Positions 1-64,000 of a stretch of 64,000 nucleotides of DNA are shown here, piece after piece. The DNA lies in contig OZ244999.1 in NCBI GenBank assembly GCA_965223265.1, positions 1,888,001 through 1,952,000 of the forward strand, given 5' to 3'. A model generated the notes under the pieces. It did no database searches, was not told the DNA's origin, and was given only the letters and a program-made list of their open reading frames with translations. Each line of letters starts with the position of its first letter. Position 1 is the stretch's first letter. Origin of the DNA: Planctomycetota bacterium (lineage in GTDB: Bacteria; Planctomycetota; UBA8108; SXIK01). Made by a program: the position numbers and the translations under genes.

Positions 1-945
1 ATCGGCTACCCAGCTCTGGCGAGCATTCTGCGCCTGAAGCCCGACTTTTTCGTCGGTACCGGCGACAATGTCTACTACGACGCCCCCCGAGTTCCGTCGG
101 CCGTGGACGAAGCGTCGATGCGAAAGAAGTGGCACGAACAATTCATTCAACCGCTCTACGTCGAACTGTTCGGCGAGGTGCCTACGTACTGGGAGAAAGA
201 CGATCACGATTACCGCTACGATGACTGCGACAACACATCGGACAAGGAACCATCCGTCGATCTCGGCTTGCGGATTTTTCGCGAACAGGTCCCTGTCACC
301 GATCCCGAAGATCCGCACGCGGTGACCTATCGAACCTATCGCGCTGGAAGATTGCTGCAGATCTGGCTGCCGGAGAATCGTGACTACCGGAGCGCCAATT
401 TGTCAGCCGACGGACCCGACAAGACAATCTGGGGTGCCGAGCAGCGTGCCTGGCTGAAACGGACCCTGCTTGAGTCCGACGCAGTTTTTAAGGTCATCGT
501 TTCCCCCACGCCAATGATCGGTCCTGACGACCTAAGAAAGAAGGATAACCATTGCGACATCGGTGGCTTCCGGCACGAGGGCGACGAGTTCTTTCGCTGG
601 GCTAAGGACAATGGATTCTTACAGAAGGGGCTCTTCTTTGCATGCGGAGATCGCCACTGGCAGTATCACTCCGTGCATCCATCCGGCTTCGAGGAGTTCT
701 CATCGGGGGCGCTCGTCGATTCGAACTCGCGATTAGGAGTGCGACCGGGCGATGCGAACGGAACCGACCCGGAGGCGAGGATTGAGCAGCCCTACACTTC
801 GAGGGAGCCCTCTGGAGGCTTTCTCCGCGTCGTCGTCGAACCGTCCTCCGATTCACAGGTGGCGACGGTCGCGTTTGAGTTTTACGATGAAAATGGCGTG
901 CAGCTGCACCGCGTCGAGCGCCGGCGTGCGATCGCTGAAAGATGA
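1..945 (+). CDS. phoD: PhoD-family alkaline phosphatase, 5'-truncated by the window edge
   Basis: Frame 1 is open from base 1 (IGYPALASILRLKPDFFVGTGDNVYYD). It carries PhoD-type motifs GDNVYYD, DDHD, RDYRS, 'WGAEQRAWL' and GDRHW. Confidence 0.8.
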   Translation: MGYPALASILRLKPDFFVGTGDNVYYDAPRVPSAVDEASMRKKWHEQFIQPLYVELFGEVPTYWEKDDHDYRYDDCDNTSDKEPSVDLGLRIFREQVPVTDPEDPHAVTYRTYRAGRLLQIWLPENRDYRSANLSADGPDKTIWGAEQRAWLKRTLLESDAVFKVIVSPTPMIGPDDLRKKDNHCDIGGFRHEGDEFFRWAKDNGFLQKGLFFACGDRHWQYHSVHPSGFEEFSSGALVDSNSRLGVRPGDANGTDPEARIEQPYTSREPSGGFLRVVVEPSSDSQVATVAFEFYDENGVQLHRVERRRAIAER

Positions 946-958
946 GAACTTAGCTTAG

Positions 959-1146
959 CAGCCTGCCTGAGAAAGTGCTTCGAGTCGAAAACTGGTCGCT
1001 TCGCGTCCAGCTCGACCGCGTCGATTCTCACCTAAATCTCTTGTCGGAGAGGGCTCGGAGGTCTCCCGAGTTTGGCGTCGCCGATCTGAGCGCGAAGCGA
1101 GCCGTTTTCGGTCGCCGCGTCCTTTCCGGAATTCGTCGGACCGTCT
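959..1146. repeat. MITE-like repeat, family B (degenerate copy)
   Basis: Starts TTAG|cagcctgcctgagaaagtgcttcgagtcgaaaactgg, which matches the reverse complement of the right end of the 56618-56796 copy. It has an internal inverted repeat. The right boundary is approximate. Confidence 0.55.
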
Positions 1147-1237
1147 CTAATCCGCAGGACGCTGCGCTACCGATAGCTGGTGTGGAGCGCCTTTCCCGCC
1201 ACGCCAACGGAGAACAGCGAAACAGCAGGATCGATAC

Positions 1238-1744
1238 ATGAAGCTTGCTTGGTCAGCGTTGTGTGCCCTGGTGGCACTCGGGATCGCCCAGATCGTTTAC
1301 TACTACCCTCGCTTGCCGGCGCACGTGGCATCAAATTTTGCGGGCAACGGAGAGGCTCAGGCGTGGATGTCGAAACAGGCGTTCGTCGCTTTAGATCTGG
1401 CTCTTCTCGCCGTTCTCGCAGGATCGTTCGCTGTCATTCCGCTGTTAGGGCGTCTAAGTCCGAAGTGGTGGAATCTCCCGAACAAGAACTATTGGCTCGC
1501 GCCGGAGCGGCGCGCGGCGACGATCGCATATGTGAGCCGGCAAGGAATCTGGATGGGCGTCTACACGATGCTCTTCGTCATTTTCGTTATGCAGATGGTA
1601 CTCGACGCGAACCTGCGTGCAGGCCCGCCGCGACTCAGCAGCGTGTTTCTGATCGCGCTCGTCGTCTATCTCGCCTACACCGCCGTTTGGACTTTTCGCC
1701 TCCTGCGGCGTTTTAAACGGCCCGTAGAAGTCCCCGTGCGCTGA
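1238..1744 (+). CDS. DUF1648-like small integral membrane protein
   Basis: Four hydrophobic segments and the motif LPAHVASNFAGNGEAQAWMSK. Confidence 0.7.
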   Translation: MKLAWSALCALVALGIAQIVYYYPRLPAHVASNFAGNGEAQAWMSKQAFVALDLALLAVLAGSFAVIPLLGRLSPKWWNLPNKNYWLAPERRAATIAYVSRQGIWMGVYTMLFVIFVMQMVLDANLRAGPPRLSSVFLIALVVYLAYTAVWTFRLLRRFKRPVEVPVR

Positions 1745-2161
1745 CCCCAACGCGTGCGAAAAGAAGCCGACAAGACACGTCTTCAGCGCCGGGTCAGGCG
1801 GACGATCCGTATCTCCGTATCACGTGCCATTGTCGTTGCGCGTGCCTTTGGTTTATAGTGGAAGTCTGTTTGTTTCTCGTCTGAATCCTCGCACGGCCTA
1901 ACCGCGCACAGATGCGCGTGGCACGGCGTCGACGTGAGGCATCCGAGGAGGTTCTCGGTGTCACGAAGCGCTGTCCGTTGACTGCTCATGGCTGGACTGC
2001 ATATAGCCGCTCGTGAAGTCCGTTTGTGGAGCAAACGATCGCGGCGCCGAGTGGAGACCTCGTTTCAAACGGTCAAACTGGTGAAAGAAGCGGTGAAAGA
2101 CGGTCGCGCAAACCCTGACTCTTCAACACGCCTTGTGGTGGCGCGTCGACAGACGATCGGT

Positions 2162-5100
2162 GTGCGCTTGCTGGTATGGTTCGCTGCAGCGATCCTGTTG
2201 GGCTCAGCTGCGCGACGATCGAGCCTCGCGGCTGCCGACCCGAACGACGTCCTTTACGGTCGCGACGTGCGTCCGATCCTGTCGAATCACTGCTTCAAGT
2301 GCCACGGCCCGGATGCTTCGGCACGACAGGCAAACTTGCGCCTTGACCGTGATGACGCTACAAGTCGCGCGGTTCTGGAGTCACCAAGCGAACTCGTGCG
2401 ACGCATAACGAGCGACGACCCCGAGGTGCGCATGCCTCCGCCTTCTTCGAAGATCCAACTGCAGCGAGCTGAGATCGAGGTGCTGCAGCGCTGGATCGCG
2501 TCCGGCGCATCGTATTCTCGGCACTGGGCCTTTGTGTCATTGCCGGAGCTAGACGATCTTACGGTACCACCAGCGCACGGTTCCGAGTGGCCGATCAATG
2601 AGATTGACCGCTTCGTGCTTGCGCGTCTGCGCCGAGCCGGAATCGAACCCGCCGGTCGCGCGTCAAAGGAAGCGCTCATCCGTCGACTCTCCTTCGATCT
2701 GACCGGGCTGCCGCCATCGTTGGAAGCCGTTGACGAATTCCTTGCCGACCACCGTCCGGACGCGTACACGGCGCTGATCGATCGACTTCTTTCACGGCAA
2801 GCCTACGGCGAACGCATGGCGGCTGATTGGCTCGATGTCGCGCGATACTCTGACACCTACGGATATCAGGTTGACCGAGATCGTTTCGTGTGGCCGTGGA
2901 GGGATTGGGTGATCAAGGCGTTCAACGATAACCTCCCCTACGATCAATTCATCGCCTGGCAACTAGCGGGAGATTTACTCCCGAACGCGACCGACGAGCA
3001 GGTGTTGGCGACTACGTTCAATCGACTTCATCCGCAAAAGGTTGAAGGAGGTAGCGTCCCGGAAGAGTTTCGCGTTGAGTACGTTGCCGACCGCAACCAC
3101 ACTTTTGCGACGGCTTTTCTTGGCTTGACTTTGGAGTGTGCGCGGTGCCATGACCACAAATATGATCCGATCTCGCAGCGTGAGTACTACCAGCTCTTCG
3201 CTTTCTTTAATTCCATAGACGAGGCTGGGCTCTACTCTTACTTCACGAAGTCCATCCCGACGCCGACACTTCTCCTCGCTTCCGAAGAAACCAAGCGCGA
3301 AGTCACAGCGTTGAAAGCGCGCGAGCGCGACGCTGAGGAGGCAGTTCGCCGAGTCGCAGCGGGGCGGCGTGAGGCGTTCCAGCGCTGGTGTGGAACCGTG
3401 GCGGAGGTCTCTCCCTTGGGGCGCATAGCGCACCGTGACTTCGACGATGCTTCGGCGGTTGCGCCGCATCGGACGGTTTCCGGCAAAGTCGGGAGCGCTG
3501 TCGAATTGACCGGCGATGACCAGATCACTCTCGAAAAGATCGGCAACTTTCGACGTTTCGAGCCATTCACGGTTGCACTTTGGCTTCAGACACCTGATCT
3601 GAAGCAGCGAGCCGTGGTTTTTCATCGTTCGCGAGCTTGGACGGACGCTGGCAGTCGCGGCTACGAGTTGCTCCTCGAGAACGGCCGCCTCAGTGCTGCC
3701 TTGATTCACTTTTGGCCCGGAAATGCACTCCGGGTGCGTAGCCGCGAGCCGATTCCTCTCGGCGAATGGCTTCACGTCGCCGTAACGTACGATGGCTCGA
3801 GCCGCGCAGACGGGCTCAAGATTCTCATCAACGGCGAGGAGGCCGATGTCGACGTCGTTCAAGATCGCCTCGCCAAGAACATCACTGGTGGTGGTGGCGA
3901 CGATCTCGCGATTGGCGCACGCTCCCGAGATCGTGGTTTTTCGCGCGGTAGGGTCGACGAGTTTCAGGTGTTCTCGCGCGAGCTGACGCCGCTCGAGGTC
4001 AGACACCTTTACGATGGCAGCAGCCTCCATGAAGCTTTGGCCAGCGCTCGAAGTGATGCGACTGCAGACGGTAACGATGCGCTTTTTCGTTACTACCTCG
4101 CTACCGCGGACGACAAGTATGAGGACGCGCTCGCTCAGCTAAGACAGGCTCGGGAGGCGGTGGCGACTGTCGTCGATCCGATCCAGGAGATCATGGTCAT
4201 GCGGGAGAGTTCGACGCCGCGTCCTACGTTTGTCCTACGGCGCGGCGCCTACAATGCTCCCACCGAACGAGTGCGTCCGGGGACACCTTCGATCTTCCCG
4301 CCGTTTCCTGAATCCGCACCACGCAATCGCCTTGGACTGGCGCGTTGGCTCACCGATCCCGGTCAGCCTCTCACCGCACGTGTCACCGTCAATCGTGTGT
4401 GGCGACTTCTCTTCGGACATGGGCTTGTTCGTACTCCTGAGGATTTCGGCAGTCAGGGCGAGTCGCCGACGCATCCTGATCTTCTCGACTGGTTGGCTCG
4501 AGACTTTGTCAGTCATGGATGGGACCTGAAGCGGCTCGTGAAAATGATCGCTTCGTCGTCGACCTATCGGCAAAGCTCAAGCGCCGACGTGGAAGTGGTG
4601 GATCGTGATCCAGAAAATCGACTTCTGGCGCGTGCGCCGAGCTATCGGCTGTCGGCGGAGATGCTGAGGGACAACGTCCTCGCTGTCAGTGGCCTCCTTG
4701 TTCGCGACGTGGGTGGAGCTCCGGCAAAGCCGTATGACCTCGAAGTCTCGTTCAAGCCGATCAAGCCAGATCAAGGCGGTGGTCTCTATCGTCGTAGCCT
4801 CTACACGTTTTGGAAACGGACAGCTCCGGCGCCGGTGATGATGGCTTTTGATGCTGCGAAACGTGACGTCTGCACCGTCAAGCGTGAGACGACGTCATCG
4901 CCGCTGCAGACACTTGTCCTTCTCAATGGACCGCAGTTCGTCGAAGCGGCTCGAGTCCTGGGGGAGCTACTCCTTGTCAAACACGGTGGTGATGCCGAAC
5001 CGATGGTTGTCGAAGCGTTTCGCCTTCTGACGAGCCGTCGCCCTGAAGCGAATGAGCGACGTGTGCTGCTGCAACTCCTCGACGAACAGTTGGTTTACTT

Positions 5101-5245
5101 TGAATCCGACGCCGCCGGCACGGAGAAGTACCTTGCGGTCGGCGCCGTGCGTCCAGACTCGAGCCTCAGCGCGCCGCGTCTTGCGGCGATCAGTGTCGTC
5201 GTCGGCGCTTTGATGAGTTATGATGGGTGCGTGATGAAGCGCTAG
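2162..5245 (+). CDS. Planctomycete cytochrome c / DUF1549 / LamG / DUF1553 (PSD1) protein
   Basis: CFKCHGPD, HWAF, NEIDRF, YGERMA..WLDVARYSD, CARCHDHKYDP, a LamG insert (WLHVAVTYDG), NRLGLARWL and RRSLY. The ORF is open from 1988; GTG 2162 before the signal peptide is the likely start. Confidence 0.9.
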   Translation: MRLLVWFAAAILLGSAARRSSLAAADPNDVLYGRDVRPILSNHCFKCHGPDASARQANLRLDRDDATSRAVLESPSELVRRITSDDPEVRMPPPSSKIQLQRAEIEVLQRWIASGASYSRHWAFVSLPELDDLTVPPAHGSEWPINEIDRFVLARLRRAGIEPAGRASKEALIRRLSFDLTGLPPSLEAVDEFLADHRPDAYTALIDRLLSRQAYGERMAADWLDVARYSDTYGYQVDRDRFVWPWRDWVIKAFNDNLPYDQFIAWQLAGDLLPNATDEQVLATTFNRLHPQKVEGGSVPEEFRVEYVADRNHTFATAFLGLTLECARCHDHKYDPISQREYYQLFAFFNSIDEAGLYSYFTKSIPTPTLLLASEETKREVTALKARERDAEEAVRRVAAGRREAFQRWCGTVAEVSPLGRIAHRDFDDASAVAPHRTVSGKVGSAVELTGDDQITLEKIGNFRRFEPFTVALWLQTPDLKQRAVVFHRSRAWTDAGSRGYELLLENGRLSAALIHFWPGNALRVRSREPIPLGEWLHVAVTYDGSSRADGLKILINGEEADVDVVQDRLAKNITGGGGDDLAIGARSRDRGFSRGRVDEFQVFSRELTPLEVRHLYDGSSLHEALASARSDATADGNDALFRYYLATADDKYEDALAQLRQAREAVATVVDPIQEIMVMRESSTPRPTFVLRRGAYNAPTERVRPGTPSIFPPFPESAPRNRLGLARWLTDPGQPLTARVTVNRVWRLLFGHGLVRTPEDFGSQGESPTHPDLLDWLARDFVSHGWDLKRLVKMIASSSTYRQSSSADVEVVDRDPENRLLARAPSYRLSAEMLRDNVLAVSGLLVRDVGGAPAKPYDLEVSFKPIKPDQGGGLYRRSLYTFWKRTAPAPVMMAFDAAKRDVCTVKRETTSSPLQTLVLLNGPQFVEAARVLGELLLVKHGGDAEPMVVEAFRLLTSRRPEANERRVLLQLLDEQLVYFESDAAGTEKYLAVGAVRPDSSLSAPRLAAISVVVGALMSYDGCVMKR

Positions 5246-5281
5246 TCGTGCGCACCGAGCAGACAACGAGCGATACTTTCG

Positions 5282-6751
5282 ATGCCTTCGACACCTTCCA
5301 AATGCAGCGGGTACGAATCGTCACTTGGGTGGGGGCGCCGGCGTTTTCTCAGCAGCTTCGGGATGGGGCTTGGAACGCTCGCTTTACTTGATTTGGAGCG
5401 CTCGGCGTGCAGTGCTGCGGTGCGGCCTGGAGTTTCAGCGAATGACGATCGTCTGCAGCCGCACTTTGCGCCGAAGGCGAAGCGCATCATCTATCTCTTC
5501 CAGAGTGGGGCGCCCTCGCAACTCGATCTGTTTGACAACAAGCCGCTACTCAATGCGAGACACGGCACCGAATTGCCCGATGAGGTCCGTCGTGGGCAGC
5601 GACTGACTGCGATGTCCGGAAACCAAGCTTCTCTGCCGCTTGCGGGATCACCATTTCAGTTTCGGCAACACGGCGAAAGCGGCGCGTGGCTCAGCGAAAC
5701 TCTGCCGCATACCGCAGCCGTCGCCGATGATATTTGCTTTGTCAAGTCGATGCACACTGAGGCCATCAACCACGGTCCCGGCGTGACGTTCTTACAAACA
5801 GGATCCCCGTTTCCGGGGCGGCCAAGTATGGGCGCGTGGATTCATTACGGGCTCGGGTCACTGAACGAGAACTTGCCGACTTTCGTCGTTTTGGTGACCA
5901 AGAACAAGGGCGGACAACCGCTTGTCTCGCGCCTCTGGGGCAGCGCATTCCTTGCGTCGAAGTATCAGGGGGTGCGGTTTCGCTCAGGAAAAGACCCCGT
6001 TCTTTACCTCAATAACCCTGACGGTATTGACCACAAGAGTCGACGGCTGACGCTGAATCGACTGCGTGATCTGCACGAGATCCTTTTGGACCGCACGGCG
6101 GATCGTGAGATCGAGGGGCGCATTGAACAGTATGAGCTGGCGTTTCGAATGCAAAGCGCGATTCCTCACGTCGCGGATTTACAATCTGAGCCAGAATCTG
6201 TGATCAAGGAGTACGGTGAGGATGCGCGCACGCCGGGGAGCTTCGCGGCCAATTGTCTTTTAGCTCGCCGGCTCGCCGAACGTGGTGTGCGATTCATACA
6301 GCTCTACCATCCAGGCTGGGATCAGCATGGCGGTTTGAAGCGTGGCGTGGAACGTCAGTGCAGGGAAACAGATCAGGCGTCAGCCGCGCTCATCCGCGAC
6401 CTGAAGCGAAGGGGACTCCTCGATGACACGCTGGTCGTGTGGGGGGGTGAATTCGGACGGACGAACTACTGTCAAGGGAAGTTGACGAAGACTCAATTCG
6501 GTCGCGATCACCACCCTCGCTCGTTCACGATTTGGCTCGCTGGGGGGGGAGTTAACGCGGGGACGACGTACGGTGCAACAGACTCGTATGGCTACAACGC
6601 GGTCGATGACCCCGTTAACGTGCACGATTTGCATGCGACGCTGCTCCATCTGCTAGGCCTCGATCACGAGCGATTGACCTACAAGCACCAGGGGCGGTGG
6701 TACCGTCTCACGGATGTCCACGGTCGTGTTGTCCGCGGGATCCTGAGCTAA
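5282..6751 (+). CDS. DUF1501 family protein (Tat-like signal)
   Basis: RRRFL signal, PKAKRIIYLFQSGAPSQLDLFD, CLLARRLAERGVRF, WDQH, GEFGRT, GRDH. Confidence 0.92.
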   Translation: MPSTPSKCSGYESSLGWGRRRFLSSFGMGLGTLALLDLERSACSAAVRPGVSANDDRLQPHFAPKAKRIIYLFQSGAPSQLDLFDNKPLLNARHGTELPDEVRRGQRLTAMSGNQASLPLAGSPFQFRQHGESGAWLSETLPHTAAVADDICFVKSMHTEAINHGPGVTFLQTGSPFPGRPSMGAWIHYGLGSLNENLPTFVVLVTKNKGGQPLVSRLWGSAFLASKYQGVRFRSGKDPVLYLNNPDGIDHKSRRLTLNRLRDLHEILLDRTADREIEGRIEQYELAFRMQSAIPHVADLQSEPESVIKEYGEDARTPGSFAANCLLARRLAERGVRFIQLYHPGWDQHGGLKRGVERQCRETDQASAALIRDLKRRGLLDDTLVVWGGEFGRTNYCQGKLTKTQFGRDHHPRSFTIWLAGGGVNAGTTYGATDSYGYNAVDDPVNVHDLHATLLHLLGLDHERLTYKHQGRWYRLTDVHGRVVRGILS

Positions 6752-7268
6752 CCTCGAGTTTGGCGTACGCCGTGAAAAGGCACGAATCCTCAGTGGGTGA
6801 GAATCCCACCCGGCAACTGGTCGCTCCAGCCGGTAGCACCCGGAGCGACGGAGGGAGGTAACGACCTACGTCGAAGTACTTCAGGAAAAGGGTCGCTGGG
6901 CGACCCAGCGAGCACGCAGGCCGTAACGTGAGTGAACGCCGAGCAGGCCTCGAAAGAGTCAATGCAGGAGCCGACCCTCCGCTAAACAGGGGAAGGCTGC
7001 CAACCAATGGACGAGAAGAGCGACAGCATCCAATGGTTCCTGCCGGGGTAGTGGCGATGGCATGCGTGCCAACGGAGATTCGATGCAACACGGGAAACCC
7101 CGACGGTGGCGCGGCGTGAGCGCCAAACCGGAGCTCCGCGAGGAGCCGGCCGGGCCGTCCGGGGCGGCGGATAGGCCCGTAGTACCGCAGACGCCGGGTA
7201 ATGCCGGTTGAGGGAAGGGGCCTTAGTTCAAGGTTAACGTCAGAAGCCATGAGAGCCGGGAGATTGGC

Positions 7269-8576
7269 ATGAGCCTACCAACCCCACCAAAGGTTCGGAC
7301 GCTGCAGGCGGCGTTACATACCAAAGCGAAGGAATCGCCCAACTTTCGTTTCTATGCCCTCTACGACAAGGTGTATCGACCGGACGTTCTCGAACACGCC
7401 TACCGCTGCTGCCGTGCCAACGGTGGAGCCACAGGAGTGGACGGCGAGCGTTTCGAAGACATCGAGAGAGAAGGTCTCGAACGGTGGTTGGACGAACTGA
7501 CGAAGGAGCTCAAAGAGAAGAGGTATCGTCCGCAAGCGGTTCGCCGGGTGTATATTCCGAAGGCGAATGGTAAGCAGCGGCCGTTGGGTATCCCAACGAT
7601 CCGCGACCGTGTCGTGCAGACGGCAGCCGTGCTGATCCTCGAAGCGATATTCGAGGCAGACCTGCAGCCGGAGCAGTACGCCTACCGTCCCAACCGTAGC
7701 GCTTTGGAGGCCATAGGCAAGATCCACTCGCTACTGAATACTGGCCACACAGAGGTCATCGACGCAGACTTAAGCGGCTACTTCGACACGATCCCACACA
7801 CCGAGCTCATGAAATCGGTGGCACGTCGCATCAGTGATAAACAGGTACTGCATCTGATCAAGATGTGGCTTGTCGCGCCGGTAGAAGAGACGGACGAGCG
7901 GGGTCGAAAACATCGAACGACGCGCAATAAGGACGAGGGCCGGGGCTGTCCGCAAGGCGCTCCGATCTCACCGCTGCTTAGTAACCTCTACATGCGACGA
8001 TTCATCGTGGGTTGGAAGGTGCTCGGGTACCAAAGGCGCTTGCGCGCCCGAATTGTCAACTACGCCGACGACTTCGTGATCTGCTGTCGCGACAGTGCCG
8101 ACGAGGCCATGCGCGTGATGAGGAACATGATGCAACGGCTGAAGCTGACGGTGAACGAGTCAAAGACACGTCAATGCAGCGTCCCGGACGAAACGTTCGA
8201 CTTTCTGGGCTACACGCTGGGAAGGTGCTGGTCGCCTAAGACGGGTCGAGCCTACATCGGCACACGCCCGTCCAAGAAGAAGGTCGTGGGGCTTTGCCGC
8301 ACGATTAGTGAAAAGACCAGCCGTCGCTGGAGTGCCCGCGACGCCAAGGAGCTCGTAGCTGAACTCAACCGAACCATGATCGGATGGGCCAACTACTTCC
8401 GCCTTGGGCCTGTTAGCAAGGCCTATGCCACCGTGGATTTCCACGCCGGCAACCGGCTGCGTCAGTGGTTGTGCCGTAAACACAAAGTGCCGAGTCGAGG
8501 AACGTCACGATTTCCCGACACATACCTGCACCGCGTACTCGGTCTAGTCCGAACTTCCAAAGAAAGGCACTCGTAA
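7269..8576 (+). CDS. ltrA: Group II intron reverse transcriptase/maturase, no endonuclease domain; C-terminus altered by IS insertion
   Basis: [45 protein letters not shown] and domain X GWANYF. The native C-terminus LTERTRNFPWAKV* is displaced to 10523-10568. Confidence 0.93.
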
Positions 8577-8624
8577 ATTCAGCGCAGGTCCGGCTTTGCG
8601 ATGCACCGCAATCGTCAATTCTGA

Positions 8625-10370
8625 CTACATGCGCTCGGTCAGCGACACGCGCAGTAAACGAAGCGCTTGTCGCTGTTCGGGCGACGGCTCGGTGATCACC
8701 TCGAACTCAGCCTTGGAGCTCAGCGGGGAAGCGACGCGATTGCGAGCGATCGTGGCCAAGTCCTGCAGCAGGGTTCGAAAACTATGGGCACACTTGCCGT
8801 CGAGAGTGCGCTTGGTCCAGTCCTTCCACTTCGCCATCTCGGAGCGAACGGCTGGTGTCACCGGCGACTTTCTCCGGTTCACTTCGTCGGCGAACTCATC
8901 GTGAAAGAGCATCGGCTTTAGCGCTTGTTGCATGTGCCACTGGACGTAGTAGGCGAGCATGCAGAGAAATACGTGAGCTCTCACACGTTTCTCTGCATAG
9001 TGAAAAATTGGACGCACTTCGAGATCGACCGTCTTCATACTGCGAAAAGCCCGCTCCACCTTGCTGAGGCTTTTGTATGCCCTCACGGCTTGCCGGGCAC
9101 TTAGCTTTCGTTTCGGCACAGTCGTTCGCAGGACGTAGAATCCGTCCAAGGCGGCTTCACGTTCGATTCGTGGTGCATTGCGCCGGAAACGAAACGTGCT
9201 CTCTGCGATCGTCAGGTCAAACAGCTTACCCACCTTGAATCGACCTATGACTTTACCGACTCGAATGCCAATCTTCGCCCGGCTCCGAAGTCTTCCTGCT
9301 TTGACTGCGGCAGCGACTTTCCAGAGGTGCTTTTCGGTAGCCTGCAGCAGCTCCTCGCGCTTTCTCCTGCGCTCTTCGGCCAGGAGAGGGTTACGGCAAA
9401 CGATGAGGCGTTCGTTGGGAAACGAAGGATCATCTATTTCGGCGAGATTCTGCTGGTCAAAGAACTCAAGCTGAATGCTTCCCGACTCTTTCAGCTTTTG
9501 GATCTGGGGCGCTCGCAGCGCTGTGATCCAGTCCACACCGTCAATGTCTTTGAGCTCTTCGCGAATTCGCGCCGTGGTGATCATGCCGCGATCTCCCACG
9601 AGAGTCATTCGCGACAGTTCGAAATCTTCTCGAAGTCGCTTCACCTGGGCTCCGAGAGTCTTGGGGTCTGCAGTGTTCCCCTCAAACACTTCGACAGAAA
9701 CTGGGCAGCCGTCTTTGTTCGTCAAAACGCCAAATACGATCTGCGCTTTATGCTTTTTCTCGTCGCGGCTGTGACCCCGTCTTGCCAGCGAACAGCAGCG
9801 GCCTTCAAAGTACGTCGAAGTTAAATCGTAGAGCGTTAGCTCACCGTCTTTGAGGTGACGCTTGGCCAACTTGACTTGGATCTTTCTCTGACGCTCAACG
9901 AGCCAATCCATCGCCTTGTAGAGATCGTTTTCATCTACGTTCTCCAGCCCCAGTAGCTGCGGAATCGTCGTCGCCTTCCAGGCCCTTGTTGTAGCTAGCT
10001 TCGACTGTGGAGAAATAATCCTCGCGGCGATCATCGCCAAGGCGCACTGGCGCTCACTACTCGCCCGCCCATCAAGGATCGTGTCGAGACCAAGATTGCG
10101 CATGGTGCCCAGCACCGCGGCGACGTGACCGTGGCTGCGAGTGGAGAGAATCTTGAAAGCGTCACTCGCAGAGACGAACTGCTCTCCCTTCAAGGCGCGG
10201 CGAACGAGGTCGATCACTTCCAGCGGCAAATGAGAGAGATTGGCCAGCGTGACGTTACGAACCTTCTTGCCGTCGCGATATGTGCGTCGAAGGAGGTGGC
10301 TCTGATAGGTCTTACCCTTGTATTTTCTCTTCGTTGTGACCACATGGGCCGATCCACCTCTCTTCGCCAT
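8625..10370 (-). CDS. IS1634-family DDE transposase
   Basis: N-terminus HLLRRTYRDGKKVRNVTLANLSHLP, LYDLTSTYFEG, VGDRGM, YKSLSKVERAFRSMK and VRPIFH..EKRVRAHVFLCMLAYY. The ORF is open from 10388; ATG 10370 is preferred. Confidence 0.9.
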   Translation of the reverse strand: MAKRGGSAHVVTTKRKYKGKTYQSHLLRRTYRDGKKVRNVTLANLSHLPLEVIDLVRRALKGEQFVSASDAFKILSTRSHGHVAAVLGTMRNLGLDTILDGRASSERQCALAMIAARIISPQSKLATTRAWKATTIPQLLGLENVDENDLYKAMDWLVERQRKIQVKLAKRHLKDGELTLYDLTSTYFEGRCCSLARRGHSRDEKKHKAQIVFGVLTNKDGCPVSVEVFEGNTADPKTLGAQVKRLREDFELSRMTLVGDRGMITTARIREELKDIDGVDWITALRAPQIQKLKESGSIQLEFFDQQNLAEIDDPSFPNERLIVCRNPLLAEERRRKREELLQATEKHLWKVAAAVKAGRLRSRAKIGIRVGKVIGRFKVGKLFDLTIAESTFRFRRNAPRIEREAALDGFYVLRTTVPKRKLSARQAVRAYKSLSKVERAFRSMKTVDLEVRPIFHYAEKRVRAHVFLCMLAYYVQWHMQQALKPMLFHDEFADEVNRRKSPVTPAVRSEMAKWKDWTKRTLDGKCAHSFRTLLQDLATIARNRVASPLSSKAEFEVITEPSPEQRQALRLLRVSLTERM

Positions 10371-10377
10371 GAGCAGC

Positions 10378-10405
10378 ATTATGCGCATCTTGACGTGAAA
10401 GGCAA
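10378..10405 (-). promoter_or_regulatory. Possible sigma70-type promoter for the transposase (would give a leaderless mRNA)
   Basis: TTGCCT-16 nt-CATAAT on the minus strand, 7 nt before ATG 10370, with no SD sequence. Confidence 0.3.
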
Positions 10406-10972
10406 GGAGGAATCCTCCATTTTAGTGACTACATCTCGGGGCGCAAAAAACTCTGCAACCTCCTACGTTGTCAATCCTTGCGGCCGAAACCCGCTCAGGC
10501 AAGCGTGGAAGTTCGGTCTAGTCCGACTCACTGAACGGACGCGCAACTTTCCGTGGGCGAAAGTATGAACCTTGTCCGAAAGCCGGATGCGGGAAAACCG
10601 CACGTCCGGTTTGATGAGCGGGAGGTGGAAACAGGGCACGGTCTGAGGCTATTTGGCACCGGCAGACGAAAGAGCCGGAAACGGAAAGTCCTTGGCCTAA
10701 ACCACTGCGCCACCTCTCGACTCTACCATTTCGCGCCGGCCTGGCCGGACGAGTTTCGCGGGAATTCAAAGGCCCTTTCGACTTTTTAGTACCCTGAGAA
10801 CCCTTGTGCATGTTCAAAAACAACTCCTGTCCGGCCCTTCGGGGAATGCCAGGAGCGCCGATGCCTGCGCCCGTCCTCCGCCACGACCCGAGCGGGATCG
10901 CGCCCGAGTCGCTCCTTGGCCTCGACGCTCCTGGCGCTGGCAGGCTCGACGCGAAATGGCCAAATTCGAGAG

Positions 10973-11241
10973 CAGCCCGTTGAAAAAGTGCGCAAAGGGA
11001 TTTCGGACGTCGACGACGATTCGCTGAATTTCGTTCGACATCTCGAGGCGTAGAATACGCAAGAACTTGTTCGATGGAACCATCGTCGCCCACACGGCGG
11101 GATTCTTTGTTGCCTCTGTTGCCGTTCGGAAACTCTTCTATTCTTGAACAGAAGGCAACAGAGGTGACGAAGGGGGGCGTCTCGGCGCTCTTTGCGTCAA
11201 CTCCCTTTCCAAATCGGACGGATGGGTTTTCAACCGCCCTG
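10973..11241. repeat. MITE-like element with family B ends, containing an internal palindrome
   Basis: Ends cagcccgttgaaaaag ... ttttcaaccgccctg|CTAA. Internal inverted repeat cctctgttgcc / ggcaacagagg (~11113-11165). Confidence 0.55.
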
Positions 11242-11454
11242 CTAACGCTGGACAGTAGCCTCGCGGTGGGCGCTGGCGATGCGGCTCGTGGCACACCTCG
11301 CGAAGACGGCGGTCGGCATCGTGAGTGTGAGACGGGTTCTCCCTGCAGTGTGGGGTTCGCTGAGTTGGTGCGGTGTGGCGACTTGTTCTGGTCTCAAGGG
11401 ATTGCGAGAATGATCACTTCTGCCACTGGTTCCCTGAAAGATTGAGGAAAGCGC

Positions 11455-13095
11455 ATGAAGTCGAATCTCTTCCGCCTCGCGTCCATTGTCGTTGCATTGA
11501 TGGTCACCGCGCCGCCGGCGAGTGCCGCCGAGATCTTCGACGGTGAGTCGCTGGCCGGTTGGGAAGGGCCGCTCAAGTTCTTCCGAGTCGAGGATGGGGC
11601 CATCGTTGGAGGGCGACTCGACGGTGCCATACCGAAGAATCAGTTTCTCGCTACTACACGCTCCTACACGAATTTCGACTTGCGACTCCGGTTCAAACTG
11701 CTCGGCGATGACACCAACGCGGGCATCCAGGTGCGAAGCGTACGAGTGCCGAACCACCACGAAATGGTTGGCTACCAAGCCGATCTTGGACAGAACTACT
11801 GGGGATCGCTCTACGACGAGTCAAGGCGAAGAAAAGTTCTGGCGCAGGCGAATCTGAATGAACTCTACGCGGTACTCGACAAGAAAGGTTGGAACGATTA
11901 CCGCATTCGCTGCGAGGGACCTCGAGTAAAGCTTTGGATCAACGGCTACCAGACCGTTGACTACACCGAGCCGGATGCCTCGATCCCGCGTCACGGGTTC
12001 GTCGCATTGCAGATCCATAGCGGCCCTCCGGGAGAGGCTTGGTACAAGGACATAACCATCGAGGAGCTGCCTGAACCGTCGGAGCCGCCGACGCTTGCGG
12101 AGGGGGTTCGCGGTGTTGCGACCCGCGCTCCAGGCGAGGTAACGATCGATGGCGACTTGACCGAATTCAACCGTGCATTTGGCACGCCGATTGAGTACTT
12201 CCACGTAACGGACAAACTCTACGATCGTGCAGCGCAGTTCTTCTACATGTGGGACGACGAAGCATTCTATGCAGCACTGCGCACACTGGATACGAAACCT
12301 GCCAACTTGGCGCCAAACAACCGGCTGTGGGAAGGAGACGGTGTCGAGTGGTATTTCGATACACGCCGTGGCGAGAACTTCCGTAGTCGCAAGTGGGGCG
12401 AAGGTGCGGTGCATTGCTACTGGGTTGGCTTGACGGGGGAGAAAGTCGCGTCGCGTTTCTGCCTTCGCCCCGGATACCTTGACGCGATTCCCCAGACTGG
12501 GGTCGAAGTTGCAGCGAAGCGCACCGAGGTCGGGATGGACGTAGAGTTCAAGCTGCCTTGGGTGAATTTTCCTGGCTTCGCACCGAACGCTGGGAGTGTC
12601 ATCGGGGTCGACGCCGAGCTTTGCTATAGTGACGGCGGACCTCGTGTCGATCGGTCATTCGTTTATGGCAGCCCGCTTTCCGTCCAGCAGCCCGCAAGCT
12701 TGGCTCGCGTTCAGCTCGTCGACGCATTCAAGCGGGAGTACTGGAAGATGTGCGGTCCGGTCTTGATGCCGGCGCGCTGCGACACTGCGTGGAAGCAAGA
12801 GACTGTGCCTCACGTCACGGGGTACATGGCTCTGCCACCCAATTACGCGGAAGATATCGGAAGGATTCTCTTTCGCCTCACCGACTTGCGAGGCTCGACG
12901 CTAGCGGAGTTCTCCGGAAAGATCGAGACGTTCGCGGAATACGGACAGTTTCGCCGTGCGGTCGCTCGCTGGCCCAGCGATCTGACTCCTGCTGGCGGAT
13001 ATCACCTCGTCGGTATCGTCTATGACACCGAACAGCGGGAATTGACGCGCGTGGCTCCGCGCATGGTGAGCGTTGGCATGACACCGGGCTATTAA
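11455..13095 (+). CDS. Secreted DUF1080 (3-keto-disaccharide hydrolase-like) plus CBM9/DOMON-like domain protein
   Basis: Signal peptide; IFDGESLAGW, NAGIQVRS, GYQAD, WNDYRI, GFVALQIH; then VTIDGDLTEF...WDDEAFY...WEGDGVEWYFD. Confidence 0.8.
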   Translation: MKSNLFRLASIVVALMVTAPPASAAEIFDGESLAGWEGPLKFFRVEDGAIVGGRLDGAIPKNQFLATTRSYTNFDLRLRFKLLGDDTNAGIQVRSVRVPNHHEMVGYQADLGQNYWGSLYDESRRRKVLAQANLNELYAVLDKKGWNDYRIRCEGPRVKLWINGYQTVDYTEPDASIPRHGFVALQIHSGPPGEAWYKDITIEELPEPSEPPTLAEGVRGVATRAPGEVTIDGDLTEFNRAFGTPIEYFHVTDKLYDRAAQFFYMWDDEAFYAALRTLDTKPANLAPNNRLWEGDGVEWYFDTRRGENFRSRKWGEGAVHCYWVGLTGEKVASRFCLRPGYLDAIPQTGVEVAAKRTEVGMDVEFKLPWVNFPGFAPNAGSVIGVDAELCYSDGGPRVDRSFVYGSPLSVQQPASLARVQLVDAFKREYWKMCGPVLMPARCDTAWKQETVPHVTGYMALPPNYAEDIGRILFRLTDLRGSTLAEFSGKIETFAEYGQFRRAVARWPSDLTPAGGYHLVGIVYDTEQRELTRVAPRMVSVGMTPGY

Positions 13096-13176
13096 CAGCC
13101 CCCTTGAAAAAGTCATTCAGCCGAGGAAACTGGCCTCTTCACTCCCTTTCGGCTCGAAGCACCTTTCAACGGGCTG
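13096..13176. repeat. Short MITE-like repeat, family B (internally deleted)
   Basis: TTAA|cagcccccttgaaaaagtcattcagccgaggaaactggcctcttcac...ttcggctcgaagcacctttcaacgggctg|CTAA. Both ends match the 56618-56796 copy. Confidence 0.75.
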
Positions 13177-13432
13177 CTAAACCGGCGTTCGGCGTCACCG
13201 CGCCGCGTTTTGCTTCTGGTCCGGGTTCGCGGCGTTTCAGCATGCTACTGATTCAGATTTCGGGTCGACGCGAAGTCCTGGTGGCGGCAAGTTGTTATGG
13301 GACAGTCATCAGCAGGTTCTTACGCAAAATAATGCCTGTTCATAGAACCGAAGCAATGTCGATAGCATCACTATCTCGTTCAGTCGCGCAGCGACCGTGG
13401 AGCCGAATTCTTGCGCCGGGATAGTGCCACCA

Positions 13433-13711
13433 ATGGACCCCAAGACACGCTTCCGACTTGCTCATCAGCTCGTACTGCATCTCAATGACCTTCATCAGGA
13501 CATCCGCATGTGGGGAGAGCCGTGCGCGAGTCATAGGACAAGACTGAATCACTTCCTGAATCAGTGGGGAAGGGAGCCACGCGCAGAGGAGATTCCGGAT
13601 GAGGCATTCGAACGGGAGGTCTACGACTTTCTGATCGAAGTGGCGGGAGTCGTCGCGCGGAGCACTGCGCGTCCGAAGTCGAAGGCATCGGTCGAAAGTG
13701 CCAACGCTTAG
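13433..13711 (+). CDS. Small hypothetical protein
   Basis: 92-aa ORF with protein-like composition (MDPKTRFRLAHQLVLHLNDLHQD...). No recognised motif. Confidence 0.45.
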   Translation: MDPKTRFRLAHQLVLHLNDLHQDIRMWGEPCASHRTRLNHFLNQWGREPRAEEIPDEAFEREVYDFLIEVAGVVARSTARPKSKASVESANA

Positions 13712-13715
13712 CCGT

Positions 13716-13904
13716 GCTCGTGGCGTTCCCCCAAGGGCCGGACAGGAGTTTTTGAACACGCACCAGGGCTCTCAGGGTACAAAAAAGTCGAAAGGGCCTT
13801 TGAATCCCCGCGAACCTCGTCCGGCCAGGCCGGCGCGAAATGGCCAAACTGGATGAGGATTTGGACGAGCGAAGCCGAGTCCAAATCCTGAGTTCAACTC
13901 GAGG
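13716..13904 (-). repeat. MITE family A copy 2 (partial) with a 49-bp hairpin insert in its TIR
   Basis: The reverse complement aligns with 6752-6764 + 10727-~10860. The extra segment 13851-13899 contains the 11-bp stem aggatttggac/gtccaaatcct. Confidence 0.8.
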
Positions 13905-16697
13905 TTAGGGCGTGACGAACGTCGAGGCGCCACCTTCGACCGCCGAATCGGCGTTCAGCCATGAGTCGAGCACGATCCCTGTATTGGGATCGGTCAGACG
14001 ATTGATCAGCGTGCTGCCGAGCGGGCCGGAGAAGTTCGGGTCGAGCGAACCGTCACGCAGGTTGGGGCCGACGCCAGGCTGCAGGAGTGCGTGATTGTTC
14101 GACCCGTTTGACACACCGGACTGCTCAACGATGCGGTCGAGATTGTAAACGACGTTCCCGAGATTGAAGATCGTCGCCGGTGCATCGTTACAGCCGATGC
14201 GGTTGTTGTCGTTGTCGAGCGGATTGACCGGGCAACCGTTCTGGTCGAAGAGGTAGAGTCCCGATCCCAAGCCAGCAACCATGTGTACCCAGTATGGGGA
14301 ATTCAACTGGTTGCCGGGATTCTGCCCGATGTGGGTGCGTAAGAGATCGAAGTCCAGAGCGGCGAAGTCGTTGGTGGCCATCGCCTGGCGGAAAGCATCG
14401 TACAGCGCGCCTTGGCCACCACTGAGCGACTGCGTCGTCAAATGACACGCAACACAGTAGCGCGGTCCTTCAGCTCCGCCCCCAACCTTGCCTCGGATCG
14501 AATGCGGCATCATGACGTTGTGGCTGAGTGCTCCGAACACGTTGCGGCCGTTGACGCCGGGGTTGTTTCCGTTGCCGTTGCGATCAGAAAACGCGAACAC
14601 CTGGGAGTCGACGTCGTTGAGGTCACGGTATTGAAAGAACGTCGTCGTGTTTGCGGTGATGGGGCTGATTTTGTTGTGCACATTCACACCGAGCTGGAAG
14701 TGAACCGGGTTCTGGTAAACAAAATCGGCGTTGGCCTGTCGAAACACGATTTGCTCGCCGGTGATGTTGCTGAAGTTGTTGCCACGATTGTATTCACCGC
14801 CGAGGTGACACCCGATGCAGTTGTTGGTCCACGAAGCATGACATGAAACGCAGCTCATGTTGTCCATGTGACTGAAACCAGCACCGACCGCTCCAGGAGT
14901 CACCTGTTGTGGGCCGATTCCAGTCGACGGATCTCCGTCGGCACGCCCCATGGAGTACGACGCGCGTTCGCTGTAGACGGCTTCGCCGTTGAACGGATCG
15001 ACGCGTCCGGTGTCGACCACGGTATCACGCGTCTGCGGGATGAAATGTCGATTCCCAGTCAAGCGACTCGTGAGGTAGTAGTTTCCGTCCGACTCAAGCG
15101 TCACATGACGCATGCTGTTTCCCTCGGAATCGACTCCGACTTCAGCCGGCTGACCAGAGTAGGTGATTCCGGTAGTCGTCTGTGCATAGGCGTCGACGGT
15201 CCCGTGACAGTCTTCGCAAGCAATAGATACTGCCTGCTCCTGTCGGCTGACAATCTCACCGTCGGTGCCGATCGTGCCGCCGTGAAGGTCGTGGCTGCCG
15301 TGGCAGTCGATGCAGCCCATGCCCGCATCGTAGTGAACGTCAGCGGGAGTGTCGTCGAGACCGTCACCGTCGTAATCTTCGATCAAGATGTACTGATTGG
15401 CATTGCGGCCGTTGAACGTTCGGTTGTTGACGACTGGATCGAAGAGACGAGTGTCACCAAAGGTATTCCTGAAGAAAGATGGGTTTGCGGGGTACTGCAC
15501 TCGATTACGCAAGTCGGCATTCTGGTCGAGTCTTATACCCCAGAACTGCATCACGGTTCGATTCGATCCCTGATGACAGCCGGCGCAGGTGTAGTCGTCG
15601 ATGCCTTGAACTTGCTCTCCGGTGGCCAGTGTCTGGGCGACGCTGGTGATCATGTGGCGCCGAACGTGCGGTCGCTCGGGGGGATCAATGTCGTCCGGGT
15701 CGAGAGGCTCGTTCTTACGAATGTTTGGATCCGTACTATAGCTCCGGCCATCGAGACTGTAGCGCATGTGACACGCTGTGCAGCCAGACGACCGATAGTC
15801 CCCGTAGCGATTATTCGCTCCGGCGCTGCCGAGGTGGCAATCGCCGCACGTGAACGCGACTTGCTCGTGAAAAACATTCGCCAGAGGCGAGTTCGGAACG
15901 ACGGAGTTGTCCGCCTGCAGGTAGTTGGCGAGCTGCGTCGAGTCATACAGCGGGTTTTCATCCATGTCGAGCGGCCCGGTACCACCGCGGCGACTGTACA
16001 CCGGGAACTCGAGCAAACGCCCAACGGCGCCGAAGCTTGCGGTGTTAAAATCGAAGTTCGCATCCTGAACGGCTCGAAATGCAAAGTCAGACGCCGTGTC
16101 GAAGTAAAGTCCCTGGTTCTCTGGAACCTGATTCGGAAGGCCGAGCGTGAACATGGAGCTCGAGAGGATCCCGACTTCGGTCGCGAGGGCGCTCTTGGCA
16201 ACGCACTCGGCGTGTGACGCATGGCAGGAGCCGCAGCCGCGCTGTTGAGTGACGACGCGCAGGTCTCCGGGATTGATGAATTGCAGGTAGTCGGTCGCGG
16301 TATAGGTGACACCGTTCACCTGGTAGTCGGCGAACTTGTCGATGCCAGTGAGGGTCAGGCGATTGAAGTATGCGAGTCGATTGTTGGTCAGGTTGACTTC
16401 GTCGCCGATTTCCGGAGGTGGCGGAATGTGACTGTCGGAGACGCCAGATCCCTGGCCGTTGCCGCCGTGACACGTTGTGCAGCGAAGCGTCGCGGCGCCA
16501 GGAAACGGGTGCGGATTCTCCAGCCCTGTGCCAGCGTAGTCGTCATGGAGAGCACCGTTGTGGCAGCCCATACATGATTCAGCGGCAGCGGCAACAATCG
16601 TTGGGTTGCCATTGGAATCTGAGTCGAAACACCCTGTTAGCACTGACAGTATCGATACCAGTGCCAGGGTCCCTAGTCCTTGCGTCAGCCGCGACAT
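13905..16697 (-). CDS. Large 11-heme c-type cytochrome lipoprotein
   Basis: 11 CxxCH motifs (CMGCH, CTTCH, CGSCH, CGDCH, CTACH, CAGCH, CIDCH, CEDCH, CVSCH, CIGCH, CVACH). Lipoprotein signal MSRLTQG...SVLTG-C from ATG 16697. Confidence 0.88.
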   Translation of the reverse strand: MSRLTQGLGTLALVSILSVLTGCFDSDSNGNPTIVAAAAESCMGCHNGALHDDYAGTGLENPHPFPGAATLRCTTCHGGNGQGSGVSDSHIPPPPEIGDEVNLTNNRLAYFNRLTLTGIDKFADYQVNGVTYTATDYLQFINPGDLRVVTQQRGCGSCHASHAECVAKSALATEVGILSSSMFTLGLPNQVPENQGLYFDTASDFAFRAVQDANFDFNTASFGAVGRLLEFPVYSRRGGTGPLDMDENPLYDSTQLANYLQADNSVVPNSPLANVFHEQVAFTCGDCHLGSAGANNRYGDYRSSGCTACHMRYSLDGRSYSTDPNIRKNEPLDPDDIDPPERPHVRRHMITSVAQTLATGEQVQGIDDYTCAGCHQGSNRTVMQFWGIRLDQNADLRNRVQYPANPSFFRNTFGDTRLFDPVVNNRTFNGRNANQYILIEDYDGDGLDDTPADVHYDAGMGCIDCHGSHDLHGGTIGTDGEIVSRQEQAVSIACEDCHGTVDAYAQTTTGITYSGQPAEVGVDSEGNSMRHVTLESDGNYYLTSRLTGNRHFIPQTRDTVVDTGRVDPFNGEAVYSERASYSMGRADGDPSTGIGPQQVTPGAVGAGFSHMDNMSCVSCHASWTNNCIGCHLGGEYNRGNNFSNITGEQIVFRQANADFVYQNPVHFQLGVNVHNKISPITANTTTFFQYRDLNDVDSQVFAFSDRNGNGNNPGVNGRNVFGALSHNVMMPHSIRGKVGGGAEGPRYCVACHLTTQSLSGGQGALYDAFRQAMATNDFAALDFDLLRTHIGQNPGNQLNSPYWVHMVAGLGSGLYLFDQNGCPVNPLDNDNNRIGCNDAPATIFNLGNVVYNLDRIVEQSGVSNGSNNHALLQPGVGPNLRDGSLDPNFSGPLGSTLINRLTDPNTGIVLDSWLNADSAVEGGASTFVTP

Positions 16698-17017
16698 TCG
16701 CTTGGCCTTTCGTTTTTCCTCTCGCACAAGCCTTGATGGACTGCCTGAGTCCAGTCGGGGCAAGTGCTACGCGCCTGGAACATCGTCTCGGTGCACGACA
16801 CACGGCGAGACGTGGTCTCCGGTCCCTGCGCAACTCTTCGGCCAAAGCGATCACGAACAGTTCAAGTCGTTGATTAAGCGTCTGTTACGCTCGAGTGCAA
16901 GGCGCTGAGAGTTGCCCCGCTTCCTTCCTAGTGTGGAGAATTCGGACCCATGATGAACGGTGAGATCGAGGGGCGCTTCGATGTGCTTTTTCGGACCATG
17001 TGCGAGACCGGTCACGG

Positions 17018-18301
17018 TCACACTTGTTCCCGAAAGAGGCGGCGGATCAACGCGATCTCATCTGGTTTCAGTCCGCTCTCGGATCGTAACGACTTCAGTT
17101 TCTGAATCGGGAAGTGCTGCAGCTTCCTGACGAGAGAAGTTGTGAGTTCGTCGACGAGCGTGTGACATTGTGGAGGAAAGCGATGCGTGAACGCTTGCAT
17201 CTCGCCAAGTCGAATTTCTTCGAAGCGTTCGAGAAGATGGCGGATGACTGGCTCAACCTGGAGATACGAGCTGTGCGACTCGAACGATTCAATGGCCTGT
17301 GTGACGATATCTTCTGCGTCCGGGACCTCGCCGCGTCGTGCCAAAGCGTTCTCGCGGACTACTGCGTTGAGATCATCGATGTTCAAGAGATGGACACCGG
17401 GAACTGCACGGCACTCGGGATCGACATCGCGCGGCACTGCGAGGTCTACGAGGACGAACGGCCGTTGACCACGCTCCATTTGAATTCGTTCGATTTGACT
17501 CCGCTTCAGCAATAGATGGTCGGAACTGGTGGAGGCGAGGACGACATCGGCGGAGGCCAGTCCCGTCTCGATAGAGGACCATCCGATCGCACGTTCGGCG
17601 CCAAGTTCCCTGACGAGGTCTTGAGCTCGAGAGAGAGTCCGATTGACAACAACGCATTCTTGTACTTCGCCCATAAACGCTCTGGCTGCAGCCCTAGCGA
17701 CGGCGCCAGAGCCGACCACGAGCAGCGATAGATGCTGGCGCTTTCCAAGAGCTTTGCGACAAAGCTGTAGAGCCGCCTGACCCAGCGTCATAGATCCACG
17801 AGAGATCTTTGTCTCAGTGCGAACTCGCTTTCCGACGCGAAGAGCTGCTGGAACCAGGCGGGTGAACTGTTCGCGCGCGCAGTCCGACTCTACAGCTATT
17901 TTCAACGCGGCGCGCAGTTGGCGAAGGATTTCAGATTCACCGATGAGCGCACTGTCGAGACCTGCCGCCAAACGAAAGAGGTGACGGACTGCATCGCGGT
18001 CGCGATGAATGTAGTAATGCTGCAGCGGAATCGGAGCGCTGAGGTCCGGATTCATCAGGTGTCGAACTTGCGCGGCAAACGCCAACGATTGCTGGCGTGC
18101 GTTGTCGGAAAGTGCGTGTTTGTACGGCTCGCAGCGATAGAATTCCGTTCGATTGCACGTCGACACGATCAGATGTTCGGCATTCGAGCTCGATCGAAAC
18201 TCTCCGAGTAATTCCCGCGAGCGCTGAGAGGAGAGTCCCCACTGCTCTCGGATTTCGACAGGGGCTGAGTGATGACTGAGCCCGAACAGGGTGAGTTGCA
18301 T
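17018..18301 (-). CDS. hemA: Glutamyl-tRNA reductase
   Basis: GLSHHSAPVEIRE, catalytic STCNRTE, GLDS..IGE.EI..Q, VVNRT, DLAVPRDVD. Start at ATG 18301 (MQLTLFG). Confidence 0.93.
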   Translation of the reverse strand: MQLTLFGLSHHSAPVEIREQWGLSSQRSRELLGEFRSSSNAEHLIVSTCNRTEFYRCEPYKHALSDNARQQSLAFAAQVRHLMNPDLSAPIPLQHYYIHRDRDAVRHLFRLAAGLDSALIGESEILRQLRAALKIAVESDCAREQFTRLVPAALRVGKRVRTETKISRGSMTLGQAALQLCRKALGKRQHLSLLVVGSGAVARAAARAFMGEVQECVVVNRTLSRAQDLVRELGAERAIGWSSIETGLASADVVLASTSSDHLLLKRSQIERIQMERGQRPFVLVDLAVPRDVDPECRAVPGVHLLNIDDLNAVVRENALARRGEVPDAEDIVTQAIESFESHSSYLQVEPVIRHLLERFEEIRLGEMQAFTHRFPPQCHTLVDELTTSLVRKLQHFPIQKLKSLRSESGLKPDEIALIRRLFREQV

Positions 18302-18578
18302 TCGACGACGCTCCGCGATGTCAGCTGTAGATTCCTCGCTTCTACCGGCAAGAAACGAGCCGGCCAATCGTTGGGGATTTGGACACTCGAGTGAAGTTGT
18401 GAAGCAGTGTGGGCGATGAAAAGCAAGGCGTTGCAAACGAACGGGTTGGAGAGACGTCGCGGCTCACACCTCGCTGACGGTTCGACGTGCCCGAAAGCCA
18501 GATGGGGAGGAAATCCTTGGGTGTGTGCGCCGAAATCTTCCTGCCGCGCCGCCAGTTTCTTTGTAGGCCGCTGCGCGA

Positions 18579-20294
18579 TTACCAGCGGAACGTCAACGCG
18601 AAGTCGACGAGTGCGCGCTCGGCTTCGTCTGTGAAGGCGTACGAGACTCCGGCCGAGAGCGTCCAAGAGGAAGAAAGAACCCAATGGGTACGGACCGTGG
18701 TGTCGACGACCTCAAATTCGTTTCCGAATCCGTCCATCTCGATCAATCGAAACGAGACCGAGGGGTCGATGAGAAGGCGGTGCTTGAGGAAGGGGAGGTG
18801 GGCGGACAGGCGCCCGCCAAAGCCGTCGAGTGTCGGACTTTCGAAGTTAAAAACAGTGATCGTGGCGCTCGCGTCGCTCATAAACGGTAGGCCAAATCGT
18901 GTCAGGCTTACGTTCCAGCGGGGTGAGTAGTCGTCCACTTCCGAATCCGTCACCGAGATCTCTTCGCTCAAGCGGAGATTGAGCGGGAGATCATGAGACG
19001 CGCCCACAAAGTATCTCCAATAGCCTCGGTCCAGGAACTCTAGTTCGTCGAAGAAACTCAGCGGTAAGATTGACCTTTGAGCTGCCGTGTCAGGCAGCTC
19101 GAATCGATCGACACCTGCGCGCAGAGTAAACCACGAAGCGAACGGATAGGACCCGACGATGTCGAGTCGAGTCAATCGTGGTCCGTCTCGAGCTTCAGCA
19201 CCACCAACGTCGATGTCGACCTCGGCACTCGAGAGGATCGACAGCCGGCCGAGCTGTAGTAGCTGTTCGCTAAGCACCGCAAGGCGGTCAGCCTCGCCGT
19301 CGAAAAGAGAAAACAGGACGCCGGCGGTTCCGGAGTAGTAGACAGAGCCGTCGCCACCAGCCTCGACCGTGGTGTACGTTGCCGCTGTTGGCTCCTTGAC
19401 CGAGAGGTCGAGGTTCGACCTGGTCGGTTTCAAGCCGACCATGGCACCGAGATGCCATTTGTCGGTGAGTCGTTTCTCGACTTGAGCGCCATCGAGGAAT
19501 CCAACCGAAGGCAACTCTCGTGGAATGAATCGTCCGATGCGGACGAAGCTATGATCGTCGAATCGACGTGACATGACTAGACGATAGAGTTCGAGTCTCG
19601 GTTCTTGGAAGTCTCGAGTGTCTTCGAAGGCAACCCCATCTCGGTAGATGACGTTGCCAGACCATTCAAGTGACCAAGGCGTACCACGAATTCTGTCGAT
19701 ACTTCCCGACGAACCCACGTGCGTGGCAAACGCGTTGACGTCGTCGTCCGAAGTCAGTTGAAACAGTTGTCGGACGCTGAGTCGACCATGAAAAACGTTC
19801 TCCGTTTCGGTCTCCGCTACTTCTCCCATATCGGGCGGCGCTAGAAGGGGAACGAATTCGCCGTCGCGGTTCTCCCCCTTCAGTGTAGGGGAACGATCGC
19901 GGTCCGTCTCTTCTTTGCGAGTGATGTCACTCACCGTGAGGCTGAGTCGGTCTCCGGATCGCGGGAACACTTGCGGCTTGTCTGATAGGAGGCGGAGAAA
20001 CGTCGAGCGCGACGCGACGTTGACGATTTCGATTCGCGCGAGTTGTCGCCCGTCCATCTCAAGCCACCCTTGAGAGTTCTTCTTGAGTCCAGATTCCGTT
20101 CCTACATCGACGTAGATTCCGTCCGCGGTCTCGTACAGCATTTGGCAGTCGATCTTGATCCGCTCCTCGGCCGCTCCGACAGACCGATGCGAATGCGTCG
20201 CCACAGCGAACGCCAGCAGCGCGAGGGCTGCGGCGAAGCGACTTGGAGTCTGTGAGCGGAGTGGATCTTTTGCCATAGTAGCAAGCACGTTCAT
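18579..20294 (-). CDS. Putative outer-membrane beta-barrel (porin partner of the multiheme cytochromes)
   Basis: Signal peptide, many amphipathic beta-strands, a C-terminal aromatic beta-signal (VDFALTFRW), and position directly after two multiheme genes. Confidence 0.7.
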   Translation of the reverse strand: MNVLATMAKDPLRSQTPSRFAAALALLAFAVATHSHRSVGAAEERIKIDCQMLYETADGIYVDVGTESGLKKNSQGWLEMDGRQLARIEIVNVASRSTFLRLLSDKPQVFPRSGDRLSLTVSDITRKEETDRDRSPTLKGENRDGEFVPLLAPPDMGEVAETETENVFHGRLSVRQLFQLTSDDDVNAFATHVGSSGSIDRIRGTPWSLEWSGNVIYRDGVAFEDTRDFQEPRLELYRLVMSRRFDDHSFVRIGRFIPRELPSVGFLDGAQVEKRLTDKWHLGAMVGLKPTRSNLDLSVKEPTAATYTTVEAGGDGSVYYSGTAGVLFSLFDGEADRLAVLSEQLLQLGRLSILSSAEVDIDVGGAEARDGPRLTRLDIVGSYPFASWFTLRAGVDRFELPDTAAQRSILPLSFFDELEFLDRGYWRYFVGASHDLPLNLRLSEEISVTDSEVDDYSPRWNVSLTRFGLPFMSDASATITVFNFESPTLDGFGGRLSAHLPFLKHRLLIDPSVSFRLIEMDGFGNEFEVVDTTVRTHWVLSSSWTLSAGVSYAFTDEAERALVDFALTFRW

Positions 20295-20324
20295 GTCAGT
20301 CAGGCGATGACGTCGAGTCGAGGT

Positions 20325-21179
20325 TCACCGCCATGCGAAGATGTTGTGGCATTGAGCGCAGTCGGTTGAGAAGTTCTGTGCGACGTGGTTCGGCGCCGCG
20401 ATGTAGTCGTTTTGGTGGCACGCGAAACAATCTGGATTGAGACCGGCGAAGAGACCGTTGACATGGCACTGCGTGCAGTCGAGCCCTGCATGGCCTCCCA
20501 CCAGTGGGAAAAAGTCATGGTTGATCTCGTCCGCGTCCCAGTTGGAGGCGGTGTGGCAGCGTTCGCAGTCGACAACCCAGCCGTTGATCACGTGGTTGGG
20601 GAATGCCCTCGCGGCATCCAGCTGGTGGCACCCGTGACAATCAACGGGGGCACCGCGAAAGTCGCCGGATGTGGCTCGATCGTGGCAAGACTCACACGGA
20701 GCGAGGGCGTGAAGCCCGACGAGCGAGAATCGAGTCCGTGCGTGTTCGCCGATGATTCCTGTGGGATGCCATGTGCTTTGGTTGTGACATCGGGTGCATT
20801 CGCTACCGAGAGATCCCTTGTGCGAGTCGACGTGACAGCCGCCGCAGCCGCGGCTTAGGTAGACTTCGACGGGGCCGCGGTCGTTGTGGCACCTCAGGCA
20901 GGCGGCAGTGGTGTGCGCCCCTTCAAGTCGGTATCCCGTTTCTTTCTCGTGGTCAAAGTGGAAGTCTTCCCGGAGAACATCCCAGCGCTCCGGAATGTGG
21001 CAGATGCCGCAATCGCCAGGAAACTGGGTGTGGGGAACCATTGGACCCCACTTTCGACTCCAGCTCTGCTGCGGAACCACTGTCTCACATGTCAAAGAGA
21101 CAATGGCCCAACCAGCCCAGAGGACGACGGGAAAGAGCTTGCCGAAGCGACTAGCGCTGAGCGTCTTCGGGAATCTCAT
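20325..21179 (-). CDS. Decaheme c-type cytochrome
   Basis: 10 CxxCH motifs. GGAG SD before ATG 21179. Hydrophobic N-terminal signal ending VSLTC. Confidence 0.88.
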   Translation of the reverse strand: MRFPKTLSASRFGKLFPVVLWAGWAIVSLTCETVVPQQSWSRKWGPMVPHTQFPGDCGICHIPERWDVLREDFHFDHEKETGYRLEGAHTTAACLRCHNDRGPVEVYLSRGCGGCHVDSHKGSLGSECTRCHNQSTWHPTGIIGEHARTRFSLVGLHALAPCESCHDRATSGDFRGAPVDCHGCHQLDAARAFPNHVINGWVVDCERCHTASNWDADEINHDFFPLVGGHAGLDCTQCHVNGLFAGLNPDCFACHQNDYIAAPNHVAQNFSTDCAQCHNIFAWR

Positions 21180-22893
21180 GACAATCTCCACACACTCTTC
21201 CGATCGGCTTGTACTGCACGACGGCGCCGCCGTTGGGAAGTGCGACCTCCATGTGACAACGAGAACACTCAACCTTCGCGTGCACGCCTTCTAGGGAAAA
21301 ACGGGCTTGCGTGTTGTGATCGAAGATTGTTTCTTTCCAACTCTCAGTCGATGCGTGACAACGGCTGCAATTCTCTTGCCCGGACTCTGTGAATTGACCG
21401 TAGTGGGCGTCTTTGTGGCAGGAAGAACACTCCGTTGGCGTCTTTTTGTAGCGCCTCACGAGTGCGGAAGTGTCATGTAGGGGTGTGAGAATCTCGACAT
21501 GGCAGTCGTTGCACTCGGCCTTTGCATGAGCTCCTTTGAGCGGATACGACGTGCGCCGATCGTGATCGAAGGGACGAATCGAGAAGGTGTCGGCAACGCT
21601 TCCATGGCATGCGTCACAGTCTCCTTCGACCAGAGTGTCATGGAACTGATCGCCATGTGGGTTCTTGTGACAGAGCTTGCACTCTCGAGTGGTACCAACG
21701 AACTGCCGCGTGTGTGTTTGGAGGTTCGACGTGTGGCACGCAACGCATGCAGTTGCGGCGTGAGACCCTGTTAGCTCGTACACCTTTGCGTGATCGTCGT
21801 GGCTGAACAGGGTTGGCAAGAAACTATGGCTGTCGTGACAGTCGAGACAACGACCATACCTGTCGCTGAATTGTCCGCGATGGACATCCTCGTGACAGCC
21901 GCGACACATATCGGGCCGTCGCTGGTACCCAGGCGACGTCGGGTCGGGATGACGTTCGCTGAACGGCAGATCTGACGGATGACATCGATCGCATGAGACG
22001 CGGTCGTGCGGATGCGTCAAAGGAAAACCGGTCGCCGCGTGCTTCTCCGTTGTCATCCTGGTGATCGCCTGCCTCCACTGCGGGTGCGTTCCGTCATGAC
22101 AGCTTGAACAGTCGTCCGTGAATGGAGCGTGGTGCGGTGAGTTGTGGCACTCTACGCATGTCGTTCCTTGCACCTTGTCGAAGGGAAATGGCATCGGTTT
22201 TTTCGGTGTGTCGGGATGTGGAAGTACATGGCAGTCGCTGCATGGAAGCTGTTCGTGGCCTCCTTTGAGGGGAAAGTGCGTATCGTGTTGGAACTCAGTC
22301 GTTGGTCGAAAGACTTCTTGGCCATGGCAAGAGCTGCACTCACTCGATAGGCCGTCTGAGTGGATGTCTTCGTGGCAGCTGATGCAGTCTTGGTTTAAGC
22401 CGAGGAATGAGCGCTTGCGCGGGAAGTTGGGAAAACTGGGAAGAGAAAACGTGTCATCGCGTTGGGCGACGTGACATTCCTGACACTCCAGCCGAGCGTG
22501 CTTTCCGGTCAGATCGAACTGAACGTGTGGATGTTTGAACGCTTGGGAGCTCTGGGCTCCCCATGACAGCTTACTAACGAGCGGGAAGTCGGTGCCGAAG
22601 TGCTCGCCGTGGCACCCAGCGCACGAGACCTCCTTGCCCCCGAGTAGGAAGTGGTGGTATCCCGACTTCTCGTTCAGCTGCGAGGCGATCTCGGTATGAC
22701 AGTTGAGACACGCTTTTCCAACTCCGGACTCATCGTGACAGTTGCTGCAGCTTGCGAGCGTCGACATCCCTTCGATGCTTCCGTGCGTAGCCGACAGCTG
22801 GTTTGGCATCGGGGCGTTCACGGTCACCAGGGCGCCGAGGAGAAAGATGAGGACGGTGCCAATGATGAGGGGGGTGCGGGGATTCAGAAGCAT
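21151..22893 (-). CDS. 20-heme c-type cytochrome with N-terminal membrane anchor or signal
   Basis: 20 CxxCH motifs. ATG 22893 overlaps the upstream TGA (TGATG coupling). Confidence 0.9.
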   Translation of the reverse strand: MLLNPRTPLIIGTVLIFLLGALVTVNAPMPNQLSATHGSIEGMSTLASCSNCHDESGVGKACLNCHTEIASQLNEKSGYHHFLLGGKEVSCAGCHGEHFGTDFPLVSKLSWGAQSSQAFKHPHVQFDLTGKHARLECQECHVAQRDDTFSLPSFPNFPRKRSFLGLNQDCISCHEDIHSDGLSSECSSCHGQEVFRPTTEFQHDTHFPLKGGHEQLPCSDCHVLPHPDTPKKPMPFPFDKVQGTTCVECHNSPHHAPFTDDCSSCHDGTHPQWRQAITRMTTEKHAATGFPLTHPHDRVSCDRCHPSDLPFSERHPDPTSPGYQRRPDMCRGCHEDVHRGQFSDRYGRCLDCHDSHSFLPTLFSHDDHAKVYELTGSHAATACVACHTSNLQTHTRQFVGTTRECKLCHKNPHGDQFHDTLVEGDCDACHGSVADTFSIRPFDHDRRTSYPLKGAHAKAECNDCHVEILTPLHDTSALVRRYKKTPTECSSCHKDAHYGQFTESGQENCSRCHASTESWKETIFDHNTQARFSLEGVHAKVECSRCHMEVALPNGGAVVQYKPIGRVCGDCHEIPEDAQR

Positions 22894-24014
22894 CAGTTCC
22901 CCCCTCCAAAGATCCACAGATTGCCAAACTTCACAGCAATGAGGACGTGGAAGATCACAGCTGCAAGGAGGACGATGGCAAGCCAGCGATGAAGAAATCT
23001 CCACGCACCCATGAGCTTGTGCAGTTCACGGTAGCGAATCATCCACTCGCGCTCGGAGCACAGCCTCCTGACGAGCAGTAGAATGCTCTCGCCTCGTTCG
23101 CCGAGTTCGGGGTTGCGGAGAATTGATCGCTTGACGCGTTCGTACTCGCGTCGGGTCTCGTGGTCGCCTCGCAAAACTCGTATGATCGCTTGGATTAACC
23201 ATGGAGAACGTCCGCCTTTCGGAGTCGGTGCGTCGATGCGGAGCAGCTTGGGACTGACCCCCAGCGACATCAGCTTTCTCCGATAGACGATCAAGCGACG
23301 TCTGACGTCCTCAAATTCGAGTTCGCGCCCTTCGATTGAGCGTGGTACATGAGCGAAGAGGTAGCGCCCGATCACGCCGCTGGCGACGACGATGGCCATG
23401 GCGACCAGGGCGAGAGTTCCCACGGCGCTTGTTGGAACGAATGCTGCGTGAAAGAGCACGATAGCTGGTCCCAAGACGCCAGCGAACACGTGGAAGCCCA
23501 TCCACGCCTGCAGACTGCCGATACGGGCCAGGCTGACGAAGCGCTTCCGCAGAAGATACGCCAGGCTGGCGATCATGATGAGAGTACCGCCGATTCCGAG
23601 CGTCAGACCCAGCGGGCCTGACGGTCGCAGCAAGTGGTGATAGTAGTGGAATGGACGGTTTGCAGCCGGCAGGACATAGTAGCCCCAGCCGACAACGAAA
23701 AGAGTGAGCAACAACCCTGCAGCGGTGATCGCTGCGAATCTAGCGAGCCGCACGGGAGCGAGAAGCGTCCCAGCTGCAGCTTCCTCGAGTGCAATCTCTT
23801 CGCCGATCTCAGCGTCGAGCTCTCTTTCGATCTGTGCTAGTTCACGTTCGCGTCTCTGGACTCGTTTGGCGAGGAACTCATCCATTCGTCGGACGGCGGC
23901 GATGTCGACGTCGTCTGGAACGATCACGACCGGGATGTCGCCTTGGACATTGGACGTGTCGAAGGACGTAGCTGGTCGTCGTCGTCGTCGTCGTCCGTGT
24001 CGCGGTTCGCTCAT
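22893..24014 (-). CDS. Ferric-reductase/NOX-like di-heme b integral membrane protein
   Basis: About five TM helices with two H-x13-H pairs (FHVFAGVLGPAIVLFH and LHRWLAIVLLAAVIFH). ATGA overlap with the upstream reductase. Confidence 0.7.
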   Translation of the reverse strand: MSEPRHGRRRRRRPATSFDTSNVQGDIPVVIVPDDVDIAAVRRMDEFLAKRVQRRERELAQIERELDAEIGEEIALEEAAAGTLLAPVRLARFAAITAAGLLLTLFVVGWGYYVLPAANRPFHYYHHLLRPSGPLGLTLGIGGTLIMIASLAYLLRKRFVSLARIGSLQAWMGFHVFAGVLGPAIVLFHAAFVPTSAVGTLALVAMAIVVASGVIGRYLFAHVPRSIEGRELEFEDVRRRLIVYRRKLMSLGVSPKLLRIDAPTPKGGRSPWLIQAIIRVLRGDHETRREYERVKRSILRNPELGERGESILLLVRRLCSEREWMIRYRELHKLMGAWRFLHRWLAIVLLAAVIFHVLIAVKFGNLWIFGGGN

Positions 24015-25447
24015 GATTCCGTCGTCGTCACAGTCGCTGGTGATTCCGTTTCGGTCGACCCGTCACTTTCGCCACCGAACTGTATGCCAAGGCTATGTAG
24101 GAGCGGATAGGGTGGTTCGCCACCTGCGAAGATCAACGTGTAGTCATTCGGCAACTGTTTGTTGCGGCGTACGTCGTCTTTGCTGATCGAAAGCGTGACG
24201 CTGTCGGGATCGATTCTTTCCACGACGGAATTGAAGACTATCTTGACGCGTCCGTCTCTTGCATATCGCTCGATGCGTTCTTGGTTGCGTGCCTTCAGAC
24301 GAAAGAAGTTGTGGCGCCGATAGGATAGAGTGACAGTGTTTCCGTTTTGCTCCGCTAGTGCTGTAGCCGCTTCGATTGCGCTGTCGCCACCACCCACGAC
24401 GAGAATCTTCTCGTTGGTGTAGGTGGCCGCATCGACGAGTTGGTAGAGAACTTTCTCTTGATCCTCGCCGGGCACGCCGAGGCGTCGTGGAGTGCCGCGT
24501 CTTCCGAGCGTGAGAACAATTCGTTTGGCTCGAACGACGCCTTTTGAAGTCTGCGCCTCGAAGCATCCCTTGTCATGTTTGGCGCCGAGGAGCTTCACTC
24601 CAGAGTGGATTGTCAAGTCGAACTTTCGCGCGACGCTTTCCCAAAACTCGATCAACTCCTCCTTGAGGAACTCTCGTTTCTTGACGGGGCCGTAGAGCGG
24701 TAGGGTGACCGGACCCGTCAGCGTCAGCTTGCGACGTGGGTACTTTCGTACGGTGCCGCCTATGTCGTCCATGTCGATGGTGACGTGACTTAGGCCGCAT
24801 TCCTTGGCCCTGAGCGACGCAGCGAACCCGGCTGGGCCCGCGCCAACGATGAGGACGTCGAAGACGCCCGGGCGACGCGTTGACCCTCGGCTTCCTAGTT
24901 CGAGAGCGATCGCGCTGACGGCCTTCGTACCTTGTTCGACCGCGATGCGGATGAGTGCGAAACCGCCGAGCTCTCCGGCGATGTAGACTCCAGGAACGGA
25001 GGTCTCGAGCGACTCGGAGAGAGACGGAATATCTGTCCGAGACGAGATGTCTCCAAGGCTTACTTTAACCGCGTTGACCGGGCACACCTCTTCGCACAGC
25101 GCATGCCCGATGCAGCGTGAACCGTGGATGACTCGAGCAATGCCATCGACCAGTCCGAGGACACCATCCTCAGGACATGCGGCAACACAGCTACCGCAGC
25201 CGATGCACGCTTGTTCATCAATCTGAGGATGCTGCGCGATCGGACGGTCAGTGCCGCGTTCCTTGGCGTCACGCAGGTCTGCGATGACGCGTTCTCTCTG
25301 CAGGTCCTCGATCTTCTGCTGCCAAACACTAAGAAAAACGAGAAGTGCTGTCAGCAGAATGAGGACGCCTAGGACGATCAGAAAGTTCAACCTTACACTC
25401 CTCGATGCCGTCTCCCCTAGAACTGAGATCGGCAGAACAGAAACCAT
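24011..25447 (-). CDS. Membrane-anchored 2[4Fe-4S] ferredoxin fused to a TrxR-fold FAD/NAD(P)H oxidoreductase
   Basis: N-terminal TM helix, CIGCGSCVAACP and CIGHALCEEVCP, GAGPAG, GGGDSAIEAA, SYRR. The start is uncertain (ORF open from 25537). Confidence 0.85.
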   Translation of the reverse strand: MVSVLPISVLGETASRSVRLNFLIVLGVLILLTALLVFLSVWQQKIEDLQRERVIADLRDAKERGTDRPIAQHPQIDEQACIGCGSCVAACPEDGVLGLVDGIARVIHGSRCIGHALCEEVCPVNAVKVSLGDISSRTDIPSLSESLETSVPGVYIAGELGGFALIRIAVEQGTKAVSAIALELGSRGSTRRPGVFDVLIVGAGPAGFAASLRAKECGLSHVTIDMDDIGGTVRKYPRRKLTLTGPVTLPLYGPVKKREFLKEELIEFWESVARKFDLTIHSGVKLLGAKHDKGCFEAQTSKGVVRAKRIVLTLGRRGTPRRLGVPGEDQEKVLYQLVDAATYTNEKILVVGGGDSAIEAATALAEQNGNTVTLSYRRHNFFRLKARNQERIERYARDGRVKIVFNSVVERIDPDSVTLSISKDDVRRNKQLPNDYTLIFAGGEPPYPLLHSLGIQFGGESDGSTETESPATVTTTES

Positions 25448-25844
25448 TCTGCTGCCGCGAGTTGCTGCAAAGGCTATTCCGCATAAATGTCCGCTGACCA
25501 GCGACGAGCATCCGTCGTCGCGTACCGTTTTCAGCACGTAAAAAGCGGGTGCTGCGAGGCGAATTAGGCCTATCCAAGATCGCTATGGGTGGACGACCCT
25601 GGAATTCTGCCGTGAGAATTGTTGCGCCGATTCTCGGAACAGCTGCGGCGCGAGTAGCGGTAAAAACGCTGTAACCCACCTGCCGGATATCGTGAGACCC
25701 AAACGAAGCCGTTGCTGCTGAACTCCACGCTGTTTTCGCTCGCCTTTTCTTGTCGCCATGGGGTCTGATGTCGCGGTCGCTCGTTTTCCCAAGCTGCCGT
25801 TTCAGAGCCACGGCGGAAGTGTTGAACTCCTCTGAGGTGCTTCC

Positions 25845-26942
25845 ATGACTTCTACTTTTCACGTCAACCTGGTGAGAGTGGTCGTGACAGGGGCGGCGCT
25901 TTCGTGGTCTTCCTTGTCCGCCCGTGGGCCTGACTCACAAGCGTCGGACTCGACCTACGTTTGGGATCAGGTCACTTCGGACGCTCCTTTCGCTCCGCGC
26001 GACGGCGCAGGCGCACTCGTGTTTAAGGAGCGCATGTGGCTGCTCGGTGGCTGGAATCCTCGCGACAAGAAGCATTTTCCACGCATCTGCAACAATGAGG
26101 TGTGGAGCTCGGAGAATGGCTCGGATTGGACGCTCGTGAAGCCGAACACGTTTCTCGACGCGAGCTTCGACGCCAAGTCCGATTGGGAGGGGCGACACAC
26201 TGCTGGCTACGTCGTTTTCAAAGGCAAGATGTGGATCGTTGGAGGGGACGCTAACCAGGGGCACTACCAGAACGACATCTGGAACTCTGCCGACGGGCGA
26301 GTGTGGACCCGAATCGCCGACACGGTCGAGTGGGGGCCGCGCGTGCTTCACACAACCGTGGTGTTTGACGGGAAGATCTGGGTGATAGGTGGTCAGACCC
26401 TGCCGCAGTTTGCTGCGGCTGATCACCGTTTCTATGACGACGTCTGGAATTCAACGGACGGTGTTGATTGGCAGCAGGTCCGCGTCAGCGGCGCACCGCA
26501 GCCCGCACCGCATTGGGCGCCACGTGGCATGATCGGTGGGAATGTCGTGTTCAAGGGGCGTGTGTGGCTGCTCGGAGGGGGCGTCTATGACACTCCGAAG
26601 TTTCCGAAGCGGAAGTTTTTTCAAGACGTATGGAGCTCGCGTGATGGATTGCGGTGGACACGTCACGTCGAAAAGGCCCCATGGACGCCAAGGCAGTACC
26701 ACGAAGTCGCCGTTTTCGACGAGCGTATGTGGCTCCTCGAAGGCTGGAATCAGAGCAATCGACGCGATGTTTGGCATTCCGAAGATGGCGTTTCTTGGCG
26801 CGAGGTCCCGAACACACCGTGGGCACCACGACACGCCGCGAGCGTCTTCGTCTACAAGGACGCCCTGTGGGTCGTTGCTGGAAACAACATGCAGAGCGAT
26901 GTGTGGAAGCTCCAGCGGCGAGAGTCGACGGGGTCGCCTTGA
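25845..26942 (+). CDS. Secreted kelch-like beta-propeller protein
   Basis: Signal peptide and six repeats of the form W.PR....VF..KMW..GG...NDVW.S.DG..W. Confidence 0.8.
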   Translation: MTSTFHVNLVRVVVTGAALSWSSLSARGPDSQASDSTYVWDQVTSDAPFAPRDGAGALVFKERMWLLGGWNPRDKKHFPRICNNEVWSSENGSDWTLVKPNTFLDASFDAKSDWEGRHTAGYVVFKGKMWIVGGDANQGHYQNDIWNSADGRVWTRIADTVEWGPRVLHTTVVFDGKIWVIGGQTLPQFAAADHRFYDDVWNSTDGVDWQQVRVSGAPQPAPHWAPRGMIGGNVVFKGRVWLLGGGVYDTPKFPKRKFFQDVWSSRDGLRWTRHVEKAPWTPRQYHEVAVFDERMWLLEGWNQSNRRDVWHSEDGVSWREVPNTPWAPRHAASVFVYKDALWVVAGNNMQSDVWKLQRRESTGSP

Positions 26943-27068
26943 GTCTGGCTATCTATCGCTCGATGAGCGGTATCGATTCACCGGGGTTCGCATCGCCTCC
27001 GGGTTCTCTCTCGTCTCCAATCCGTCTTTTGCCTGGACTAAGAGATCGGCGCTGAGAGGGGGTGTAGG

Positions 27069-29492
27069 CTACCGCTTTTGCCAAGGTGGCGCGAGGCGAT
27101 GCTCGAACGGATCCTCGTCGACGTAGTACAGTTCGAACTCCCACCAACTGTAGCTCGGCAACCTGTCGAAGAGGTAGATTTTCGCCGTATAGTCGTTGGC
27201 GGCGGTCGGTTGTTCCAGCACGAACGGGTCCGATTCGGGTGATGCCAAATCTTTCACAAAGACGGTCACCGGTCTTTCTGGCAGCGACTCAAAGAATTCG
27301 TGGCCAAGGTCGACGATCGGGTCGGCCTCGACATGTTCGATCGTCGCTTGATTTGCTCGGACGTGCACGATGTCGCGACCGTCGACTCGCGCGCGCCATC
27401 GAAAGAATCGTTTCGCTTTGCTTCTCTTTGTTTTCAATCTCTGTGCACTTCGCTCCGACCATTGGCGGATCGTTTCCTCTAGCGACTCCGTATCTGGCGC
27501 TTCGGCGAGGAGCGCTTCCGCCTTGGCTAGGTCCTCGAGAGCCTGGCGAGCGTTTTCGGCAAGCTGATTCACGCCGGCCAGATCGTAGCAGAACTCCGGT
27601 GCGGCACGAAAACGACTGCTCGCCGTCTCGAGCTGTTTGAGGGCGCCCGCCAGGGCGGTCTTCGTCGCGTTGTTTGGTTCGTTACGATAAGCGAAGTAGG
27701 CATAGCAGGTTTTCACGTAGGCGTTGTTCGTCTCGATCAGCCCGCGAGTCAGCTCCAGGCTGTTGCCGATGTGTTCAGCCAGTTCTCGATCCTCGATGAG
27801 CGATTCGACACGTTTGTAGCGGGAGTACATCTCATGGGCCGCGGCGAGTCCTCGGTCGAGATGCGCTATGGCTTCCTCGGTCTCGTCGATCGACGGCTCG
27901 AACATCGAGCGGCGCAGCCAATCGATGTGACCCCGCCCCCGGTCGACTTCCGGAATCCCTATTCTCTTGAATGATGTGAGGCGCAGGTGGGGAAGTGTAT
28001 TGCCGCGGATCTTTTCAGCAACCGGCTTGATGTAGATTCCATCTCTGTATGCCGTGTACGAAAGGAGTAGAATCTCGGCCAGCTCTGCCGCTGCTTTCCT
28101 TCCGACGTGGATCGCTGCAAAGTCCTGGGCGATCGTTCGAAGGTCTTCATCCGGGTTCCACATCAGGCGATAGATCGTGTAGCCCGTGACCGCTCGCGTA
28201 CTCCACTCCTCCGGGTTCGGCGCCCCCCAGTGTGCCCCGACGAGATTCGTCTCATTCGCCGCAAGAATCATCTGCAGTCCGCCCTGATGGTATTGGCCAG
28301 GAAAAGAGGGAAAGACATTCACTCCAGCGTGCGCGTGATAGTCGAGCGTGGAGAAGAGCGCGACCATCTTGTGCGGCGTCAGGTTGAATGTCGGATTGAA
28401 CGGCTGGTAGTACCAGCGGTCTGCGAGACTCATGTAAGGTGATAAGAAGAGGTTTTCGGTGGGGACCTGACTCGTGAAGATCGCCCTGTAGACGTCCGGA
28501 TCCGAGTGCTGCTCGTTCGCAGTGGTCACCCACGTCCGATGGAAATAGATCTTCGCAAACTCACCGACTACGACTTCATGCAGCTTCTTGAGAAACGTCC
28601 GGTAACGGCGCTCCAACGTCCAGTCGCTTTCCTTGGGTTCGTGCATCACGTCGAACGGTCGGTAGCGTCCGTGCACTCGTGTCAGTTCACCGGTTCGGAT
28701 CTGCACACCGTCCAGTTCAGGCATGGTACGAAAGAGGCGTCGGTACTTCTCTTGAAGCGCGTTCCAGATCCGAGGGTCGGCCGGATCGCGTCTCGCCTTC
28801 GTTCCCTCCAGCAGCGACGGGTGGTATGAAATCTCGTCGCCCGCGGCGAGGTATTTCAGATGGAACGCGTGGGCTCGGTCGATCAACTTCGCCAGCTGCC
28901 GGCGATTCTGTGCGTTGCGCGAAGCCTCGGGTTCGACGTCCCACGGGACGAGGTCTAGAGTGTTCCCTCCGGACACCCACGTGGCGCCAAACCGGAGCGC
29001 GTTGCGGATCTCCGCCTCGCTTCGCGCTCCAGTCAGACGAACCGATCCGACCGGTTCCCGAACAGTGTTGAGCTTGGGAATCCGTTTGTGAACGCGTAGT
29101 CGATCCCAGAGCCAGTAAAGCCCGTTGGTGTATGCGAGCACGGAGCGACCGGTCACCACTACGGTCGGCCCGCCGCGCTCGGTTGTCACGGTGTGGATTC
29201 GGTACCCTTGATCGCTATCCAGCGGATCGAGCTGAATGGTTCCACGTTGCACCAGCTCGGCAACAATCGGGTTCCCAATGGACGACCCCACGATCACCAC
29301 CGACTCGAGCCTTTCGGGTGGTTGGCCGACTTCGAGAAACTCGATACCCAGTTCTTTCCCTGCACGTTGCAAATCGTCCACCGCGGCGCGAATGGCAGGT
29401 TCGGCGGACAGCGTCGGGTCGACAAAGACTTGCCAGCTTTCGCCAGTGCGGTTGACGGGTGTCAAAGCGAGTAACAAGCATACGAGCAGCAT
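27069..29492 (-). CDS. Secreted glycoside-hydrolase-like protein (GH20/GH67/GH115-type N-terminal domain)
   Basis: AGGAGG SD before ATG 29492. N-domain DQGYRI...VVVTGRS..AYTNGLYWL, then a barrel-like region (ELDGVQIRTGE). Confidence 0.55.
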   Translation of the reverse strand: MLLVCLLLALTPVNRTGESWQVFVDPTLSAEPAIRAAVDDLQRAGKELGIEFLEVGQPPERLESVVIVGSSIGNPIVAELVQRGTIQLDPLDSDQGYRIHTVTTERGGPTVVVTGRSVLAYTNGLYWLWDRLRVHKRIPKLNTVREPVGSVRLTGARSEAEIRNALRFGATWVSGGNTLDLVPWDVEPEASRNAQNRRQLAKLIDRAHAFHLKYLAAGDEISYHPSLLEGTKARRDPADPRIWNALQEKYRRLFRTMPELDGVQIRTGELTRVHGRYRPFDVMHEPKESDWTLERRYRTFLKKLHEVVVGEFAKIYFHRTWVTTANEQHSDPDVYRAIFTSQVPTENLFLSPYMSLADRWYYQPFNPTFNLTPHKMVALFSTLDYHAHAGVNVFPSFPGQYHQGGLQMILAANETNLVGAHWGAPNPEEWSTRAVTGYTIYRLMWNPDEDLRTIAQDFAAIHVGRKAAAELAEILLLSYTAYRDGIYIKPVAEKIRGNTLPHLRLTSFKRIGIPEVDRGRGHIDWLRRSMFEPSIDETEEAIAHLDRGLAAAHEMYSRYKRVESLIEDRELAEHIGNSLELTRGLIETNNAYVKTCYAYFAYRNEPNNATKTALAGALKQLETASSRFRAAPEFCYDLAGVNQLAENARQALEDLAKAEALLAEAPDTESLEETIRQWSERSAQRLKTKRSKAKRFFRWRARVDGRDIVHVRANQATIEHVEADPIVDLGHEFFESLPERPVTVFVKDLASPESDPFVLEQPTAANDYTAKIYLFDRLPSYSWWEFELYYVDEDPFEHRLAPPWQKR

Positions 29493-29913
29493 GGCAGCAG
29501 CCTCCTGAGTGGAGCTCCTAGCGCTAGCGCTAGCGGCGGCGATCTCCCTCGGCAAAAGCCTGTTCAGACGAACATTGTGAGAACGGGGCTGAGTACCTCG
29601 GTGACTCCGCTCTTGTGAACAACCCGGCGTGAGTCTCCTCGAACTCGGTGGCGTGGCGCGAGCACAGAGATCCAAGTAGTCGAGGAGACATGCCGTGACG
29701 TCACGAGCCGAACCTTCCCAGAGTATGTTTGCCGCCCTGTCGGCGCATGGCTATGACCTCGGTCACGGCCGATCTGACGCATTTGTCGTCGAATGAAGAT
29801 CTCTGAACTTCCGGCAACGATTGCTGCGACCCACACGGGGGGCGGACCGCACATCTGTCCTTTGGCGTCCCGACCGGGGCAGTTTTCTGAGCGGCTGTTG
29901 AGTTCGGTGGAAA

Positions 29914-32900
29914 CTAACGGCACGCCACATCGCCAATCGGTGCGTCCCCCGACGCAAACAGGTGCAGGAGGAGGAAAATCGGATCGGTGACGTTTGTCCG
30001 ACCATCCGCATTCACGTCGACAGCCTCGGCGCATGCGATCGTCCCACTGCGAAATAGATAGTTAAGGCTCGCGATCGCGTCGGCGAGATCGAGTTTGCCG
30101 CTCGCGTCCGCGTCGCCACGTGCCACTGTCTGCGGCACATTGGCTGCGAAAGGAGTCGGGGGTCGGAACGAGAACGAGCCACCGCATCCTGACCGTGCCC
30201 AGGCAACATCGTCGGTCTGCGGTCCATAGTTGACTGCGTCGACGACGAGGGGAGAACCCTCGTTCGTCGTCACACCCAGCATAAGTTGACCACGATCCTT
30301 GTCGAGACGAAACGGTGCATGAAGCGGGCCTTGGTCGGGGTTGTTATCGCAAAACACAACGGTCGCTTCACCCGGACTTAGCTCGATTCCGGCCGGAAAC
30401 CAAAACCAGTCGTCGCTGACGGGAAACCTCTCGCCGAGAAAGACTCCATCGAGTTTGAGAACTTGGTCGCCACAGTTACGTACCTCGACCCAGTCGGGGG
30501 TGCCTCCTGCTTCATCGACGAGACCGTCTGTGTTGGACGCCACCATTTCCGAGATCTCAAGCGGGAGGCCATCGCCCACTGCCATGCTGAAGAGGTCGCC
30601 GGTGTCTTCAGTGGCGACGAGGCCTGAATCTTCGTCTGGAAGAGTCTCGACGTTGTCACTTAGGTCGACTGCTTCCAAGAGGAATCGAATGCTTGCTCCA
30701 GCGGGCAGCCCCGGTTCCAGCAGTCCCGAAAAGACGCCATCCTGCGGCTCTTCGTCGGCATGCCGGCCATCGTCGAAGAGGATGATGCGCCGAGTCTCGC
30801 TGGGCACGTCGATTCGTCGGAATAGAACACTGACGCTGACGATTCCGATGTCGTCGTCAGCCTTGGCATAGAAACGGATCGGCTCTCCTGCCATCGCAGC
30901 CACGTACGATCCTCTGCGCCGTCCAGTAGCCTCACCACCGACTGCGCTGAGGCTGAGCGAGGGTGAGACTGAACCGTTGTCAGTGTTCTCCGCACCTGGG
31001 CTGGGGAATAGATTGAAAACGAACGAGTGGAGTCCATCGCGATATCGAGCGTAGGAGACGTTCGTCTCTTGCTCAGGATAGTCGACGAAGTCGGCAGTCG
31101 TTCCGTCGGGCGCCAGAAGCGACAGCTTGGCACCTTCCGCAGGCAACCTGAAACCGGTGTGGAATTCCGATCTTTCCTCAGCTCTCGAGAAGAAAACTAG
31201 CTGGTGGCTCCGACTTTCGAGCTGGGCGGGAGGGAAAGCGAACCCAAGTCTCTGAATCTCGCCGTCGTTCTTGCGCTCAAGGACTAGCGCCCAGCCCGCA
31301 AGGTTGACCGCTGTTTCTGAGGCGTTGAAGACTTCGACCCACTCGCTGCGGCGGCCTTCGTCAGGCGCGACGGGAAAGTCGTCGTTCGACGCGAGGATTT
31401 CGTTGATGGTCACTGCCCCGATCGGACTACGGTTGCCTTCGAGGATGCGCGGTGACGCCGCCTCTGCACGTCGACTGCTCAACGCCGTCCACAGTGCATC
31501 GCCCGAGCCTATGAGATCAACTTGGCCGTCACCATCAAGGTCGCCGGTGGCGATGTGCTGGCCAGACGGAACATCGACCGTGAGAGCGGGAACAAAGACT
31601 CCAGTCTCGTCAGATCGCGTCAACAGAGTCACGCACGAGAGAATCTGGCAGCCGATGGCGAAGTCGTTTTGGCCATCGCCATCGAAGTCTCCGAACGCGA
31701 CGCTCGAGGCGGGGAAAGCCGCACTGCCCGATACTGCTGTGTCCTCCGTCAAGGTGAATAGGAGGCTTGGGCCCCCCGAATAGACGAGCGCGCCGTCGCC
31801 ACTACCTAAGATGAGGTCGAGAACACCGTCTCCGTTGAGGTCCTCCGCCTCGATCTCGGTCGCGCCGAATTTATCCTCTGTCGGCGACGAGAAGATTCTT
31901 CGCGGCAGACTTTCGCCGGTCATGAGGTCGCCGCGGTTTTCAACCACCACCATGTCGCCGCTATATGACGCGCCCGCAAGGTCGATGTCGCCATCGAGAT
32001 CCAAATCGGCCGCCACCATATCTCGGGCTTCGTAGACGAATTCGAATTCGCGCGTGAATTCGAAAGAACCGTCACCGCTTCCCCGAAAGAAACCGAGTCG
32101 ACAATCGAGGAATCCGGCAGCGATGTCGACGGTGCTATCGCCGTCGAAGTCTGCCGCTGCCAGAGCAAACAGGCGCCCGTTTTCATTCTCCGGTAGCCGG
32201 AATTGAACTTCTGGCCCAAGGCTGCCATCTGCTCGGCCGAGTCGGACGCAAAGGCCACCGCGACTGTTCTTTTCACCTAAGTTCGCCGTGACTGCGTCGG
32301 CGATTCCGTCGCCGTTGACATCGATGATACGAACTGCAGATGGAAAGGAACCCATGGGATAGAACACCGGTGGCGAAAGAAGGCCGCTCTCGGTCGCCAG
32401 TCTCACCGTGAGCTCTCCTGAGGCTCGATGGAGCTGCACAACGTCATCGCGGTTGTCACCGTTCATGTCGACGACGCGAAGCCCCGCCACTTCACCGTCA
32501 ACAAGGTAGAATTGGTCGAGGGCGCTGAAGCCGACGCTGCCGGGATCGCCGATCAGCAAGCTCACGTCTTCTGAGACCCGGTTGATGACTGCAAGGTCGA
32601 CGTCGCCGTCGCGATTGAAGTCTCCGACTGCGACCTCGCGAGGGCTTTGACCGATCGGCATCTCCGCTGTCGGCGTCAGTGTGCCCTGGCGGTTTTCGTA
32701 GCTGATTAGGCGGTCGAGATTTCGTAGGACAACGACGACGTCATTCCAACCGTCGTCGTTCAAGTCCAGGATCTCGACATCGCGCGGCCCGCCCGGCACT
32801 GCGATCGATTGGATGGGTTCTGCCGAGAAGCTGAGTTTTTCACCGGAGAGCGTGCCGCGGCGGATCTCGACGGTGCCGAAGTTTCTGTGCGCCGTGACGA

Positions 32901-33765
32901 GATCTGGAAGACCTCCTGCACGGGGAGAGGTGAGAGCGCCGACTTCCACGTCGAACACGTTTTCATCCGCACGCGTCTCAACGCTCACGATCGAGCTCAA
33001 ATCGACATTGAGCACGCCACTCTCGTCGGGTCGAAGCACCCAAATCCACTGGCTCTCGGCATTCGTGACAATCAAGTTATCGCGGTCGCTTCCCGGGCGT
33101 CTGAAGGACTTCAGTGAGTAAACGGGCTTCGGGAAGTTTCCGTCCGTGGCGGCCAATTCTGGAATGGCGCTGACACGAACGAACTCGCCGCTTTCGTCTA
33201 GGCGATAGTGCTCCAGACCGAACGGCGGTCCCGCTGTAACCAGCTCCAGCTTCCCATCGCCGTCGAAGTCACCAGTTGCCAGGTTTCTTGCACCGGACCC
33301 GGTCTCTCCGATGAGTTCGCGGTGGAAGCGGCGCATCCCGTCGTTGATGAACAAGATGGCGGCCACTGCACTGAAGGGAGCCGCGACCGCGATGTCTGTG
33401 CGACCGTCACTATTGAGGTCGCCCATCAAAACTTGACGAAGGCCTCGGGCACCTGACTCAGGAGGAAACGCGACCAAATGCTGTGGATCCAGGAATCGGC
33501 CGTCTCCGGTATTGAAAAAAAGAGTTAACGTGCCGTCCAGGTTGCTGACAGCGAGATCGAAGGCTCCATCACCGTCGAGGTCGCCTGACGCAATGCTTTT
33601 CGGGCCTTCCCGTGGCGAGAAAATGTCTGGAGCTCCGGCGTCGAGTCGTTCGCCGAAGGCCTTGAGATTCTCGAAGAGCTGTGCTTCGAGTCGGCCAGAG
33701 GTCGCCGCAAGTAGGCATAGCAACACCGCAACTCGGCTCCCGCTTCGGCTCGCCGTAATCCCCAT
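29914..33765 (-). CDS. Secreted FG-GAP repeat + two lamin-tail domains + dockerin-like C-terminus
   Basis: Many D.N/DGDG..D repeats. LTD motifs INEILASN...EWVEVFN and ISEMVASN...DWVEVRN. C-terminal RGDADASGKLDLAD...DVNADGRTNVTD. Confidence 0.85.
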   Translation of the reverse strand: MGITASRSGSRVAVLLCLLAATSGRLEAQLFENLKAFGERLDAGAPDIFSPREGPKSIASGDLDGDGAFDLAVSNLDGTLTLFFNTGDGRFLDPQHLVAFPPESGARGLRQVLMGDLNSDGRTDIAVAAPFSAVAAILFINDGMRRFHRELIGETGSGARNLATGDFDGDGKLELVTAGPPFGLEHYRLDESGEFVRVSAIPELAATDGNFPKPVYSLKSFRRPGSDRDNLIVTNAESQWIWVLRPDESGVLNVDLSSIVSVETRADENVFDVEVGALTSPRAGGLPDLVTAHRNFGTVEIRRGTLSGEKLSFSAEPIQSIAVPGGPRDVEILDLNDDGWNDVVVVLRNLDRLISYENRQGTLTPTAEMPIGQSPREVAVGDFNRDGDVDLAVINRVSEDVSLLIGDPGSVGFSALDQFYLVDGEVAGLRVVDMNGDNRDDVVQLHRASGELTVRLATESGLLSPPVFYPMGSFPSAVRIIDVNGDGIADAVTANLGEKNSRGGLCVRLGRADGSLGPEVQFRLPENENGRLFALAAADFDGDSTVDIAAGFLDCRLGFFRGSGDGSFEFTREFEFVYEARDMVAADLDLDGDIDLAGASYSGDMVVVENRGDLMTGESLPRRIFSSPTEDKFGATEIEAEDLNGDGVLDLILGSGDGALVYSGGPSLLFTLTEDTAVSGSAAFPASSVAFGDFDGDGQNDFAIGCQILSCVTLLTRSDETGVFVPALTVDVPSGQHIATGDLDGDGQVDLIGSGDALWTALSSRRAEAASPRILEGNRSPIGAVTINEILASNDDFPVAPDEGRRSEWVEVFNASETAVNLAGWALVLERKNDGEIQRLGFAFPPAQLESRSHQLVFFSRAEERSEFHTGFRLPAEGAKLSLLAPDGTTADFVDYPEQETNVSYARYRDGLHSFVFNLFPSPGAENTDNGSVSPSLSLSAVGGEATGRRRGSYVAAMAGEPIRFYAKADDDIGIVSVSVLFRRIDVPSETRRIILFDDGRHADEEPQDGVFSGLLEPGLPAGASIRFLLEAVDLSDNVETLPDEDSGLVATEDTGDLFSMAVGDGLPLEISEMVASNTDGLVDEAGGTPDWVEVRNCGDQVLKLDGVFLGERFPVSDDWFWFPAGIELSPGEATVVFCDNNPDQGPLHAPFRLDKDRGQLMLGVTTNEGSPLVVDAVNYGPQTDDVAWARSGCGGSFSFRPPTPFAANVPQTVARGDADASGKLDLADAIASLNYLFRSGTIACAEAVDVNADGRTNVTDPIFLLLHLFASGDAPIGDVACR

Positions 33766-34110
33766 GTCTGCACCTCAAAAAGAGACTCTTGAGTTACCGC
33801 CGACGCTATAGTGCAAATGCTACTTCAGCGCGGTCGGACGAGGAAGAGAGGATATGAACTTTTTCTCGCTGCGAGGGTCAACGACTTTCGTCGTTTGTGC
33901 TGAGTCCGTGACATACGGAGATCCTTTCACACGTCGCGGCGCAGTCGAGAGGTGGTCAGCAAAGTGGGGATTGGCACTGGAAAATGAGAAACTGTTGGCG
34001 TGTTTCATGGGGGACGGTATGGTCGAGGGCCGAGACGGAGGCCGAATCGCACTGCTGCACGAAACATCGGTGCGACCTGTGCCGCAGACAACGTCGCCGG
34101 TCGGAAAACC

Positions 34111-34749
34111 ATGACGCTAAAGATCGATTCACACCCTCTTCTTCACCTCGGAGTTTTCACGTCTTCGTTGCCCCAGCCGCTTGGTCGTCTGCAGACACCG
34201 GAGACGATCCTTGAACTGCTGAGCCCCGACGCCGAGACACCGTTCGAACGCTCGGAGCCTCTCCGCGTCGCCATCCGCGATCTCCTCCGCCATGGCGGTT
34301 TCAAGCCCACAGGGCGCGGAAAACCCGCGAGCGAGTACTTGGTTCGTGCTGCGAAAGAGGAGAAGCTCAAACCGATCAACGCCGTCGTGGATGCGTGTAA
34401 CGTCGTCTCACTCCACAGCGGACTGCCGATTAGCGTTGTCGATCTAGACTTGGCGGTCCCACCATTTCGCGTTGCCATCGCGGACGAGAGCAGCAGTTAC
34501 GTCTTCAACGCCAGCGGGCAAGAGATCGACGTGAGCGGCCTCTTGTGTTTTCACGACGAAGAAGGTCCATGTGCTAACGCGGTCAAGGATGCACAGCGCA
34601 CAAAGACTCACGATGGCACTTTGCGTGTCCTCTGCCTCGTCTGGGGATGCTGCGATTTCTCAAGCGAGACAGACTCGGCGACCGACTGGTATCGACAGCT
34701 GTTGACAGCTGCGGGGGCGACTTGTGCCGACGTTTGTCGGACATCATAG
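34111..34749 (+). CDS. Stand-alone B3/B4 tRNA-editing domain protein
   Basis: GFKPTGRGKPASEYLVR, INAVVDACNVVSLHSGLPISVVDLD. Start at ATG 34111. Confidence 0.8.
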   Translation: MTLKIDSHPLLHLGVFTSSLPQPLGRLQTPETILELLSPDAETPFERSEPLRVAIRDLLRHGGFKPTGRGKPASEYLVRAAKEEKLKPINAVVDACNVVSLHSGLPISVVDLDLAVPPFRVAIADESSSYVFNASGQEIDVSGLLCFHDEEGPCANAVKDAQRTKTHDGTLRVLCLVWGCCDFSSETDSATDWYRQLLTAAGATCADVCRTS

Positions 34750-34785
34750 TGGCTGAAGCGCTCTGCGCGCTGTTTTCTCGGGAAG

Positions 34786-35751
34786 CTACTGCGCGAGAAC
34801 CCGCGAAAAGAGATCTCGATCCACGTTGCCGCCGGACAGAATCAGCCCGACGCGCCGTCCACGCATCGCCGCTTGTTCCTGCAGCATTGCCGCGAGAGGG
34901 GCTGCGCCTGCGCCCTCGGCGACGTTATGCGTATCCGTGAAGTAGATGCGCATGGCCGCGGCCACCTCGTCGTCGGTGACTTCGATGATGCGTTCGACGC
35001 TTCGTAGGATCATCTCCAAGGCTACGGGATCCGGTGAACGTACTGCAATCCCGTCCGCGAGTGATGTACTTGCAGGGTGCGAAACCGGCTCCCCGCGAGC
35101 AAACGAAAGAGCATACGCCGGTGCGTGTGCCGAGACAACTCCGACGACATCGGTCGTGCAACCCAGTGCGTCACGCGCCGCGGTGGCGGCGCAAATACTC
35201 GAGCCGAGACCGATCGGCACGTAGACGGTATGAAGCTCGTCGATCGCGCTGAAGAATTCGTACCAGCAGGTCGCTACACCGATCACCAGGAGCGGGTGAA
35301 ACGACGGCACCATGTGAAGGTTCCGTTCGCTGGCGATCTCAGCTGCGTGTTCGAGCGCGTCGTTGAAGTCGTTACCGTATTCGATGAGCTTGGCTCCATG
35401 GGCGCACATGGCGGCGTTTTTTTCCACGCTGTTACCGTGCGGAGCGACAACGAACGCATCCATGTCGTGTCGTCGGGCTGCAAACGCGATGCTCTGACCG
35501 TGATTGCCGCGCGTTGCGCTGATGACACCCCGCACGTCTCGGTCTTGCCGAGCGGCCAGGTCGTCGACATAGACGATACCGCCGCGGACCTTGAACGCGC
35601 CGACGGGCTGATGGTTTTCGTGCTTCACCCACACTTCGGCACCCGTTCGTTCGCAAAGCAGCGGCCAACGGATCTGCGGCGTGGGCGGCAGCGCCTGATG
35701 GACGCGATGTGCTGCTGCTTGGATGTCTCGGAGCGTGGGACGTTCGTTCAT
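34786..35751 (-). CDS. PLP-dependent threonine/serine dehydratase family protein (no regulatory domain)
   Basis: KHENHQPVGAFKVRGG (PLP lysine), ATRGNHG, PIGLGS, EGAGAA, LSGGNVD. Confidence 0.88.
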   Translation of the reverse strand: MNERPTLRDIQAAAHRVHQALPPTPQIRWPLLCERTGAEVWVKHENHQPVGAFKVRGGIVYVDDLAARQDRDVRGVISATRGNHGQSIAFAARRHDMDAFVVAPHGNSVEKNAAMCAHGAKLIEYGNDFNDALEHAAEIASERNLHMVPSFHPLLVIGVATCWYEFFSAIDELHTVYVPIGLGSSICAATAARDALGCTTDVVGVVSAHAPAYALSFARGEPVSHPASTSLADGIAVRSPDPVALEMILRSVERIIEVTDDEVAAAMRIYFTDTHNVAEGAGAAPLAAMLQEQAAMRGRRVGLILSGGNVDRDLFSRVLAQ

Positions 35752-36114
35752 GGCTACAAGTATAGCCGAGATCTGCCGCGTCGCTGGACGGAGGGCGAGG
35801 CCTATAGCCGGAAAAGGGTGTTACGTAACCGAGACTGGGCAGAACATCGATTTGAGGCTGGCACGGATTGCTGTAGGACTCGGGCTTCTGAGCCCTTCCT
35901 GCGAAAAACCTATGCAACTGTAGGGATGGAGTCCGACCCGAGACACCCGGAAACGGCCTACCCAGTATCGAATCGAAGCTGGTGGGGGCTTTTGCTTCGG
36001 GAGCGCCGCCGCCGCGATTGAGCTCTCTCTTTATCCTCCAGCCGTGGAGTGTTACGCTCAGCTACACCGTAATCGACCTTCGAGTATCACTTCGCCACCC
36101 TGCGGAGAGCTGCC

Positions 36115-39100
36115 ATGAGATGCTGCCGTTTTTTTGCTACCGGACTTGTCGTCGCCGCTTTCTATTCTGCCGCTGCTCTTCATGTCGCGGCCGCGCCGCG
36201 CGGCGTTGGTGACGCCGCCGCTGAGCTCTTGGGGGCAACTGGAGTCGAGCGTGGAGTGTGCGCTGTGGTCGGAGTCGGAAGTCGTTGCGCTCGCGCGTCC
36301 GCCTTGGCGTTGGCGATCGCAGAAAGCAGTGAACTGTCCGTTCATGCGCGTCTTGCCGACCGCGCTGCCGTGTCCCCGCTCCGCGAACAGGCCCGGGCGC
36401 TCGGTTATGACTTGCGCCGGGTTGCAGTTGAAGGTGGACCGTGCGCCACGCTTCCGTATGCGACGGATCTTGTGGATCTCGTGGTCATTCCAGGTGTCGC
36501 CTCATCGGAGTTGGCCGCGCTGGATGCCGCCGAGATCCTGCGAGTGCTGCGCCCCGGAGGCTTTGCTCTGGTCGAATCGCAGGGCAACGGGGACGGTGCT
36601 TTGAACGTGGAAGCGCTACGTCGATGGGTGGACGGCATCGGCGCCACAGGTGTCGGGGTGCTCGAAGGCGTGAGCAACGGGCAGTGGGTCCGCTTCAGCA
36701 AGCCGGTGCCGGAGGGGCGAGACGATTGGAGCCACTGGGAGCACGGACCGGACAACAATCCGGTCTCCGCTGATCGCCTGATCAAAGCACCGTACATGAC
36801 GCAGTTTCTCGCCGAGCCGTTTTACATTCCGATCCCCTCGGTGACGACGGCTGCTGGCGGGCGCACGTTTCTTGCGATTGGGCATATCGCCCATCACCGC
36901 CGTGAGTGGGACATGCTCTATCAGCTCATCGCGCGAAACGGCTACAACGGGACGATTCTCTGGCAGCGCCAACTCCCTGAGGGTTATCTCGTGCATCGAT
37001 CTGCGTTTGTCGCGACCGACGACACGTTCTATATGATCGACGGCAGACACTGCCTCCAACTCGATCCACAGACCGGTGAGGAGCAGGGACGTATTCGGTT
37101 GCAGGGCGTCGCGGGGGAATGGAAATGGATGGCCAAAGTGGGGAACATTCTCTACGCGCTCGTCGGCAGCAAGGGACCAGGTACGCAAGTGATGCGAGGA
37201 GATCGTTCGTTCGGCGGTTGGAGCTGGGGCGACATGAGCCGTGGCTACTACGGCAAGCCTCGGATTCCATTTGGATTTGGGCGGAGCATCGCAGCGTATG
37301 ACCTCGACGCCGAACGAGTGATTTGGCACGAGCGCGAGGATGCCAACATCGACTCTCGCACGATGGCAATTCGCGACGGCAAGCTCTTCTATTTCTGTCC
37401 GGAAGCGCACCTCCGCGCCCGTGATGTTGCATCGGGGTCTGTTGTTTGGACCAACGACGATCAAGCCGTCCTGAACCTTATCGAGGAGCCTGGGAAGAAG
37501 CTCACTTCGACGCCTGGGTTTCGTACCGCGTGCATAGCCGTGGCGACTCCCGACGCGCTGATTCTTCAAGGTCAGACGCGAATGAACGTTGTTGCTGTTT
37601 CGACCCAGGACGGGAAGCTTCTGTGGAAGAAACCGAAGATCACGAACAATCCCAACGCTATTTTTGTCGACGACAACGTGATTCTTGCGGTCGGACCAGA
37701 AGCAAGCCACGTGGTCGTCGAGCCGAAAAGCGGCGACGTGCTCGCGAACCTCGGTTTCAAAAAGGTTGCATGCACCCGCCTCACCGCTAGCATGGATTCC
37801 TTCTTCTGTCGTGGCGAAGGAATGCTGCGATTCGATCGCTACTTCGGCAAGGTGTTGGTTGACGGTGCAGCGCGTCCCGCGTGTAACGATGGAGCGATGC
37901 CCGCAAATGGCCTTCTCTACTTGGGCCCGTGGCAGTGCGACTGCAATCTGTCGTTGATCGGCAACGTCGCCAAGTGTTCCGCTGGAGATTTTAAATTCGA
38001 CTACGTGGCCAGTGATCAGGAGCGTCTGGAACGATCGAACGGCGCAGGTGAGGTTGCCGAATTTCCTGTCTCACCGAGCGATTGGCCGACTTATCGTGGT
38101 GGCAGCCACCGCGGCGCACGCTCGGCGGCTTCTATTGCGGCTTCGGCAGAGCAATCGAAGTGGACCTATCAGGGAGAAATCGCGCATCGCCCGAGTGTCG
38201 CAGCGGCGGCCAATGGATCGCTTTTTTTCGCAGGTGACGACGGCGTCGTCCGGTCTCTCGATGCGGCGAGCGGCCGCGTCCTCTGGGAGTTTGCCACTGG
38301 TGGGCCGGTGAAGTATCCACCGACGATCGCGGCGGGTCGAGCGTTCTTCGGCAGTGGCGACGGGTACGCGTACGCTTTAGAGGCCAGCAGCGGAAAACTC
38401 CTGTGGCGATTTCGTGCTGCACCTATTGAGCGCCATATTATGGTCTATGGGACTCTCGGCTCGACGTGGCCAGTGCACAGCGGCGTCCTGGTACATGGTG
38501 GCGTGTGTTACTTCGCGGCCGGGATCATTGATCAAGACGGTACGTATGTCTACGCTCTCGACGCTGCGAGCGGAAAGGTGAAGTGGCAGAACAATTCGTC
38601 CGGGCATCTCAACAAGCAGTTGCGTAAGGGCGTCAGTGTGCAGGGGAATCTGACTCTCTCCGGCGATCGTCTACTTTTGGCGGGCGGCAACCAAGTTTCT
38701 CCGGCGCCGTATGACCTCGGCAGCGGTCGATGTTTGGCGAAGAGTTTTGAACAAGGACGGCCCAAGGCGAACAATGGAAATTTCCTTGGCATACTGCGCG
38801 GTGAAACCGCGATTGTCGGCGGACGCGTCCTTTATTCAGCGCCGCAGAATGTGTCAACCAAAGGGAGCTTCGAGCTCACATCGCCGACGAGGAAAATGCG
38901 GTTGAACTACGGGGGCGTGGCGCCGGCGTGGAATAGCGACGTCGTGGCGATGGTTAATTTTAAATACGGTAAGCTCATGGCGTGCGACATCGGGTCGGTC
39001 GTGAAGAGTTTCGAGTCCGGCGATCTTGGAGGAGCCCGGACCATTGCAGAAGCTCTCGCGCGCGACGGCGAGGTCCTTTGGCAGTCGGACCTCGGTCGCG

Positions 39101-39345
39101 CGGAGAAGTTCGAGGTGCTGTCACTTGCGATGTCGGCGAATGCCGTCGTTGCCGTCGCTCAGTACCAACATCCTCACCGCGCTCACCCCCAATGGACCGT
39201 CGTCGCCTATGACCTGAAGAACGGCGAGGAACTCTCTCGCGTGAGGCTCGACCAAGAACCACTTCCTGGCGGACTTTTGATCGACCGAGATGGCAGAATT
39301 GTCGTCAGCCTCATCGATGGAGGCATGATCTGTTGGGGAGCTTGA
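36115..39345 (+). CDS. Methyltransferase-like + PQQ/BamB-type beta-propeller repeat protein
   Basis: LPYATDLVD...RVLRPGG, DDWSHWEHGPDNN, and repeated ALDA.SG..LW blades. This architecture is typical of planctomycetes. Confidence 0.82.
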   Translation: MRCCRFFATGLVVAAFYSAAALHVAAAPRGVGDAAAELLGATGVERGVCAVVGVGSRCARASALALAIAESSELSVHARLADRAAVSPLREQARALGYDLRRVAVEGGPCATLPYATDLVDLVVIPGVASSELAALDAAEILRVLRPGGFALVESQGNGDGALNVEALRRWVDGIGATGVGVLEGVSNGQWVRFSKPVPEGRDDWSHWEHGPDNNPVSADRLIKAPYMTQFLAEPFYIPIPSVTTAAGGRTFLAIGHIAHHRREWDMLYQLIARNGYNGTILWQRQLPEGYLVHRSAFVATDDTFYMIDGRHCLQLDPQTGEEQGRIRLQGVAGEWKWMAKVGNILYALVGSKGPGTQVMRGDRSFGGWSWGDMSRGYYGKPRIPFGFGRSIAAYDLDAERVIWHEREDANIDSRTMAIRDGKLFYFCPEAHLRARDVASGSVVWTNDDQAVLNLIEEPGKKLTSTPGFRTACIAVATPDALILQGQTRMNVVAVSTQDGKLLWKKPKITNNPNAIFVDDNVILAVGPEASHVVVEPKSGDVLANLGFKKVACTRLTASMDSFFCRGEGMLRFDRYFGKVLVDGAARPACNDGAMPANGLLYLGPWQCDCNLSLIGNVAKCSAGDFKFDYVASDQERLERSNGAGEVAEFPVSPSDWPTYRGGSHRGARSAASIAASAEQSKWTYQGEIAHRPSVAAAANGSLFFAGDDGVVRSLDAASGRVLWEFATGGPVKYPPTIAAGRAFFGSGDGYAYALEASSGKLLWRFRAAPIERHIMVYGTLGSTWPVHSGVLVHGGVCYFAAGIIDQDGTYVYALDAASGKVKWQNNSSGHLNKQLRKGVSVQGNLTLSGDRLLLAGGNQVSPAPYDLGSGRCLAKSFEQGRPKANNGNFLGILRGETAIVGGRVLYSAPQNVSTKGSFELTSPTRKMRLNYGGVAPAWNSDVVAMVNFKYGKLMACDIGSVVKSFESGDLGGARTIAEALARDGEVLWQSDLGRAEKFEVLSLAMSANAVVAVAQYQHPHRAHPQWTVVAYDLKNGEELSRVRLDQEPLPGGLLIDRDGRIVVSLIDGGMICWGA

Positions 39346-39406
39346 CGACTCCGATCTTCACTCAACGTCTCTAAACGCCAAGCGAAGCGTTCGACAATGT
39401 CGTCTC

Positions 39407-42400
39407 TCACGCGTCGCACGGCAGGAACGCCTGGCATGTGAGCGTATCTGCCGTGACGTCGAAGTCGCAATTCTCGGCAGGCTGCGGGAGAGGCGAGCCG
39501 CCGGCGAAGAGGCGGAGCAGAATCGTGACGGCGTCGGTGACGGTGATTTTGCCGTCGTCATTGGCGTCCGCGGCTTTAACACAGCTTGGCTCAGTGCCGC
39601 GCCTGAAGAGAAATCCGAGAATTGAAAGCGGGTCCGCGACGTCCAGCTGGGCGTCGGCGTTCGCATCGCCGCGGCGAAATGCGACGTCCCCGCGTGGATC
39701 GATTTCGCCACGCTCGAAACTCGTCACCGACGGCGTGCCGATGACATCAAAGCTCTCGTCGAGATAGAGAACACTTGCCTCCTTGACTACTGGGGGAGGA
39801 CCGCCTTCGAACTCGCGGTCCGGAACCCCAATCTCTATCACTCGGACCGGTTTCTCGAGGCTCGGAAGAACGAGCATCGGCTCTAGCACGACCCAGTACT
39901 TGACCTCGACGTTGTGTCGACGCGCACTGTAGGCAAGACGCCAGTAGTCGGTTTCCGTTCGAACTTCACCTTCCAGCTCGACTCGGGCACGAGTGAGGCT
40001 TGCAGGACCGGTCTCCGTAAGACTCTCCGCCTCGAGGAATCGTTCCTCCAGGTGGATGACCGAACCGTCGTCGAGGCCGATGTCCATAGCGAACAGTGGC
40101 AACAGTTCGTAGCGGCATGAAGAGTAGCTGGCGACAGGCACGTCATTGAGGGAGCCAATCATCGACAGTTCGGACGTGAGGTACTCTTCGTCAAGCGCGC
40201 GCTGTCTCTGGAGTGGGACGCCCCCGCGGCTTTTGAAGTTGACATCGAAAATCTCGAGCTTGAGGGAGTCTCCGTTCGGAAGCACGAACGATTGCTCGAA
40301 ATCGAAGCGGTAGGTGACGTCGCTGCCGGTAGCCCCAAGTCGGCGAACTCGAAACAGGCCGTCGTCGAGTGGATCCGCGAGGAGCTGTTCGGGACCAAAA
40401 CGCACTTCGTCAAAGAGCTCTCCGGAGAAAGAGTCGCTACCGGTTGGTAGTTCCAAAATACCTGGTTTGAACTGAGCAACGCTCTTGAGCTCATACTCGA
40501 CACGCGGGCCGCGGCCGAGTCGCTCTCCGGAGAACACCGCGCAAGCCGAAGTTCCTTCTTCGATCGCTAATTCGAATGTCGGAGACTGGGGTACGGTGCT
40601 CGGCACCAGGAACGGTCGCACCTGTTTTACGGCGAGCGACCCATCACTTTCGATCTTGAACTCAAAATCCAGCAGCACTTCCTCGCGGTCATGGCCTTCG
40701 AGGTCGAGCGGTAGGTTCGCATCGACGTGCGCCATGAGTGCGCCTAACTCTCGCAGCTGATCATCCGTCATCACTGTCTCTCCCGGGGCAACAAGAGAGG
40801 AACTTCGTTCGCGAATGATTCGAGCAACTTGGCCGGACTCGATTTCGAGCAGGTTGCGTTCGACTGTGGTTCCTGGCTCTGGGCTGACGACACTCGCCTC
40901 ACCAACCTGTGCCGTGATCACATAGCGCTTGTCTGCCGTGTTTCGTGGACTACCGGTGAAAGCAACGCCGTTGACCGCTTCGTCAAGGAAGGCGCGGTTG
41001 ACCAGGATTCCCATCGCGATCGAGTCAGCGGGGACCTGAAAGAACGTTCGCTCCTCGTGGGCCCGAAACGTCCACAGACTGGTCCATACCTTCTTCAATG
41101 CCCTCTCGATCGTTCGTTCGTTCGTCCGCTGAGAGTCGCAGTGCGAGCTGTCGGGGCTAGAGGGGTCGATCGTGTCTTCAGCGCAGACGGACGTCGATTC
41201 ATAAAGCCCCGCGCCGCTGAACTCGAGTGTATCTTCGAGGTTCGAAGAAGATCGAAACCTCACCATGGTTCGAGTGCCCCCGAACACTTCTGAGATCCGC
41301 GCGATCAGTTGCGCGACGAGGTCCGGATCCACGATTCCTTCGCTACGAGCGCGATCGCGAAACTGATCGAGCGCTACGAATCGCTGCTCAGAGTCGCTCT
41401 GGAAATCGTCGTTGGCGATCAGCTCTTCGATGTAGTCACGATATGTGACTTCACGACCGTCGACGGTCAGGGTGTTCGCTTCCATGAACTCGAGGTAGTA
41501 GCGAACAGGAATGGCGAAACCGGCTTCCTGGTACTGCACGAACGGACCCGTCAGTTGGCGCTGCAGGCGCGCTAAGTTGGTCGCTTTGCCGCCGAACCTG
41601 GCGACTGGCGTAAACGTTTCGGTGGCGAGTAGATCCATCTCGTGAAATTGGTCGAGGCCGCCGTACGCCACGTCGAGCGTCGGAGTGGTCGGTAGAGACG
41701 GCCGGCTACTACTCCAGAATTCTTGAGCTTCTTCGATCGTTGCCGCGTCTACGAAGTACTGGTCGGCCAAGACCTGCAAGCGGACGAGCTGACCGGCCCA
41801 AGGGGTGAAGGCCTCGCGAGCATCGCGCACGAATGCGTTGGGCGTCCCGCGTCTTGCTGTACGTACGGCGACATGGCTCAAACTGCCTTGGATCGCGCCG
41901 GTGATGACGCCGCCGACGACGCCTTCTATGTCTCGAGGTGCCTCATCCACGACGATCACATCCTGAAACGTCAATCGCCCGCTATCGCTCGCCTCTTCGA
42001 ATTCGGCCAGCGTCAGCAGGCGCACTCGACCGTAGCCAACCGCGATGGTGTACGGCTCATAGTCGATGCCTGGGTCTCCACTCTCGAACAGAATGTCGAA
42101 GGGTGGGTTTGTCCACTCCTCCGCACGTCGGCGTGCGAGGTCGCCCTCGGGTTGGTATACGAGCGGTCGCAGGTCGAACGACTGCTGCAGAGTGTCATAA
42201 ACCGCTTGAACCTCTTCAAGCAGGAGCAGCTCTTGCACATCAAAGCCGGTGTCTGCGACCACTGAAAAGGCGTAGACGATGCCGTTTGGCGTTTCAGTCC
42301 GCAAAATCGCTCCAATGTAATAGTCGCGTGTGGCACGACGTCCGACGAGTGTGTCGAAGAAGTCCCGATCGTCCGGCAGCGTCGGAAACATCTCCGGAAA

Positions 42401-44863
42401 GACGCCCCCCAGAAATTCTTCGTGGAGGCGCCAGCGGTTGATGTTCTGAAAGTGTGTCGGTAGTAGGTTCGGGTCGTCGCGCACTGGGACGATATACTTC
42501 GTCGCACGCAAGGCAGAACCGGATGACTGCAGAGGAAGAGAGATTCGAAAGAAATCCGCCGCGGTGCACACGTCTGTGAGCGCATCGGCTGCGAAGGGCG
42601 CCACGTCCAGGGCATTGCGCACAACCGAGACGGTTCCCGTCAATCGATTCGCGATGGCTAAGTCGATGCTGCCGTTGCCGTCCAGGTCGCCGCTGCTGCC
42701 GAATCGCGGCTCGCTTTCGACTTGGATCTCGATCGGCGCTCCGAAGGTGCGATCTGGTCGTGTGATGAGGAGCGCCACGGTGCCTCCGTTCACGCTCATG
42801 CCGATGACATCGGGGCGTCCATCACCGCTGATGTCATCGGTTACCAAGGAATAGATCGGCAAGCCGTTTGCGGGTGCGTTCGTCTCGTCCCACTGCCCAC
42901 CGCCGTTATTCCACAGCACCGCGATCGAGCGTCCCGATTCGCTTCCCGTGGCAAGATCGACGCGTCCGTCTTGATCGAAGTCATTGGCGACGATGAAATT
43001 CGGGCGCTCCGTGACGAACACGCTAACCGGAGGTCGAAACACTCCCGGCGACGCCTGCTCGAGCAGCGTCACTTCTCCGGATCCGATCCCGGCCGTCGCG
43101 ATGTCCAGGTCTCCGTCGTGATCGAAATCGACGACGACACTGGCGCGAGGGATGCTCCCGACACGCAGCTCCTGTTCGCGAACGAAAGTGCCGTCGCGCT
43201 GATTCCGTAGCACAGTTACCGTGCTCACGGTTGGATTCGATGTTACGAGCTCCGGATATCCGTCGTCGTCGAGGTCGCCGCTCGTGATGTGAAATGCCCC
43301 CGAGCCGACGTCGTAAGTTGGGCCGAGTGCGAATGCACCCTGACCGTCGTTGAGCAGCAGGCCAGCGATGCTGAAACGAGGATCCACCACAGCCATGTCG
43401 AGATCGGAGTCTGCGTCGATGTCCACGAGCCTCAAGTTGAACGACGCCAAGTGGGACTCGACGTGCGTTGGGCCCGTGAACGTACCGTCGCCGTTGTTCA
43501 TGAACACCGAATAACCGACGGGCGAATTCATTCGATTGTTGCCCGTCACGATATCGATGTCACCGTCGCCGTCGAGGTCGCCAGAGCTCTCTGAGTGAGG
43601 GAAACCATCGACGATCAGTCGTTCTGGTGGGTGGAACGGGATGAAGTTCCGCTCCGCGCGCTCGTCGTTCCAGAGAAGCGTGGCTGTCTCGTTCCCAACC
43701 ACCGTGAGCGTTAGCTCTTTGTCACCGTCGCCGTCGAGGTCGAAGGCGCCAGCAGCGGCCGGCCGCCGTCCGAGATTCAGTGCGCTGATATCGAACGTAC
43801 CACTGTCAGTCCCGCGAAACACGACAGTCCCTTGTGGATTGCTCACAACGGCGATCAAATCGCTGTGCCCATCGCCTGCGAGATCTGAAGTCAGCAGCTG
43901 GTCCGGCGCAAAGCTGACGCGAAGCTGACGAGATTCAAGCGCTCCGGTTTGGCTTTGTAACAGGACGTCGATTCCATCGCGGTAGCCGACGGCGAGGTCC
44001 GCACGGCCGTCACCATTGAAGTCTCCAGCCGCCAGGTGTTCAGGCCTTTCCCGATTCAGGGGCAGCCGCTCTGCAACTGCGAAGGCGCCATCGCCATCGC
44101 CGCGTAGTATCGAGAGGTCAGAAGAGTCGCGGTTTGCCGTGACGACATCCAAAGCTCCGTCGCCGTCGAGGTCGGCTACGACAACCGCGGCTGGGTACTC
44201 GCCAACAGCATACTCACGGAGCGACGGCTGCACGCCATTCTCCCCTGTGTGCAAGGCGACCGTGACGTTGTCGCCAACACGGTTGGCGACGACCAGGTCG
44301 CTCGCAGAGTCGTTCGAGAACTGGCCGACGGCGAGCGCCTGCAGTCCGTTCGCCAGCGGCGTGCCTTCCGGCACTGCAAAAGTACCCGCACCATCGCCGT
44401 AGAGGATTACAAAGCGCGAAGGTTGGAGCGCGGCCAAGTCGGAGCTGCCATCGCCGTTGAAGTCGCCGACACACCAAGCCTTGGTACGTCCCTCCAGCAG
44501 AGTCCGCGACGTCGAAAACTGTGTTTCTGGTCCAGATTCAGGGCCTGTCGCGTCCCGGAGGGCTAACGTGACGCCGTCGACGTTTCCTGCCGCAATGTCC
44601 GCCAAACCGTCGCCGTTGAAGTCGGCGCTCGTCACGGAATGGGAGCTCAGTCCGACACCTAGCAGCGTTCGGGTCCGGAGCGCAAGAGGCGCGGCTTCGC
44701 ACTCATCTGGGATGAGGTTGTCATTGCAATCGAGACTTGCACCCGACGCTGTTTCGTCGGCATCTGTCAGGCCGCTGAAATTGCAGTCTGCTGCGTCGAT
44801 GCCACCGCCGAAAAAGAGCACCAACGACGCAGGTAAGAGAAGAAATAGCCCGAAGCGATTCAT
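39407..44863 (-). CDS. Secreted FG-GAP repeat / phospho-His / PPDK-type ATP-grasp / dockerin-like protein
   Basis: Signal peptide, DCN..PDEC repeat, about 12 FG-GAP repeats, LSHVAVRTARRGTPNA, FGGKATNLA, RFRSSSNLED..FSGAGLYES, DFEFK..KQVRP, C-terminal FRRGDANAD. Confidence 0.85.
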   Translation of the reverse strand: MNRFGLFLLLPASLVLFFGGGIDAADCNFSGLTDADETASGASLDCNDNLIPDECEAAPLALRTRTLLGVGLSSHSVTSADFNGDGLADIAAGNVDGVTLALRDATGPESGPETQFSTSRTLLEGRTKAWCVGDFNGDGSSDLAALQPSRFVILYGDGAGTFAVPEGTPLANGLQALAVGQFSNDSASDLVVANRVGDNVTVALHTGENGVQPSLREYAVGEYPAAVVVADLDGDGALDVVTANRDSSDLSILRGDGDGAFAVAERLPLNRERPEHLAAGDFNGDGRADLAVGYRDGIDVLLQSQTGALESRQLRVSFAPDQLLTSDLAGDGHSDLIAVVSNPQGTVVFRGTDSGTFDISALNLGRRPAAAGAFDLDGDGDKELTLTVVGNETATLLWNDERAERNFIPFHPPERLIVDGFPHSESSGDLDGDGDIDIVTGNNRMNSPVGYSVFMNNGDGTFTGPTHVESHLASFNLRLVDIDADSDLDMAVVDPRFSIAGLLLNDGQGAFALGPTYDVGSGAFHITSGDLDDDGYPELVTSNPTVSTVTVLRNQRDGTFVREQELRVGSIPRASVVVDFDHDGDLDIATAGIGSGEVTLLEQASPGVFRPPVSVFVTERPNFIVANDFDQDGRVDLATGSESGRSIAVLWNNGGGQWDETNAPANGLPIYSLVTDDISGDGRPDVIGMSVNGGTVALLITRPDRTFGAPIEIQVESEPRFGSSGDLDGNGSIDLAIANRLTGTVSVVRNALDVAPFAADALTDVCTAADFFRISLPLQSSGSALRATKYIVPVRDDPNLLPTHFQNINRWRLHEEFLGGVFPEMFPTLPDDRDFFDTLVGRRATRDYYIGAILRTETPNGIVYAFSVVADTGFDVQELLLLEEVQAVYDTLQQSFDLRPLVYQPEGDLARRRAEEWTNPPFDILFESGDPGIDYEPYTIAVGYGRVRLLTLAEFEEASDSGRLTFQDVIVVDEAPRDIEGVVGGVITGAIQGSLSHVAVRTARRGTPNAFVRDAREAFTPWAGQLVRLQVLADQYFVDAATIEEAQEFWSSSRPSLPTTPTLDVAYGGLDQFHEMDLLATETFTPVARFGGKATNLARLQRQLTGPFVQYQEAGFAIPVRYYLEFMEANTLTVDGREVTYRDYIEELIANDDFQSDSEQRFVALDQFRDRARSEGIVDPDLVAQLIARISEVFGGTRTMVRFRSSSNLEDTLEFSGAGLYESTSVCAEDTIDPSSPDSSHCDSQRTNERTIERALKKVWTSLWTFRAHEERTFFQVPADSIAMGILVNRAFLDEAVNGVAFTGSPRNTADKRYVITAQVGEASVVSPEPGTTVERNLLEIESGQVARIIRERSSSLVAPGETVMTDDQLRELGALMAHVDANLPLDLEGHDREEVLLDFEFKIESDGSLAVKQVRPFLVPSTVPQSPTFELAIEEGTSACAVFSGERLGRGPRVEYELKSVAQFKPGILELPTGSDSFSGELFDEVRFGPEQLLADPLDDGLFRVRRLGATGSDVTYRFDFEQSFVLPNGDSLKLEIFDVNFKSRGGVPLQRQRALDEEYLTSELSMIGSLNDVPVASYSSCRYELLPLFAMDIGLDDGSVIHLEERFLEAESLTETGPASLTRARVELEGEVRTETDYWRLAYSARRHNVEVKYWVVLEPMLVLPSLEKPVRVIEIGVPDREFEGGPPPVVKEASVLYLDESFDVIGTPSVTSFERGEIDPRGDVAFRRGDANADAQLDVADPLSILGFLFRRGTEPSCVKAADANDDGKITVTDAVTILLRLFAGGSPLPQPAENCDFDVTADTLTCQAFLPCDA

Positions 44864-45351
44864 GTCGACCGAGAATCCTTGGTACTTTCACATGCATGCA
44901 GTTGCCCCCGGACGTAACGCTTGTCGCCTGCTGGTGGTTCCCGCGAGACGCTTCGCCTTCTACGAGCAGTCCATCCTACCGGTTAGCGAACGCCGAGGGA
45001 ACGTTCCTTCCGGGGGTTGTGAGCTGCCGCCGGGCTGGGGTTCATAAGATGTTGCGTCGCCGCGAGATTTTCCCGATCCTCTTCGTTGACGCGGACGCCA
45101 AATCTGACAGCTCCCACTGGTGGTGGGTGCTCGAGGTTCGCCTGGTCTTCGCGGCTCTAGTAGGGGCTGTGCGTCGGTGTTGATTCTATAGACGGCTGAA
45201 CCTCGAACGTCTTGTCGGTTGCGGCATTCGGTTCATGCTTGCGTGCGCGCCGGCGCCTGCGCGGCGTCGTGCGAATGACCCGCCGACGAGAGGGTCTTGA
45301 ATCGGTTGACTCTACCACTGTCACGACTGAGACTTTGACGGGGAGAACCTT

Positions 45352-46923
45352 ATGCCACGCGTAGCCTGTTTTCTGGCCCTTCTCTTGCCTGTCCTGGCTG
45401 TGTTGTCAGCGGCTGAACCGATCGGCGAAGTGCTCACCGAACCTGTTGACCCAGCCGAGGTGAGGACGACATGGCGCAATCTTGCCAACGAGCAGGTGAT
45501 CTATCCGCTCAGTATGAGCGACGTTCCGGTGCGGCTTGACTCTTCGCACCAACTTTTTCTCGATAATTACCTCATCGCCGAGTCTGACAAAGTCACACGA
45601 CAAGTTCACGAACCGACGCGACATCCAAACAACCCGATCTTCAAGGCGTCTCCCGCCCAGTTCAACCATGCCGTCGTCCAGCACGTGCTCAAGTTTGAGG
45701 CGGCTCCAAGGTTTCGTATGTGGTACTGGTCGTGGGACAACTGGCAGACGCTCCCGAGTGGCCAACGAATTCGGCACGCCTCAAGCTACGCCGTAAGCGA
45801 TGACGGCGTCCATTGGATCAGGCCAGAGCTTGGACTCCACGAGGTGGAGGGATTGCAGGGACCGAACAATGTCGTTGTGCCCTATGGCATGATTCAAGGC
45901 GTTTTCTATCACCCGCAGGCAAGCGATCCCGACCAGCGCTTTAAGGCTCTCGTCTGTGTTGAGAGGAAGAATCCCGTGGTGCGCGAGGGTTACTATTTGC
46001 ACACGTCACCGGACGGGATCCGCTGGCGAGGTGATCTCTCGCACCCGGTGCTTCCCAGCCTCCTCAGCACCTACTACTTGCCACAAGGTGGGGTCGGCGA
46101 TACCTCGCGTTTTTGGTGGGATCCCGTGCGGCGTAAGTATGTGGGTGACATCAAATTCGTCATCTACGGCACCGAGCGTGCTCGCGGCACGATCGAGAGC
46201 GATGATTTGGTTCACTGGTCGCGGGCGACGCCGACGTTCCTCGCGCGCCGCAGTGACGAGACACAGATTTACGGACATCGCGGCTTCAACTACCAGGGGA
46301 TGTACATCGGGATGCGGTGGATTTTCGTTCCCGCCCGCAGTCAACGTCATTCGACGTACGTTGAGCTCGACTGCAGCCGCGATGGCAGGATCTGGACTCG
46401 CGTCGGCGCTGGCCAACCGTTCATGAGCTTCCGCGACCAACACGACACTTGGGATGCGTCGATCGTACGACCTGTCGCGATGCTCGAGGTCGGTGACGAA
46501 GTCTGGGTCTACTATTTCGGTGCACCGACTGAGTTGGAGTCGCGTCACCCGAATCTGCCGGCGCACCATAAAACTGATTACGCTCTGGGGTTGGCTACGC
46601 TACGGCGTGATCGATTCGTCTCCATCAACGCTAGCGATGACGTCGGTCTTTTGATCACGCGCCCACTCAATTTCACAGGTGACAGATTGCGAGTGAACGC
46701 CGTTGTCCACGAGGGCGGCAGCATCCGGGTGGGTGTGGTGGATCGAGACGGTCGACCGATGGCGGGCTACGAATCGGGGAGGTGCACACCGCTCGGCGGC
46801 GATGAGATTGATGTCCCGGTATCGTGGGCTGAAACGGACACGCTGGGCGGACTGCAAAATTCCGGCGTGCGTCTTCGGTTTGAAATGCGGCGAGCGCAGC
46901 TGTTTTCCTTCTGGATCGACTGA
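45352..46923 (+). CDS. Secreted five-bladed propeller glycoside hydrolase-like protein (GH32/43 clan-like)
   Basis: Signal peptide, QLFLDNYLI, Asp-box repeats SDDGVHW / SPDGIRW / SDDLVHW / SRDGRIW, and LRRDRFVS. Confidence 0.7.
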   Translation: MPRVACFLALLLPVLAVLSAAEPIGEVLTEPVDPAEVRTTWRNLANEQVIYPLSMSDVPVRLDSSHQLFLDNYLIAESDKVTRQVHEPTRHPNNPIFKASPAQFNHAVVQHVLKFEAAPRFRMWYWSWDNWQTLPSGQRIRHASSYAVSDDGVHWIRPELGLHEVEGLQGPNNVVVPYGMIQGVFYHPQASDPDQRFKALVCVERKNPVVREGYYLHTSPDGIRWRGDLSHPVLPSLLSTYYLPQGGVGDTSRFWWDPVRRKYVGDIKFVIYGTERARGTIESDDLVHWSRATPTFLARRSDETQIYGHRGFNYQGMYIGMRWIFVPARSQRHSTYVELDCSRDGRIWTRVGAGQPFMSFRDQHDTWDASIVRPVAMLEVGDEVWVYYFGAPTELESRHPNLPAHHKTDYALGLATLRRDRFVSINASDDVGLLITRPLNFTGDRLRVNAVVHEGGSIRVGVVDRDGRPMAGYESGRCTPLGGDEIDVPVSWAETDTLGGLQNSGVRLRFEMRRAQLFSFWID

Positions 46924-46955
46924 GACGCTGGCGGTGTGAAGGTCTGGCGCTAGCC

Positions 46956-47933
46956 CTACGCGTGATCGCATCCGAAGAGGTTAACGCTGAACATCCTATC
47001 GTCGTCCGTCCAGGAGGTTTCGATTCGCAGATCGGCGGCGGCGGCTAGATTCTCGATGTCGTCGCGGGAGTACTTGTAGGAATTCTCCGTGTGGATCGAT
47101 TCGCCTCGCTCGAACTCCACGTCCATGCCAAGCTCTTCGATGCGGATCGTTTGATCTGTCTTGCTGACGAGATGCATTTCGATGCGGCTACGTTGTGATT
47201 CGAATCTTGCGTGGTGGTGAAAGCGATCCAAATCAAAATCGCCGTCGAGCTCGCGATTGATGCGTGACAGAAGGTTCTTGTTGAAACGGGCTGTAACACC
47301 TTCGTCGTCGTTGTACGCTTGTTCGAGCTTTTCGGTGCTCTTGTGGAGATCGATTCCGACGAGAAGCTTGTCTTGGGGCTTCATCGCAGATCTCACGCGA
47401 CACAGGAACTCCTCGGCGTGCGATGGTTCAAAGTTGCCGATGCTCGAGCCGAGCCAAGCGATGAGTCGTTGAGGGTGATCGCGCATTCTGTCGAGGAGGT
47501 TCACAACGCACTCGTAGGTGCCGACAGTCGACGCGATGCTGAGCTGTGGGTAGTCAGTTGCGAGGTCATGTGTGCTTTCTTCGACCGCTGCTGCAGAGAT
47601 GTCCAGAGGGCAGTAGAGAAAGGACTTCCGGAGTGCAAGGAACGCATCCAGTAGAACACGCGTCTTGCGGCTGCTGCCGCTTCCGAGCTCAACCAAACTC
47701 GTGCAAGCCGGAAGCTGCGCGGCGACGTCTTCGCAGCAGCTGCGAAGAATCTCGGTTTCTTTTCGCGTCAGGTAGTAGGAATCGAGCGAGCAAATCTCTT
47801 CAAACAACTCGGAACCATGGTCGTCATAGAAGTATTTGAACGGCAACGTCTTTTCCGGACGACTCAACCCTGCTTGCACATCTTTTGCGAAGTCATCATT
47901 CTGCACTTGCGTGCGCTGATCTAGGATGGACAC
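46956..47933 (-). CDS. egtD: L-histidine N-alpha-methyltransferase
   Basis: KTLPFKYFYD..GSELFEEI..L.SYYLTRKE, ELGSGSS.KT, LGSSIGNF, AYNDDEGVTARFN, HTENSYKY. Likely start GTG 47933. Confidence 0.93.
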   Translation of the reverse strand: MSILDQRTQVQNDDFAKDVQAGLSRPEKTLPFKYFYDDHGSELFEEICSLDSYYLTRKETEILRSCCEDVAAQLPACTSLVELGSGSSRKTRVLLDAFLALRKSFLYCPLDISAAAVEESTHDLATDYPQLSIASTVGTYECVVNLLDRMRDHPQRLIAWLGSSIGNFEPSHAEEFLCRVRSAMKPQDKLLVGIDLHKSTEKLEQAYNDDEGVTARFNKNLLSRINRELDGDFDLDRFHHHARFESQRSRIEMHLVSKTDQTIRIEELGMDVEFERGESIHTENSYKYSRDDIENLAAAADLRIETSWTDDDRMFSVNLFGCDHA

Positions 47934-48303
47934 GGTCCGTTCCCTGTCCGTACAGATGCCTCTTCCGATGTTCGTATCGTTTGGCACGTCTCTTCCTTTC
48001 GCTACTGAGAAGCTTCTTGGTGTACATGATGAGAGCAGCCGCATCAACCGTCACGGTTTAGAGACCGTCGACTTGCGTCCATGCGCGGTTCGCTATGCAG
48101 TGATCGTCAGTCGTACCCCGTGCGAGCGCCGCTCGTACATGACTTGCTCGACACGCGCATAGCAATGAAGACCGTACTGTGGTACGGTGTTGCGACACTT
48201 CACGAACCGTGCGGTTCCGAGATTCCCGTGTGTGTCTACGCGGGCGCACCGTGTTCCGTGCGCATCCGCGTTCATCGTACTCTCCGCGCTGGAGCGACGA
48301 AGG

Positions 48304-49077
48304 TTGAGGCCGACGGATTCGATTCTTGAATTGAGAGGTGTTTCGAAATCGTTCGGTGAGACGACCGTTTTGCATGGCGTTGATCTCGACGTTTTCGCTC
48401 AAACGACGACGGCACTCATCGGGCCGAGTGGTTCCGGCAAATCGACTCTGCTGCGGCTCATGAACGGCCTTTTGAGTCCCGATCTTGGCGAGGTGCGCTT
48501 TGATTCGCAGCTCGTCGACTCCAGTCCCGCGCTCGAACTACGTCGACGCATGGGCTACGTCATCCAAGATGGGGGGCTTTTTCCACATTTGACGGCGAGC
48601 CGCAATGTGACGCTACTCGCTCGTCATCTTCGCTGGTCTGAGAAGCGCATCGAAGGACGCCTCGACGAGCTCGTCGATTTGACGCATTTTCCACGCGATG
48701 GACTCGACCGTTATCCCTCGGAGCTCTCGGGCGGGCAACGCCAGCGCGTCGGGTTGATGAGGGCACTGATGCTGAACCCCGACGTCCTACTTCTCGATGA
48801 ACCGCTCGGTGCGCTTGATCCGTTGATTCGTTCGGAGTTGCAAGAGGAGTTGCGACAGATTTTCGTGACGCTTGGAAAGACCGTCGTGATCGTCACTCAC
48901 GACCTGGCGGAGGCCGCTTTTTTTGCCGATCGCTTGGCGCTTTGCAACCACGGTCGGATCGTGCAGATCGGTTCGTACTCTGAGCTCGTGAACGAGCCAG
49001 CCGAGGCGTTCGTAACACGATTCGTCCAGGCGCAGCGGGCATTGACCGCTGGTTCTTCCTCTGGAGACGCCCCATGA
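48304..49077 (+). CDS. Quaternary-amine (Opu/ProV/OsmV-type) ABC transporter ATPase
   Basis: GPSGSGKS, GYVIQDGGLFPH, LSGGQRQR, LLLDEP. Start is uncertain (TTG 48304). Confidence 0.9.
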   Translation: MRPTDSILELRGVSKSFGETTVLHGVDLDVFAQTTTALIGPSGSGKSTLLRLMNGLLSPDLGEVRFDSQLVDSSPALELRRRMGYVIQDGGLFPHLTASRNVTLLARHLRWSEKRIEGRLDELVDLTHFPRDGLDRYPSELSGGQRQRVGLMRALMLNPDVLLLDEPLGALDPLIRSELQEELRQIFVTLGKTVVIVTHDLAEAAFFADRLALCNHGRIVQIGSYSELVNEPAEAFVTRFVQAQRALTAGSSSGDAP

Positions 49078-50579
49078 CGCATCGCAGGCGTTTTCGACTT
49101 TCCGTTGCTTTCGTCGTGGCAGCGTTCGTGCCGTCGTTGTCTGCCGGTGAGGAACCGATCGTCGTCGGATCGAAGAAGTTCACGGAGTCGGTCGTGCTCG
49201 GCGAGATGCTGCTTCAGGTCGGTCGTTCCACCGGGGGGAGCATCGTCCATCAAAGGGAGTTCGGCGGCACGCGCATCCTCTGGAATGCTCTTGTCCGCGG
49301 CGATATCGACGCATACCCCGAGTATAGCGGAACGCTCTTGCGAGAGATCCTGGCCTCCCACAACGTCGAATCTATGGACGAGGCAAGGCCAGTTTTGGAG
49401 AGCTATGGGATTCGAACCAGCGGCGCTCTCGGTTTTAACAACACTTATGCGATCGGCGTCTTGCGCGAAATTGCGAAAAGTCGTTCGTTGAGCAGGGTCT
49501 CCGATCTGAGGGCCCACTCCGACCTAAGATTCGCCTTCAGCAACGAGTTCATGGAGCGGCAGGATGGATGGGACGCACTGCGTCAACGCTACTCCTTACC
49601 CCAAACGGATGTGAGGGGGATGGACCATGATTTGGCCTACCGCGGCCTTCTCTCAAAGGCAGTTGATGCCACGGACTTCTATGCGACGGATGCCGAGATT
49701 TCGCATCATTCGCTCATGGTCTTAGACGACGACCTGAAGCACTTTCCGCGTTACGACGCTCTTATCCTCTTTCGAGCTGACCTCGAGACAAGGGCGCCAA
49801 AGGTCGTGGCGGCAATGCGCCGACTCGAGGGGCGCATCGATGCCGTAGTGATGACGAACTTGAACCGTGAAGTGAAGTTTGGCGGTGCATCTGAAGCTGA
49901 AGTCGCTGCCGGGTTTCTTCGCGAAGCGCTGAGTCTGTCGATCGTCGTCGACAACGAAACGAGGGCCACTCGGCTTCTCAGGCACAGCCGCGAGCATTTG
50001 ACGCTGGTCGGCGTGTCCCTTCTGGTTGCTGTGTTGATCGCCGTTCCACTGGGCATCGTCGCGGCGAAGAGACCATGGCTCGGACAATTCGTTTTGGCGG
50101 CGACGGGAATTCTTCAGACGATTCCGTCGCTTGCGCTGCTCGTGTTTATGATTCCACTTCTTGGTATCGGCAAACCTGCTGCTGTTGCCGCCCTCTTCTT
50201 TTACAGCCTGCTGCCGATTGTTAGGAATACACACGCTGGCCTTTGTGGGATTCGCCCGGATTTGCGCGAGTCGGCAGAGGCGGTCGGGTTGCCACCTCGC
50301 GCGCGGTTATTTCAGATCGAGCTCCCACTTGCGTCCCCTTCGATCCTTGCGGGAATCAAGACCGCAGCCGTGATTAACGTCGGCACAGCGACGTTGGGCG
50401 CGTTGATTGGTGCCGGAGGACTCGGATCGCCCATTCTTACGGGGATTCGACTCGATGACTATGGGCTCATTCTTCAGGGGGCGATTCCTGCTGCTGGTCT
50501 CGCCGTCGCGATACAAGTGGCTTTCGATGTCGCCGAAAGATTCTTAGTCCCACGTGGTCTGAGGTTGCAACGTCAATGA
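49074..50579 (+). CDS. Fused substrate-binding protein + permease, betaine/ergothioneine-type ABC transporter
   Basis: VGSKKFTE, IDAYPEYSGT, LGFNNTYA, then permease QTIPSLAL and TATLGALIGAGGLG. Confidence 0.9.
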   Translation: MTHRRRFRLSVAFVVAAFVPSLSAGEEPIVVGSKKFTESVVLGEMLLQVGRSTGGSIVHQREFGGTRILWNALVRGDIDAYPEYSGTLLREILASHNVESMDEARPVLESYGIRTSGALGFNNTYAIGVLREIAKSRSLSRVSDLRAHSDLRFAFSNEFMERQDGWDALRQRYSLPQTDVRGMDHDLAYRGLLSKAVDATDFYATDAEISHHSLMVLDDDLKHFPRYDALILFRADLETRAPKVVAAMRRLEGRIDAVVMTNLNREVKFGGASEAEVAAGFLREALSLSIVVDNETRATRLLRHSREHLTLVGVSLLVAVLIAVPLGIVAAKRPWLGQFVLAATGILQTIPSLALLVFMIPLLGIGKPAAVAALFFYSLLPIVRNTHAGLCGIRPDLRESAEAVGLPPRARLFQIELPLASPSILAGIKTAAVINVGTATLGALIGAGGLGSPILTGIRLDDYGLILQGAIPAAGLAVAIQVAFDVAERFLVPRGLRLQRQ

Positions 50580-50642
50580 TGCGCGCCTCGAGCTGCGGGC
50601 GGAGAGTCTTGCACCTGCAGGTTGAAAGTACGGAGTGATCAC

Positions 50643-51995
50643 ATGTCGAAGTCCTTGCACGGCTGCGCCGAAGCCACCGCGGGTGCGGAGCAAGTGAAAG
50701 ACGAAATGCTGGCTCGGTATCACGCGACACGCGTCGCCACGGAAGAGTTGTGTCGGGGGCTTGAAGTCGAAGACATGGTTTGTCAAACGATGGCCGATGT
50801 CAGCCCGACGAAATGGCACTTGGCGCACACGACGTGGTTCTTTGAGACGTTTATCCTCGTGCGGCTGGATTCCGGATACGAAGTCTACGACCGCCGCTAT
50901 CGCGATCTCTTCAATTCCTACTACAACAGCGTTGGCCAGCAGTTCGATCGACCGAAACGAGGCTACCTGTCGAGGCCTACGGTGCGAGAGATCATGGACT
51001 TTCGCGCCCACGTCGACGCGGCGATCGAGCGTCTGCTGGAAAACGGAAGCCAGGCCAGAGTGCCAGAGTTTCTCAAGCTGGTTGAGATCGGCATCCACCA
51101 CGAGCAACAGCATCAAGAGCTCATACTGACAGACCTAAAGCATGTATTCGCCTCCAATCCGCTCTTGCCGATCTTTCGATCTGAGTCACGCTCATCGATG
51201 TGTGAAGCGGAGCCGCTCGGGTGGCACGAGTATGAAGGAGGGGTTCGGGCGATCGGAGAAAGCGGCGATGGTTTCTCGTTCGACAATGAGCGACCACGCC
51301 ATGAGGTCCTTTTGCAGCCGTTTCGACTGGCCTCGCGGCTCGTTACCTGCGGCGAGTACTTGGAGTTCATCGAGGCTGGCGGCTATGACAGTCCCGAGTT
51401 TTGGCTTTCCGACGGCTGGGAGATCATCCGAGCACGGTCGTGGAGTGCGCCGCTCTACTGGCGAAGAATCGACGCGACATGGTATGAGTTTACATTGACG
51501 GGAATGCGCCCCGTCCGCGCAGCCGAGCCGGTGTGCCATGTGAGCTTTTACGAAGCCGACGCCTACGCTCGCTGGAAAGGTCTGCGACTACCCAGCGAGG
51601 AAGAGTGGGAAGTGGCCGCTGCCGATGTGGGAGTCGACGGTAATTTTGTCGACTCGGAGCGATTCCACCCGAGGCCGAGTGAATTCTCCGGCGCGGCGGA
51701 CGTCCGTCCGCGACAGATGTTCGGGGACGTCTGGGAATGGACTTCAAGTCCTTACCTCGCGTACCCTGGCTACGCGCGGCCGGTGGGAGCGTTGGGTGAG
51801 TACAACGCGAAATTCATGTCGAATCGTTTCGTCTTGCGGGGCGGCTCTTGTGCGACGCCGCGCAATCACATGCGTGCGACGTACCGAAACTTTTTCGCCC
51901 CGGACGCGAGGTGGCAATTCATGGGCATTCGCCTGGCCGACTCACTGTTGGTCGCGAACGGGAGAGCGTCCACATCTTCCGCGACGCACAACTGA
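50643..51995 (+). CDS. egtB: Ergothioneine sulfoxide synthase (DinB + FGE domains)
   Basis: SPTKWHLAHTTWFFE, FNSYY, HEQQHQE iron ligands, DNERP, GDVWEW, EYNAKFM. ATG 50643 with GGAG SD. Confidence 0.92.
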   Translation: MSKSLHGCAEATAGAEQVKDEMLARYHATRVATEELCRGLEVEDMVCQTMADVSPTKWHLAHTTWFFETFILVRLDSGYEVYDRRYRDLFNSYYNSVGQQFDRPKRGYLSRPTVREIMDFRAHVDAAIERLLENGSQARVPEFLKLVEIGIHHEQQHQELILTDLKHVFASNPLLPIFRSESRSSMCEAEPLGWHEYEGGVRAIGESGDGFSFDNERPRHEVLLQPFRLASRLVTCGEYLEFIEAGGYDSPEFWLSDGWEIIRARSWSAPLYWRRIDATWYEFTLTGMRPVRAAEPVCHVSFYEADAYARWKGLRLPSEEEWEVAAADVGVDGNFVDSERFHPRPSEFSGAADVRPRQMFGDVWEWTSSPYLAYPGYARPVGALGEYNAKFMSNRFVLRGGSCATPRNHMRATYRNFFAPDARWQFMGIRLADSLLVANGRASTSSATHN

Positions 51996-52027
51996 GGTCT
52001 ACGGAGCAGCACTCACAGCCCCTACAG

Positions 52028-52053
52028 CTGAGTCTTTCGTAGGAAGGGCTCAG
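52028..52053. terminator. Hairpin between the convergent egtB and dehydrogenase genes
   Basis: ctgagtctttcgtaggaagggctcag imperfect stem with no clear U-tract. Confidence 0.25.
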
Positions 52054-52297
52054 AAACCCTTGTCCTCAGGCTCGATCGGCGGTTGTGGGGCGTCGCGGCG
52101 GACTTCACGTCTGGTGACGTCTGCCGAAGTGACCTGTTCGATCAATTCGCATCATCGGCCGAATCGCCGCCCATGGTGACCCGCGTCCCCCATGCCCGCG
52201 CAATCGCGCACGGCGTTGAAGCGCTTCTCTTTGACGGTGGGAGCAGCTTCATCGGACTGTTAGGCTGGTTCGCTGGCGTACTCAGTTCGATGAACTG

Positions 52298-53911
52298 TCA
52301 AAACAGCGGCGCGCACAACTCGTAGATTTCACAGGTGACGGATCCATTCTGCGGTGGCTTCTTGCACTCACCTTGGCCATCGAGAGGATTCGTCGTCGTG
52401 AAGAGCGACTGTAGTTGAAAAATCGCATCGGAGATCTCGATCGCGTCGTCGGAGTTTGCGTCGCACGCCAACTCACAGGTTGGAGATCGTTGCAGGAGCG
52501 AGGCGTCGAACAGGAAAAGGAGAATTGTCACGGGGTCGGAGATGTCGAGGGCTCCATCGTGGTTGCAGTCGCCATGGCGGTAGCAGAGCTGGCCGCTCTC
52601 CAGGCGTGGAACAACGCGTAAAACTTCGCCGTTGCTACGGCCAATGTAGAGCTCTCCGGATTCGTCTTCGCCAAACGTGATGTCGCGTGCCGGTTGAAGC
52701 TGTGCGCCATCTGTATCCACGGCGATACGCTCCAGTTCGCCCGTCTTTACGTTCATGGCGAATAGCTCTGCCGCCAGCCAATCGAGGAAAATGTACTTTC
52801 CATAGAGCTGTGGCAGGCGCGTGCCGCGATAGACGTAGCCGCCGATCACTGATCCGTAGCCGTTGTCCGACCAGTTGTGGTCGTACTCGGCAAGCGGTGG
52901 CTCGAACGACGGATTCGGTGTCGGCGCGACGGTTGCGTCTCCCGTCTGCGGATTCCATAGAAAGCTTCCCTCCCTCAAGTCCCAACCGTAATTCGCGGCG
53001 CGCTTAACGCGCACGACCCACTCGATCGTGAAGTCGCCGTTGACCCCGGTGTAGACTTCCCCGGTGACGCGATCGGTCGTCACGCGCCACGGGTTCCGAA
53101 GCCCCCAGGCGAAGATCTCGCGGACGTTTCCGGTCGTGTCATGTGAGAACGGATTAGTCTCCGGGATTCCATACTTGCCGTTCTCCCCCAGCGTGTCGAC
53201 GTCGATCCGCAAGACCTTGCCGAAGGGGTTCGTCGTCAGCTGGGCGTTCGTGTTGTAGTGAGTCGGAGAGCCAGAGCGTGTATCGCCGCCATCGCCAAGG
53301 ACGAGGTACAGATAGCCATCGCCGCCAAAAGTGAGGTGGTTTAGCTTGTGCACGAAATGCGGATCGCGGATGCGGAGGAGTTCGCGGCGGCTATCGGCGT
53401 CGACGCGCTCTGGATTCTCAACGTCGATGTGATATTCGAGCAGCAGGTCGTCGAAGGCGCCGTCATCGAGTTCTTGGGGCGCCGAGAAGTCGGGCTCGAC
53501 GGCTTCAGAGATCGCCTCACCGCTGAGGACGTACAGCTTGCCGTTGGTGGAAAACGCGGGATGAAAGGCGAGTCCTGACATGGCACGGTCGGGTGGGTGC
53601 GCCGCCGTCTGCAGGAATGGCTCTGGCTGCACGATTCCGTCTTTCAGGATTCGGATCGTTCCTGAAGGTGAGACAAGAAACACTCGACCGCTGGCGTCGC
53701 CGGCGTTTTGGATGTCCGCCACGGACGATGGCAGCTGAGCGACGCTCTCGAGCCGGACGCGGAGACAGCCTACCTGCACGTCAGGCAGCAAGTCGTCTCC
53801 GGCGCCCTCGGCGGACGCCGCTGACGGCACGAGCAAGGGGGCGAGGAGCGCTACGATCGCAGCAACTCGAAGGTCACAGAGAGAGGGCCTCGCTGTTGAT
53901 CCTTCGAGCAT
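52298..53911 (-). CDS. Secreted PQQ-dependent glucose/sorbosone dehydrogenase-family protein with dockerin-like tail
   Basis: GLAFHP.F..NG, FGGDGYLY..LGDGG, GKVLRID, WGLRNPWR, NYGW, SVIGGYVYRG, FGEDESGELY. C-terminal HGDCNHDGALDISD. Confidence 0.85.
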   Translation of the reverse strand: MLEGSTARPSLCDLRVAAIVALLAPLLVPSAASAEGAGDDLLPDVQVGCLRVRLESVAQLPSSVADIQNAGDASGRVFLVSPSGTIRILKDGIVQPEPFLQTAAHPPDRAMSGLAFHPAFSTNGKLYVLSGEAISEAVEPDFSAPQELDDGAFDDLLLEYHIDVENPERVDADSRRELLRIRDPHFVHKLNHLTFGGDGYLYLVLGDGGDTRSGSPTHYNTNAQLTTNPFGKVLRIDVDTLGENGKYGIPETNPFSHDTTGNVREIFAWGLRNPWRVTTDRVTGEVYTGVNGDFTIEWVVRVKRAANYGWDLREGSFLWNPQTGDATVAPTPNPSFEPPLAEYDHNWSDNGYGSVIGGYVYRGTRLPQLYGKYIFLDWLAAELFAMNVKTGELERIAVDTDGAQLQPARDITFGEDESGELYIGRSNGEVLRVVPRLESGQLCYRHGDCNHDGALDISDPVTILLFLFDASLLQRSPTCELACDANSDDAIEISDAIFQLQSLFTTTNPLDGQGECKKPPQNGSVTCEIYELCAPLF

Positions 53912-53940
53912 GGGTCACCTACATTTCAGCAGAAAATCGG

Positions 53941-54816
53941 TTACAGCGACTCGTAAGGAAGTTCGAAGGCGCGCTCCATGAGTTTGACGTCGCCCCTTTC
54001 GAGGCCCAGCTTAAACCAGCGCACCCGCTGCGCGGAGGTCCCATGTGTGAAGGAGTCCGGCTGGACGTAGCCGCGCGCCTGCTTTTGCAGGCGATCATCG
54101 CCGATCGCGCTGGCCGCATTCAGCGCTTCCTCCACGTCACCTCGTTCGATGATGCCACGTGCTTTGTGTGCGTGGTGGGCCCAAACACCGGCAAGAAAAT
54201 CGGCTTGAAGCTCCAATCGGACGGACATTTTGTTGTATTCCGTCTCGTTCAGTCGTTGACGCGCTTGGTGCACCTTGTCGGAGATGCCCAACAGGTTTTG
54301 GATATGGTGGCCAACTTCGTGCGCGATCACATACGCTTGCGCGAAGTCGCCCGGTGCGCCGTGGCGGCGTTTGAGGTCGTCGTAGAAGCTCAGATCGATG
54401 TACACCTTTTGATCCGCCGGGCAATAGAAGGGACCAATCGCAGACTGTGCGAATCCGCAACCCGACTGTGTCGCCCCGCTGAAGAGTACGAGCGTCGGCT
54501 CACGGTACCGCGTGCCCAAAAGTGAGTTCCACGTGTCCTCCGTGTCGGCGAGCACCACGCTGACGAATTCGCCCAGCTCTCTCTGCTCAGGCGAAAGTTC
54601 GACGTTCTCCGCGGGAGCGCCTCCAGCTCCGCCGCCCAGTCCTCCCGCGCCTCCGAGTAGCTGCTGAAGTAGCTGCTGGATGTCGCCTTTGCCCATGAGC
54701 ATGGCGATCACCGCCACGATGAGCATTCCCGCCCCGCCCGCGATCGCTGGACCGCGGACCCTCCGTCCCCGCCGATCTTCCACGTTGTCGCTGCGGCGAC
54801 CGGTCCTCCAGCGCAT
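53941..54816 (-). CDS. ypfJ: Neutral zinc metallopeptidase (YpfJ-like)
   Basis: SDNVEDRR, GPFYCPADQKVYIDL, AHEVGHHIQ, ELQAD, FTHGTS.QR..WF. Confidence 0.9.
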   Translation of the reverse strand: MRWRTGRRSDNVEDRRGRRVRGPAIAGGAGMLIVAVIAMLMGKGDIQQLLQQLLGGAGGLGGGAGGAPAENVELSPEQRELGEFVSVVLADTEDTWNSLLGTRYREPTLVLFSGATQSGCGFAQSAIGPFYCPADQKVYIDLSFYDDLKRRHGAPGDFAQAYVIAHEVGHHIQNLLGISDKVHQARQRLNETEYNKMSVRLELQADFLAGVWAHHAHKARGIIERGDVEEALNAASAIGDDRLQKQARGYVQPDSFTHGTSAQRVRWFKLGLERGDVKLMERAFELPYESL

Positions 54817-55004
54817 GAATCCTCCACTCAAATACGGGCGACGATTTCGAAGTAGGGGGTCAATGAGTGGAGACTAAATTAACAGCCACGTCGAGCGAAA
54901 TCCACCTCGCGTTGGCGCCGCGAATCTGATCTATCTGATCCGGCGGACACGGTGTGCTCTGAACTTTCTTCAGCAGTGGTCTGCGCCGCCGAGCCACCGC
55001 ATCT

Positions 55005-55661
55005 CTACTCAATGCCGAAGAGCACCTGCGAGATGCGCCGCGCGATGAAGACATACGCATTCGTCCACGCATCTTCGCGCAGAAAGCGTGTCTCCATCTG
55101 CGGTGCACCTATGAACGGTCTAAGTACCCACGCCATCTGCACGGCCACGAACACATAGACGCAGAGCCACGCCGTTTTACCGACGCGGTGGCGACGATTG
55201 TTTCGAATCAAGGGTGCGTAGTGAATCGCTAGCGTCTTCTGCGCTGCGAGTGTTGCGATGAAGAATTGAAGGCCGTTGAAGAGCTGTACCGTGGCGTAGT
55301 CGCCGACGGAAAAATAGAAGAACACGGTGATCGGTGCCAAGGCCGCGAGAGTGATCGCCAGGGTTGAGCCTGAAACGAGAACGCCCCGAAGCGCAGCGGG
55401 GAAGTCGTTGCGTAAACCCAACGCCGTGTTGATGACGAAGAAGCTCGGTAAGCAGACGGTGCTCGCAACGCCGAGGAGAAGCGGTACCTTCAGCATTGAA
55501 TAGGTCGCCTGCAGTGGGCGCAGCCCATAGAAACCCATGACACACCCGTAGAAACCACTCCCAGCGATGGCTACCACGACAAGAGTCAGCCACGGCGTAG
55601 CTGTCGAGCTGATGGAGTAGCGTCGTTCCGAACGGAGGAGAGCGTCGATTTCGGCAATCAT
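55005..55661 (-). CDS. Conserved membrane protein (Yip1-like), paralog of the upstream gene
   Basis: About five TM helices, LKVPLL and QMAWVLRPFIG. Confidence 0.7.
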   Translation of the reverse strand: MIAEIDALLRSERRYSISSTATPWLTLVVVAIAGSGFYGCVMGFYGLRPLQATYSMLKVPLLLGVASTVCLPSFFVINTALGLRNDFPAALRGVLVSGSTLAITLAALAPITVFFYFSVGDYATVQLFNGLQFFIATLAAQKTLAIHYAPLIRNNRRHRVGKTAWLCVYVFVAVQMAWVLRPFIGAPQMETRFLREDAWTNAYVFIARRISQVLFGIE

Positions 55662-55694
55662 GAGTTCGAACCCCCGGCGAGATCGGTCGTGTGG

Positions 55695-56507
55695 CTAGAA
55701 AAGTCGGCCAAGAGTGTCGAAGATAGCCTTGAAGAAGTGTGATTGCCGTTCCCGAAACCATTCGAAAGGAAGGTCGGGTGAACCGATGAATGGGCGAAGA
55801 ATCCAGCCCATCTGCGCGCCGACGCAGCCGTAAATCACTGTCCAACAGCAAAAGATCCATTTTGTTGCCGCCTGCGATTCTTCAGCGCCGGATGGAGGCG
55901 ATAGTTTCTTGTCAGGGGCAGCGGCTTCAGGAGTACCCGGGCTCGGCGATTCGGCATTTGCGGGTGCCTGCGCTGGACTCGACTCTGCCTTTTCGTTCGC
56001 GTCATCTGTCGTCACGACGACCTGTAGAGCCTTGTACATGAAGAGGAGTCCAGCCACGCCGCCGACAGTGAAAAATGCGACGTTTAGGACGATCATGAAT
56101 GGGTAGCTCTCTGTCGTGAACGTAAAGAACCCTGTGACTGGGCCGAAGCTCGCGACGAGCGCCAGGTTGACGACGATTCCTGCCAGCAGCAAGCGCAAAT
56201 TGCTCGTGAACCGAAGCCGCGAGCGAGCCAGGGCAGAAAAGACGTAAAGCGAAGGAAACGTGACCACCAGGGTCAGTAGAAAGAGCGCTGGTACCTTCAG
56301 GGTCGTGGCCAGGAGCTGGCGGCCTGACGCATTCTCTGGGCGAGCGACGCCATAGAGCCCCATGCAGACCCCGTAGAGTATTCCCAGGAGGACCGCGCAC
56401 AGCGTGAGCACACGGGCCGAGGTCTCGATGCGTCCGCGAAGTAGTGATTCACGGGAGACGACTTCGCCGCGCAGTAGGCTGTCGATGAGTGAGAAGAGTC
56501 GTAACAT
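55695..56507 (-). CDS. Conserved membrane protein (Yip1-like)
   Basis: LKVPAL, FPSLYVF, QMGWILRPFIG. Start at ATG 56507. Confidence 0.7.
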   Translation of the reverse strand: MLRLFSLIDSLLRGEVVSRESLLRGRIETSARVLTLCAVLLGILYGVCMGLYGVARPENASGRQLLATTLKVPALFLLTLVVTFPSLYVFSALARSRLRFTSNLRLLLAGIVVNLALVASFGPVTGFFTFTTESYPFMIVLNVAFFTVGGVAGLLFMYKALQVVVTTDDANEKAESSPAQAPANAESPSPGTPEAAAPDKKLSPPSGAEESQAATKWIFCCWTVIYGCVGAQMGWILRPFIGSPDLPFEWFRERQSHFFKAIFDTLGRLF

Positions 56508-56617
56508 AGCCACCCCATTACTTAAGTGTGAAGACAATCCCTGACGACGTCTCTCAGGTCACTGAGAGCCTAATCTGGGGTAGGTCGTGATGCAAGACAA
56601 TGCGGCTGCAGTCTTAG

Positions 56618-56796
56618 CAGCCCGCCTGAAAAAGTCATTCGGCCGAAGAAACTGGCCTCTTCACGCCCAAACGGGCCGCGTCAATACTCGCCATCAGAAT
56701 CGAAAGAAGAGGGCCAGAAGATTGCCTGCGTTTGCCGCGGCCGATCTGGACGCGAAGAGCCAGTTTTCGGCTCGAAGCACTTTTTCGGGCAGGCTG
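56618..56796. repeat. MITE-like repeat, family B (179 bp)
   Basis: TTAG|cagcccgcctgaaaaagt ... actttttcgggcaggctg imperfect 18-bp TIR. Homologous to 959- and 13096-13176. Confidence 0.75.
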
Positions 56797-56839
56797 TGAG
56801 CCTCGCGTTCCCCGTCGACGGTTCGCCTTCGGTGCGGGT

Positions 56840-59176
56840 TCAGAATCTCCCAGAGAGCGAGCGCGGCTTGACCAGGAGTCGCTCCGCTTCGCTGATCAGA
56901 AAGTCAGCGTCGGTGAACGGCTCGAAGCTCACGTCCTGCCAAAGCACTTTTCCCTCAGCGTCGAGGAGAAAGGTGCCGTGAAGAGGTTGGTTCTCGAAGT
57001 CGTCGTAGGCGCGGTAGCGCTTGAAGATCTCCATGTCGGGATCTGCGACAAGGGGAAATGGGAAGGCGCCCTCGACCGTCTCCGCGAACGTCTTGAGCGA
57101 CTTCTGCAGCTCCTCCTTGCTGTCAGTGCTGACGGCGACGAGGTCGACTCCCGCCGCCTTGAAGTCGCCCGTCCGTGGCGCAAACGTCGTCAACTGCTCG
57201 ATACAGTGCAGGCAGCCGTAGCCAAGGTAGAAGATGACGATGACGGGCTTGCCCAGATAGTCGCTCAGGCTCACGAGCTCTCCGGAATCGCTGGGAAGCC
57301 TCCACGGCGGCGCCTCGGGCGGGGACCAGCGAAACGGTCCGAGGCTGGCTAGCTCCGGGCGCTCGCCAACATCCTCGGCGACGGGGCGTTCGACACGCCA
57401 GTCTTCAGGCAACCCGAGCCGCCGAGCGATCGGCTTCAAGCGAACAAAGGGCGGTGTGTCCAGATCGATCGCAGCAGAGAGTTCGCGCAGCTTCTCGAAT
57501 GCCGACGCCGCGGCATCGTGCTGCCCGTCGCGGTCTAGGAGGTCGGCATAGTTTGCTAGGGGGATGACCTCGCCTTCGCCCTCATCGACTGCGGACTTCG
57601 CCATCTCGATCGCTCGTGCCGGTCGTCCGGCGGCGAAATAGAGCTGAGCCAGTCGTGTGTCGTCGAGTCCTTTGACGTTCGCTAACTTGTCGATGGCAGC
57701 ATCGTTGGCGTCAAGAAGCAGATCGCGGTAAGCGCGTAGCTCGAGAAGCATGTTTTTGACGCCATTGATGTCGTCGCCAAAGGGTTTGACGGCCGCCAAG
57801 CGGGCTTTGTGGATTTCTTCGCGTGGCAGATTTTTCTCGCGTGCTTCCTCTACCGCTTTCTTACGCGCCCCCTTGCGTTCACCGCGCAGCTCTTTGACGT
57901 GCGTCTTCAGCGCCGCGATCTGTTGCTGCAGTTCGTCATGATTTCCTTTGGCGAAGTGAGCGGCGCCGAGCGCTCGCAGTCGGCGTCGTTGGCGCTGCTT
58001 GATGTTCGTCTCTTCTAAATACACGGTCTTCGACAGTGCGATCAACTCATCCCAAAGCTCGTAACGCTCGAGAAGTTCGAAGAGCCGCGCTCGGCCGTAG
58101 CTGGCGCTGCGGCCGCTCATCTCCAGCGTGTTGTATTTCGGGTGGCGCGGCAGTTCGATCATGTTCTTGGTGAGCGCGATGCCGTCGTGAACACGTCCGA
58201 TGTGGCTGAGATTACGAGTCAGCCATTCGTTGTTGTGAGCGAAATTTGTGATCTGGTCCGGGAGCACCCGATCGCGTTCCATCTGGCGGTGATCGACGCG
58301 AGCGGAAGCTTCTTGCTGCCATGCTGCGTCGGCATAGCGCTTCAGGCGCGAGAAAATGTGTCCCGACATGTGCCACTGGTGGGCGATGCTCGGTGACGAT
58401 TGCCCAGACCTGGCTGCCGACGGCAGAGCGCGTTCGGGTTTCTCGCGATCCCAAAGGTGGATCTTGTAGTGGTGGGCGGGATGCATCGGTTCAACTGCGA
58501 AGATCTGCGCCAGGAGAGCGTCGACCGCTTCGTGACTGGGGATGGGAAGGTCGCTCTTGAACTTCCAGATGTAGACGGCAAGGAACGCCTTCGCTTCAAT
58601 GTCGTCCGGGTACTCGTGGATGATTTCTTCGAGGCTGCGGAGGTAATTCTGCCGCCGTTTCTTGCGGTCGCCCGTGGACTCGTCGAGATACTCGGCGCGC
58701 CCTTCGATCCAGAGAGCTTCGCGTGGGTCGGCGGCGTCGATTCTGCGGACCGCCTCTTTGATGAAGCCACGCGCACGCTCGTCGTTGTTGTCGTTCGCCA
58801 TCGCCATGCCCCAGTACGCCATGGCGCAATCGGGGTCGAGAGCTGCGACCTGACGGAACGACCGTTCGGCCTCGAAGTACCAAAAGCCGTGGAGTTGTCC
58901 GACGCCTTGGGTGAAGAATGCTTGCGCCTCCGAATTCTCCGTGGAGACGGGGAAATCGACCTTGCCGGTGCCGCCCATGAGGAAGGCCTTTTGCCGCGGT
59001 CCTTCGTTGAACGCTTCACCGTGACCGGAATGCCCGGCGGGCAAGTCGCCTGTGCCCTTACGGTCAGTCTTCGCCTCCTGTGCCACCGCCGCGTACGTCC
59101 ATGTCATGAGGCACGCCGTGGTGATCCAAAGGCATGTAGAACAAGTGATTCGGAAGCCTACAGTGTGCGTTGACAA
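56840..59176 (-). CDS. Secreted TPR protein with C-terminal redoxin (AhpC/TSA) domain
   Basis: TPR motif EAERSFRQVAALDPDCAMAYWG. C-terminal VSLSDYLGKPVIVIFYLGYGCLHCIEQL. Likely start TTG 59176. Confidence 0.8.
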   Translation of the reverse strand: MSTHTVGFRITCSTCLWITTACLMTWTYAAVAQEAKTDRKGTGDLPAGHSGHGEAFNEGPRQKAFLMGGTGKVDFPVSTENSEAQAFFTQGVGQLHGFWYFEAERSFRQVAALDPDCAMAYWGMAMANDNNDERARGFIKEAVRRIDAADPREALWIEGRAEYLDESTGDRKKRRQNYLRSLEEIIHEYPDDIEAKAFLAVYIWKFKSDLPIPSHEAVDALLAQIFAVEPMHPAHHYKIHLWDREKPERALPSAARSGQSSPSIAHQWHMSGHIFSRLKRYADAAWQQEASARVDHRQMERDRVLPDQITNFAHNNEWLTRNLSHIGRVHDGIALTKNMIELPRHPKYNTLEMSGRSASYGRARLFELLERYELWDELIALSKTVYLEETNIKQRQRRRLRALGAAHFAKGNHDELQQQIAALKTHVKELRGERKGARKKAVEEAREKNLPREEIHKARLAAVKPFGDDINGVKNMLLELRAYRDLLLDANDAAIDKLANVKGLDDTRLAQLYFAAGRPARAIEMAKSAVDEGEGEVIPLANYADLLDRDGQHDAAASAFEKLRELSAAIDLDTPPFVRLKPIARRLGLPEDWRVERPVAEDVGERPELASLGPFRWSPPEAPPWRLPSDSGELVSLSDYLGKPVIVIFYLGYGCLHCIEQLTTFAPRTGDFKAAGVDLVAVSTDSKEELQKSLKTFAETVEGAFPFPLVADPDMEIFKRYRAYDDFENQPLHGTFLLDAEGKVLWQDVSFEPFTDADFLISEAERLLVKPRSLSGRF

Positions 59177-59501
59177 CGTTCGACCTTTCAGGAGTGACTT
59201 GTACCTTCGAGCGCGCGGTGTTTTCAACGAGCCACTACTGTTTTGCGGAGATCCGGCGTGGCACGCTGGTTTGTTTGCCCTTCAGTCGGGCTGTTCGTTG
59301 AACAGTTGAGCGTCAAACTGGCGTCCCGAGTCAGAAGTTGGTTCGAAGAAATCGAGTGGTCAAATCCGGTCTCGATCGAAGGCGGCGAAGAGTCTCAACA
59401 GAAGGAAACAAGGGGGACGTAGTCGCTGGAACGCTTTTGTTTGTGCCTTCGTTTCCTTGCGCTGAAGTGAGACTTCTTGCTCGAACTTTAGACTCAGCAC
59501 A

Positions 59502-60890
59502 CTAGAAAAGCTCGTGAATCGGCTCGGCGCTTTCGATCGACGTAGCGAGCTCGCGTGGTAGGTTCGTCATCAGGCGCAGTTTCGAGACGTCGAAGAGAAA
59601 ATGGAGCACGGTCGCGAAGAGATTCTCGATCGATACTGGGCGTGCGCTTGGCTCCTCCGCTTTTGACGTCGACTGGCCAATCACTTGGCCCATGCGAAGT
59701 CCGCCGCCGGCAAACGCGAGCGGGCCGAGCTGTGGCCAGTGGTCCCGGCCGCCATCCGGCTTCAACTTCGGTGTGCGCCCGAATTCGCTCGTCACGACGA
59801 GCAGGATCCTATCGCTGAGGCCGCGCTGCTCGATGTCCTCGAGAAAAGCCGACAGCGCGTGGTCGAGAGGTCGTCCGAGCGCTTCCATACCTCGCGGCAT
59901 GTCGTACTGTCTTGGTCCGCCGTGCATGTCCCAACCGCCGTTGTGCACTGTGACGAATGTCGAGCCAGCCTCGCAAAGACGTCGTGCCAGGAGGAGCTGC
60001 TCTCCAAGGCTCGAAGTTTGGAACTTGCTGAGGCCTGTTGTCCAGCGGCTCGTGTCGTAGCGTTCGACGACGCGCGAGTCCTCTTGCGAAAGGTCGAATG
60101 CGTCCCAGGCGCTTCCTAGCAGGAGATTGAAAGCCTGCCGCTCATAGTGATCGAGCGATTCCATGAGACCGCTCGCATCCGCGTCCGTCCGCAGGCGGTC
60201 CAGCGCGTGTCGCAGAGCACGGCGGTCGCCCGTGCGTGCGGCGGGAACGCGCAGTCGCAAGTTTTGATTCGCCGGCCCGTCACCCCCCGGCTCAAACGGT
60301 GCGTGGGCAGCGCCGAGGAGCGCTGCGCCTGCACCTTCGCGCAACCGCAAACGTTCCTTGTTGAATTGACGGTCGATCTCGTCAGCAGCGACGTAGACTT
60401 GCGTGGGCACGCCCGTGCGTGGGTGGTTAGCGCCGCGCAAGCGAGAGACGACGGAACCCATGCCAGCACGCGTGGGATTGCCGCCACGAATGACTTCATG
60501 CACCGCCTTGGTGTGATCAGCTACCGCATGCGAAAACGACCGCACCACGGCCAGTCGATCTGCCAGTCGCGCCAGTCGCGGCAAAGTGCCGCCGAACGTG
60601 ACGCCCGGCAGCGACGTTTTCGTCTCGCCCGAGACACTGCGATACTCGGACGGCGCGTCCATCTTGGGATCGAACGATTCGATCTGGCTCGTGCCGCCGG
60701 TCAAGAAGAGGAATACGACGGACTTGTCCCGTGCTGCATCCTCGAGCCGTAAGTCCGCTGCTTGTGCTTTCAGCTTCAAAAGAGCCGGCAGCGTCAAGCC
60801 GCCCAGACCAAGGGCGCCGACTTGCAGAAAACTGCGTCGCGAAACACCACAGCATGTTCGGTGGACGTCGCCGTTCCACAGCTCGAGCAT
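59502..60890 (-). CDS. DUF1501 family protein
   Basis: SRRSFLQVG, GGTSQIESFDPK, LLLARRLCEAG, WDMH, EFGRTP, GRDHW. Confidence 0.92.
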   Translation of the reverse strand: MLELWNGDVHRTCCGVSRRSFLQVGALGLGGLTLPALLKLKAQAADLRLEDAARDKSVVFLFLTGGTSQIESFDPKMDAPSEYRSVSGETKTSLPGVTFGGTLPRLARLADRLAVVRSFSHAVADHTKAVHEVIRGGNPTRAGMGSVVSRLRGANHPRTGVPTQVYVAADEIDRQFNKERLRLREGAGAALLGAAHAPFEPGGDGPANQNLRLRVPAARTGDRRALRHALDRLRTDADASGLMESLDHYERQAFNLLLGSAWDAFDLSQEDSRVVERYDTSRWTTGLSKFQTSSLGEQLLLARRLCEAGSTFVTVHNGGWDMHGGPRQYDMPRGMEALGRPLDHALSAFLEDIEQRGLSDRILLVVTSEFGRTPKLKPDGGRDHWPQLGPLAFAGGGLRMGQVIGQSTSKAEEPSARPVSIENLFATVLHFLFDVSKLRLMTNLPRELATSIESAEPIHELF

Positions 60891-61095
60891 CAGACTCTCT
60901 CTCCTTCGCTGCGCCAGCGAGACAGTCTATCAGAAGAGCGAGTCGGGAGCAAATCTAGGTGTGCCGTCCGTCGGCGATAGTTAGTCGTCGGGAAGGATCA
61001 AACGCCTGGGCGAGTCATAGTGTGTGTTACGATGCTGCGCATGAACATTCGGTCGGATCGGGCCATCGGGCGACCCAAATCAGGTTGAGTGGCGA

Positions 61096-64000
61096 ATGCT
61101 ACGACGATGTCTTCGCTTGGCTGTTGGCCTGACACTCGCGCTGACGGCGCGTGCCGCGGCTCAGGACTGTAACCTCAATGGCGTTGAAGACGCTGTCGAC
61201 GTCGCGCAGATGCTGAGCGCCGACTGTGATGGAGACGGGGTGCCGGACGAGTGTCAGTTGGCGCCGCCAAAGTTCGGTCCGAGCGTCGATGTCTTTGCGA
61301 TCGATGCGAACGCGCGCGGTATCATCAGCGCAGACCTCAACGGCGATGGCATTGCCGACGTCGTGACGGCGCATCAGCAACCTGGCGTCGAGCAGCTATC
61401 GTCGCTCAACGTATTCATCGTGAGTGCGTCTCGTCGTGTCGAGCCGCGCGTTGTGTACGATGCTGGGAGCGAGTTGACGGCAGTCGCCAGAGGCGATGTG
61501 GATGGAGACGGTGACTTCGATCTTGTCACCGCGAATTCGACGACGCTTTCAATCTTTGTCAACCGTGGTGACGGCAGTTTCGAGACCCCGCTGCAAGCGA
61601 GCGTGCCTCGGTTCACGCGGTTTGTCACAGTCGCCGACCTTGATGGCGATGCCCTGCCAGAGCTCATCGCGACGAACACTACGGAAGACACCGTGCTAGT
61701 GCTTGCGAACGAGGGTGGTCATGCCTTCACGGCGCCTTTGGCATACGCGGCGGGCGACAGTCCGTCGTCAGCGGCCGTCGGTGACATCAACGGCGATGGC
61801 CACCAAGATGTCGTCGTCGCGAATCGTCTCTCGAAAGATTTGACGATTTTTTTCGGTCGCGGCGACGGCGAGTTGGACGATTGGGGGGACATCGATCTAG
61901 GCGAGCGCCCGGCGACGATCACCGTGGCGGACTTCGATCGTGATGGCGCGGGCGAGGTGATGGTCGGCCTGACAGCTGTCGTTCTCTCACTGGCTTACCA
62001 GGAAGGTGAGTTCGTCGAGACGCGTCGGGTCCACCTGCGCACCCGATCGCTCGACTCGGGTGACGTAGATAGAGACGGCGACATCGACATCGTCGCGGGG
62101 ACGGCGGAAGGGCGTGGGGTTCACCTTTTGCTCAACGACGGCAGCGGAGGTTTTGGCGAAGTCCGTGTCACGAGCTCAGAGTTTTTCCATCTCGTGAGCG
62201 ACGATTTTGACGGCGATCGAGACCTCGACATCGCGCTGATCGAAGTGAATCTCGGTGAGCTCGATTTTCTCTGGAACGAGGAGCGAGGCGTCGCGTTTGA
62301 CTCGACGATTATTCGCACCTTACGCGAGGTGCATTATGCCTCCGTGGCGGACGTCGACGGAGACGGTCGCCTTGACGTCGTCACCGTGGATGGTCTGGAC
62401 AGCACGATTTCCGTCTTGGCGGGGCGCGGTGACGGTAGCTTCCGCGATCCGGTTCAATTCCCACTGGGAGCAGGAGGCCACTGGTTTTCCCTAGCGCTCG
62501 ATGACTTCAACCGTGACGGTGCTCCGGACATCGTCGCGGGCAATGCACGTAACGAGAACCTCTCGGTCCTGATCAATCAGGGCGCGGGCGAATTCTCGCG
62601 CCTCGATCTCTATCGCGCGACCGCGAATCCGTACTGGGTGGAGACCGGCGACTTCGACGCCGACGGCTTTCCTGATATCGCCGCCTCGTCGAGCCTGGGC
62701 GGCGCTGTCAGCGTTCTGCGCAATCGTGGCGACGGGACGTTTGAAGCGCGCCGAGACTTCGACGGCGGACGACCCGGAGGCTTTGGCATTTCGGTCGCTG
62801 ATCTCGACGGTGATGGTCACGTGGATATCGTGCGCCCCAGTTCCGGCAGTGGTGACCTGTCGATCCTCTACGGGCGCGGCAACATGGAATTTGATCCCCG
62901 TGCTTCCGTTCCGGCGGTGAGTAGCGTGTTTACGGTGCGAGCTGCGGACGTGGATGCTGACGGGCGACTCGACCTGCTCGTAGGTGAGGTCTCGTCTGTG
63001 TCTGTTCGGCGCAATCTTGGCGATCGAACCTTTGCGCCTGAAGAGCGATACAGTTTGCCGGGTAATCCGTACTCGATCTGGGTAGGGGATCTCGACCGTG
63101 ACGGTGTGGAGGATTTGGCCATTGCGCTCGCGCAGGTCGACGCGATTAGCATGCTACTCGGCGAGGGTGGTGGAAGGTTCTCCGTCGCGCTGACGTTCAG
63201 TGTGCGAGGGCTGCCGCGCACTGCGATTCCGGTCGATCTTGACACTGACGGCGACCTCGATTTGGTGTCGTCGAATCGTATCGACGAGTCAGTGGCGATC
63301 CTGCTCAACCAAACCGCCGTGCCCGGTGGGCAGGTCACGCACGTTGAGCAGGTCTGTACCGAGCTAGGGTTCGTGGCGGTCTCCGCCCCATCGCCGATCG
63401 AGCGCGTCGCACGGGCGACCAAGTACGTCGTTCCGGCACGCAGCGATGCCACCTTGTTGCCGCCGCTCGTAATGAACGTACAGCGCTTTCCCTTGCACCA
63501 GGAGTTTCTCACGCAGGTCTTTCCTGACCGCTTCGTCAGCTTGAACCCGGCAGAATATAGCGCCCTGGTGGCCCGCCGAGCGTCACGCGATTACTACGTC
63601 GGCGTCATCAGCCGATTGCGCGCCCCCGAGTCAGGCGCGGGGCGCATCTTCGGCTTCAATGTATTCGCCGACCTGACGGACCCTGCCGAGCTCCTGACGG
63701 AGACCGAGGTGCGGAGCGTCTACGACGAACTGCAGAGCGTTTTTGAGCTGGAGACGCTCGCCTACGCGCCCGACGCTCCCGCAGCGCGAGATGTCGCGGC
63801 AACGTGGCAGGATCCTGGCTTTCCGGTCATTCTCGATACCGGTCCCGTCGTACGCTATGAACCGTACACGCGGGCGGTTGGTTTCGGTCGCGTTCGCCTG
63901 CTGACGCGAGAGGAGTTCGACGTAGCCGATCGGAGCGGTCAATTTAGTTTCCAGAACATTCTTGTTCTCGATTTTGCGCCGAGCGACATCGAGGGCGTTG
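61096..64000 (+). CDS. Secreted FG-GAP / PPDK-like protein, paralog of 39407-44863, 3'-truncated by the window edge (absent from the ORF track)
   Basis: Manual translation from ATG 61096: MLRRCLRLAVGLTLALTARAAAQDCNLNG...DCDGDGVPDECQ, FG-GAP repeats, then RATKYVVP, LHQEFL..VFP, YEPYTRAVGFGRVRLLT and APSDIEGV, collinear with the paralog. Confidence 0.85.
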   Translation, partial: MLRRCLRLAVGLTLALTARAAAQDCNLNGVEDAVDVAQMLSADCDGDGVPDECQLAPPKFGPSVDVFAIDANARGIISADLNGDGIADVVTAHQQPGVEQLSSLNVFIVSASRRVEPRVVYDAGSELTAVARGDVDGDGDFDLVTANSTTLSIFVNRGDGSFETPLQASVPRFTRFVTVADLDGDALPELIATNTTEDTVLVLANEGGHAFTAPLAYAAGDSPSSAAVGDINGDGHQDVVVANRLSKDLTIFFGRGDGELDDWGDIDLGERPATITVADFDRDGAGEVMVGLTAVVLSLAYQEGEFVETRRVHLRTRSLDSGDVDRDGDIDIVAGTAEGRGVHLLLNDGSGGFGEVRVTSSEFFHLVSDDFDGDRDLDIALIEVNLGELDFLWNEERGVAFDSTIIRTLREVHYASVADVDGDGRLDVVTVDGLDSTISVLAGRGDGSFRDPVQFPLGAGGHWFSLALDDFNRDGAPDIVAGNARNENLSVLINQGAGEFSRLDLYRATANPYWVETGDFDADGFPDIAASSSLGGAVSVLRNRGDGTFEARRDFDGGRPGGFGISVADLDGDGHVDIVRPSSGSGDLSILYGRGNMEFDPRASVPAVSSVFTVRAADVDADGRLDLLVGEVSSVSVRRNLGDRTFAPEERYSLPGNPYSIWVGDLDRDGVEDLAIALAQVDAISMLLGEGGGRFSVALTFSVRGLPRTAIPVDLDTDGDLDLVSSNRIDESVAILLNQTAVPGGQVTHVEQVCTELGFVAVSAPSPIERVARATKYVVPARSDATLLPPLVMNVQRFPLHQEFLTQVFPDRFVSLNPAEYSALVARRASRDYYVGVISRLRAPESGAGRIFGFNVFADLTDPAELLTETEVRSVYDELQSVFELETLAYAPDAPAARDVAATWQDPGFPVILDTGPVVRYEPYTRAVGFGRVRLLTREEFDVADRSGQFSFQNILVLDFAPSDIEGV

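Follow-up and report, generated by a model that had tools for sequence, protein, structure and literature searches.

A conserved planctomycete gene cluster predicted to encode an electron conduit from cytoplasmic NAD(P)H across the cell envelope

We infer, with a rough probability of 55%, that the A-B-C-D-E core of a planctomycete gene cluster, together with an optional lipoprotein cytochrome (G), forms an envelope-spanning electron conduit which starts at cytoplasmic NAD(P)H. The reading is built on domains, motifs, a barrel model, synteny and gene fusions, all of which were observed directly. The conserved cluster appears to be a variant of porin-cytochrome conduits that have been predicted before, with the NAD(P)H input as its new element, and we found no published description of an NAD(P)H-fed variant of such a conduit.

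Results

Layout of the gene cluster

The window (the whole stretch of DNA analysed, 64 kb of a 9.18-Mb genome) contains seven open reading frames in the cluster, all on the minus strand, which agrees with the seven co-oriented genes of the initial annotation:

24011..25447, minus strand: gene A, 478 aa with an ATG start at 25447 (NAD(P)H flavoprotein-ferredoxin)
22893..24014, minus strand: gene B, 373 aa, five predicted membrane helices
21151..22893, minus strand: gene C, 580 aa, 20 CxxCH motifs after an N-terminal membrane helix
20325..21179, minus strand: gene D, 284 aa, 10 CxxCH motifs
18579..20294, minus strand: gene E, 571 aa, signal peptide followed by a beta domain, a linker and a barrel
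17018..18301, minus strand: HemA, glutamyl-tRNA reductase, 427 aa from Met46 of the open reading frame
13905..16697, minus strand: gene G, 930 aa, acidic, 11 CxxCH motifs, lipoprotein signal

The first four genes do overlap, as had been described: ATGA is common to A and B (4-nt overlap), TGATG is common to B and C (1-nt overlap, with GGAGGGGGG 5' of the junction), and C and D overlap by 29 nt, with GGAG 5' of the junction. D is separated from E by 30 nt, E from HemA by ~277 nt and HemA from G by ~320 nt. The 41 c-type haem motifs claimed for the cluster were all recovered as CxxCH (20 in C, 10 in D and 11 in G), and a motif scan gave no CxxxCH, CxxxxCH or CxxCK variants. The sole other CxxCH-bearing open reading frame of at least 60 aa in the window encodes a PSCyt protein with two motifs; the window also encodes PSCyt1/PSCyt2/PSD1 and DUF1501 genes. 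No NapC/CymA-, ImcH- or CbcL-like cytochrome is present within the 64 kb, again as first noted. The PSCyt, PSD1 and DUF1501 genes, together with best matches to Planctomycetota, speak for a planctomycete origin.

A flavoprotein-ferredoxin coupled to a predicted dihaem membrane protein

Gene A has the parts expected of the membrane-anchored FAD/NAD(P)H reductase-ferredoxin that it was first taken to be. A single N-terminal membrane helix (residues 23-41, nt 25325-25381, by hydropathy; an alternative GTG start upstream at 25537 is possible) is followed by a two-cluster ferredoxin domain (residues 74-128, nt 25064-25228; Fer4 dicluster, Fer4_10 6e-11), with CxxCxxCxxxCP as its first motif and CxxHxxCxxxCP as its second, and by a TrxR/YpdA-like FAD and NAD(P)H domain (residues 196-457; Pyr_redox_3 3.5e-41). 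Among solved structures, those closest to it are YpdA/Bdr 7a7b (1.4e-21), thioredoxin reductases and TrxR-like ferredoxin-NADP reductases; judged by sequence, A most resembles YpdA-type disulfide and thioredoxin reductases and not any known haem reductase. Across 25 sequences GxGxxG, GGGDSA, S-Y-R and the seven cluster cysteines are invariant and H115 nearly so, the homologues keep a short N-terminus, helix and basic stretch, and the charge distribution predicts that the soluble part lies on the cytoplasmic side.

The two H-x13-H pairs claimed for B are found as W171-x3-H175-x13-H189 in helix 3 (nt 23439-23513) and W338-x3-H342-x13-H356 in helix 5 (nt 22926-23009), with S-G-x-x-G in helix 4 (nt 23355-23426). 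Prediction and charge distribution place the N-terminus and long loops inside and the C-terminus outside. H175/H189 and H342/H356 are all invariant in 26 relatives, with zero substitutions across 268 aligned family rows, and B is predicted to hold two stacked b haems. Nineteen of these 26 relatives match DUF4405 and 11 match Ferric_reduct (E<=0.01); B of the window itself scores 22.3 bits against DUF4405, under the 26.7 cut-off. The model of B is all-helical (pLDDT 81), and Foldseek gave no solved fold relative for it (best E 0.54). Because of the sub-cut-off scores and the lack of a fold match, it is motifs, and weak profile matches of its relatives, that support the kinship of B with NOX, FRE and MsrQ.

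The proposed link to NAD(P)H was much strengthened by fusions of A to B. Among 42 related loci fetched with a B profile, 12 carry A and B in a single open frame, and Fer4 and Pyr_redox_3 precede the B domain in 15 of the 17 representatives of at least 700 aa among the best 150 of the B family; a further search gave eight A-B fusions among 73 matches. Of 37 fused rows, 36 retain all four B histidines and the last has a gap, and the predicted topology of both proteins, with regard to their cytoplasmic sides, agrees with the fusions, which point to a NOX-like NAD(P)H input over a quinone input. One locus (L042) has an A-B fusion alone, with neither cytochrome nor barrel nearby, so the A-B unit can serve other ends. 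On proteobacterial plasmids the position of A is occupied by a second, unrelated NAD(P)H flavoprotein: in Rhizorhabdus the gene for a 636-aa FAD_binding_6, NAD_binding_1 and Fer2 protein lies 5' of a B-family member, with the gene for a 7-CxxCH cytochrome coming next, and by annotation an Alteromonas plasmid has the same gene order.

Cytochromes and barrel

C matches Cytochrome_C7 (2e-25) and Cytochrom_c3_2 (1e-17); its homologues carry 16-26 CxxCH motifs each, most of those listed have an N-terminal helix followed by a P-G-x-L-x3-H stretch, and C is predicted to be an inner-membrane-anchored periplasmic haem wire. In D all 10 CxxCH motifs and 10 further histidines are invariant (21 sequences), and Cys31 (nt 21087-21089) follows a hydrophobic N-terminus, as it does in aligned homologues, which makes D a probable lipoprotein.

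The initial annotation had staked its reading on E modelling as a beta-barrel. The AlphaFold2 model (mean pLDDT 81.1, pTM 0.66) has a 22-strand barrel (residues 167-570, nt 18585-19796), preceded by a small beta domain (residues 45-122, nt 19929-20162) and a low-confidence linker, and its top Foldseek matches in the PDB are outer-membrane barrels, namely FimD/PapC ushers, MOMP, AlgE and Occ porins (E 5e-10 to 1e-6, TM 0.2-0.5). E is thus predicted from its model to be an outer-membrane channel. It has no match to a Pfam or NCBIfam family, and its closest Atlas clusters are unnamed and for the most part planctomycetal. Pairwise modelling of neighbouring proteins, which had been suggested as a check, was run for D with E and gave a median ipSAE of 0.49 over three runs (0.01, 0.71 and 0.49; best control 0.00), one of which thus scored close to zero. 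The support mark used is reached by 58 of 80 solved complexes and two of 110 mismatched pairs, but no more than seven of the 80 solved complexes have values of 0.60 or less, as do the two mismatches above the mark. Agreement between runs covers at least 1% of contacts, partner pLDDT is at least 61, and the modelling lends weak support to D as a candidate partner of E.

Conservation of the module

Synteny of the five-gene core, another check proposed at the outset, proved extensive: 33 of the 42 loci (Planctomycetota, Kiritimatiellales and Verrucomicrobiota) carry all of B, C, D and E as a group, and A is present in the cluster in 32 of these 33, the 33rd being cut inside B. The other nine comprise four contig ends, two degraded clusters and three single cases (an undetectable E, a spurious 47-residue match and the lone A-B fusion). 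No other gene family around the related loci is conserved in more than nine of them. A cultured strain of the Bacteroidota, Emticicia oligotrophica, also carries the module, on a plasmid, and System II cytochrome c biogenesis genes adjoin the cluster in Emticicia and in one six-locus lineage. The suggestion that gene order mirrors the path from cytoplasm to surface did not hold up, as the order is not conserved, being AB-C-E-D or B-C-D-E-A elsewhere, and the argument is peculiar to the source genome. A lies 3' of E in four loci and on the opposite strand in one, and hhalign identifies the barrel of rearranged loci as a homologue of E (probability 99.9, E 3.8e-36).

HemA and the lipoprotein cytochrome

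HemA was correctly identified (316.9 bits against TIGR01035, cut-off 209.55). It had been counted within the conduit, from which we removed it: none of the 42 related loci has a HemA match, and because of this absence we regard it as a local insertion.

G is an 11-haem lipoprotein by motif, as annotated, with an L-T-G-C lipobox (Cys23, nt 16629-16631) whose cysteine is kept in six of six homologues. Homologues of G with 11 CxxCH lie immediately 3' of E in L003, L004, L008, L010 and L012, and in L039, where E was undetected, one follows an intervening sensor-kinase gene. The assignment of G to the conduit therefore stood in part, for the six of 42 loci with this lipoprotein cytochrome and not for the other 36. 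In loci without G, D has 13-30 CxxCH motifs vs. 10 here, which is expected if the outer end is supplied by either D or G. G scores 73 bits against the NCBIfam ExtM model (cut-off 800), and sequence searches gave no informative solved relative. By Atlas features it resembles clusters of ExtM-like and MtrC-domain cytochromes, which are leads only. From these features G is a candidate terminal cytochrome, possibly surface-exposed.

Discussion

Relation to known systems

In MtrCAB of Shewanella and in MtoAB/PioAB, a periplasmic decahaem cytochrome, an outer-membrane barrel and a surface lipoprotein cytochrome are encoded side by side, the MtrB barrel has 26 strands and the Mtr conduit is quinol-fed through CymA. 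The present cluster is alike in having decahaem, barrel and lipoprotein cytochrome genes as neighbours, but its proteins fail the family models, which bears out the earlier statement that it is not of the MtrA/MtrB type: D has no match to the DmsE/MtrA model and C scores 50.7 bits (cut-off 192.2), whilst E has no match to MtrB/PioB and models with 22 strands. In the Hmc/Tmc complexes of sulfate reducers a membrane cytochrome b links a cytoplasmic iron-sulfur protein to a large multihaem cytochrome in the periplasm, as proposed here, with quinone not obligatory; they differ in belonging to other protein families, without an NAD(P)H flavoprotein or outer-membrane barrel, and in an inward flow from periplasmic hydrogen oxidation, whereas outward flow is proposed here.

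The architecture of membrane protein, porin and large cytochrome is already predicted in PMC5566968 as PCC3/PCC4, porin-cytochrome clusters from the genomes of neutrophilic iron oxidisers, all still uncharacterised. Their inner-membrane protein (~300 aa, five helices) is defined by the motifs of B, with WX3HX13H in both helix 3 and helix 5 and SGxxG in helix 4 between them, and is accompanied by a ~21-haem periplasmic cytochrome and a porin gene, with an extracellular cytochrome added in PCC3; PCC4 subgroup II also has Planctomycetes among its carriers, and shares a cytochrome with 10 haems and an Fe-S gene ahead of the one for the membrane protein (PMC5566968). In that account the membrane protein is modelled as exchanging with quinones, and flow is inward from Fe(II); here, by comparison with the published description, the membrane protein has a conserved Fer4 and FAD/NAD(P)H partner, to which it is frequently fused.

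NADPH oxidases and ferric reductases (the FRD superfamily) and MsrQ-Fre are described as moving electrons from NAD(P)H via flavin and two stacked b haems to a non-cytoplasmic acceptor, with His pairs spaced by 13 residues in the third and fifth helices, as in B, and a reductase either fused or separate. They differ in having six helices vs. five in B, an FNR-type domain after the haem domain, where A is TrxR/YpdA-like with a two-cluster ferredoxin and precedes it, and O2, an Fe(III) chelate or MsrP as acceptor instead of a multihaem wire. NAD(P)H use has been proposed for MsrQ-like proteins with NAD-binding partners. DUF4405 cytochromes, for one member of which haem b binding is reported from experiment, share four central histidines and a proposed role in transmembrane electron transfer, but have six helices and are described from flavinylation (ApbE) or ferrosome clusters (bioRxiv 10.1101/2024.03.13.584918); no ApbE or FMN-binding gene is conserved around our 42 loci.

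Proposed conduit and alternatives

The scheme that follows, including its cofactor occupancy, partner contacts, direction, acceptor and independence of quinone, is deduced from the results above. A, tethered to the inner face of the membrane by one helix, would oxidise NAD(P)H (probably NADPH) on FAD and pass single electrons to two iron-sulfur clusters. B, bound to A and in many relatives fused to it, would take them through the inner membrane by way of a stacked pair of b haems, the inner one with H175/H342 and the outer one with H189/H356 as ligands, in the manner of NADPH oxidases and ferric reductases. C, anchored in the same membrane, would relay them through the periplasm on ~20 c haems, and D, as a 10-haem lipoprotein, would lead them into or through the 22-strand outer-membrane barrel E, with final delivery to an external acceptor (Fe(III)/Mn(IV) minerals, humic quinones and chelated iron are candidates) by G or, where G is missing, by a haem-rich C-terminal extension of D. 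Electron arrival at the cell surface is a prediction of this scheme. Outward flow is likely; it would conserve no energy and would be assisted by the membrane potential. A quinol dehydrogenase could also feed C, since the window covers 64 kb of a 9.18-Mb genome and such a gene might lie beyond it.

To our knowledge, all well-studied porin-cytochrome systems draw on quinol, and B might accordingly be a quinol/quinone-reactive dihaem cytochrome b which joins the quinone pool to C-D-E, with A as an accessory input (e.g. an NAD(P)H:quinone-type feeder) or regulator and not an obligatory donor. Nine of 26 B relatives weakly match Ni_hydr_CYTB, a quinone-reactive cytochrome b family, and the five helices, SGxxG and two WX3HX13H motifs of B are the basis of the quinone-active proposal in PMC5566968. 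Quinone coupling nonetheless seems unlikely to us, given that 32 of 33 loci keep A, that 12 of 42 loci and 15 of 17 long members have it fused to B, and that its position on proteobacterial plasmids is filled by an NAD(P)H flavo-iron-sulfur protein of a second type. No quinone-site motif was noticed in an analysis not directed at such motifs, and the sequence of B may still hold a quinone site. The cytochromes might instead use electrons from NAD(P)H to drive a reaction in the periplasm or outer membrane, such as oxidant/metalloid detoxification or the reduction of imported chelated iron, with E as a substrate channel and not a cytochrome sheath. Among named clusters, those closest to G by features are "selenite/tellurite reduction operon cytochrome ExtM" (score 0.92, a lead only), in line with its 73-bit ExtM match, the proteobacterial plasmid trios have no barrel, one adjoining heavy-metal regulator and efflux genes and another hydrogenase genes, and the model supports D-E binding weakly; however, the barrel is retained next to D in 33 of 42 loci, at least ~30 haems far exceed the need of a short periplasmic hand-over, and D is longer where G is missing, so that we hold such a local role to be distinctly improbable.

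Electron uptake from outside the cell, with Fe(II), a mineral in reduced form, a cathode or another cell as donor and with A reducing NAD(P)+, is highly improbable in our estimation: inward flow to a -320 mV couple would run uphill in redox terms from ordinary donors and also against a membrane potential that is negative inside, the cluster has no energy-coupling subunit, and the carriers are MAGs of PVC groups, which we take to be mostly heterotrophs. What speaks for it is that PCC3/PCC4 come from the genomes of iron oxidisers and are depicted as carrying electrons inwards (PMC5566968), and that multihaem wires are in principle reversible (PMC10734462). The operation in either direction which the initial annotation allowed is unlikely on the same bioenergetic grounds; its overall interpretation survives in the conserved module, the barrel, the non-Mtr type and the NAD(P)H link, and not in HemA, gene order or bidirectionality. 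If the conduit from NAD(P)H to an external acceptor is as proposed, its gain to the cell would be the regeneration of NAD(P)+ in fermentative or oxygen-limited growth, or reductive iron acquisition.

Gene content and layout of the cluster

The seven genes described in the initial annotation are indeed present on the minus strand of the window, arranged head to tail, at positions 13905-25447. Genes C and D, which encode multihaem cytochromes, lie between B and E; the remaining five are as follows.

24011-25447, minus strand: gene A, with one N-terminal hydrophobic helix, a ferredoxin domain for two clusters and a flavin/NAD(P)H domain (Pyr_redox_3)
22893-24014, minus strand: gene B, with five predicted helices and two His pairs of 13-residue spacing
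18579-20294, minus strand: gene E, a predicted outer-membrane barrel matching no Pfam or NCBIfam family at E ≤ 0.01
17018-18301, minus strand: HemA, a glutamyl-tRNA reductase (TIGR01035, 316.9 bits against a cut-off of 209.55)
13905-16697, minus strand: gene G, with a lipoprotein signal at its start and 11 CxxCH motifs

There are 20 CxxCH motifs in C, 10 in D and 11 in G, variant haem motifs are absent from these three genes, and the only other open-reading frame of at least 60 aa with CxxCH in the 64-kb window is a planctomycete-type PSCyt protein with two motifs. The first four genes, A to D, overlap as had been claimed, by 4 nt (A/B), 1 nt (B/C) and 29 nt (C/D); Shine-Dalgarno-like purine runs precede C and D, a gap of 30 nt separates D from E, and HemA is separated from its two neighbours by about 277 and 320 nt. 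A promoter/terminator scan of 13500-26000 found fewer sites than in shuffled sequences (1 vs. 3.5 and 7 vs. 11.2) and gave no operon boundaries. The flanks of the cluster are unrelated to it, being a Kelch protein on the opposite strand and a 3-keto-disaccharide hydrolase. A 449-aa plus-strand open-reading frame antisense to G (14868-16217) is best regarded as a probable artefact caused by the GC-richness of the coding strand.

Planctomycete marker domains are present in the window, which also holds a PSCyt1/PSCyt2/PSD1 protein with a DUF1501 partner (1988-6751), a pairing typical of planctomycetes whose function is unknown, and, at 59502-60890, another DUF1501 gene. A group II intron reverse transcriptase/maturase (7269-8576, plus strand) sits beside a DDE transposase (8625-10388, minus strand) a few kb from the cluster. 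There are two giant FG-GAP repeat proteins of 1818 aa (39407-44863) and 1283 aa (29914-33765), the larger of which unusually combines these repeats with a PPDK_N (pyruvate phosphate dikinase ATP-binding) domain. At 46956-51995, an OpuA-type ABC transporter is flanked by two probable ergothioneine synthesis genes, one for an EgtD-like histidine methyltransferase (Methyltransf_33, 1.6e-113) and the other for an EgtB-like DinB_2 + FGE-sulfatase protein.

Conservation of a five-gene module

A single B-profile scan over species-representative genomes yielded 42 loci (L001-L042), which were examined by tblastn, ORF-level BLAST and HMM searches. Homologues of B, C, D and E occur together in 33 of the 42; in two of these, one gene (E in L018, where a contig end cuts it, and D in L037) was picked up solely by tblastn. 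The proposal that the core genes co-occur in other genomes is thereby borne out. The other nine comprise loci at contig ends (L001, L015, L021 and L040), degraded loci (L009 and L025), one with no detectable barrel (L039), one with a 47-residue, chance-like match (L041) and a lone A-B fusion (L042). A accompanies the four genes in 32 of the 33 loci, and the remaining locus begins inside B. The carriers are mostly Planctomycetota (Pirellulales, Planctomycetaceae and Phycisphaerales), with Kiritimatiellales, Pontiella and two Verrucomicrobiota; the arrangement is real, not a product of chance, and is conserved across phyla.

HemA had been counted as part of the conduit, a membership that we rejected as it has a homologue in none of the 42 loci, while G occurs in six, always 3' (downstream) of the core. 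The module is thus A-B-C-D-E with G as an optional addition, and HemA is a local insertion. The reading of gene order as a map of the envelope from cytoplasm outward also fails, because other orders occur among the 42 loci: one group is ordered AB-C-barrel-D, with a barrel homologous to E (hhalign probability 99.9, E 3.8e-36, 527 columns), and A follows E in four loci. When the flanking open-reading frames were clustered all against all, no further family recurred in more than nine loci. In six related loci of one lineage, including L028 (972-4323), the region immediately upstream of the cluster carries ResB-like/CcsA-like genes for system II cytochrome c biogenesis.

A proposed split or fused reductase at the inner membrane

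The closest solved relatives of A are YpdA/Bdr, thioredoxin reductases and TrxR-like ferredoxin-NADP reductases. It scores below the cut-off for the YpdA bacillithiol disulfide reductase (TIGR04018, 158.6 vs. 339.9 bits), and inspection of its flavin domain found no CxxC motif. Across 25 sequences the flavin GxGxxG, the GGGDSA dinucleotide motif, the following S-Y-R...R and seven cluster cysteines are invariant; by analogy with thioredoxin reductase, we take the S-Y-R to be an NADPH signature. The second cluster motif (within residues 74-128, 25064-25228) reads C-x2-H-x2-C-x3-C-P, with H115, nearly invariant in the 25 homologues, in the place of the second cysteine, which suggests from sequence a cluster that is either His-ligated or held by three cysteines. 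It is possibly the exit cluster towards haem b, a role that we assume for a His-ligated cluster by analogy with hydrogenase small subunits.

B carries the motifs W171-x3-H175-x13-H189, S212-G-x-x-G216 and W338-x3-H342-x13-H356. All four histidines, both tryptophans, G213 and G216 are invariant in 26 relatives, and in an alignment of the wider family (268 rows) no substitution affects W338 or any of the four histidines, while W171 is replaced once, by V. The charge distribution places the N-terminus, loop 156-169 and the 120-residue loop 221-336 inside and the C-terminus outside, so that helices 3 and 5 would run parallel and could hold an inner and an outer haem. Assignment of B to a named family is soft: B itself reaches 22.3 bits against DUF4405 (PF14358), below the curated cut-off of 26.7, and its 26 relatives match DUF4405 (19), Ferric_reduct (11), Ni_hydr_CYTB (9) and PepSY_TM (1) at E ≤ 0.01. 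The best relative matches Ferric_reduct (PF01794) at 8.4e-7, the B of the window having no match to it at E ≤ 0.01. Binding of haem b has been demonstrated for a DUF4405 protein (bioRxiv 10.1101/2024.03.13.584918). Foldseek comparison of the B model (pLDDT 81) with the PDB, a method that is insensitive for helix bundles, gave a best E of 0.54 with none ≤ 0.001, and a NOX/STEAP-like fold found no support in this same low-sensitivity search; a profile of the 26 relatives likewise matched nothing meaningful among PDB sequences (best E 0.17). The family is large: a cut-off of E ≤ 1e-3 gives 4,353 representative clusters and one of E ≤ 1e-30 gives 522. Some of its distant members are in Myxococcota, Alphaproteobacteria and Bacteroidetes MAGs, all labelled “hypothetical protein”.

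In 12 of the 42 loci A runs on into B in a single open frame of about 740-800 aa; in three of these the A part is itself cut or frameshifted. Gene calls made independently, in protein libraries, are in agreement. Of the best 150 B-family representatives, 17 are at least 700 aa long; 15 of these have Fer4 and Pyr_redox_3 ahead of the B domain and the remaining two have zero Pfam matches. Another B-family search added eight further A-B fusions among 73 matches, one of them carrying the source annotation “thioredoxin reductase/ferredoxin”. All four histidines persist in 36 of 37 rows of fused sequences, the other row being a gap. Gene fusion is a classical sign of physical cooperation between two proteins, and here it places the catalytic part of A and the N-terminus of B on the same, cytoplasmic, side. 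The fusion of L042 (8603-10867) is solitary: cytochrome and barrel genes are absent within 10 kb of it, and its neighbours are Glu/Leu dehydrogenase-like, QueF-like and beta-lactamase-fold genes.

B shares with the ferric reductase/NOX superfamily two predicted bis-His haem sites, with histidines 13 apart on helices 3 and 5. In that superfamily FNR-type FAD and NAD domains follow the haem domain, whereas the partner of B is a Fer4 + Pyr_redox_3 protein, either separate or N-terminal. FNR-type partners do accompany more distant B-family genes on plasmids, and MsrQ-like proteins with NAD-binding partners have been proposed to use NAD(P)H (accessible part of 10.1101/2021.01.07.425746). Taken together, the inner-membrane step resembles an NAD(P)H:haem b reductase of NOX type, in split or fused form.

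Plasmid-borne relatives in other phyla

When B was searched by tblastn against 72,556 plasmids, 40 records matched, the best being pEMTOL02 of the cultured Bacteroidota Emticicia oligotrophica DSM 17448 (NC_018749.1, 5824-17622). The gene order there is CcsA, B-like, A-like, two cytochrome c3 family genes and lastly a gene for a hypothetical protein of 538 aa. The B-like hypothetical protein has two W-x3-H-x13-H motifs, the A-like gene, annotated “NAD(P)-binding domain-containing protein”, shares 41% identity with A (E 3e-106) and has Fer4 + Pyr_redox_3, the “cytochrome c3 family” proteins carry 23 and 40 CxxCH, and the 538-aa protein matches both E-family profiles (1.9e-13 and 8.7e-16). Presence of the module on this plasmid implies horizontal mobility, and the cultured carrier makes the idea directly testable.

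The other matches are mostly to sphingomonad and Alteromonas plasmids. We examined two proteobacterial regions, one from Rhizorhabdus and one from Alteromonas (L044, CP021182.1, 4950-8307; L045, NZ_CP012203.1, 3926-7409), and found a trio in which an FNR-type flavo-2Fe-2S protein (~640 aa) is accompanied by a B-family membrane protein and a multihaem cytochrome of small size. In Rhizorhabdus a 636-aa FAD_binding_6 + NAD_binding_1 + 2Fe-2S protein is followed by the B-family gene and a cytochrome with 7 CxxCH, and by annotation the Alteromonas macleodii trio has the same order. One trio adjoins a heavy-metal regulator and efflux genes, the other hydrogenase genes. Two unrelated types of NAD(P)H flavo-iron-sulfur protein therefore occur beside a B-family gene, as expected if B takes electrons from a cytoplasmic reductase.

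The proposed path through the periplasm and the outer membrane

The 20-haem cytochrome C begins with an N-terminal membrane helix, then P-G-x-L-x3-H in most homologues and then its first haem motifs; with the helix just before them, these haems should lie at the outer face of the inner membrane, by the outer haem of B. In D all 10 CxxCH and 10 further histidines are conserved, and a cysteine follows its hydrophobic N-terminus. The five aligned D proteins from G-bearing loci end after haem 10, while the 15 aligned from loci without G have a C-terminal extension; open-reading frames labelled D in loci without G hold 13-30 CxxCH. The longer D of such loci (L002, L005, L013, L016 and others) often ends in a conserved three-haem tail.

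E had been proposed to be a beta-barrel, and its AlphaFold2 model (mean pLDDT 81, pTM 0.66) upholds this. The alignment held 31 relatives, nearly all from Planctomycetota MAGs and one from Kiritimatiellales, and the model shows a signal helix and a small beta domain (45-122), after which a linker of low confidence leads to 22 consecutive strands (167-570). The top Foldseek matches in the PDB are all outer-membrane barrels (FimD/PapC ushers, Campylobacter MOMP, AlgE and Occ porins) with E-values from 5e-10 to about 1e-6; TM-scores are low (0.2-0.5), as expected because barrel size differs. No MtrB chain is among the 50 Foldseek matches listed, and the closest Atlas clusters are unnamed Planctomycetota proteins without a Pfam family. 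Complex prediction for D and E gave a median ipSAE of 0.49 (runs 0.01, 0.71 and 0.49) against 0.00 for the best control, with at least 1% of contacts agreeing between runs and a partner pLDDT of at least 61. Of 80 solved complexes 58 reached the mark used, as did 2 of 110 mismatched pairs, and scores of 0.60 or less came from only seven of the 80 solved complexes and from both mismatches that passed; the prediction tool grades the result as weak support for binding of D to E. For the lipoprotein G, the Geobacter ExtM model (NF040943) gave 73.2 bits, short of its cut-off of 800, PDB sequences gave a single match over a 24-residue haem-motif stretch, and no informative relative was found by NCBIfam, PDB sequence or Atlas feature comparison.

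Relation to known porin-cytochrome systems

That the conduit is not of the MtrA/MtrB type, as initially proposed, agrees with comparison to MtrAB/MtoAB/PioAB: the DmsE/MtrA decahaem model (TIGR03508) does not match D at E ≤ 0.01 and gives C 50.7 bits against a cut-off of 192.2, and E, with its 22-strand model, has no Pfam or NCBIfam match at E ≤ 0.01 that would place it in the MtrB/PioB barrel family. The closer likeness is to PCC3/PCC4, the predicted porin-cytochrome gene clusters of iron oxidisers (PMC5566968). B has the features by which their inner-membrane protein is defined (five helices, SGxxG in helix 4 and WX3HX13H in helices 3 and 5). In PCC3/PCC4 the porin gene lies beside genes for large periplasmic multihaem cytochromes, with an extracellular cytochrome in PCC3, and the architecture here falls in that class, with 20 haem motifs in C, 10 in D, the barrel E and in G a candidate extracellular 11-haem lipoprotein. 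The cluster is best filed as a PCC3/PCC4-like porin-cytochrome system, a likeness drawn from published descriptions.

In its accessible text, PMC5566968 places Planctomycetes among the carriers of PCC4 subgroup II and notes that an Fe-S gene precedes the gene of the membrane protein and that the two are in some cases annotated as a single gene. PCC3 was still called a predicted complex from bioinformatic analyses in 2023 (available part of PMC10734462). A different-looking porin-cytochrome cluster of Verrucomicrobia has an 8-haem periplasmic protein and, in the portion of PMC5615132 available, an unspecified inner-membrane step, and a lake survey records unexplained “novel” multihaem clusters in Planctomycetota (bioRxiv 10.1101/2022.03.26.485925, available part). 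Our search of full-text literature found no description of the present NAD(P)H-reductase-containing cluster; the PMC5566968 figure on PCC4 redox-gene domains may show an A-like protein. The accessible parts of 10.64898/2026.05.27.727921 and 10.1101/2020.04.01.018762 hold nothing on such a cluster.

Direction of flow and significance

The published model of PCC3/PCC4 would read a cluster of this kind otherwise. PMC5566968 likens the membrane protein to ferric reductase/NOX domains yet, in its accessible text, proposes a quinone-active cytochrome b, and it proposes inward flow from Fe(II); flow in either direction had been suggested for the present cluster. An electron passing from cytoplasmic NAD(P)H to the outside would leave its proton inside and move negative charge outward, a step that would be driven by both the redox drop and the membrane potential and would conserve no energy, as in NADPH oxidases. 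Reverse flow would have to climb both, and as the cluster contains no energy-coupling subunit, outward flow is the likely mode of the chain; on this bioenergetic argument the either-direction proposal finds no support. Plausible pay-offs would be NAD(P)+ regeneration in fermentation or oxygen limitation and the reductive solubilisation of iron.

Our boldest reading is that the cluster is the first example of a porin-cytochrome conduit fed directly by a NOX-like, quinone-independent NAD(P)H dehydrogenase and, by extension, that all five-helix W-x3-H-x13-H membrane cytochromes are exporters and not quinone enzymes; we give it a probability of roughly 0.4. If true, one dedicated machine would empty cytoplasmic NAD(P)H onto extracellular acceptors through both diderm membranes, in a conduit widespread in the Planctomycetota-Verrucomicrobiota-Kiritimatiellota and mobile enough to reach a Bacteroidota plasmid. 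The W-x3-H-x13-H family would then be cytoplasm-to-periplasm exporters with interchangeable flavo-iron-sulfur reductases, including the PCC3/PCC4 proteins of iron oxidisers should these prove homologous, and the quinone-based PCC3/PCC4 model would need to be revised. It would also offer a mechanistic reading for the “novel multihaem clusters” of lake Planctomycetota, as described in the available part of 10.1101/2022.03.26.485925. For engineered cells meant to export reducing power, the natural A-B fusions (about 750 aa) are attractive as single-gene parts. To our knowledge, all well-studied extracellular electron transfer routes in diderm bacteria begin at the quinone pool. A route started by NAD(P)H would, if true, be a different bioenergetic design, an electron vent in which NAD(P)+ is regenerated at the cost of membrane potential. 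Many PVC bacteria are fermentative polysaccharide degraders, and such a vent would suit that way of life as well as reductive iron acquisition.

Follow-up and report, generated by a model that had tools for sequence, protein, structure and literature searches.

A putative exported His-swivel dikinase with the domain order of glucan,water dikinases

Glucan,water dikinases (GWD) carry a central domain, a His domain and an ATP domain in this order, and in StGWD1 the histidine H992 is residue 62 of the His domain, which spans 931-1050 (PMC13553574). In the literature consulted, starch dikinases are described for eukaryotes only, and the figure 9 legend of PMC13553574 reports that GWD transfers phosphate to water too. 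The same source shows rifampin phosphotransferase (RPH; structure 5HV3) with a domain order different from that of GWD1. Among secreted proteins, the cellulosomal components Cthe_0044 (CotH) and Cthe_0239 (LTD, LTD, Fn3, CotH) of C. thermocellum are listed in PMC6083626, and the legend of figure S1 in the preprint 10.1101/2023.11.21.568195 counts PPDK_N as one of the 20 domains found most often in giant proteins of Omnitrophota. In the literature that we searched, the terms 'FG-GAP' and 'dikinase' never occurred together, and no description of the family considered below was found.

Domain layout of the 1818-residue protein

The dikinase-like ORF lies at positions 39407..44863 on the minus strand of the analysed stretch of 64,000 nucleotides (the window) and encodes 1818 aa. 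From the N- to the C-terminus, the protein comprises a signal-like N-terminus, 14 FG-GAP blades, a domain without a recognised fold (N-domain), a His domain, a PPDK_N ATP-grasp domain, a family-specific C-domain and a dockerin-like tail (Table 1), and we regard it as a probable His-swivel dikinase of a new, exported type. A preliminary description had quoted the ORF, a set of motifs and the position of the His codon, all of which are borne out by the sequence: GVIT starts at residue 985, SLSHVAVRTAR spans 994-1004, and GGKA, RSSSNLED and FSGAGLYES start at 1091, 1204 and 1215, respectively. Its further observations that the His precedes the ATP-grasp domain and that the pyruvate-binding barrel is absent also held, given that H997 precedes PPDK_N (1089-1420) and that a Pfam scan at E<=0.1 gave no match to the PEP/pyruvate barrel PEP-utilizers_C anywhere in the protein. 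The same scan at the same threshold recognised no carbohydrate-binding module (CBM) in it, including those of the starch-binding type. Rfam had no match near the gene, the sites found there in a promoter and terminator scan were not more numerous than in shuffled sequence, and the upstream regions of the two paralogues in the window contained no common motif.

Table 1. Features of the dikinase-like gene and the second paralogue, in window coordinates
Feature	Position	Strand	Residues or length	Basis or remark
Signal-peptide-like N-terminus	44792..44863	-	1-24	Hydrophobicity heuristic
Cys-rich DCN...DCN...PDEC motif	44696..44788	-	26-56	Directly behind the signal
FG-GAP/VCBS region, 14 blades	42569..44686	-	60-765	Pfam and calcium-loop spacing
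N-domain, fold without recognised match	42059..42556	-	770-935, ~165 aa	Directly before the His domain
Phospho-His (swivel-type) domain	41714..42058	-	936-1050	His conservation and weak GWD1_pHisD matches in relatives
His997 codon CAT, putative phospho-carrier	41873..41875	-	997	Sequence
ATP-grasp nucleotide-binding domain	40589..41608	-	1086-1425	Pfam, family profile, hhalign
Cys1227-Cys1242 loop inserted in ATP-grasp	41138..41185	-	1227-1242	Conservation, alignment to PpsA
Family-specific C-domain	39698..40582	-	1428-1722, 295 aa	
Dockerin type I-like module, two calcium loops	39488..39682	-	1728-1792	
Cys-rich C-terminal tail	39410..39487	-	1793-1818	
Second paralogue	61096..63999	+	968 aa within the window	Runs past the window end

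The FG-GAP propellers named in the preliminary description were recovered by Pfam (FG-GAP_3, E=1e-58 over 10 stretches; FG-GAP, 4.5e-28) together with 14 calcium-loop motifs spaced 46-54 aa apart, that is, as tandem blades with calcium loops as in FG-GAP/VCBS propellers. The best solved-structure match of this region was the FG-GAP part of the secreted esterase 8w20 (E=5.6e-11), and the 14 blades probably form two seven-bladed propellers.

The ATP-grasp domain is the best recognised part of the putative catalytic core. PPDK_N covers residues 1089-1420 in Pfam (E=1.8e-17), the family profile matches the solved PEP synthase 8a8e (E=7.6e-12) with the ATP/Mg motifs aligned, and hhalign against E. 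coli PpsA returned a probability of 84%; the ATP-grasp profile also matches the solved rifampin phosphotransferase 5hv2/5hv3 (E ~1e-4). Judging from these profile comparisons, the domain is homologous to the ATP-grasp of PEP synthase and PPDK. The residues K1093 (215/219 family proteins), R1204 (215/219), E1401 (213/215), Q1414 (213/216) and R1416 (214/216) are kept throughout the family and are all present in the 28 paralogues of the same contig and in 20 of 20 giant relatives. Both Cys1227 and Cys1242, a predicted disulfide pair, are cysteines in 215 of 216 proteins; the loop between them is an insertion relative to PpsA and is absent from the 20 giant relatives.

The putative phospho-carrier H997 is conserved in 211 of 216 aligned family proteins (5 lack it), in 28/28 paralogues and in 20/20 giant relatives. 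Thus, both the His and the ATP-grasp residues, on the conservation of which the preliminary description had made its proposal depend, are retained at levels from 211/216 to 215/219. The domain around H997 was compared with the known His domains through its relatives. In the Pfam comparison, 22 of 48 relatives matched GWD1_pHisD (PF22973) at 11-16 bits, below the cut-off of 27 (best E 5.5e-4), and 1 of the 48 matched PEP-utilizers. Moreover, with a limit of E<=0.5, GWD1_pHisD was recognised in 13 of 28 relatives, in each case immediately ahead of PPDK_N, and in 12 of those 13 the His fell at position 61-64 of the 115 profile positions. At E<=10, the window protein itself had no match to GWD1_pHisD or to PEP-utilizers, none of 13 giant relatives matched either at E<=1, and a search of the His-domain profile against solved structures gave nothing significant. 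By hhalign, H997 is in register with the His of the His-domain stretch of E. coli PpsA, at a probability of only 4-5%.

The N-domain is present in every form of the family, including the minimal ones of ~700 aa, and three of its residues are nearly invariant: K789 (204/212 family proteins), H814 (210/212) and R846 (212/214). By sequence comparison, the minimal family unit is the N-domain followed by the His domain and the ATP-grasp. Retention of the N-domain in minimal forms, together with the near-invariant K/H/R residues, supports an acceptor-side role for it, that is, in handling the second substrate, and makes K789/H814/R846 a candidate acceptor site. The N-domain has no Pfam match and, in a profile search, no match to a solved chain at E<0.19; its hydrophobic periodicity, a crude measure, suggests a mixed alpha/beta composition. 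Neither the N-domain nor the C-domain showed similarity to E. coli PpsA, or the one to the other.

Behind the ATP-grasp, the C-domain is probably beta-rich: by the same crude measure of hydrophobic periodicity, 191 windows were beta-like and 90 alpha-like. It had no internal repeat and no solved-structure match in a profile search, and among shorter proteins it matched only 5 fragments of the same family. The dockerin-like tail of the preliminary description is a candidate type I dockerin. The family profile matches solved dockerins (E about 1e-6 to 2e-3), Dockerin_1 is matched by 29 of 48 relatives (best E 4.9e-7), and two loops of the D-x-[ND]-x-D type are visible in the module. However, the window protein itself stays below the Pfam gathering score, its Dockerin_1 match at 1732-1780 (E=0.015 and 0.0064) reaching 15.9-17.1 bits where 22.9 are required. 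The tail cysteines C1799, C1810 and C1816 are conserved along with C1761.

Export signals and family diversity

The only hydrophobic 19-mer that a heuristic scan detected in the window protein lies within residues 1-25, with an Arg in front, and a signal-like start is common to all 28 paralogues on the same contig. The DCN...DCN...PDEC motif is part of the family consensus and was also seen in paralogue N-termini. Across the family, heuristics found an N-terminal hydrophobic segment in 174 of 205 relatives, a lipobox-like motif in 19 and a loose RR motif in 12; the minimal forms resemble plain lipoproteins. Furthermore, Cys1441 and Cys1583 co-vary (both Cys in 189 proteins, neither in 6, one only in 4). 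Because of the N-terminal signals, the lipoboxes, the fusions to extracellular modules and the co-varying cysteine pairs, the window protein is likely to be exported through Sec, in line with the preliminary description, which had called it an exported protein. Export of a folded, pre-charged enzyme via Tat was considered and rejected in view of the small number of RR motifs; the signals are of the Sec type and therefore rule out such export. A 748-aa lipobox form occurs in a cultured myxobacterium and offers a convenient entry point for experiments.

A search at E<=1e-3 yielded 295 homologues, and the family falls into 2532 representative clusters (50% identity), with no fewer than 567 loci known from species genomes. 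It is thus large, yet without a specific name: its members are annotated in databases as 'FG-GAP/VCBS repeat' or 'PEP/pyruvate-binding domain' proteins, with nothing beyond. The 9.18-Mb contig of the window carries at least 28 copies, to which ~150 kb are given over. The 968 aa of the second paralogue in the window match the N-terminal 968 residues of P0040 (1804 aa) at 100% identity. Mean identity between paralogues is 0.31 in the FG-GAP region versus 0.61 in the ATP-grasp, and in some pairs the enzyme half is 98-99% identical, whereas the propeller half is 35-41% identical. Fusion partners of the family core include FG-GAP, Lcl_C, LTD, BNR_2, CHB_HEX_C_1, Fn3_assoc, dockerin, LRR, fn3 and GSDH modules, of which Lcl_C, CHB_HEX_C_1, BNR_2 and GSDH are glycan-associated and provide the only hints at the polysaccharide or glycan acceptor that the preliminary description had proposed. 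Clustering of 541 ORFs from 79 loci revealed no conserved gene neighbour, no cluster extending beyond 7 loci, antisense ORFs excepted. A plasmid collection contained just ppsA-like ATP-grasp matches, and a phage collection gave no match.

Proposed mechanism and competing explanations

The explanation that we favour, at about even confidence, is that the protein is a Sec-exported, calcium-binding, multi-domain enzyme with a His-swivel dikinase core arranged as in glucan,water dikinases. By the chemistry of the family, the ATP-grasp would bind a nucleoside triphosphate and Mg, and His997 would accept the beta-phosphate, with release of AMP and phosphate. The His domain would then swing over to the K789/H814/R846 site of the N-domain, where an acceptor outside the cytoplasm, in all likelihood a glycan or some other polymer of the surface, would receive the phosphate. 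Target choice would fall to the C-domain and the pair of FG-GAP propellers, and the dockerin-like tail would provide anchorage to a partner. Among the 28 or more paralogues, the chemistry would be constant and the targeting parts variable. To our knowledge, there is no ATP supply outside the cytoplasm. This gap counts against the favoured explanation, as do the missing CBM, the lack of a conserved neighbour in 79 loci, the lack of GWD1_pHisD in the window protein and 13 giants, the 4-5% alignment to the PpsA His and the 5 of 216 proteins without the His.

Taken further, the data could mean that bacteria of several phyla run nucleotide-driven phosphorylation outside the cytoplasmic membrane, with exported GWD-like dikinases loosening insoluble or surface polymers selected by their propellers. 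By analogy with the action of GWD on starch, the loosened polymers would become open to breakdown or remodelling. We consider this generalisation rather unlikely; if true, it would mean that nucleoside triphosphates are available for use in the periplasm or on the cell surface. Clear export marks and a fully conserved ATP-dependent phospho-relay coincide in one protein, which makes energy-requiring chemistry outside the cytoplasm directly testable.

The ATP problem would be solved if the adhesion modules brought the dikinase to another cell, in which, as a delivered effector or toxin, it would drain the victim's ATP to AMP and phosphate or phosphorylate a vital molecule. Myxococcota and Omnitrophota are lineages known as predators or epibionts, and the family is common in both (19 and 4 of 78 tree rows, respectively) as well as being found on giant surface proteins. 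The reported capacity of GWD to pass phosphate to water (PMC13553574, figure 9 legend) would also agree with such draining. However, Pfam and NCBIfam scans recognised no translocation domain, no conserved neighbour in the 79 loci could serve as an immunity gene, the minimal forms have the appearance of simple lipoproteins, and the phage and plasmid collections yielded no match other than the ppsA-like ones from plasmids. Moreover, the enzyme half is conserved and the N-terminal half variable, the reverse of the pattern known from polymorphic toxins, and we judge delivery to a victim improbable. Water would be the sole acceptor if the protein scavenged or sensed extracellular nucleotides, cleaving ATP to AMP plus two phosphates so that phosphorus could be taken up, or reporting ATP released by lysis. 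The intact ATP site and His, the lack of a recognised acceptor-binding module and the lack of conserved partner genes in the 79 loci would all suit this role, but the near-invariant K789/H814/R846 in the N-domain of every form argue for a second substrate site, and a single small, common substrate does not readily account for 28 paralogues whose propellers have diversified. Secreted phosphatases and nucleotidases are, furthermore, simpler known enzymes for the task, so that scavenging or sensing appears quite improbable.

Transfer to a small molecule, by which an antibiotic would be inactivated or a metabolite modified extracellularly, in analogy to the intracellular action of rifampin phosphotransferase, is suggested by the match of the ATP-grasp profile to 5hv2/5hv3 and by weak NCBIfam matches to PigC, RedH and RPH. 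Such a role is nevertheless very unlikely: the domain order is unlike that of RPH, the score with the RPH model is 15.3 bits (cut-off 999), and the ATP problem remains. Moreover, a polymer or a surface would be a more fitting target than a diffusible drug for a protein with large adhesion modules and a dockerin. Lastly, ATP-dependent chemistry normally needs the cytoplasm and the signal prediction is heuristic only, so that the enzyme part might be cytoplasmic and use the ATP there, with the N-terminal segment being an uncleaved anchor or no signal at all. The single N-terminal hydrophobic segment with an Arg in front, the 14 calcium-loop blades and the dockerin, the conserved and co-varying cysteine pairs, the lipoboxes of relatives and the extracellular type of the fusion partners make a cytoplasmic location the most remote of the alternatives, one to which we give hardly any credence.

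Comparison with known phosphotransferases

The dockerin-borne CotH kinase modules of cellulosomes provide an analogy rather than a homology. As in the present case, an ATP-dependent kinase fold is carried on secreted dockerin proteins, sometimes with LTD and Fn3, whose outside ATP source is not known, and LTD, Fn3-type and dockerin partners are also found in the dikinase-like family. However, CotH has a protein-kinase-like fold instead of an ATP-grasp and a phospho-His, and offers no mechanistic explanation for the window protein.

With PpsA and PPDK, the protein shares the homologous ATP-grasp and a His in register with the PpsA stretch, at the low probability given above. Conversely, the domain order is reversed, the PEP-utilizers_C barrel is missing, the similarity of the His domain to PpsA is not significant, the Cys loop is inserted and the window protein is predicted to be exported; with the PEP synthase model of NCBIfam, it reaches 35.6 of the 598 bits required. 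RPH resembles it as a three-part His-swivel phosphotransferase that lacks the PEP barrel and places phosphate on a non-metabolic acceptor. However, RPH has the ATP domain first and the His domain last, and is not known to carry a signal peptide or adhesion modules, whereas here the His precedes the ATP-grasp and the RPH model (RIF_Ptrans_rph in NCBIfam) remains far below its cut-off.

The plant and algal starch dikinases GWD1 and PWD come closest in layout. The differences are that GWD1 has CBM45 starch-binding modules, in place of which the window protein has FG-GAP propellers, a C-domain and a dockerin; that the central domain of GWD1 is helical and 440 aa long, compared with ~165 aa of seemingly mixed alpha/beta character by the crude measure; that the window protein is bacterial and has a predicted signal peptide, whereas GWD works where ATP is made; and that the GWD1_pHisD matches of the family never reach the gathering score, the window protein having none. 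Specific kinship with GWD, as implied when the preliminary description called the enzyme GWD-like, is therefore weakly supported, with sub-threshold GWD1_pHisD matches in 22/48 relatives, 0/13 among the giants and no CBM. The part of that proposal that stood is the GWD/PWD layout, which agrees with the domain order given in PMC13553574: in both, an acceptor-side domain is followed by the His domain and a C-terminal ATP domain of the PPDK_N type, with no PEP/pyruvate barrel. The His domains are similar in size, with the His near position 62, and the weak GWD1_pHisD matches of the relatives are consistent in position. Under the wider and rather unlikely reading given above, the eukaryotic starch dikinases may even have originated from a prokaryotic relative represented by the His-then-ATP-grasp module. 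The family provides a bacterial point of comparison for these enzymes.

Domain anatomy and integrity of the core

Translation of the longest ORF in its part of the window (1818 residues) recovered every element named in the preliminary description. Pfam identified ten FG-GAP_3 stretches (E=1e-58), with FG-GAP also matched, a PPDK_N domain (E=1.8e-17) and a sub-threshold Dockerin_1 match, and no PEP/pyruvate barrel. In the FG-GAP region, 14 calcium-loop motifs recur every 46-54 residues, suggestive of two seven-bladed propellers. Domain borders outside the Pfam matches follow sequence conservation and the extent of the shortest relatives. The NCBIfam matches, to PEP synthase (35.6 bits vs a cut-off of 598), PigC, RedH and RPH, were all weak and N-terminal.

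Features of the window (nucleotides) and of the dikinase-like protein (residues, aa)
Feature	Position	Strand	Remarks
PSCyt1/PSCyt2/PSD1 protein, then DUF1501 protein	1988-6751		Laminin_G_3 insert in the former
Group II intron	6791-10726		Rfam D1-D4 6791-6931; domain V/VI 10578-10726
Reverse transcriptase/maturase ORF	7269-8576	+	intron ORF
DDE transposase ORF	8625-10388		strand opposite to intron
Multihaem cytochrome c protein	13905-16763	-	Cytochrome_C7 and c3 matches
Glutamyl-tRNA reductase	17018-18436
Multihaem cytochrome c protein	21151-23004	-	Cytochrome_C7 and c3 matches
FG-GAP protein	29914-33765	-	1283 aa; lamin tail domain (LTD), choice-of-anchor X motif
PQQ-propeller gene	36115-39345		convergent flank
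Dikinase-like gene	39407-44863	-
H997 codon (CAT)	41873-41875	-
523-aa ORF	45352-46923		divergent, 488 bp away; no family matches
EgtD-like histidine methyltransferase	46956-48047	-
Betaine-type ABC transporter	48187-50579
EgtB-like DinB_2 + FGE-sulfatase protein	50622-51995	+
Stand-alone GSDH gene	52298-53911	-	7.4 kb from dikinase-like gene
Second DUF1501 gene	59502-60890
Second family member	61096-63999	+	extends past window end
N-domain	770-935 aa
His domain	936-1050 aa		GVIT 985; SLSHVAVRTAR 994-1004; linker follows
ATP-grasp	1086-1425 aa		PPDK_N 1089-1420; GGKA 1091; RSSSNLED 1204; FSGAGLYES 1215
C-domain	1428-1722 aa
Dockerin-like module	1728-1792 aa		Dockerin_1 1732-1780; Cys-rich tail follows

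Conservation of the His and ATP-grasp residues, the lack of which would have refuted the preliminary description on its own terms, extends across the family. Across 219 aligned family proteins (650-2000 aa), H997 is conserved in 211/216, K1093 and R1204 each in 215/219, E1401 in 213/215, Q1414 in 213/216 and R1416 in 214/216. In P0026, P0028, P0134, P0191 and P0222, Asn, Pro, Arg, Leu or Glu replaces the catalytic His, and these five proteins may be catalytically dead copies; P0222 gave no PPDK_N match at E<=1e-4. The family profile matches the solved PEP synthase 8a8e (E=7.6e-12), with the conserved residues aligning with its GGK, RSS, ExE-type and QxR motifs, and E. coli PpsA lines up with them as well (hhalign probability 84%, E=7.4e-6). 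We take the aligned K/R/E/Q/R residues to be those established as binding ATP and Mg in PPDK and PEP synthase. At the sequence level, the ATP-grasp is shown to be intact. Directly upstream of the His domain, the conserved N-domain carries near-invariant K789, H814 and R846.

The His domain and its relation to GWD

Scanned against Pfam at E<=10, 48 family members all matched PPDK_N; 29 matched Dockerin_1, 22 matched GWD1_pHisD (PF22973; best E 5.5e-4) and one matched PEP-utilizers. The dikinase-like protein itself matched neither of the latter two. In a second scan, GWD1_pHisD was found at E<=0.5 in 13/28 members, always just upstream of PPDK_N, at 11-16 bits each vs a gathering score of 27; in 12 of the 13 matches the conserved His lies at approximately profile position 61-64 of 115. 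Potato GWD1, as outlined in a passage of PMC13553574, comprises two CBM45 modules, a central domain (483-926), a His domain (931-1050) and an ATP-binding domain (1069-1387); its catalytic His is H992, thus residue 62 of the His domain. The His-domain profile found no match among solved structures. Comparison of a 39-sequence His-domain alignment with whole E. coli PpsA by hhalign picked residues 379-462 at a probability of only 4% (E=0.0099), and in this low-probability alignment H997 falls on the His of that stretch, the catalytic one. A 215-row version gave a probability of 5%.

The support of the His-domain sequence for a phospho-His swivel of the GWD type is weak but consistent, and in our reading the domain appears closer to the GWD than to the PEP-utilizer type. 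Of the GWD/PWD likeness put forward in the preliminary description, the domain order stands, with the His domain before the ATP domain in both. However, the protein has no GWD1_pHisD match, the matches of its relatives are only sub-threshold, and it carries no CBM, so that it lacks the starch-binding modules by which GWD is defined. The protein is GWD-like in layout and probably also in chemistry. Identity as PEP synthase/PPDK or as RPH was rejected, since both domain order and model scores differ. Part of a preprint (10.64898/2026.09.25.754361) handles GWD as a marker of starch-making eukaryotes.

Family, paralogues and gene neighbourhood

Relatives of residues 780-1720 number 295 at E<=1e-3 among near-length proteins, of which the best 120 form the listed set; an exhaustive search matched 2532 cluster representatives at E<=1e-3, 1911 at 1e-10 and 818 at 1e-30. 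Scanning one genome per species yielded at least 575 pattern matches, at least 567 encoding a relative, and 79 loci were retained. The 78 rows of a tree of the His and ATP-grasp part are labelled Planctomycetota (29), Myxococcota (19), Pseudomonadota bins (7), Omnitrophota (4), Verrucomicrobiota (3), Chloroflexota (2) and Kiritimatiellota (1), with 13 unlabelled; the dikinase-like protein falls within a 31-row clade with good support, in which 24 rows are Planctomycetota. Long forms with FG-GAP propellers are mostly planctomycetal, forms of ~1060-1100 aa lack propellers, and forms of ~700-800 aa, mostly myxobacterial, stop directly after the ATP-grasp; therefore, the minimal unit is N-domain, His domain and ATP-grasp. 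The listed relatives are named in their sources only as hypothetical, FG-GAP-like/VCBS repeat-containing or PEP/pyruvate-binding domain-containing proteins, and our literature search found no description of this family. A passage of the Omnitrophota giant-gene preprint (10.1101/2023.11.21.568195) places PPDK_N among the frequent domains of giant proteins. One Planctomycetota bin carries a tandem pair of short-form genes (L032, 5791-9102 and 11597-14938), and a Sumerlaeia bin (L036, 6001-6483) has two in-frame stops within the N-domain part of its family gene, a sign of pseudogenisation or of a frameshift in the assembly.

At least 28 paralogues, the dikinase-like protein included, were found among the best 120 of the 295 relatives; each was seen on a contig of 9,179,496 bp, taken as one contig. 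The second family member in the window matches residues 1-968 of P0040 (1804 aa) at 100% identity, which places two paralogues within 16 kb. All catalytic residues and seven cysteines are kept in 28/28. Pairwise identity averages 0.61 in the ATP-grasp and 0.58 in the His domain, and falls to 0.51 in the tail, 0.46 in the N-domain, 0.41 in the C-domain and 0.31 in the FG-GAP region. P0018 and P0020 share 99.2% identity from residue 775 to the end vs 34.7% in the propellers, and P0009, P0010 and P0012 share 98% in the enzyme half vs 38-41% in the FG-GAP half; both switches fall between residues 700 and 800. These mosaics point to recombination or gene conversion, which would have kept the enzyme half uniform or swapped propeller halves. 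A midpoint-rooted tree of 213 cores splits the 28 paralogues into 11 paralogue-only clades, the largest with 11 members including the dikinase-like protein; the expansion therefore combines an old and a recent part.

Lying between a convergent and a divergent gene, the dikinase-like gene looks monocistronic. When 541 ORFs from the 79 loci were clustered, no neighbour family extended beyond 7 loci, leaving aside antisense ORFs that overlap the gene, and the recurring neighbours were of unrelated housekeeping types. Elsewhere in the window, the group II intron is apparently interrupted by the transposase ORF, the EgtD-like to EgtB-like stretch resembles an ergothioneine cluster that includes a dedicated transporter, and glutamyl-tRNA reductase lies between two large multihaem cytochromes. 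PSCyt/PSD1 and DUF1501 proteins, both present, are a classic planctomycete hallmark pair.

Marks of export, proposed mechanism and comparison with known systems

The export proposed in the preliminary description is supported by several marks. The sole hydrophobic 19-mer of the protein lies at its N-terminus, preceded by Arg. Among 205 Met-starting family proteins, 174 have an N-terminal hydrophobic 10-mer (149 with a stricter filter), 19 a lipobox-like motif after it and only 12 an RR motif, even loose, before it; a signal-like start, with a DCN...DCN...PDEC motif after it, is common to all 28 paralogues of the contig. The 748-aa minimal form of the cultured myxobacterium Paraliomyxa miuraensis (L064, 5677-7923) starts with a lipobox. 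Partner domains, of extracellular type, are Lcl_C (6), Dockerin_1 (6), LTD (4) and CHAT, BNR_2 and FG-GAP (one each) in 31 relatives, one of which combines CHB_HEX_C_1, Fn3_assoc, beta-helix, LTD, fn3 and TSP3; 24 further relatives carry FG-GAP (12), LTD (5), Dockerin_1 (4) and Lcl_C (1). Cys occupies both position 1227 and position 1242 in 215/216, and 1441/1583 are both Cys in 189, neither in 6 and single in 4, suggesting disulfide partners. LTD also occurs in the 1283-aa FG-GAP protein of the window, which lacks a dikinase module.

Twenty giant relatives (3183-5000 aa) match approximately residues 931-1428, the His domain and ATP-grasp, at 30-32% identity. The His and ATP-site residues are kept in 20/20, the Cys1227-Cys1242 loop is absent in 20/20, and BLAST found no N-domain in any; 0/13 matched GWD1_pHisD or PEP-utilizers at E<=1. 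By eye, 18/20 have a signal-like start, and the precomputed Pfam list gives 16/20 a GSDH (glucose/sorbosone dehydrogenase) propeller, besides LRR, Ig-like, fn3, SWM and cadherin-like modules. Giant relatives and family would form a wider exported superfamily. Soluble GSDH-type enzymes are periplasmic sugar oxidisers. Carbohydrate acceptors are hinted at solely by this GSDH fusion and by Lcl_C, CHB_HEX_C_1 and BNR_2; the nearby stand-alone GSDH gene may be a coincidence.

From the established dikinase mechanism and the GWD1 swivel model, as sketched in part of PMC13553574, we infer that His997 would take up the beta-phosphate at the ATP-grasp and the His domain would then swing over to the N-domain, where a bound acceptor would receive the phosphate. 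Propellers and C-domain would choose the target, and the dockerin-like tail would attach the enzyme to a partner.

The marks of export together with an ATP-dependent core raise the question of which phosphoryl donor would serve the enzyme there. Signals of Sec or lipoprotein type rule out export of a folded, pre-charged enzyme. The protein might instead be a delivered effector drawing on the ATP of its victim, which we consider unlikely, or, with slightly lower probability, might scavenge or sense outside ATP and use water as its acceptor. That it is an exported small-molecule phosphotransferase appears less probable again, and a cytoplasmic location after all, to be set against the signal-like N-termini, lipoboxes and Cys pairs, is the most improbable alternative. 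For an exported dikinase, a functional analogy is offered by the CotH kinase modules on dockerin-bearing cellulosomal proteins of C. thermocellum, as described in part of PMC6083626, which pose the same ATP question.
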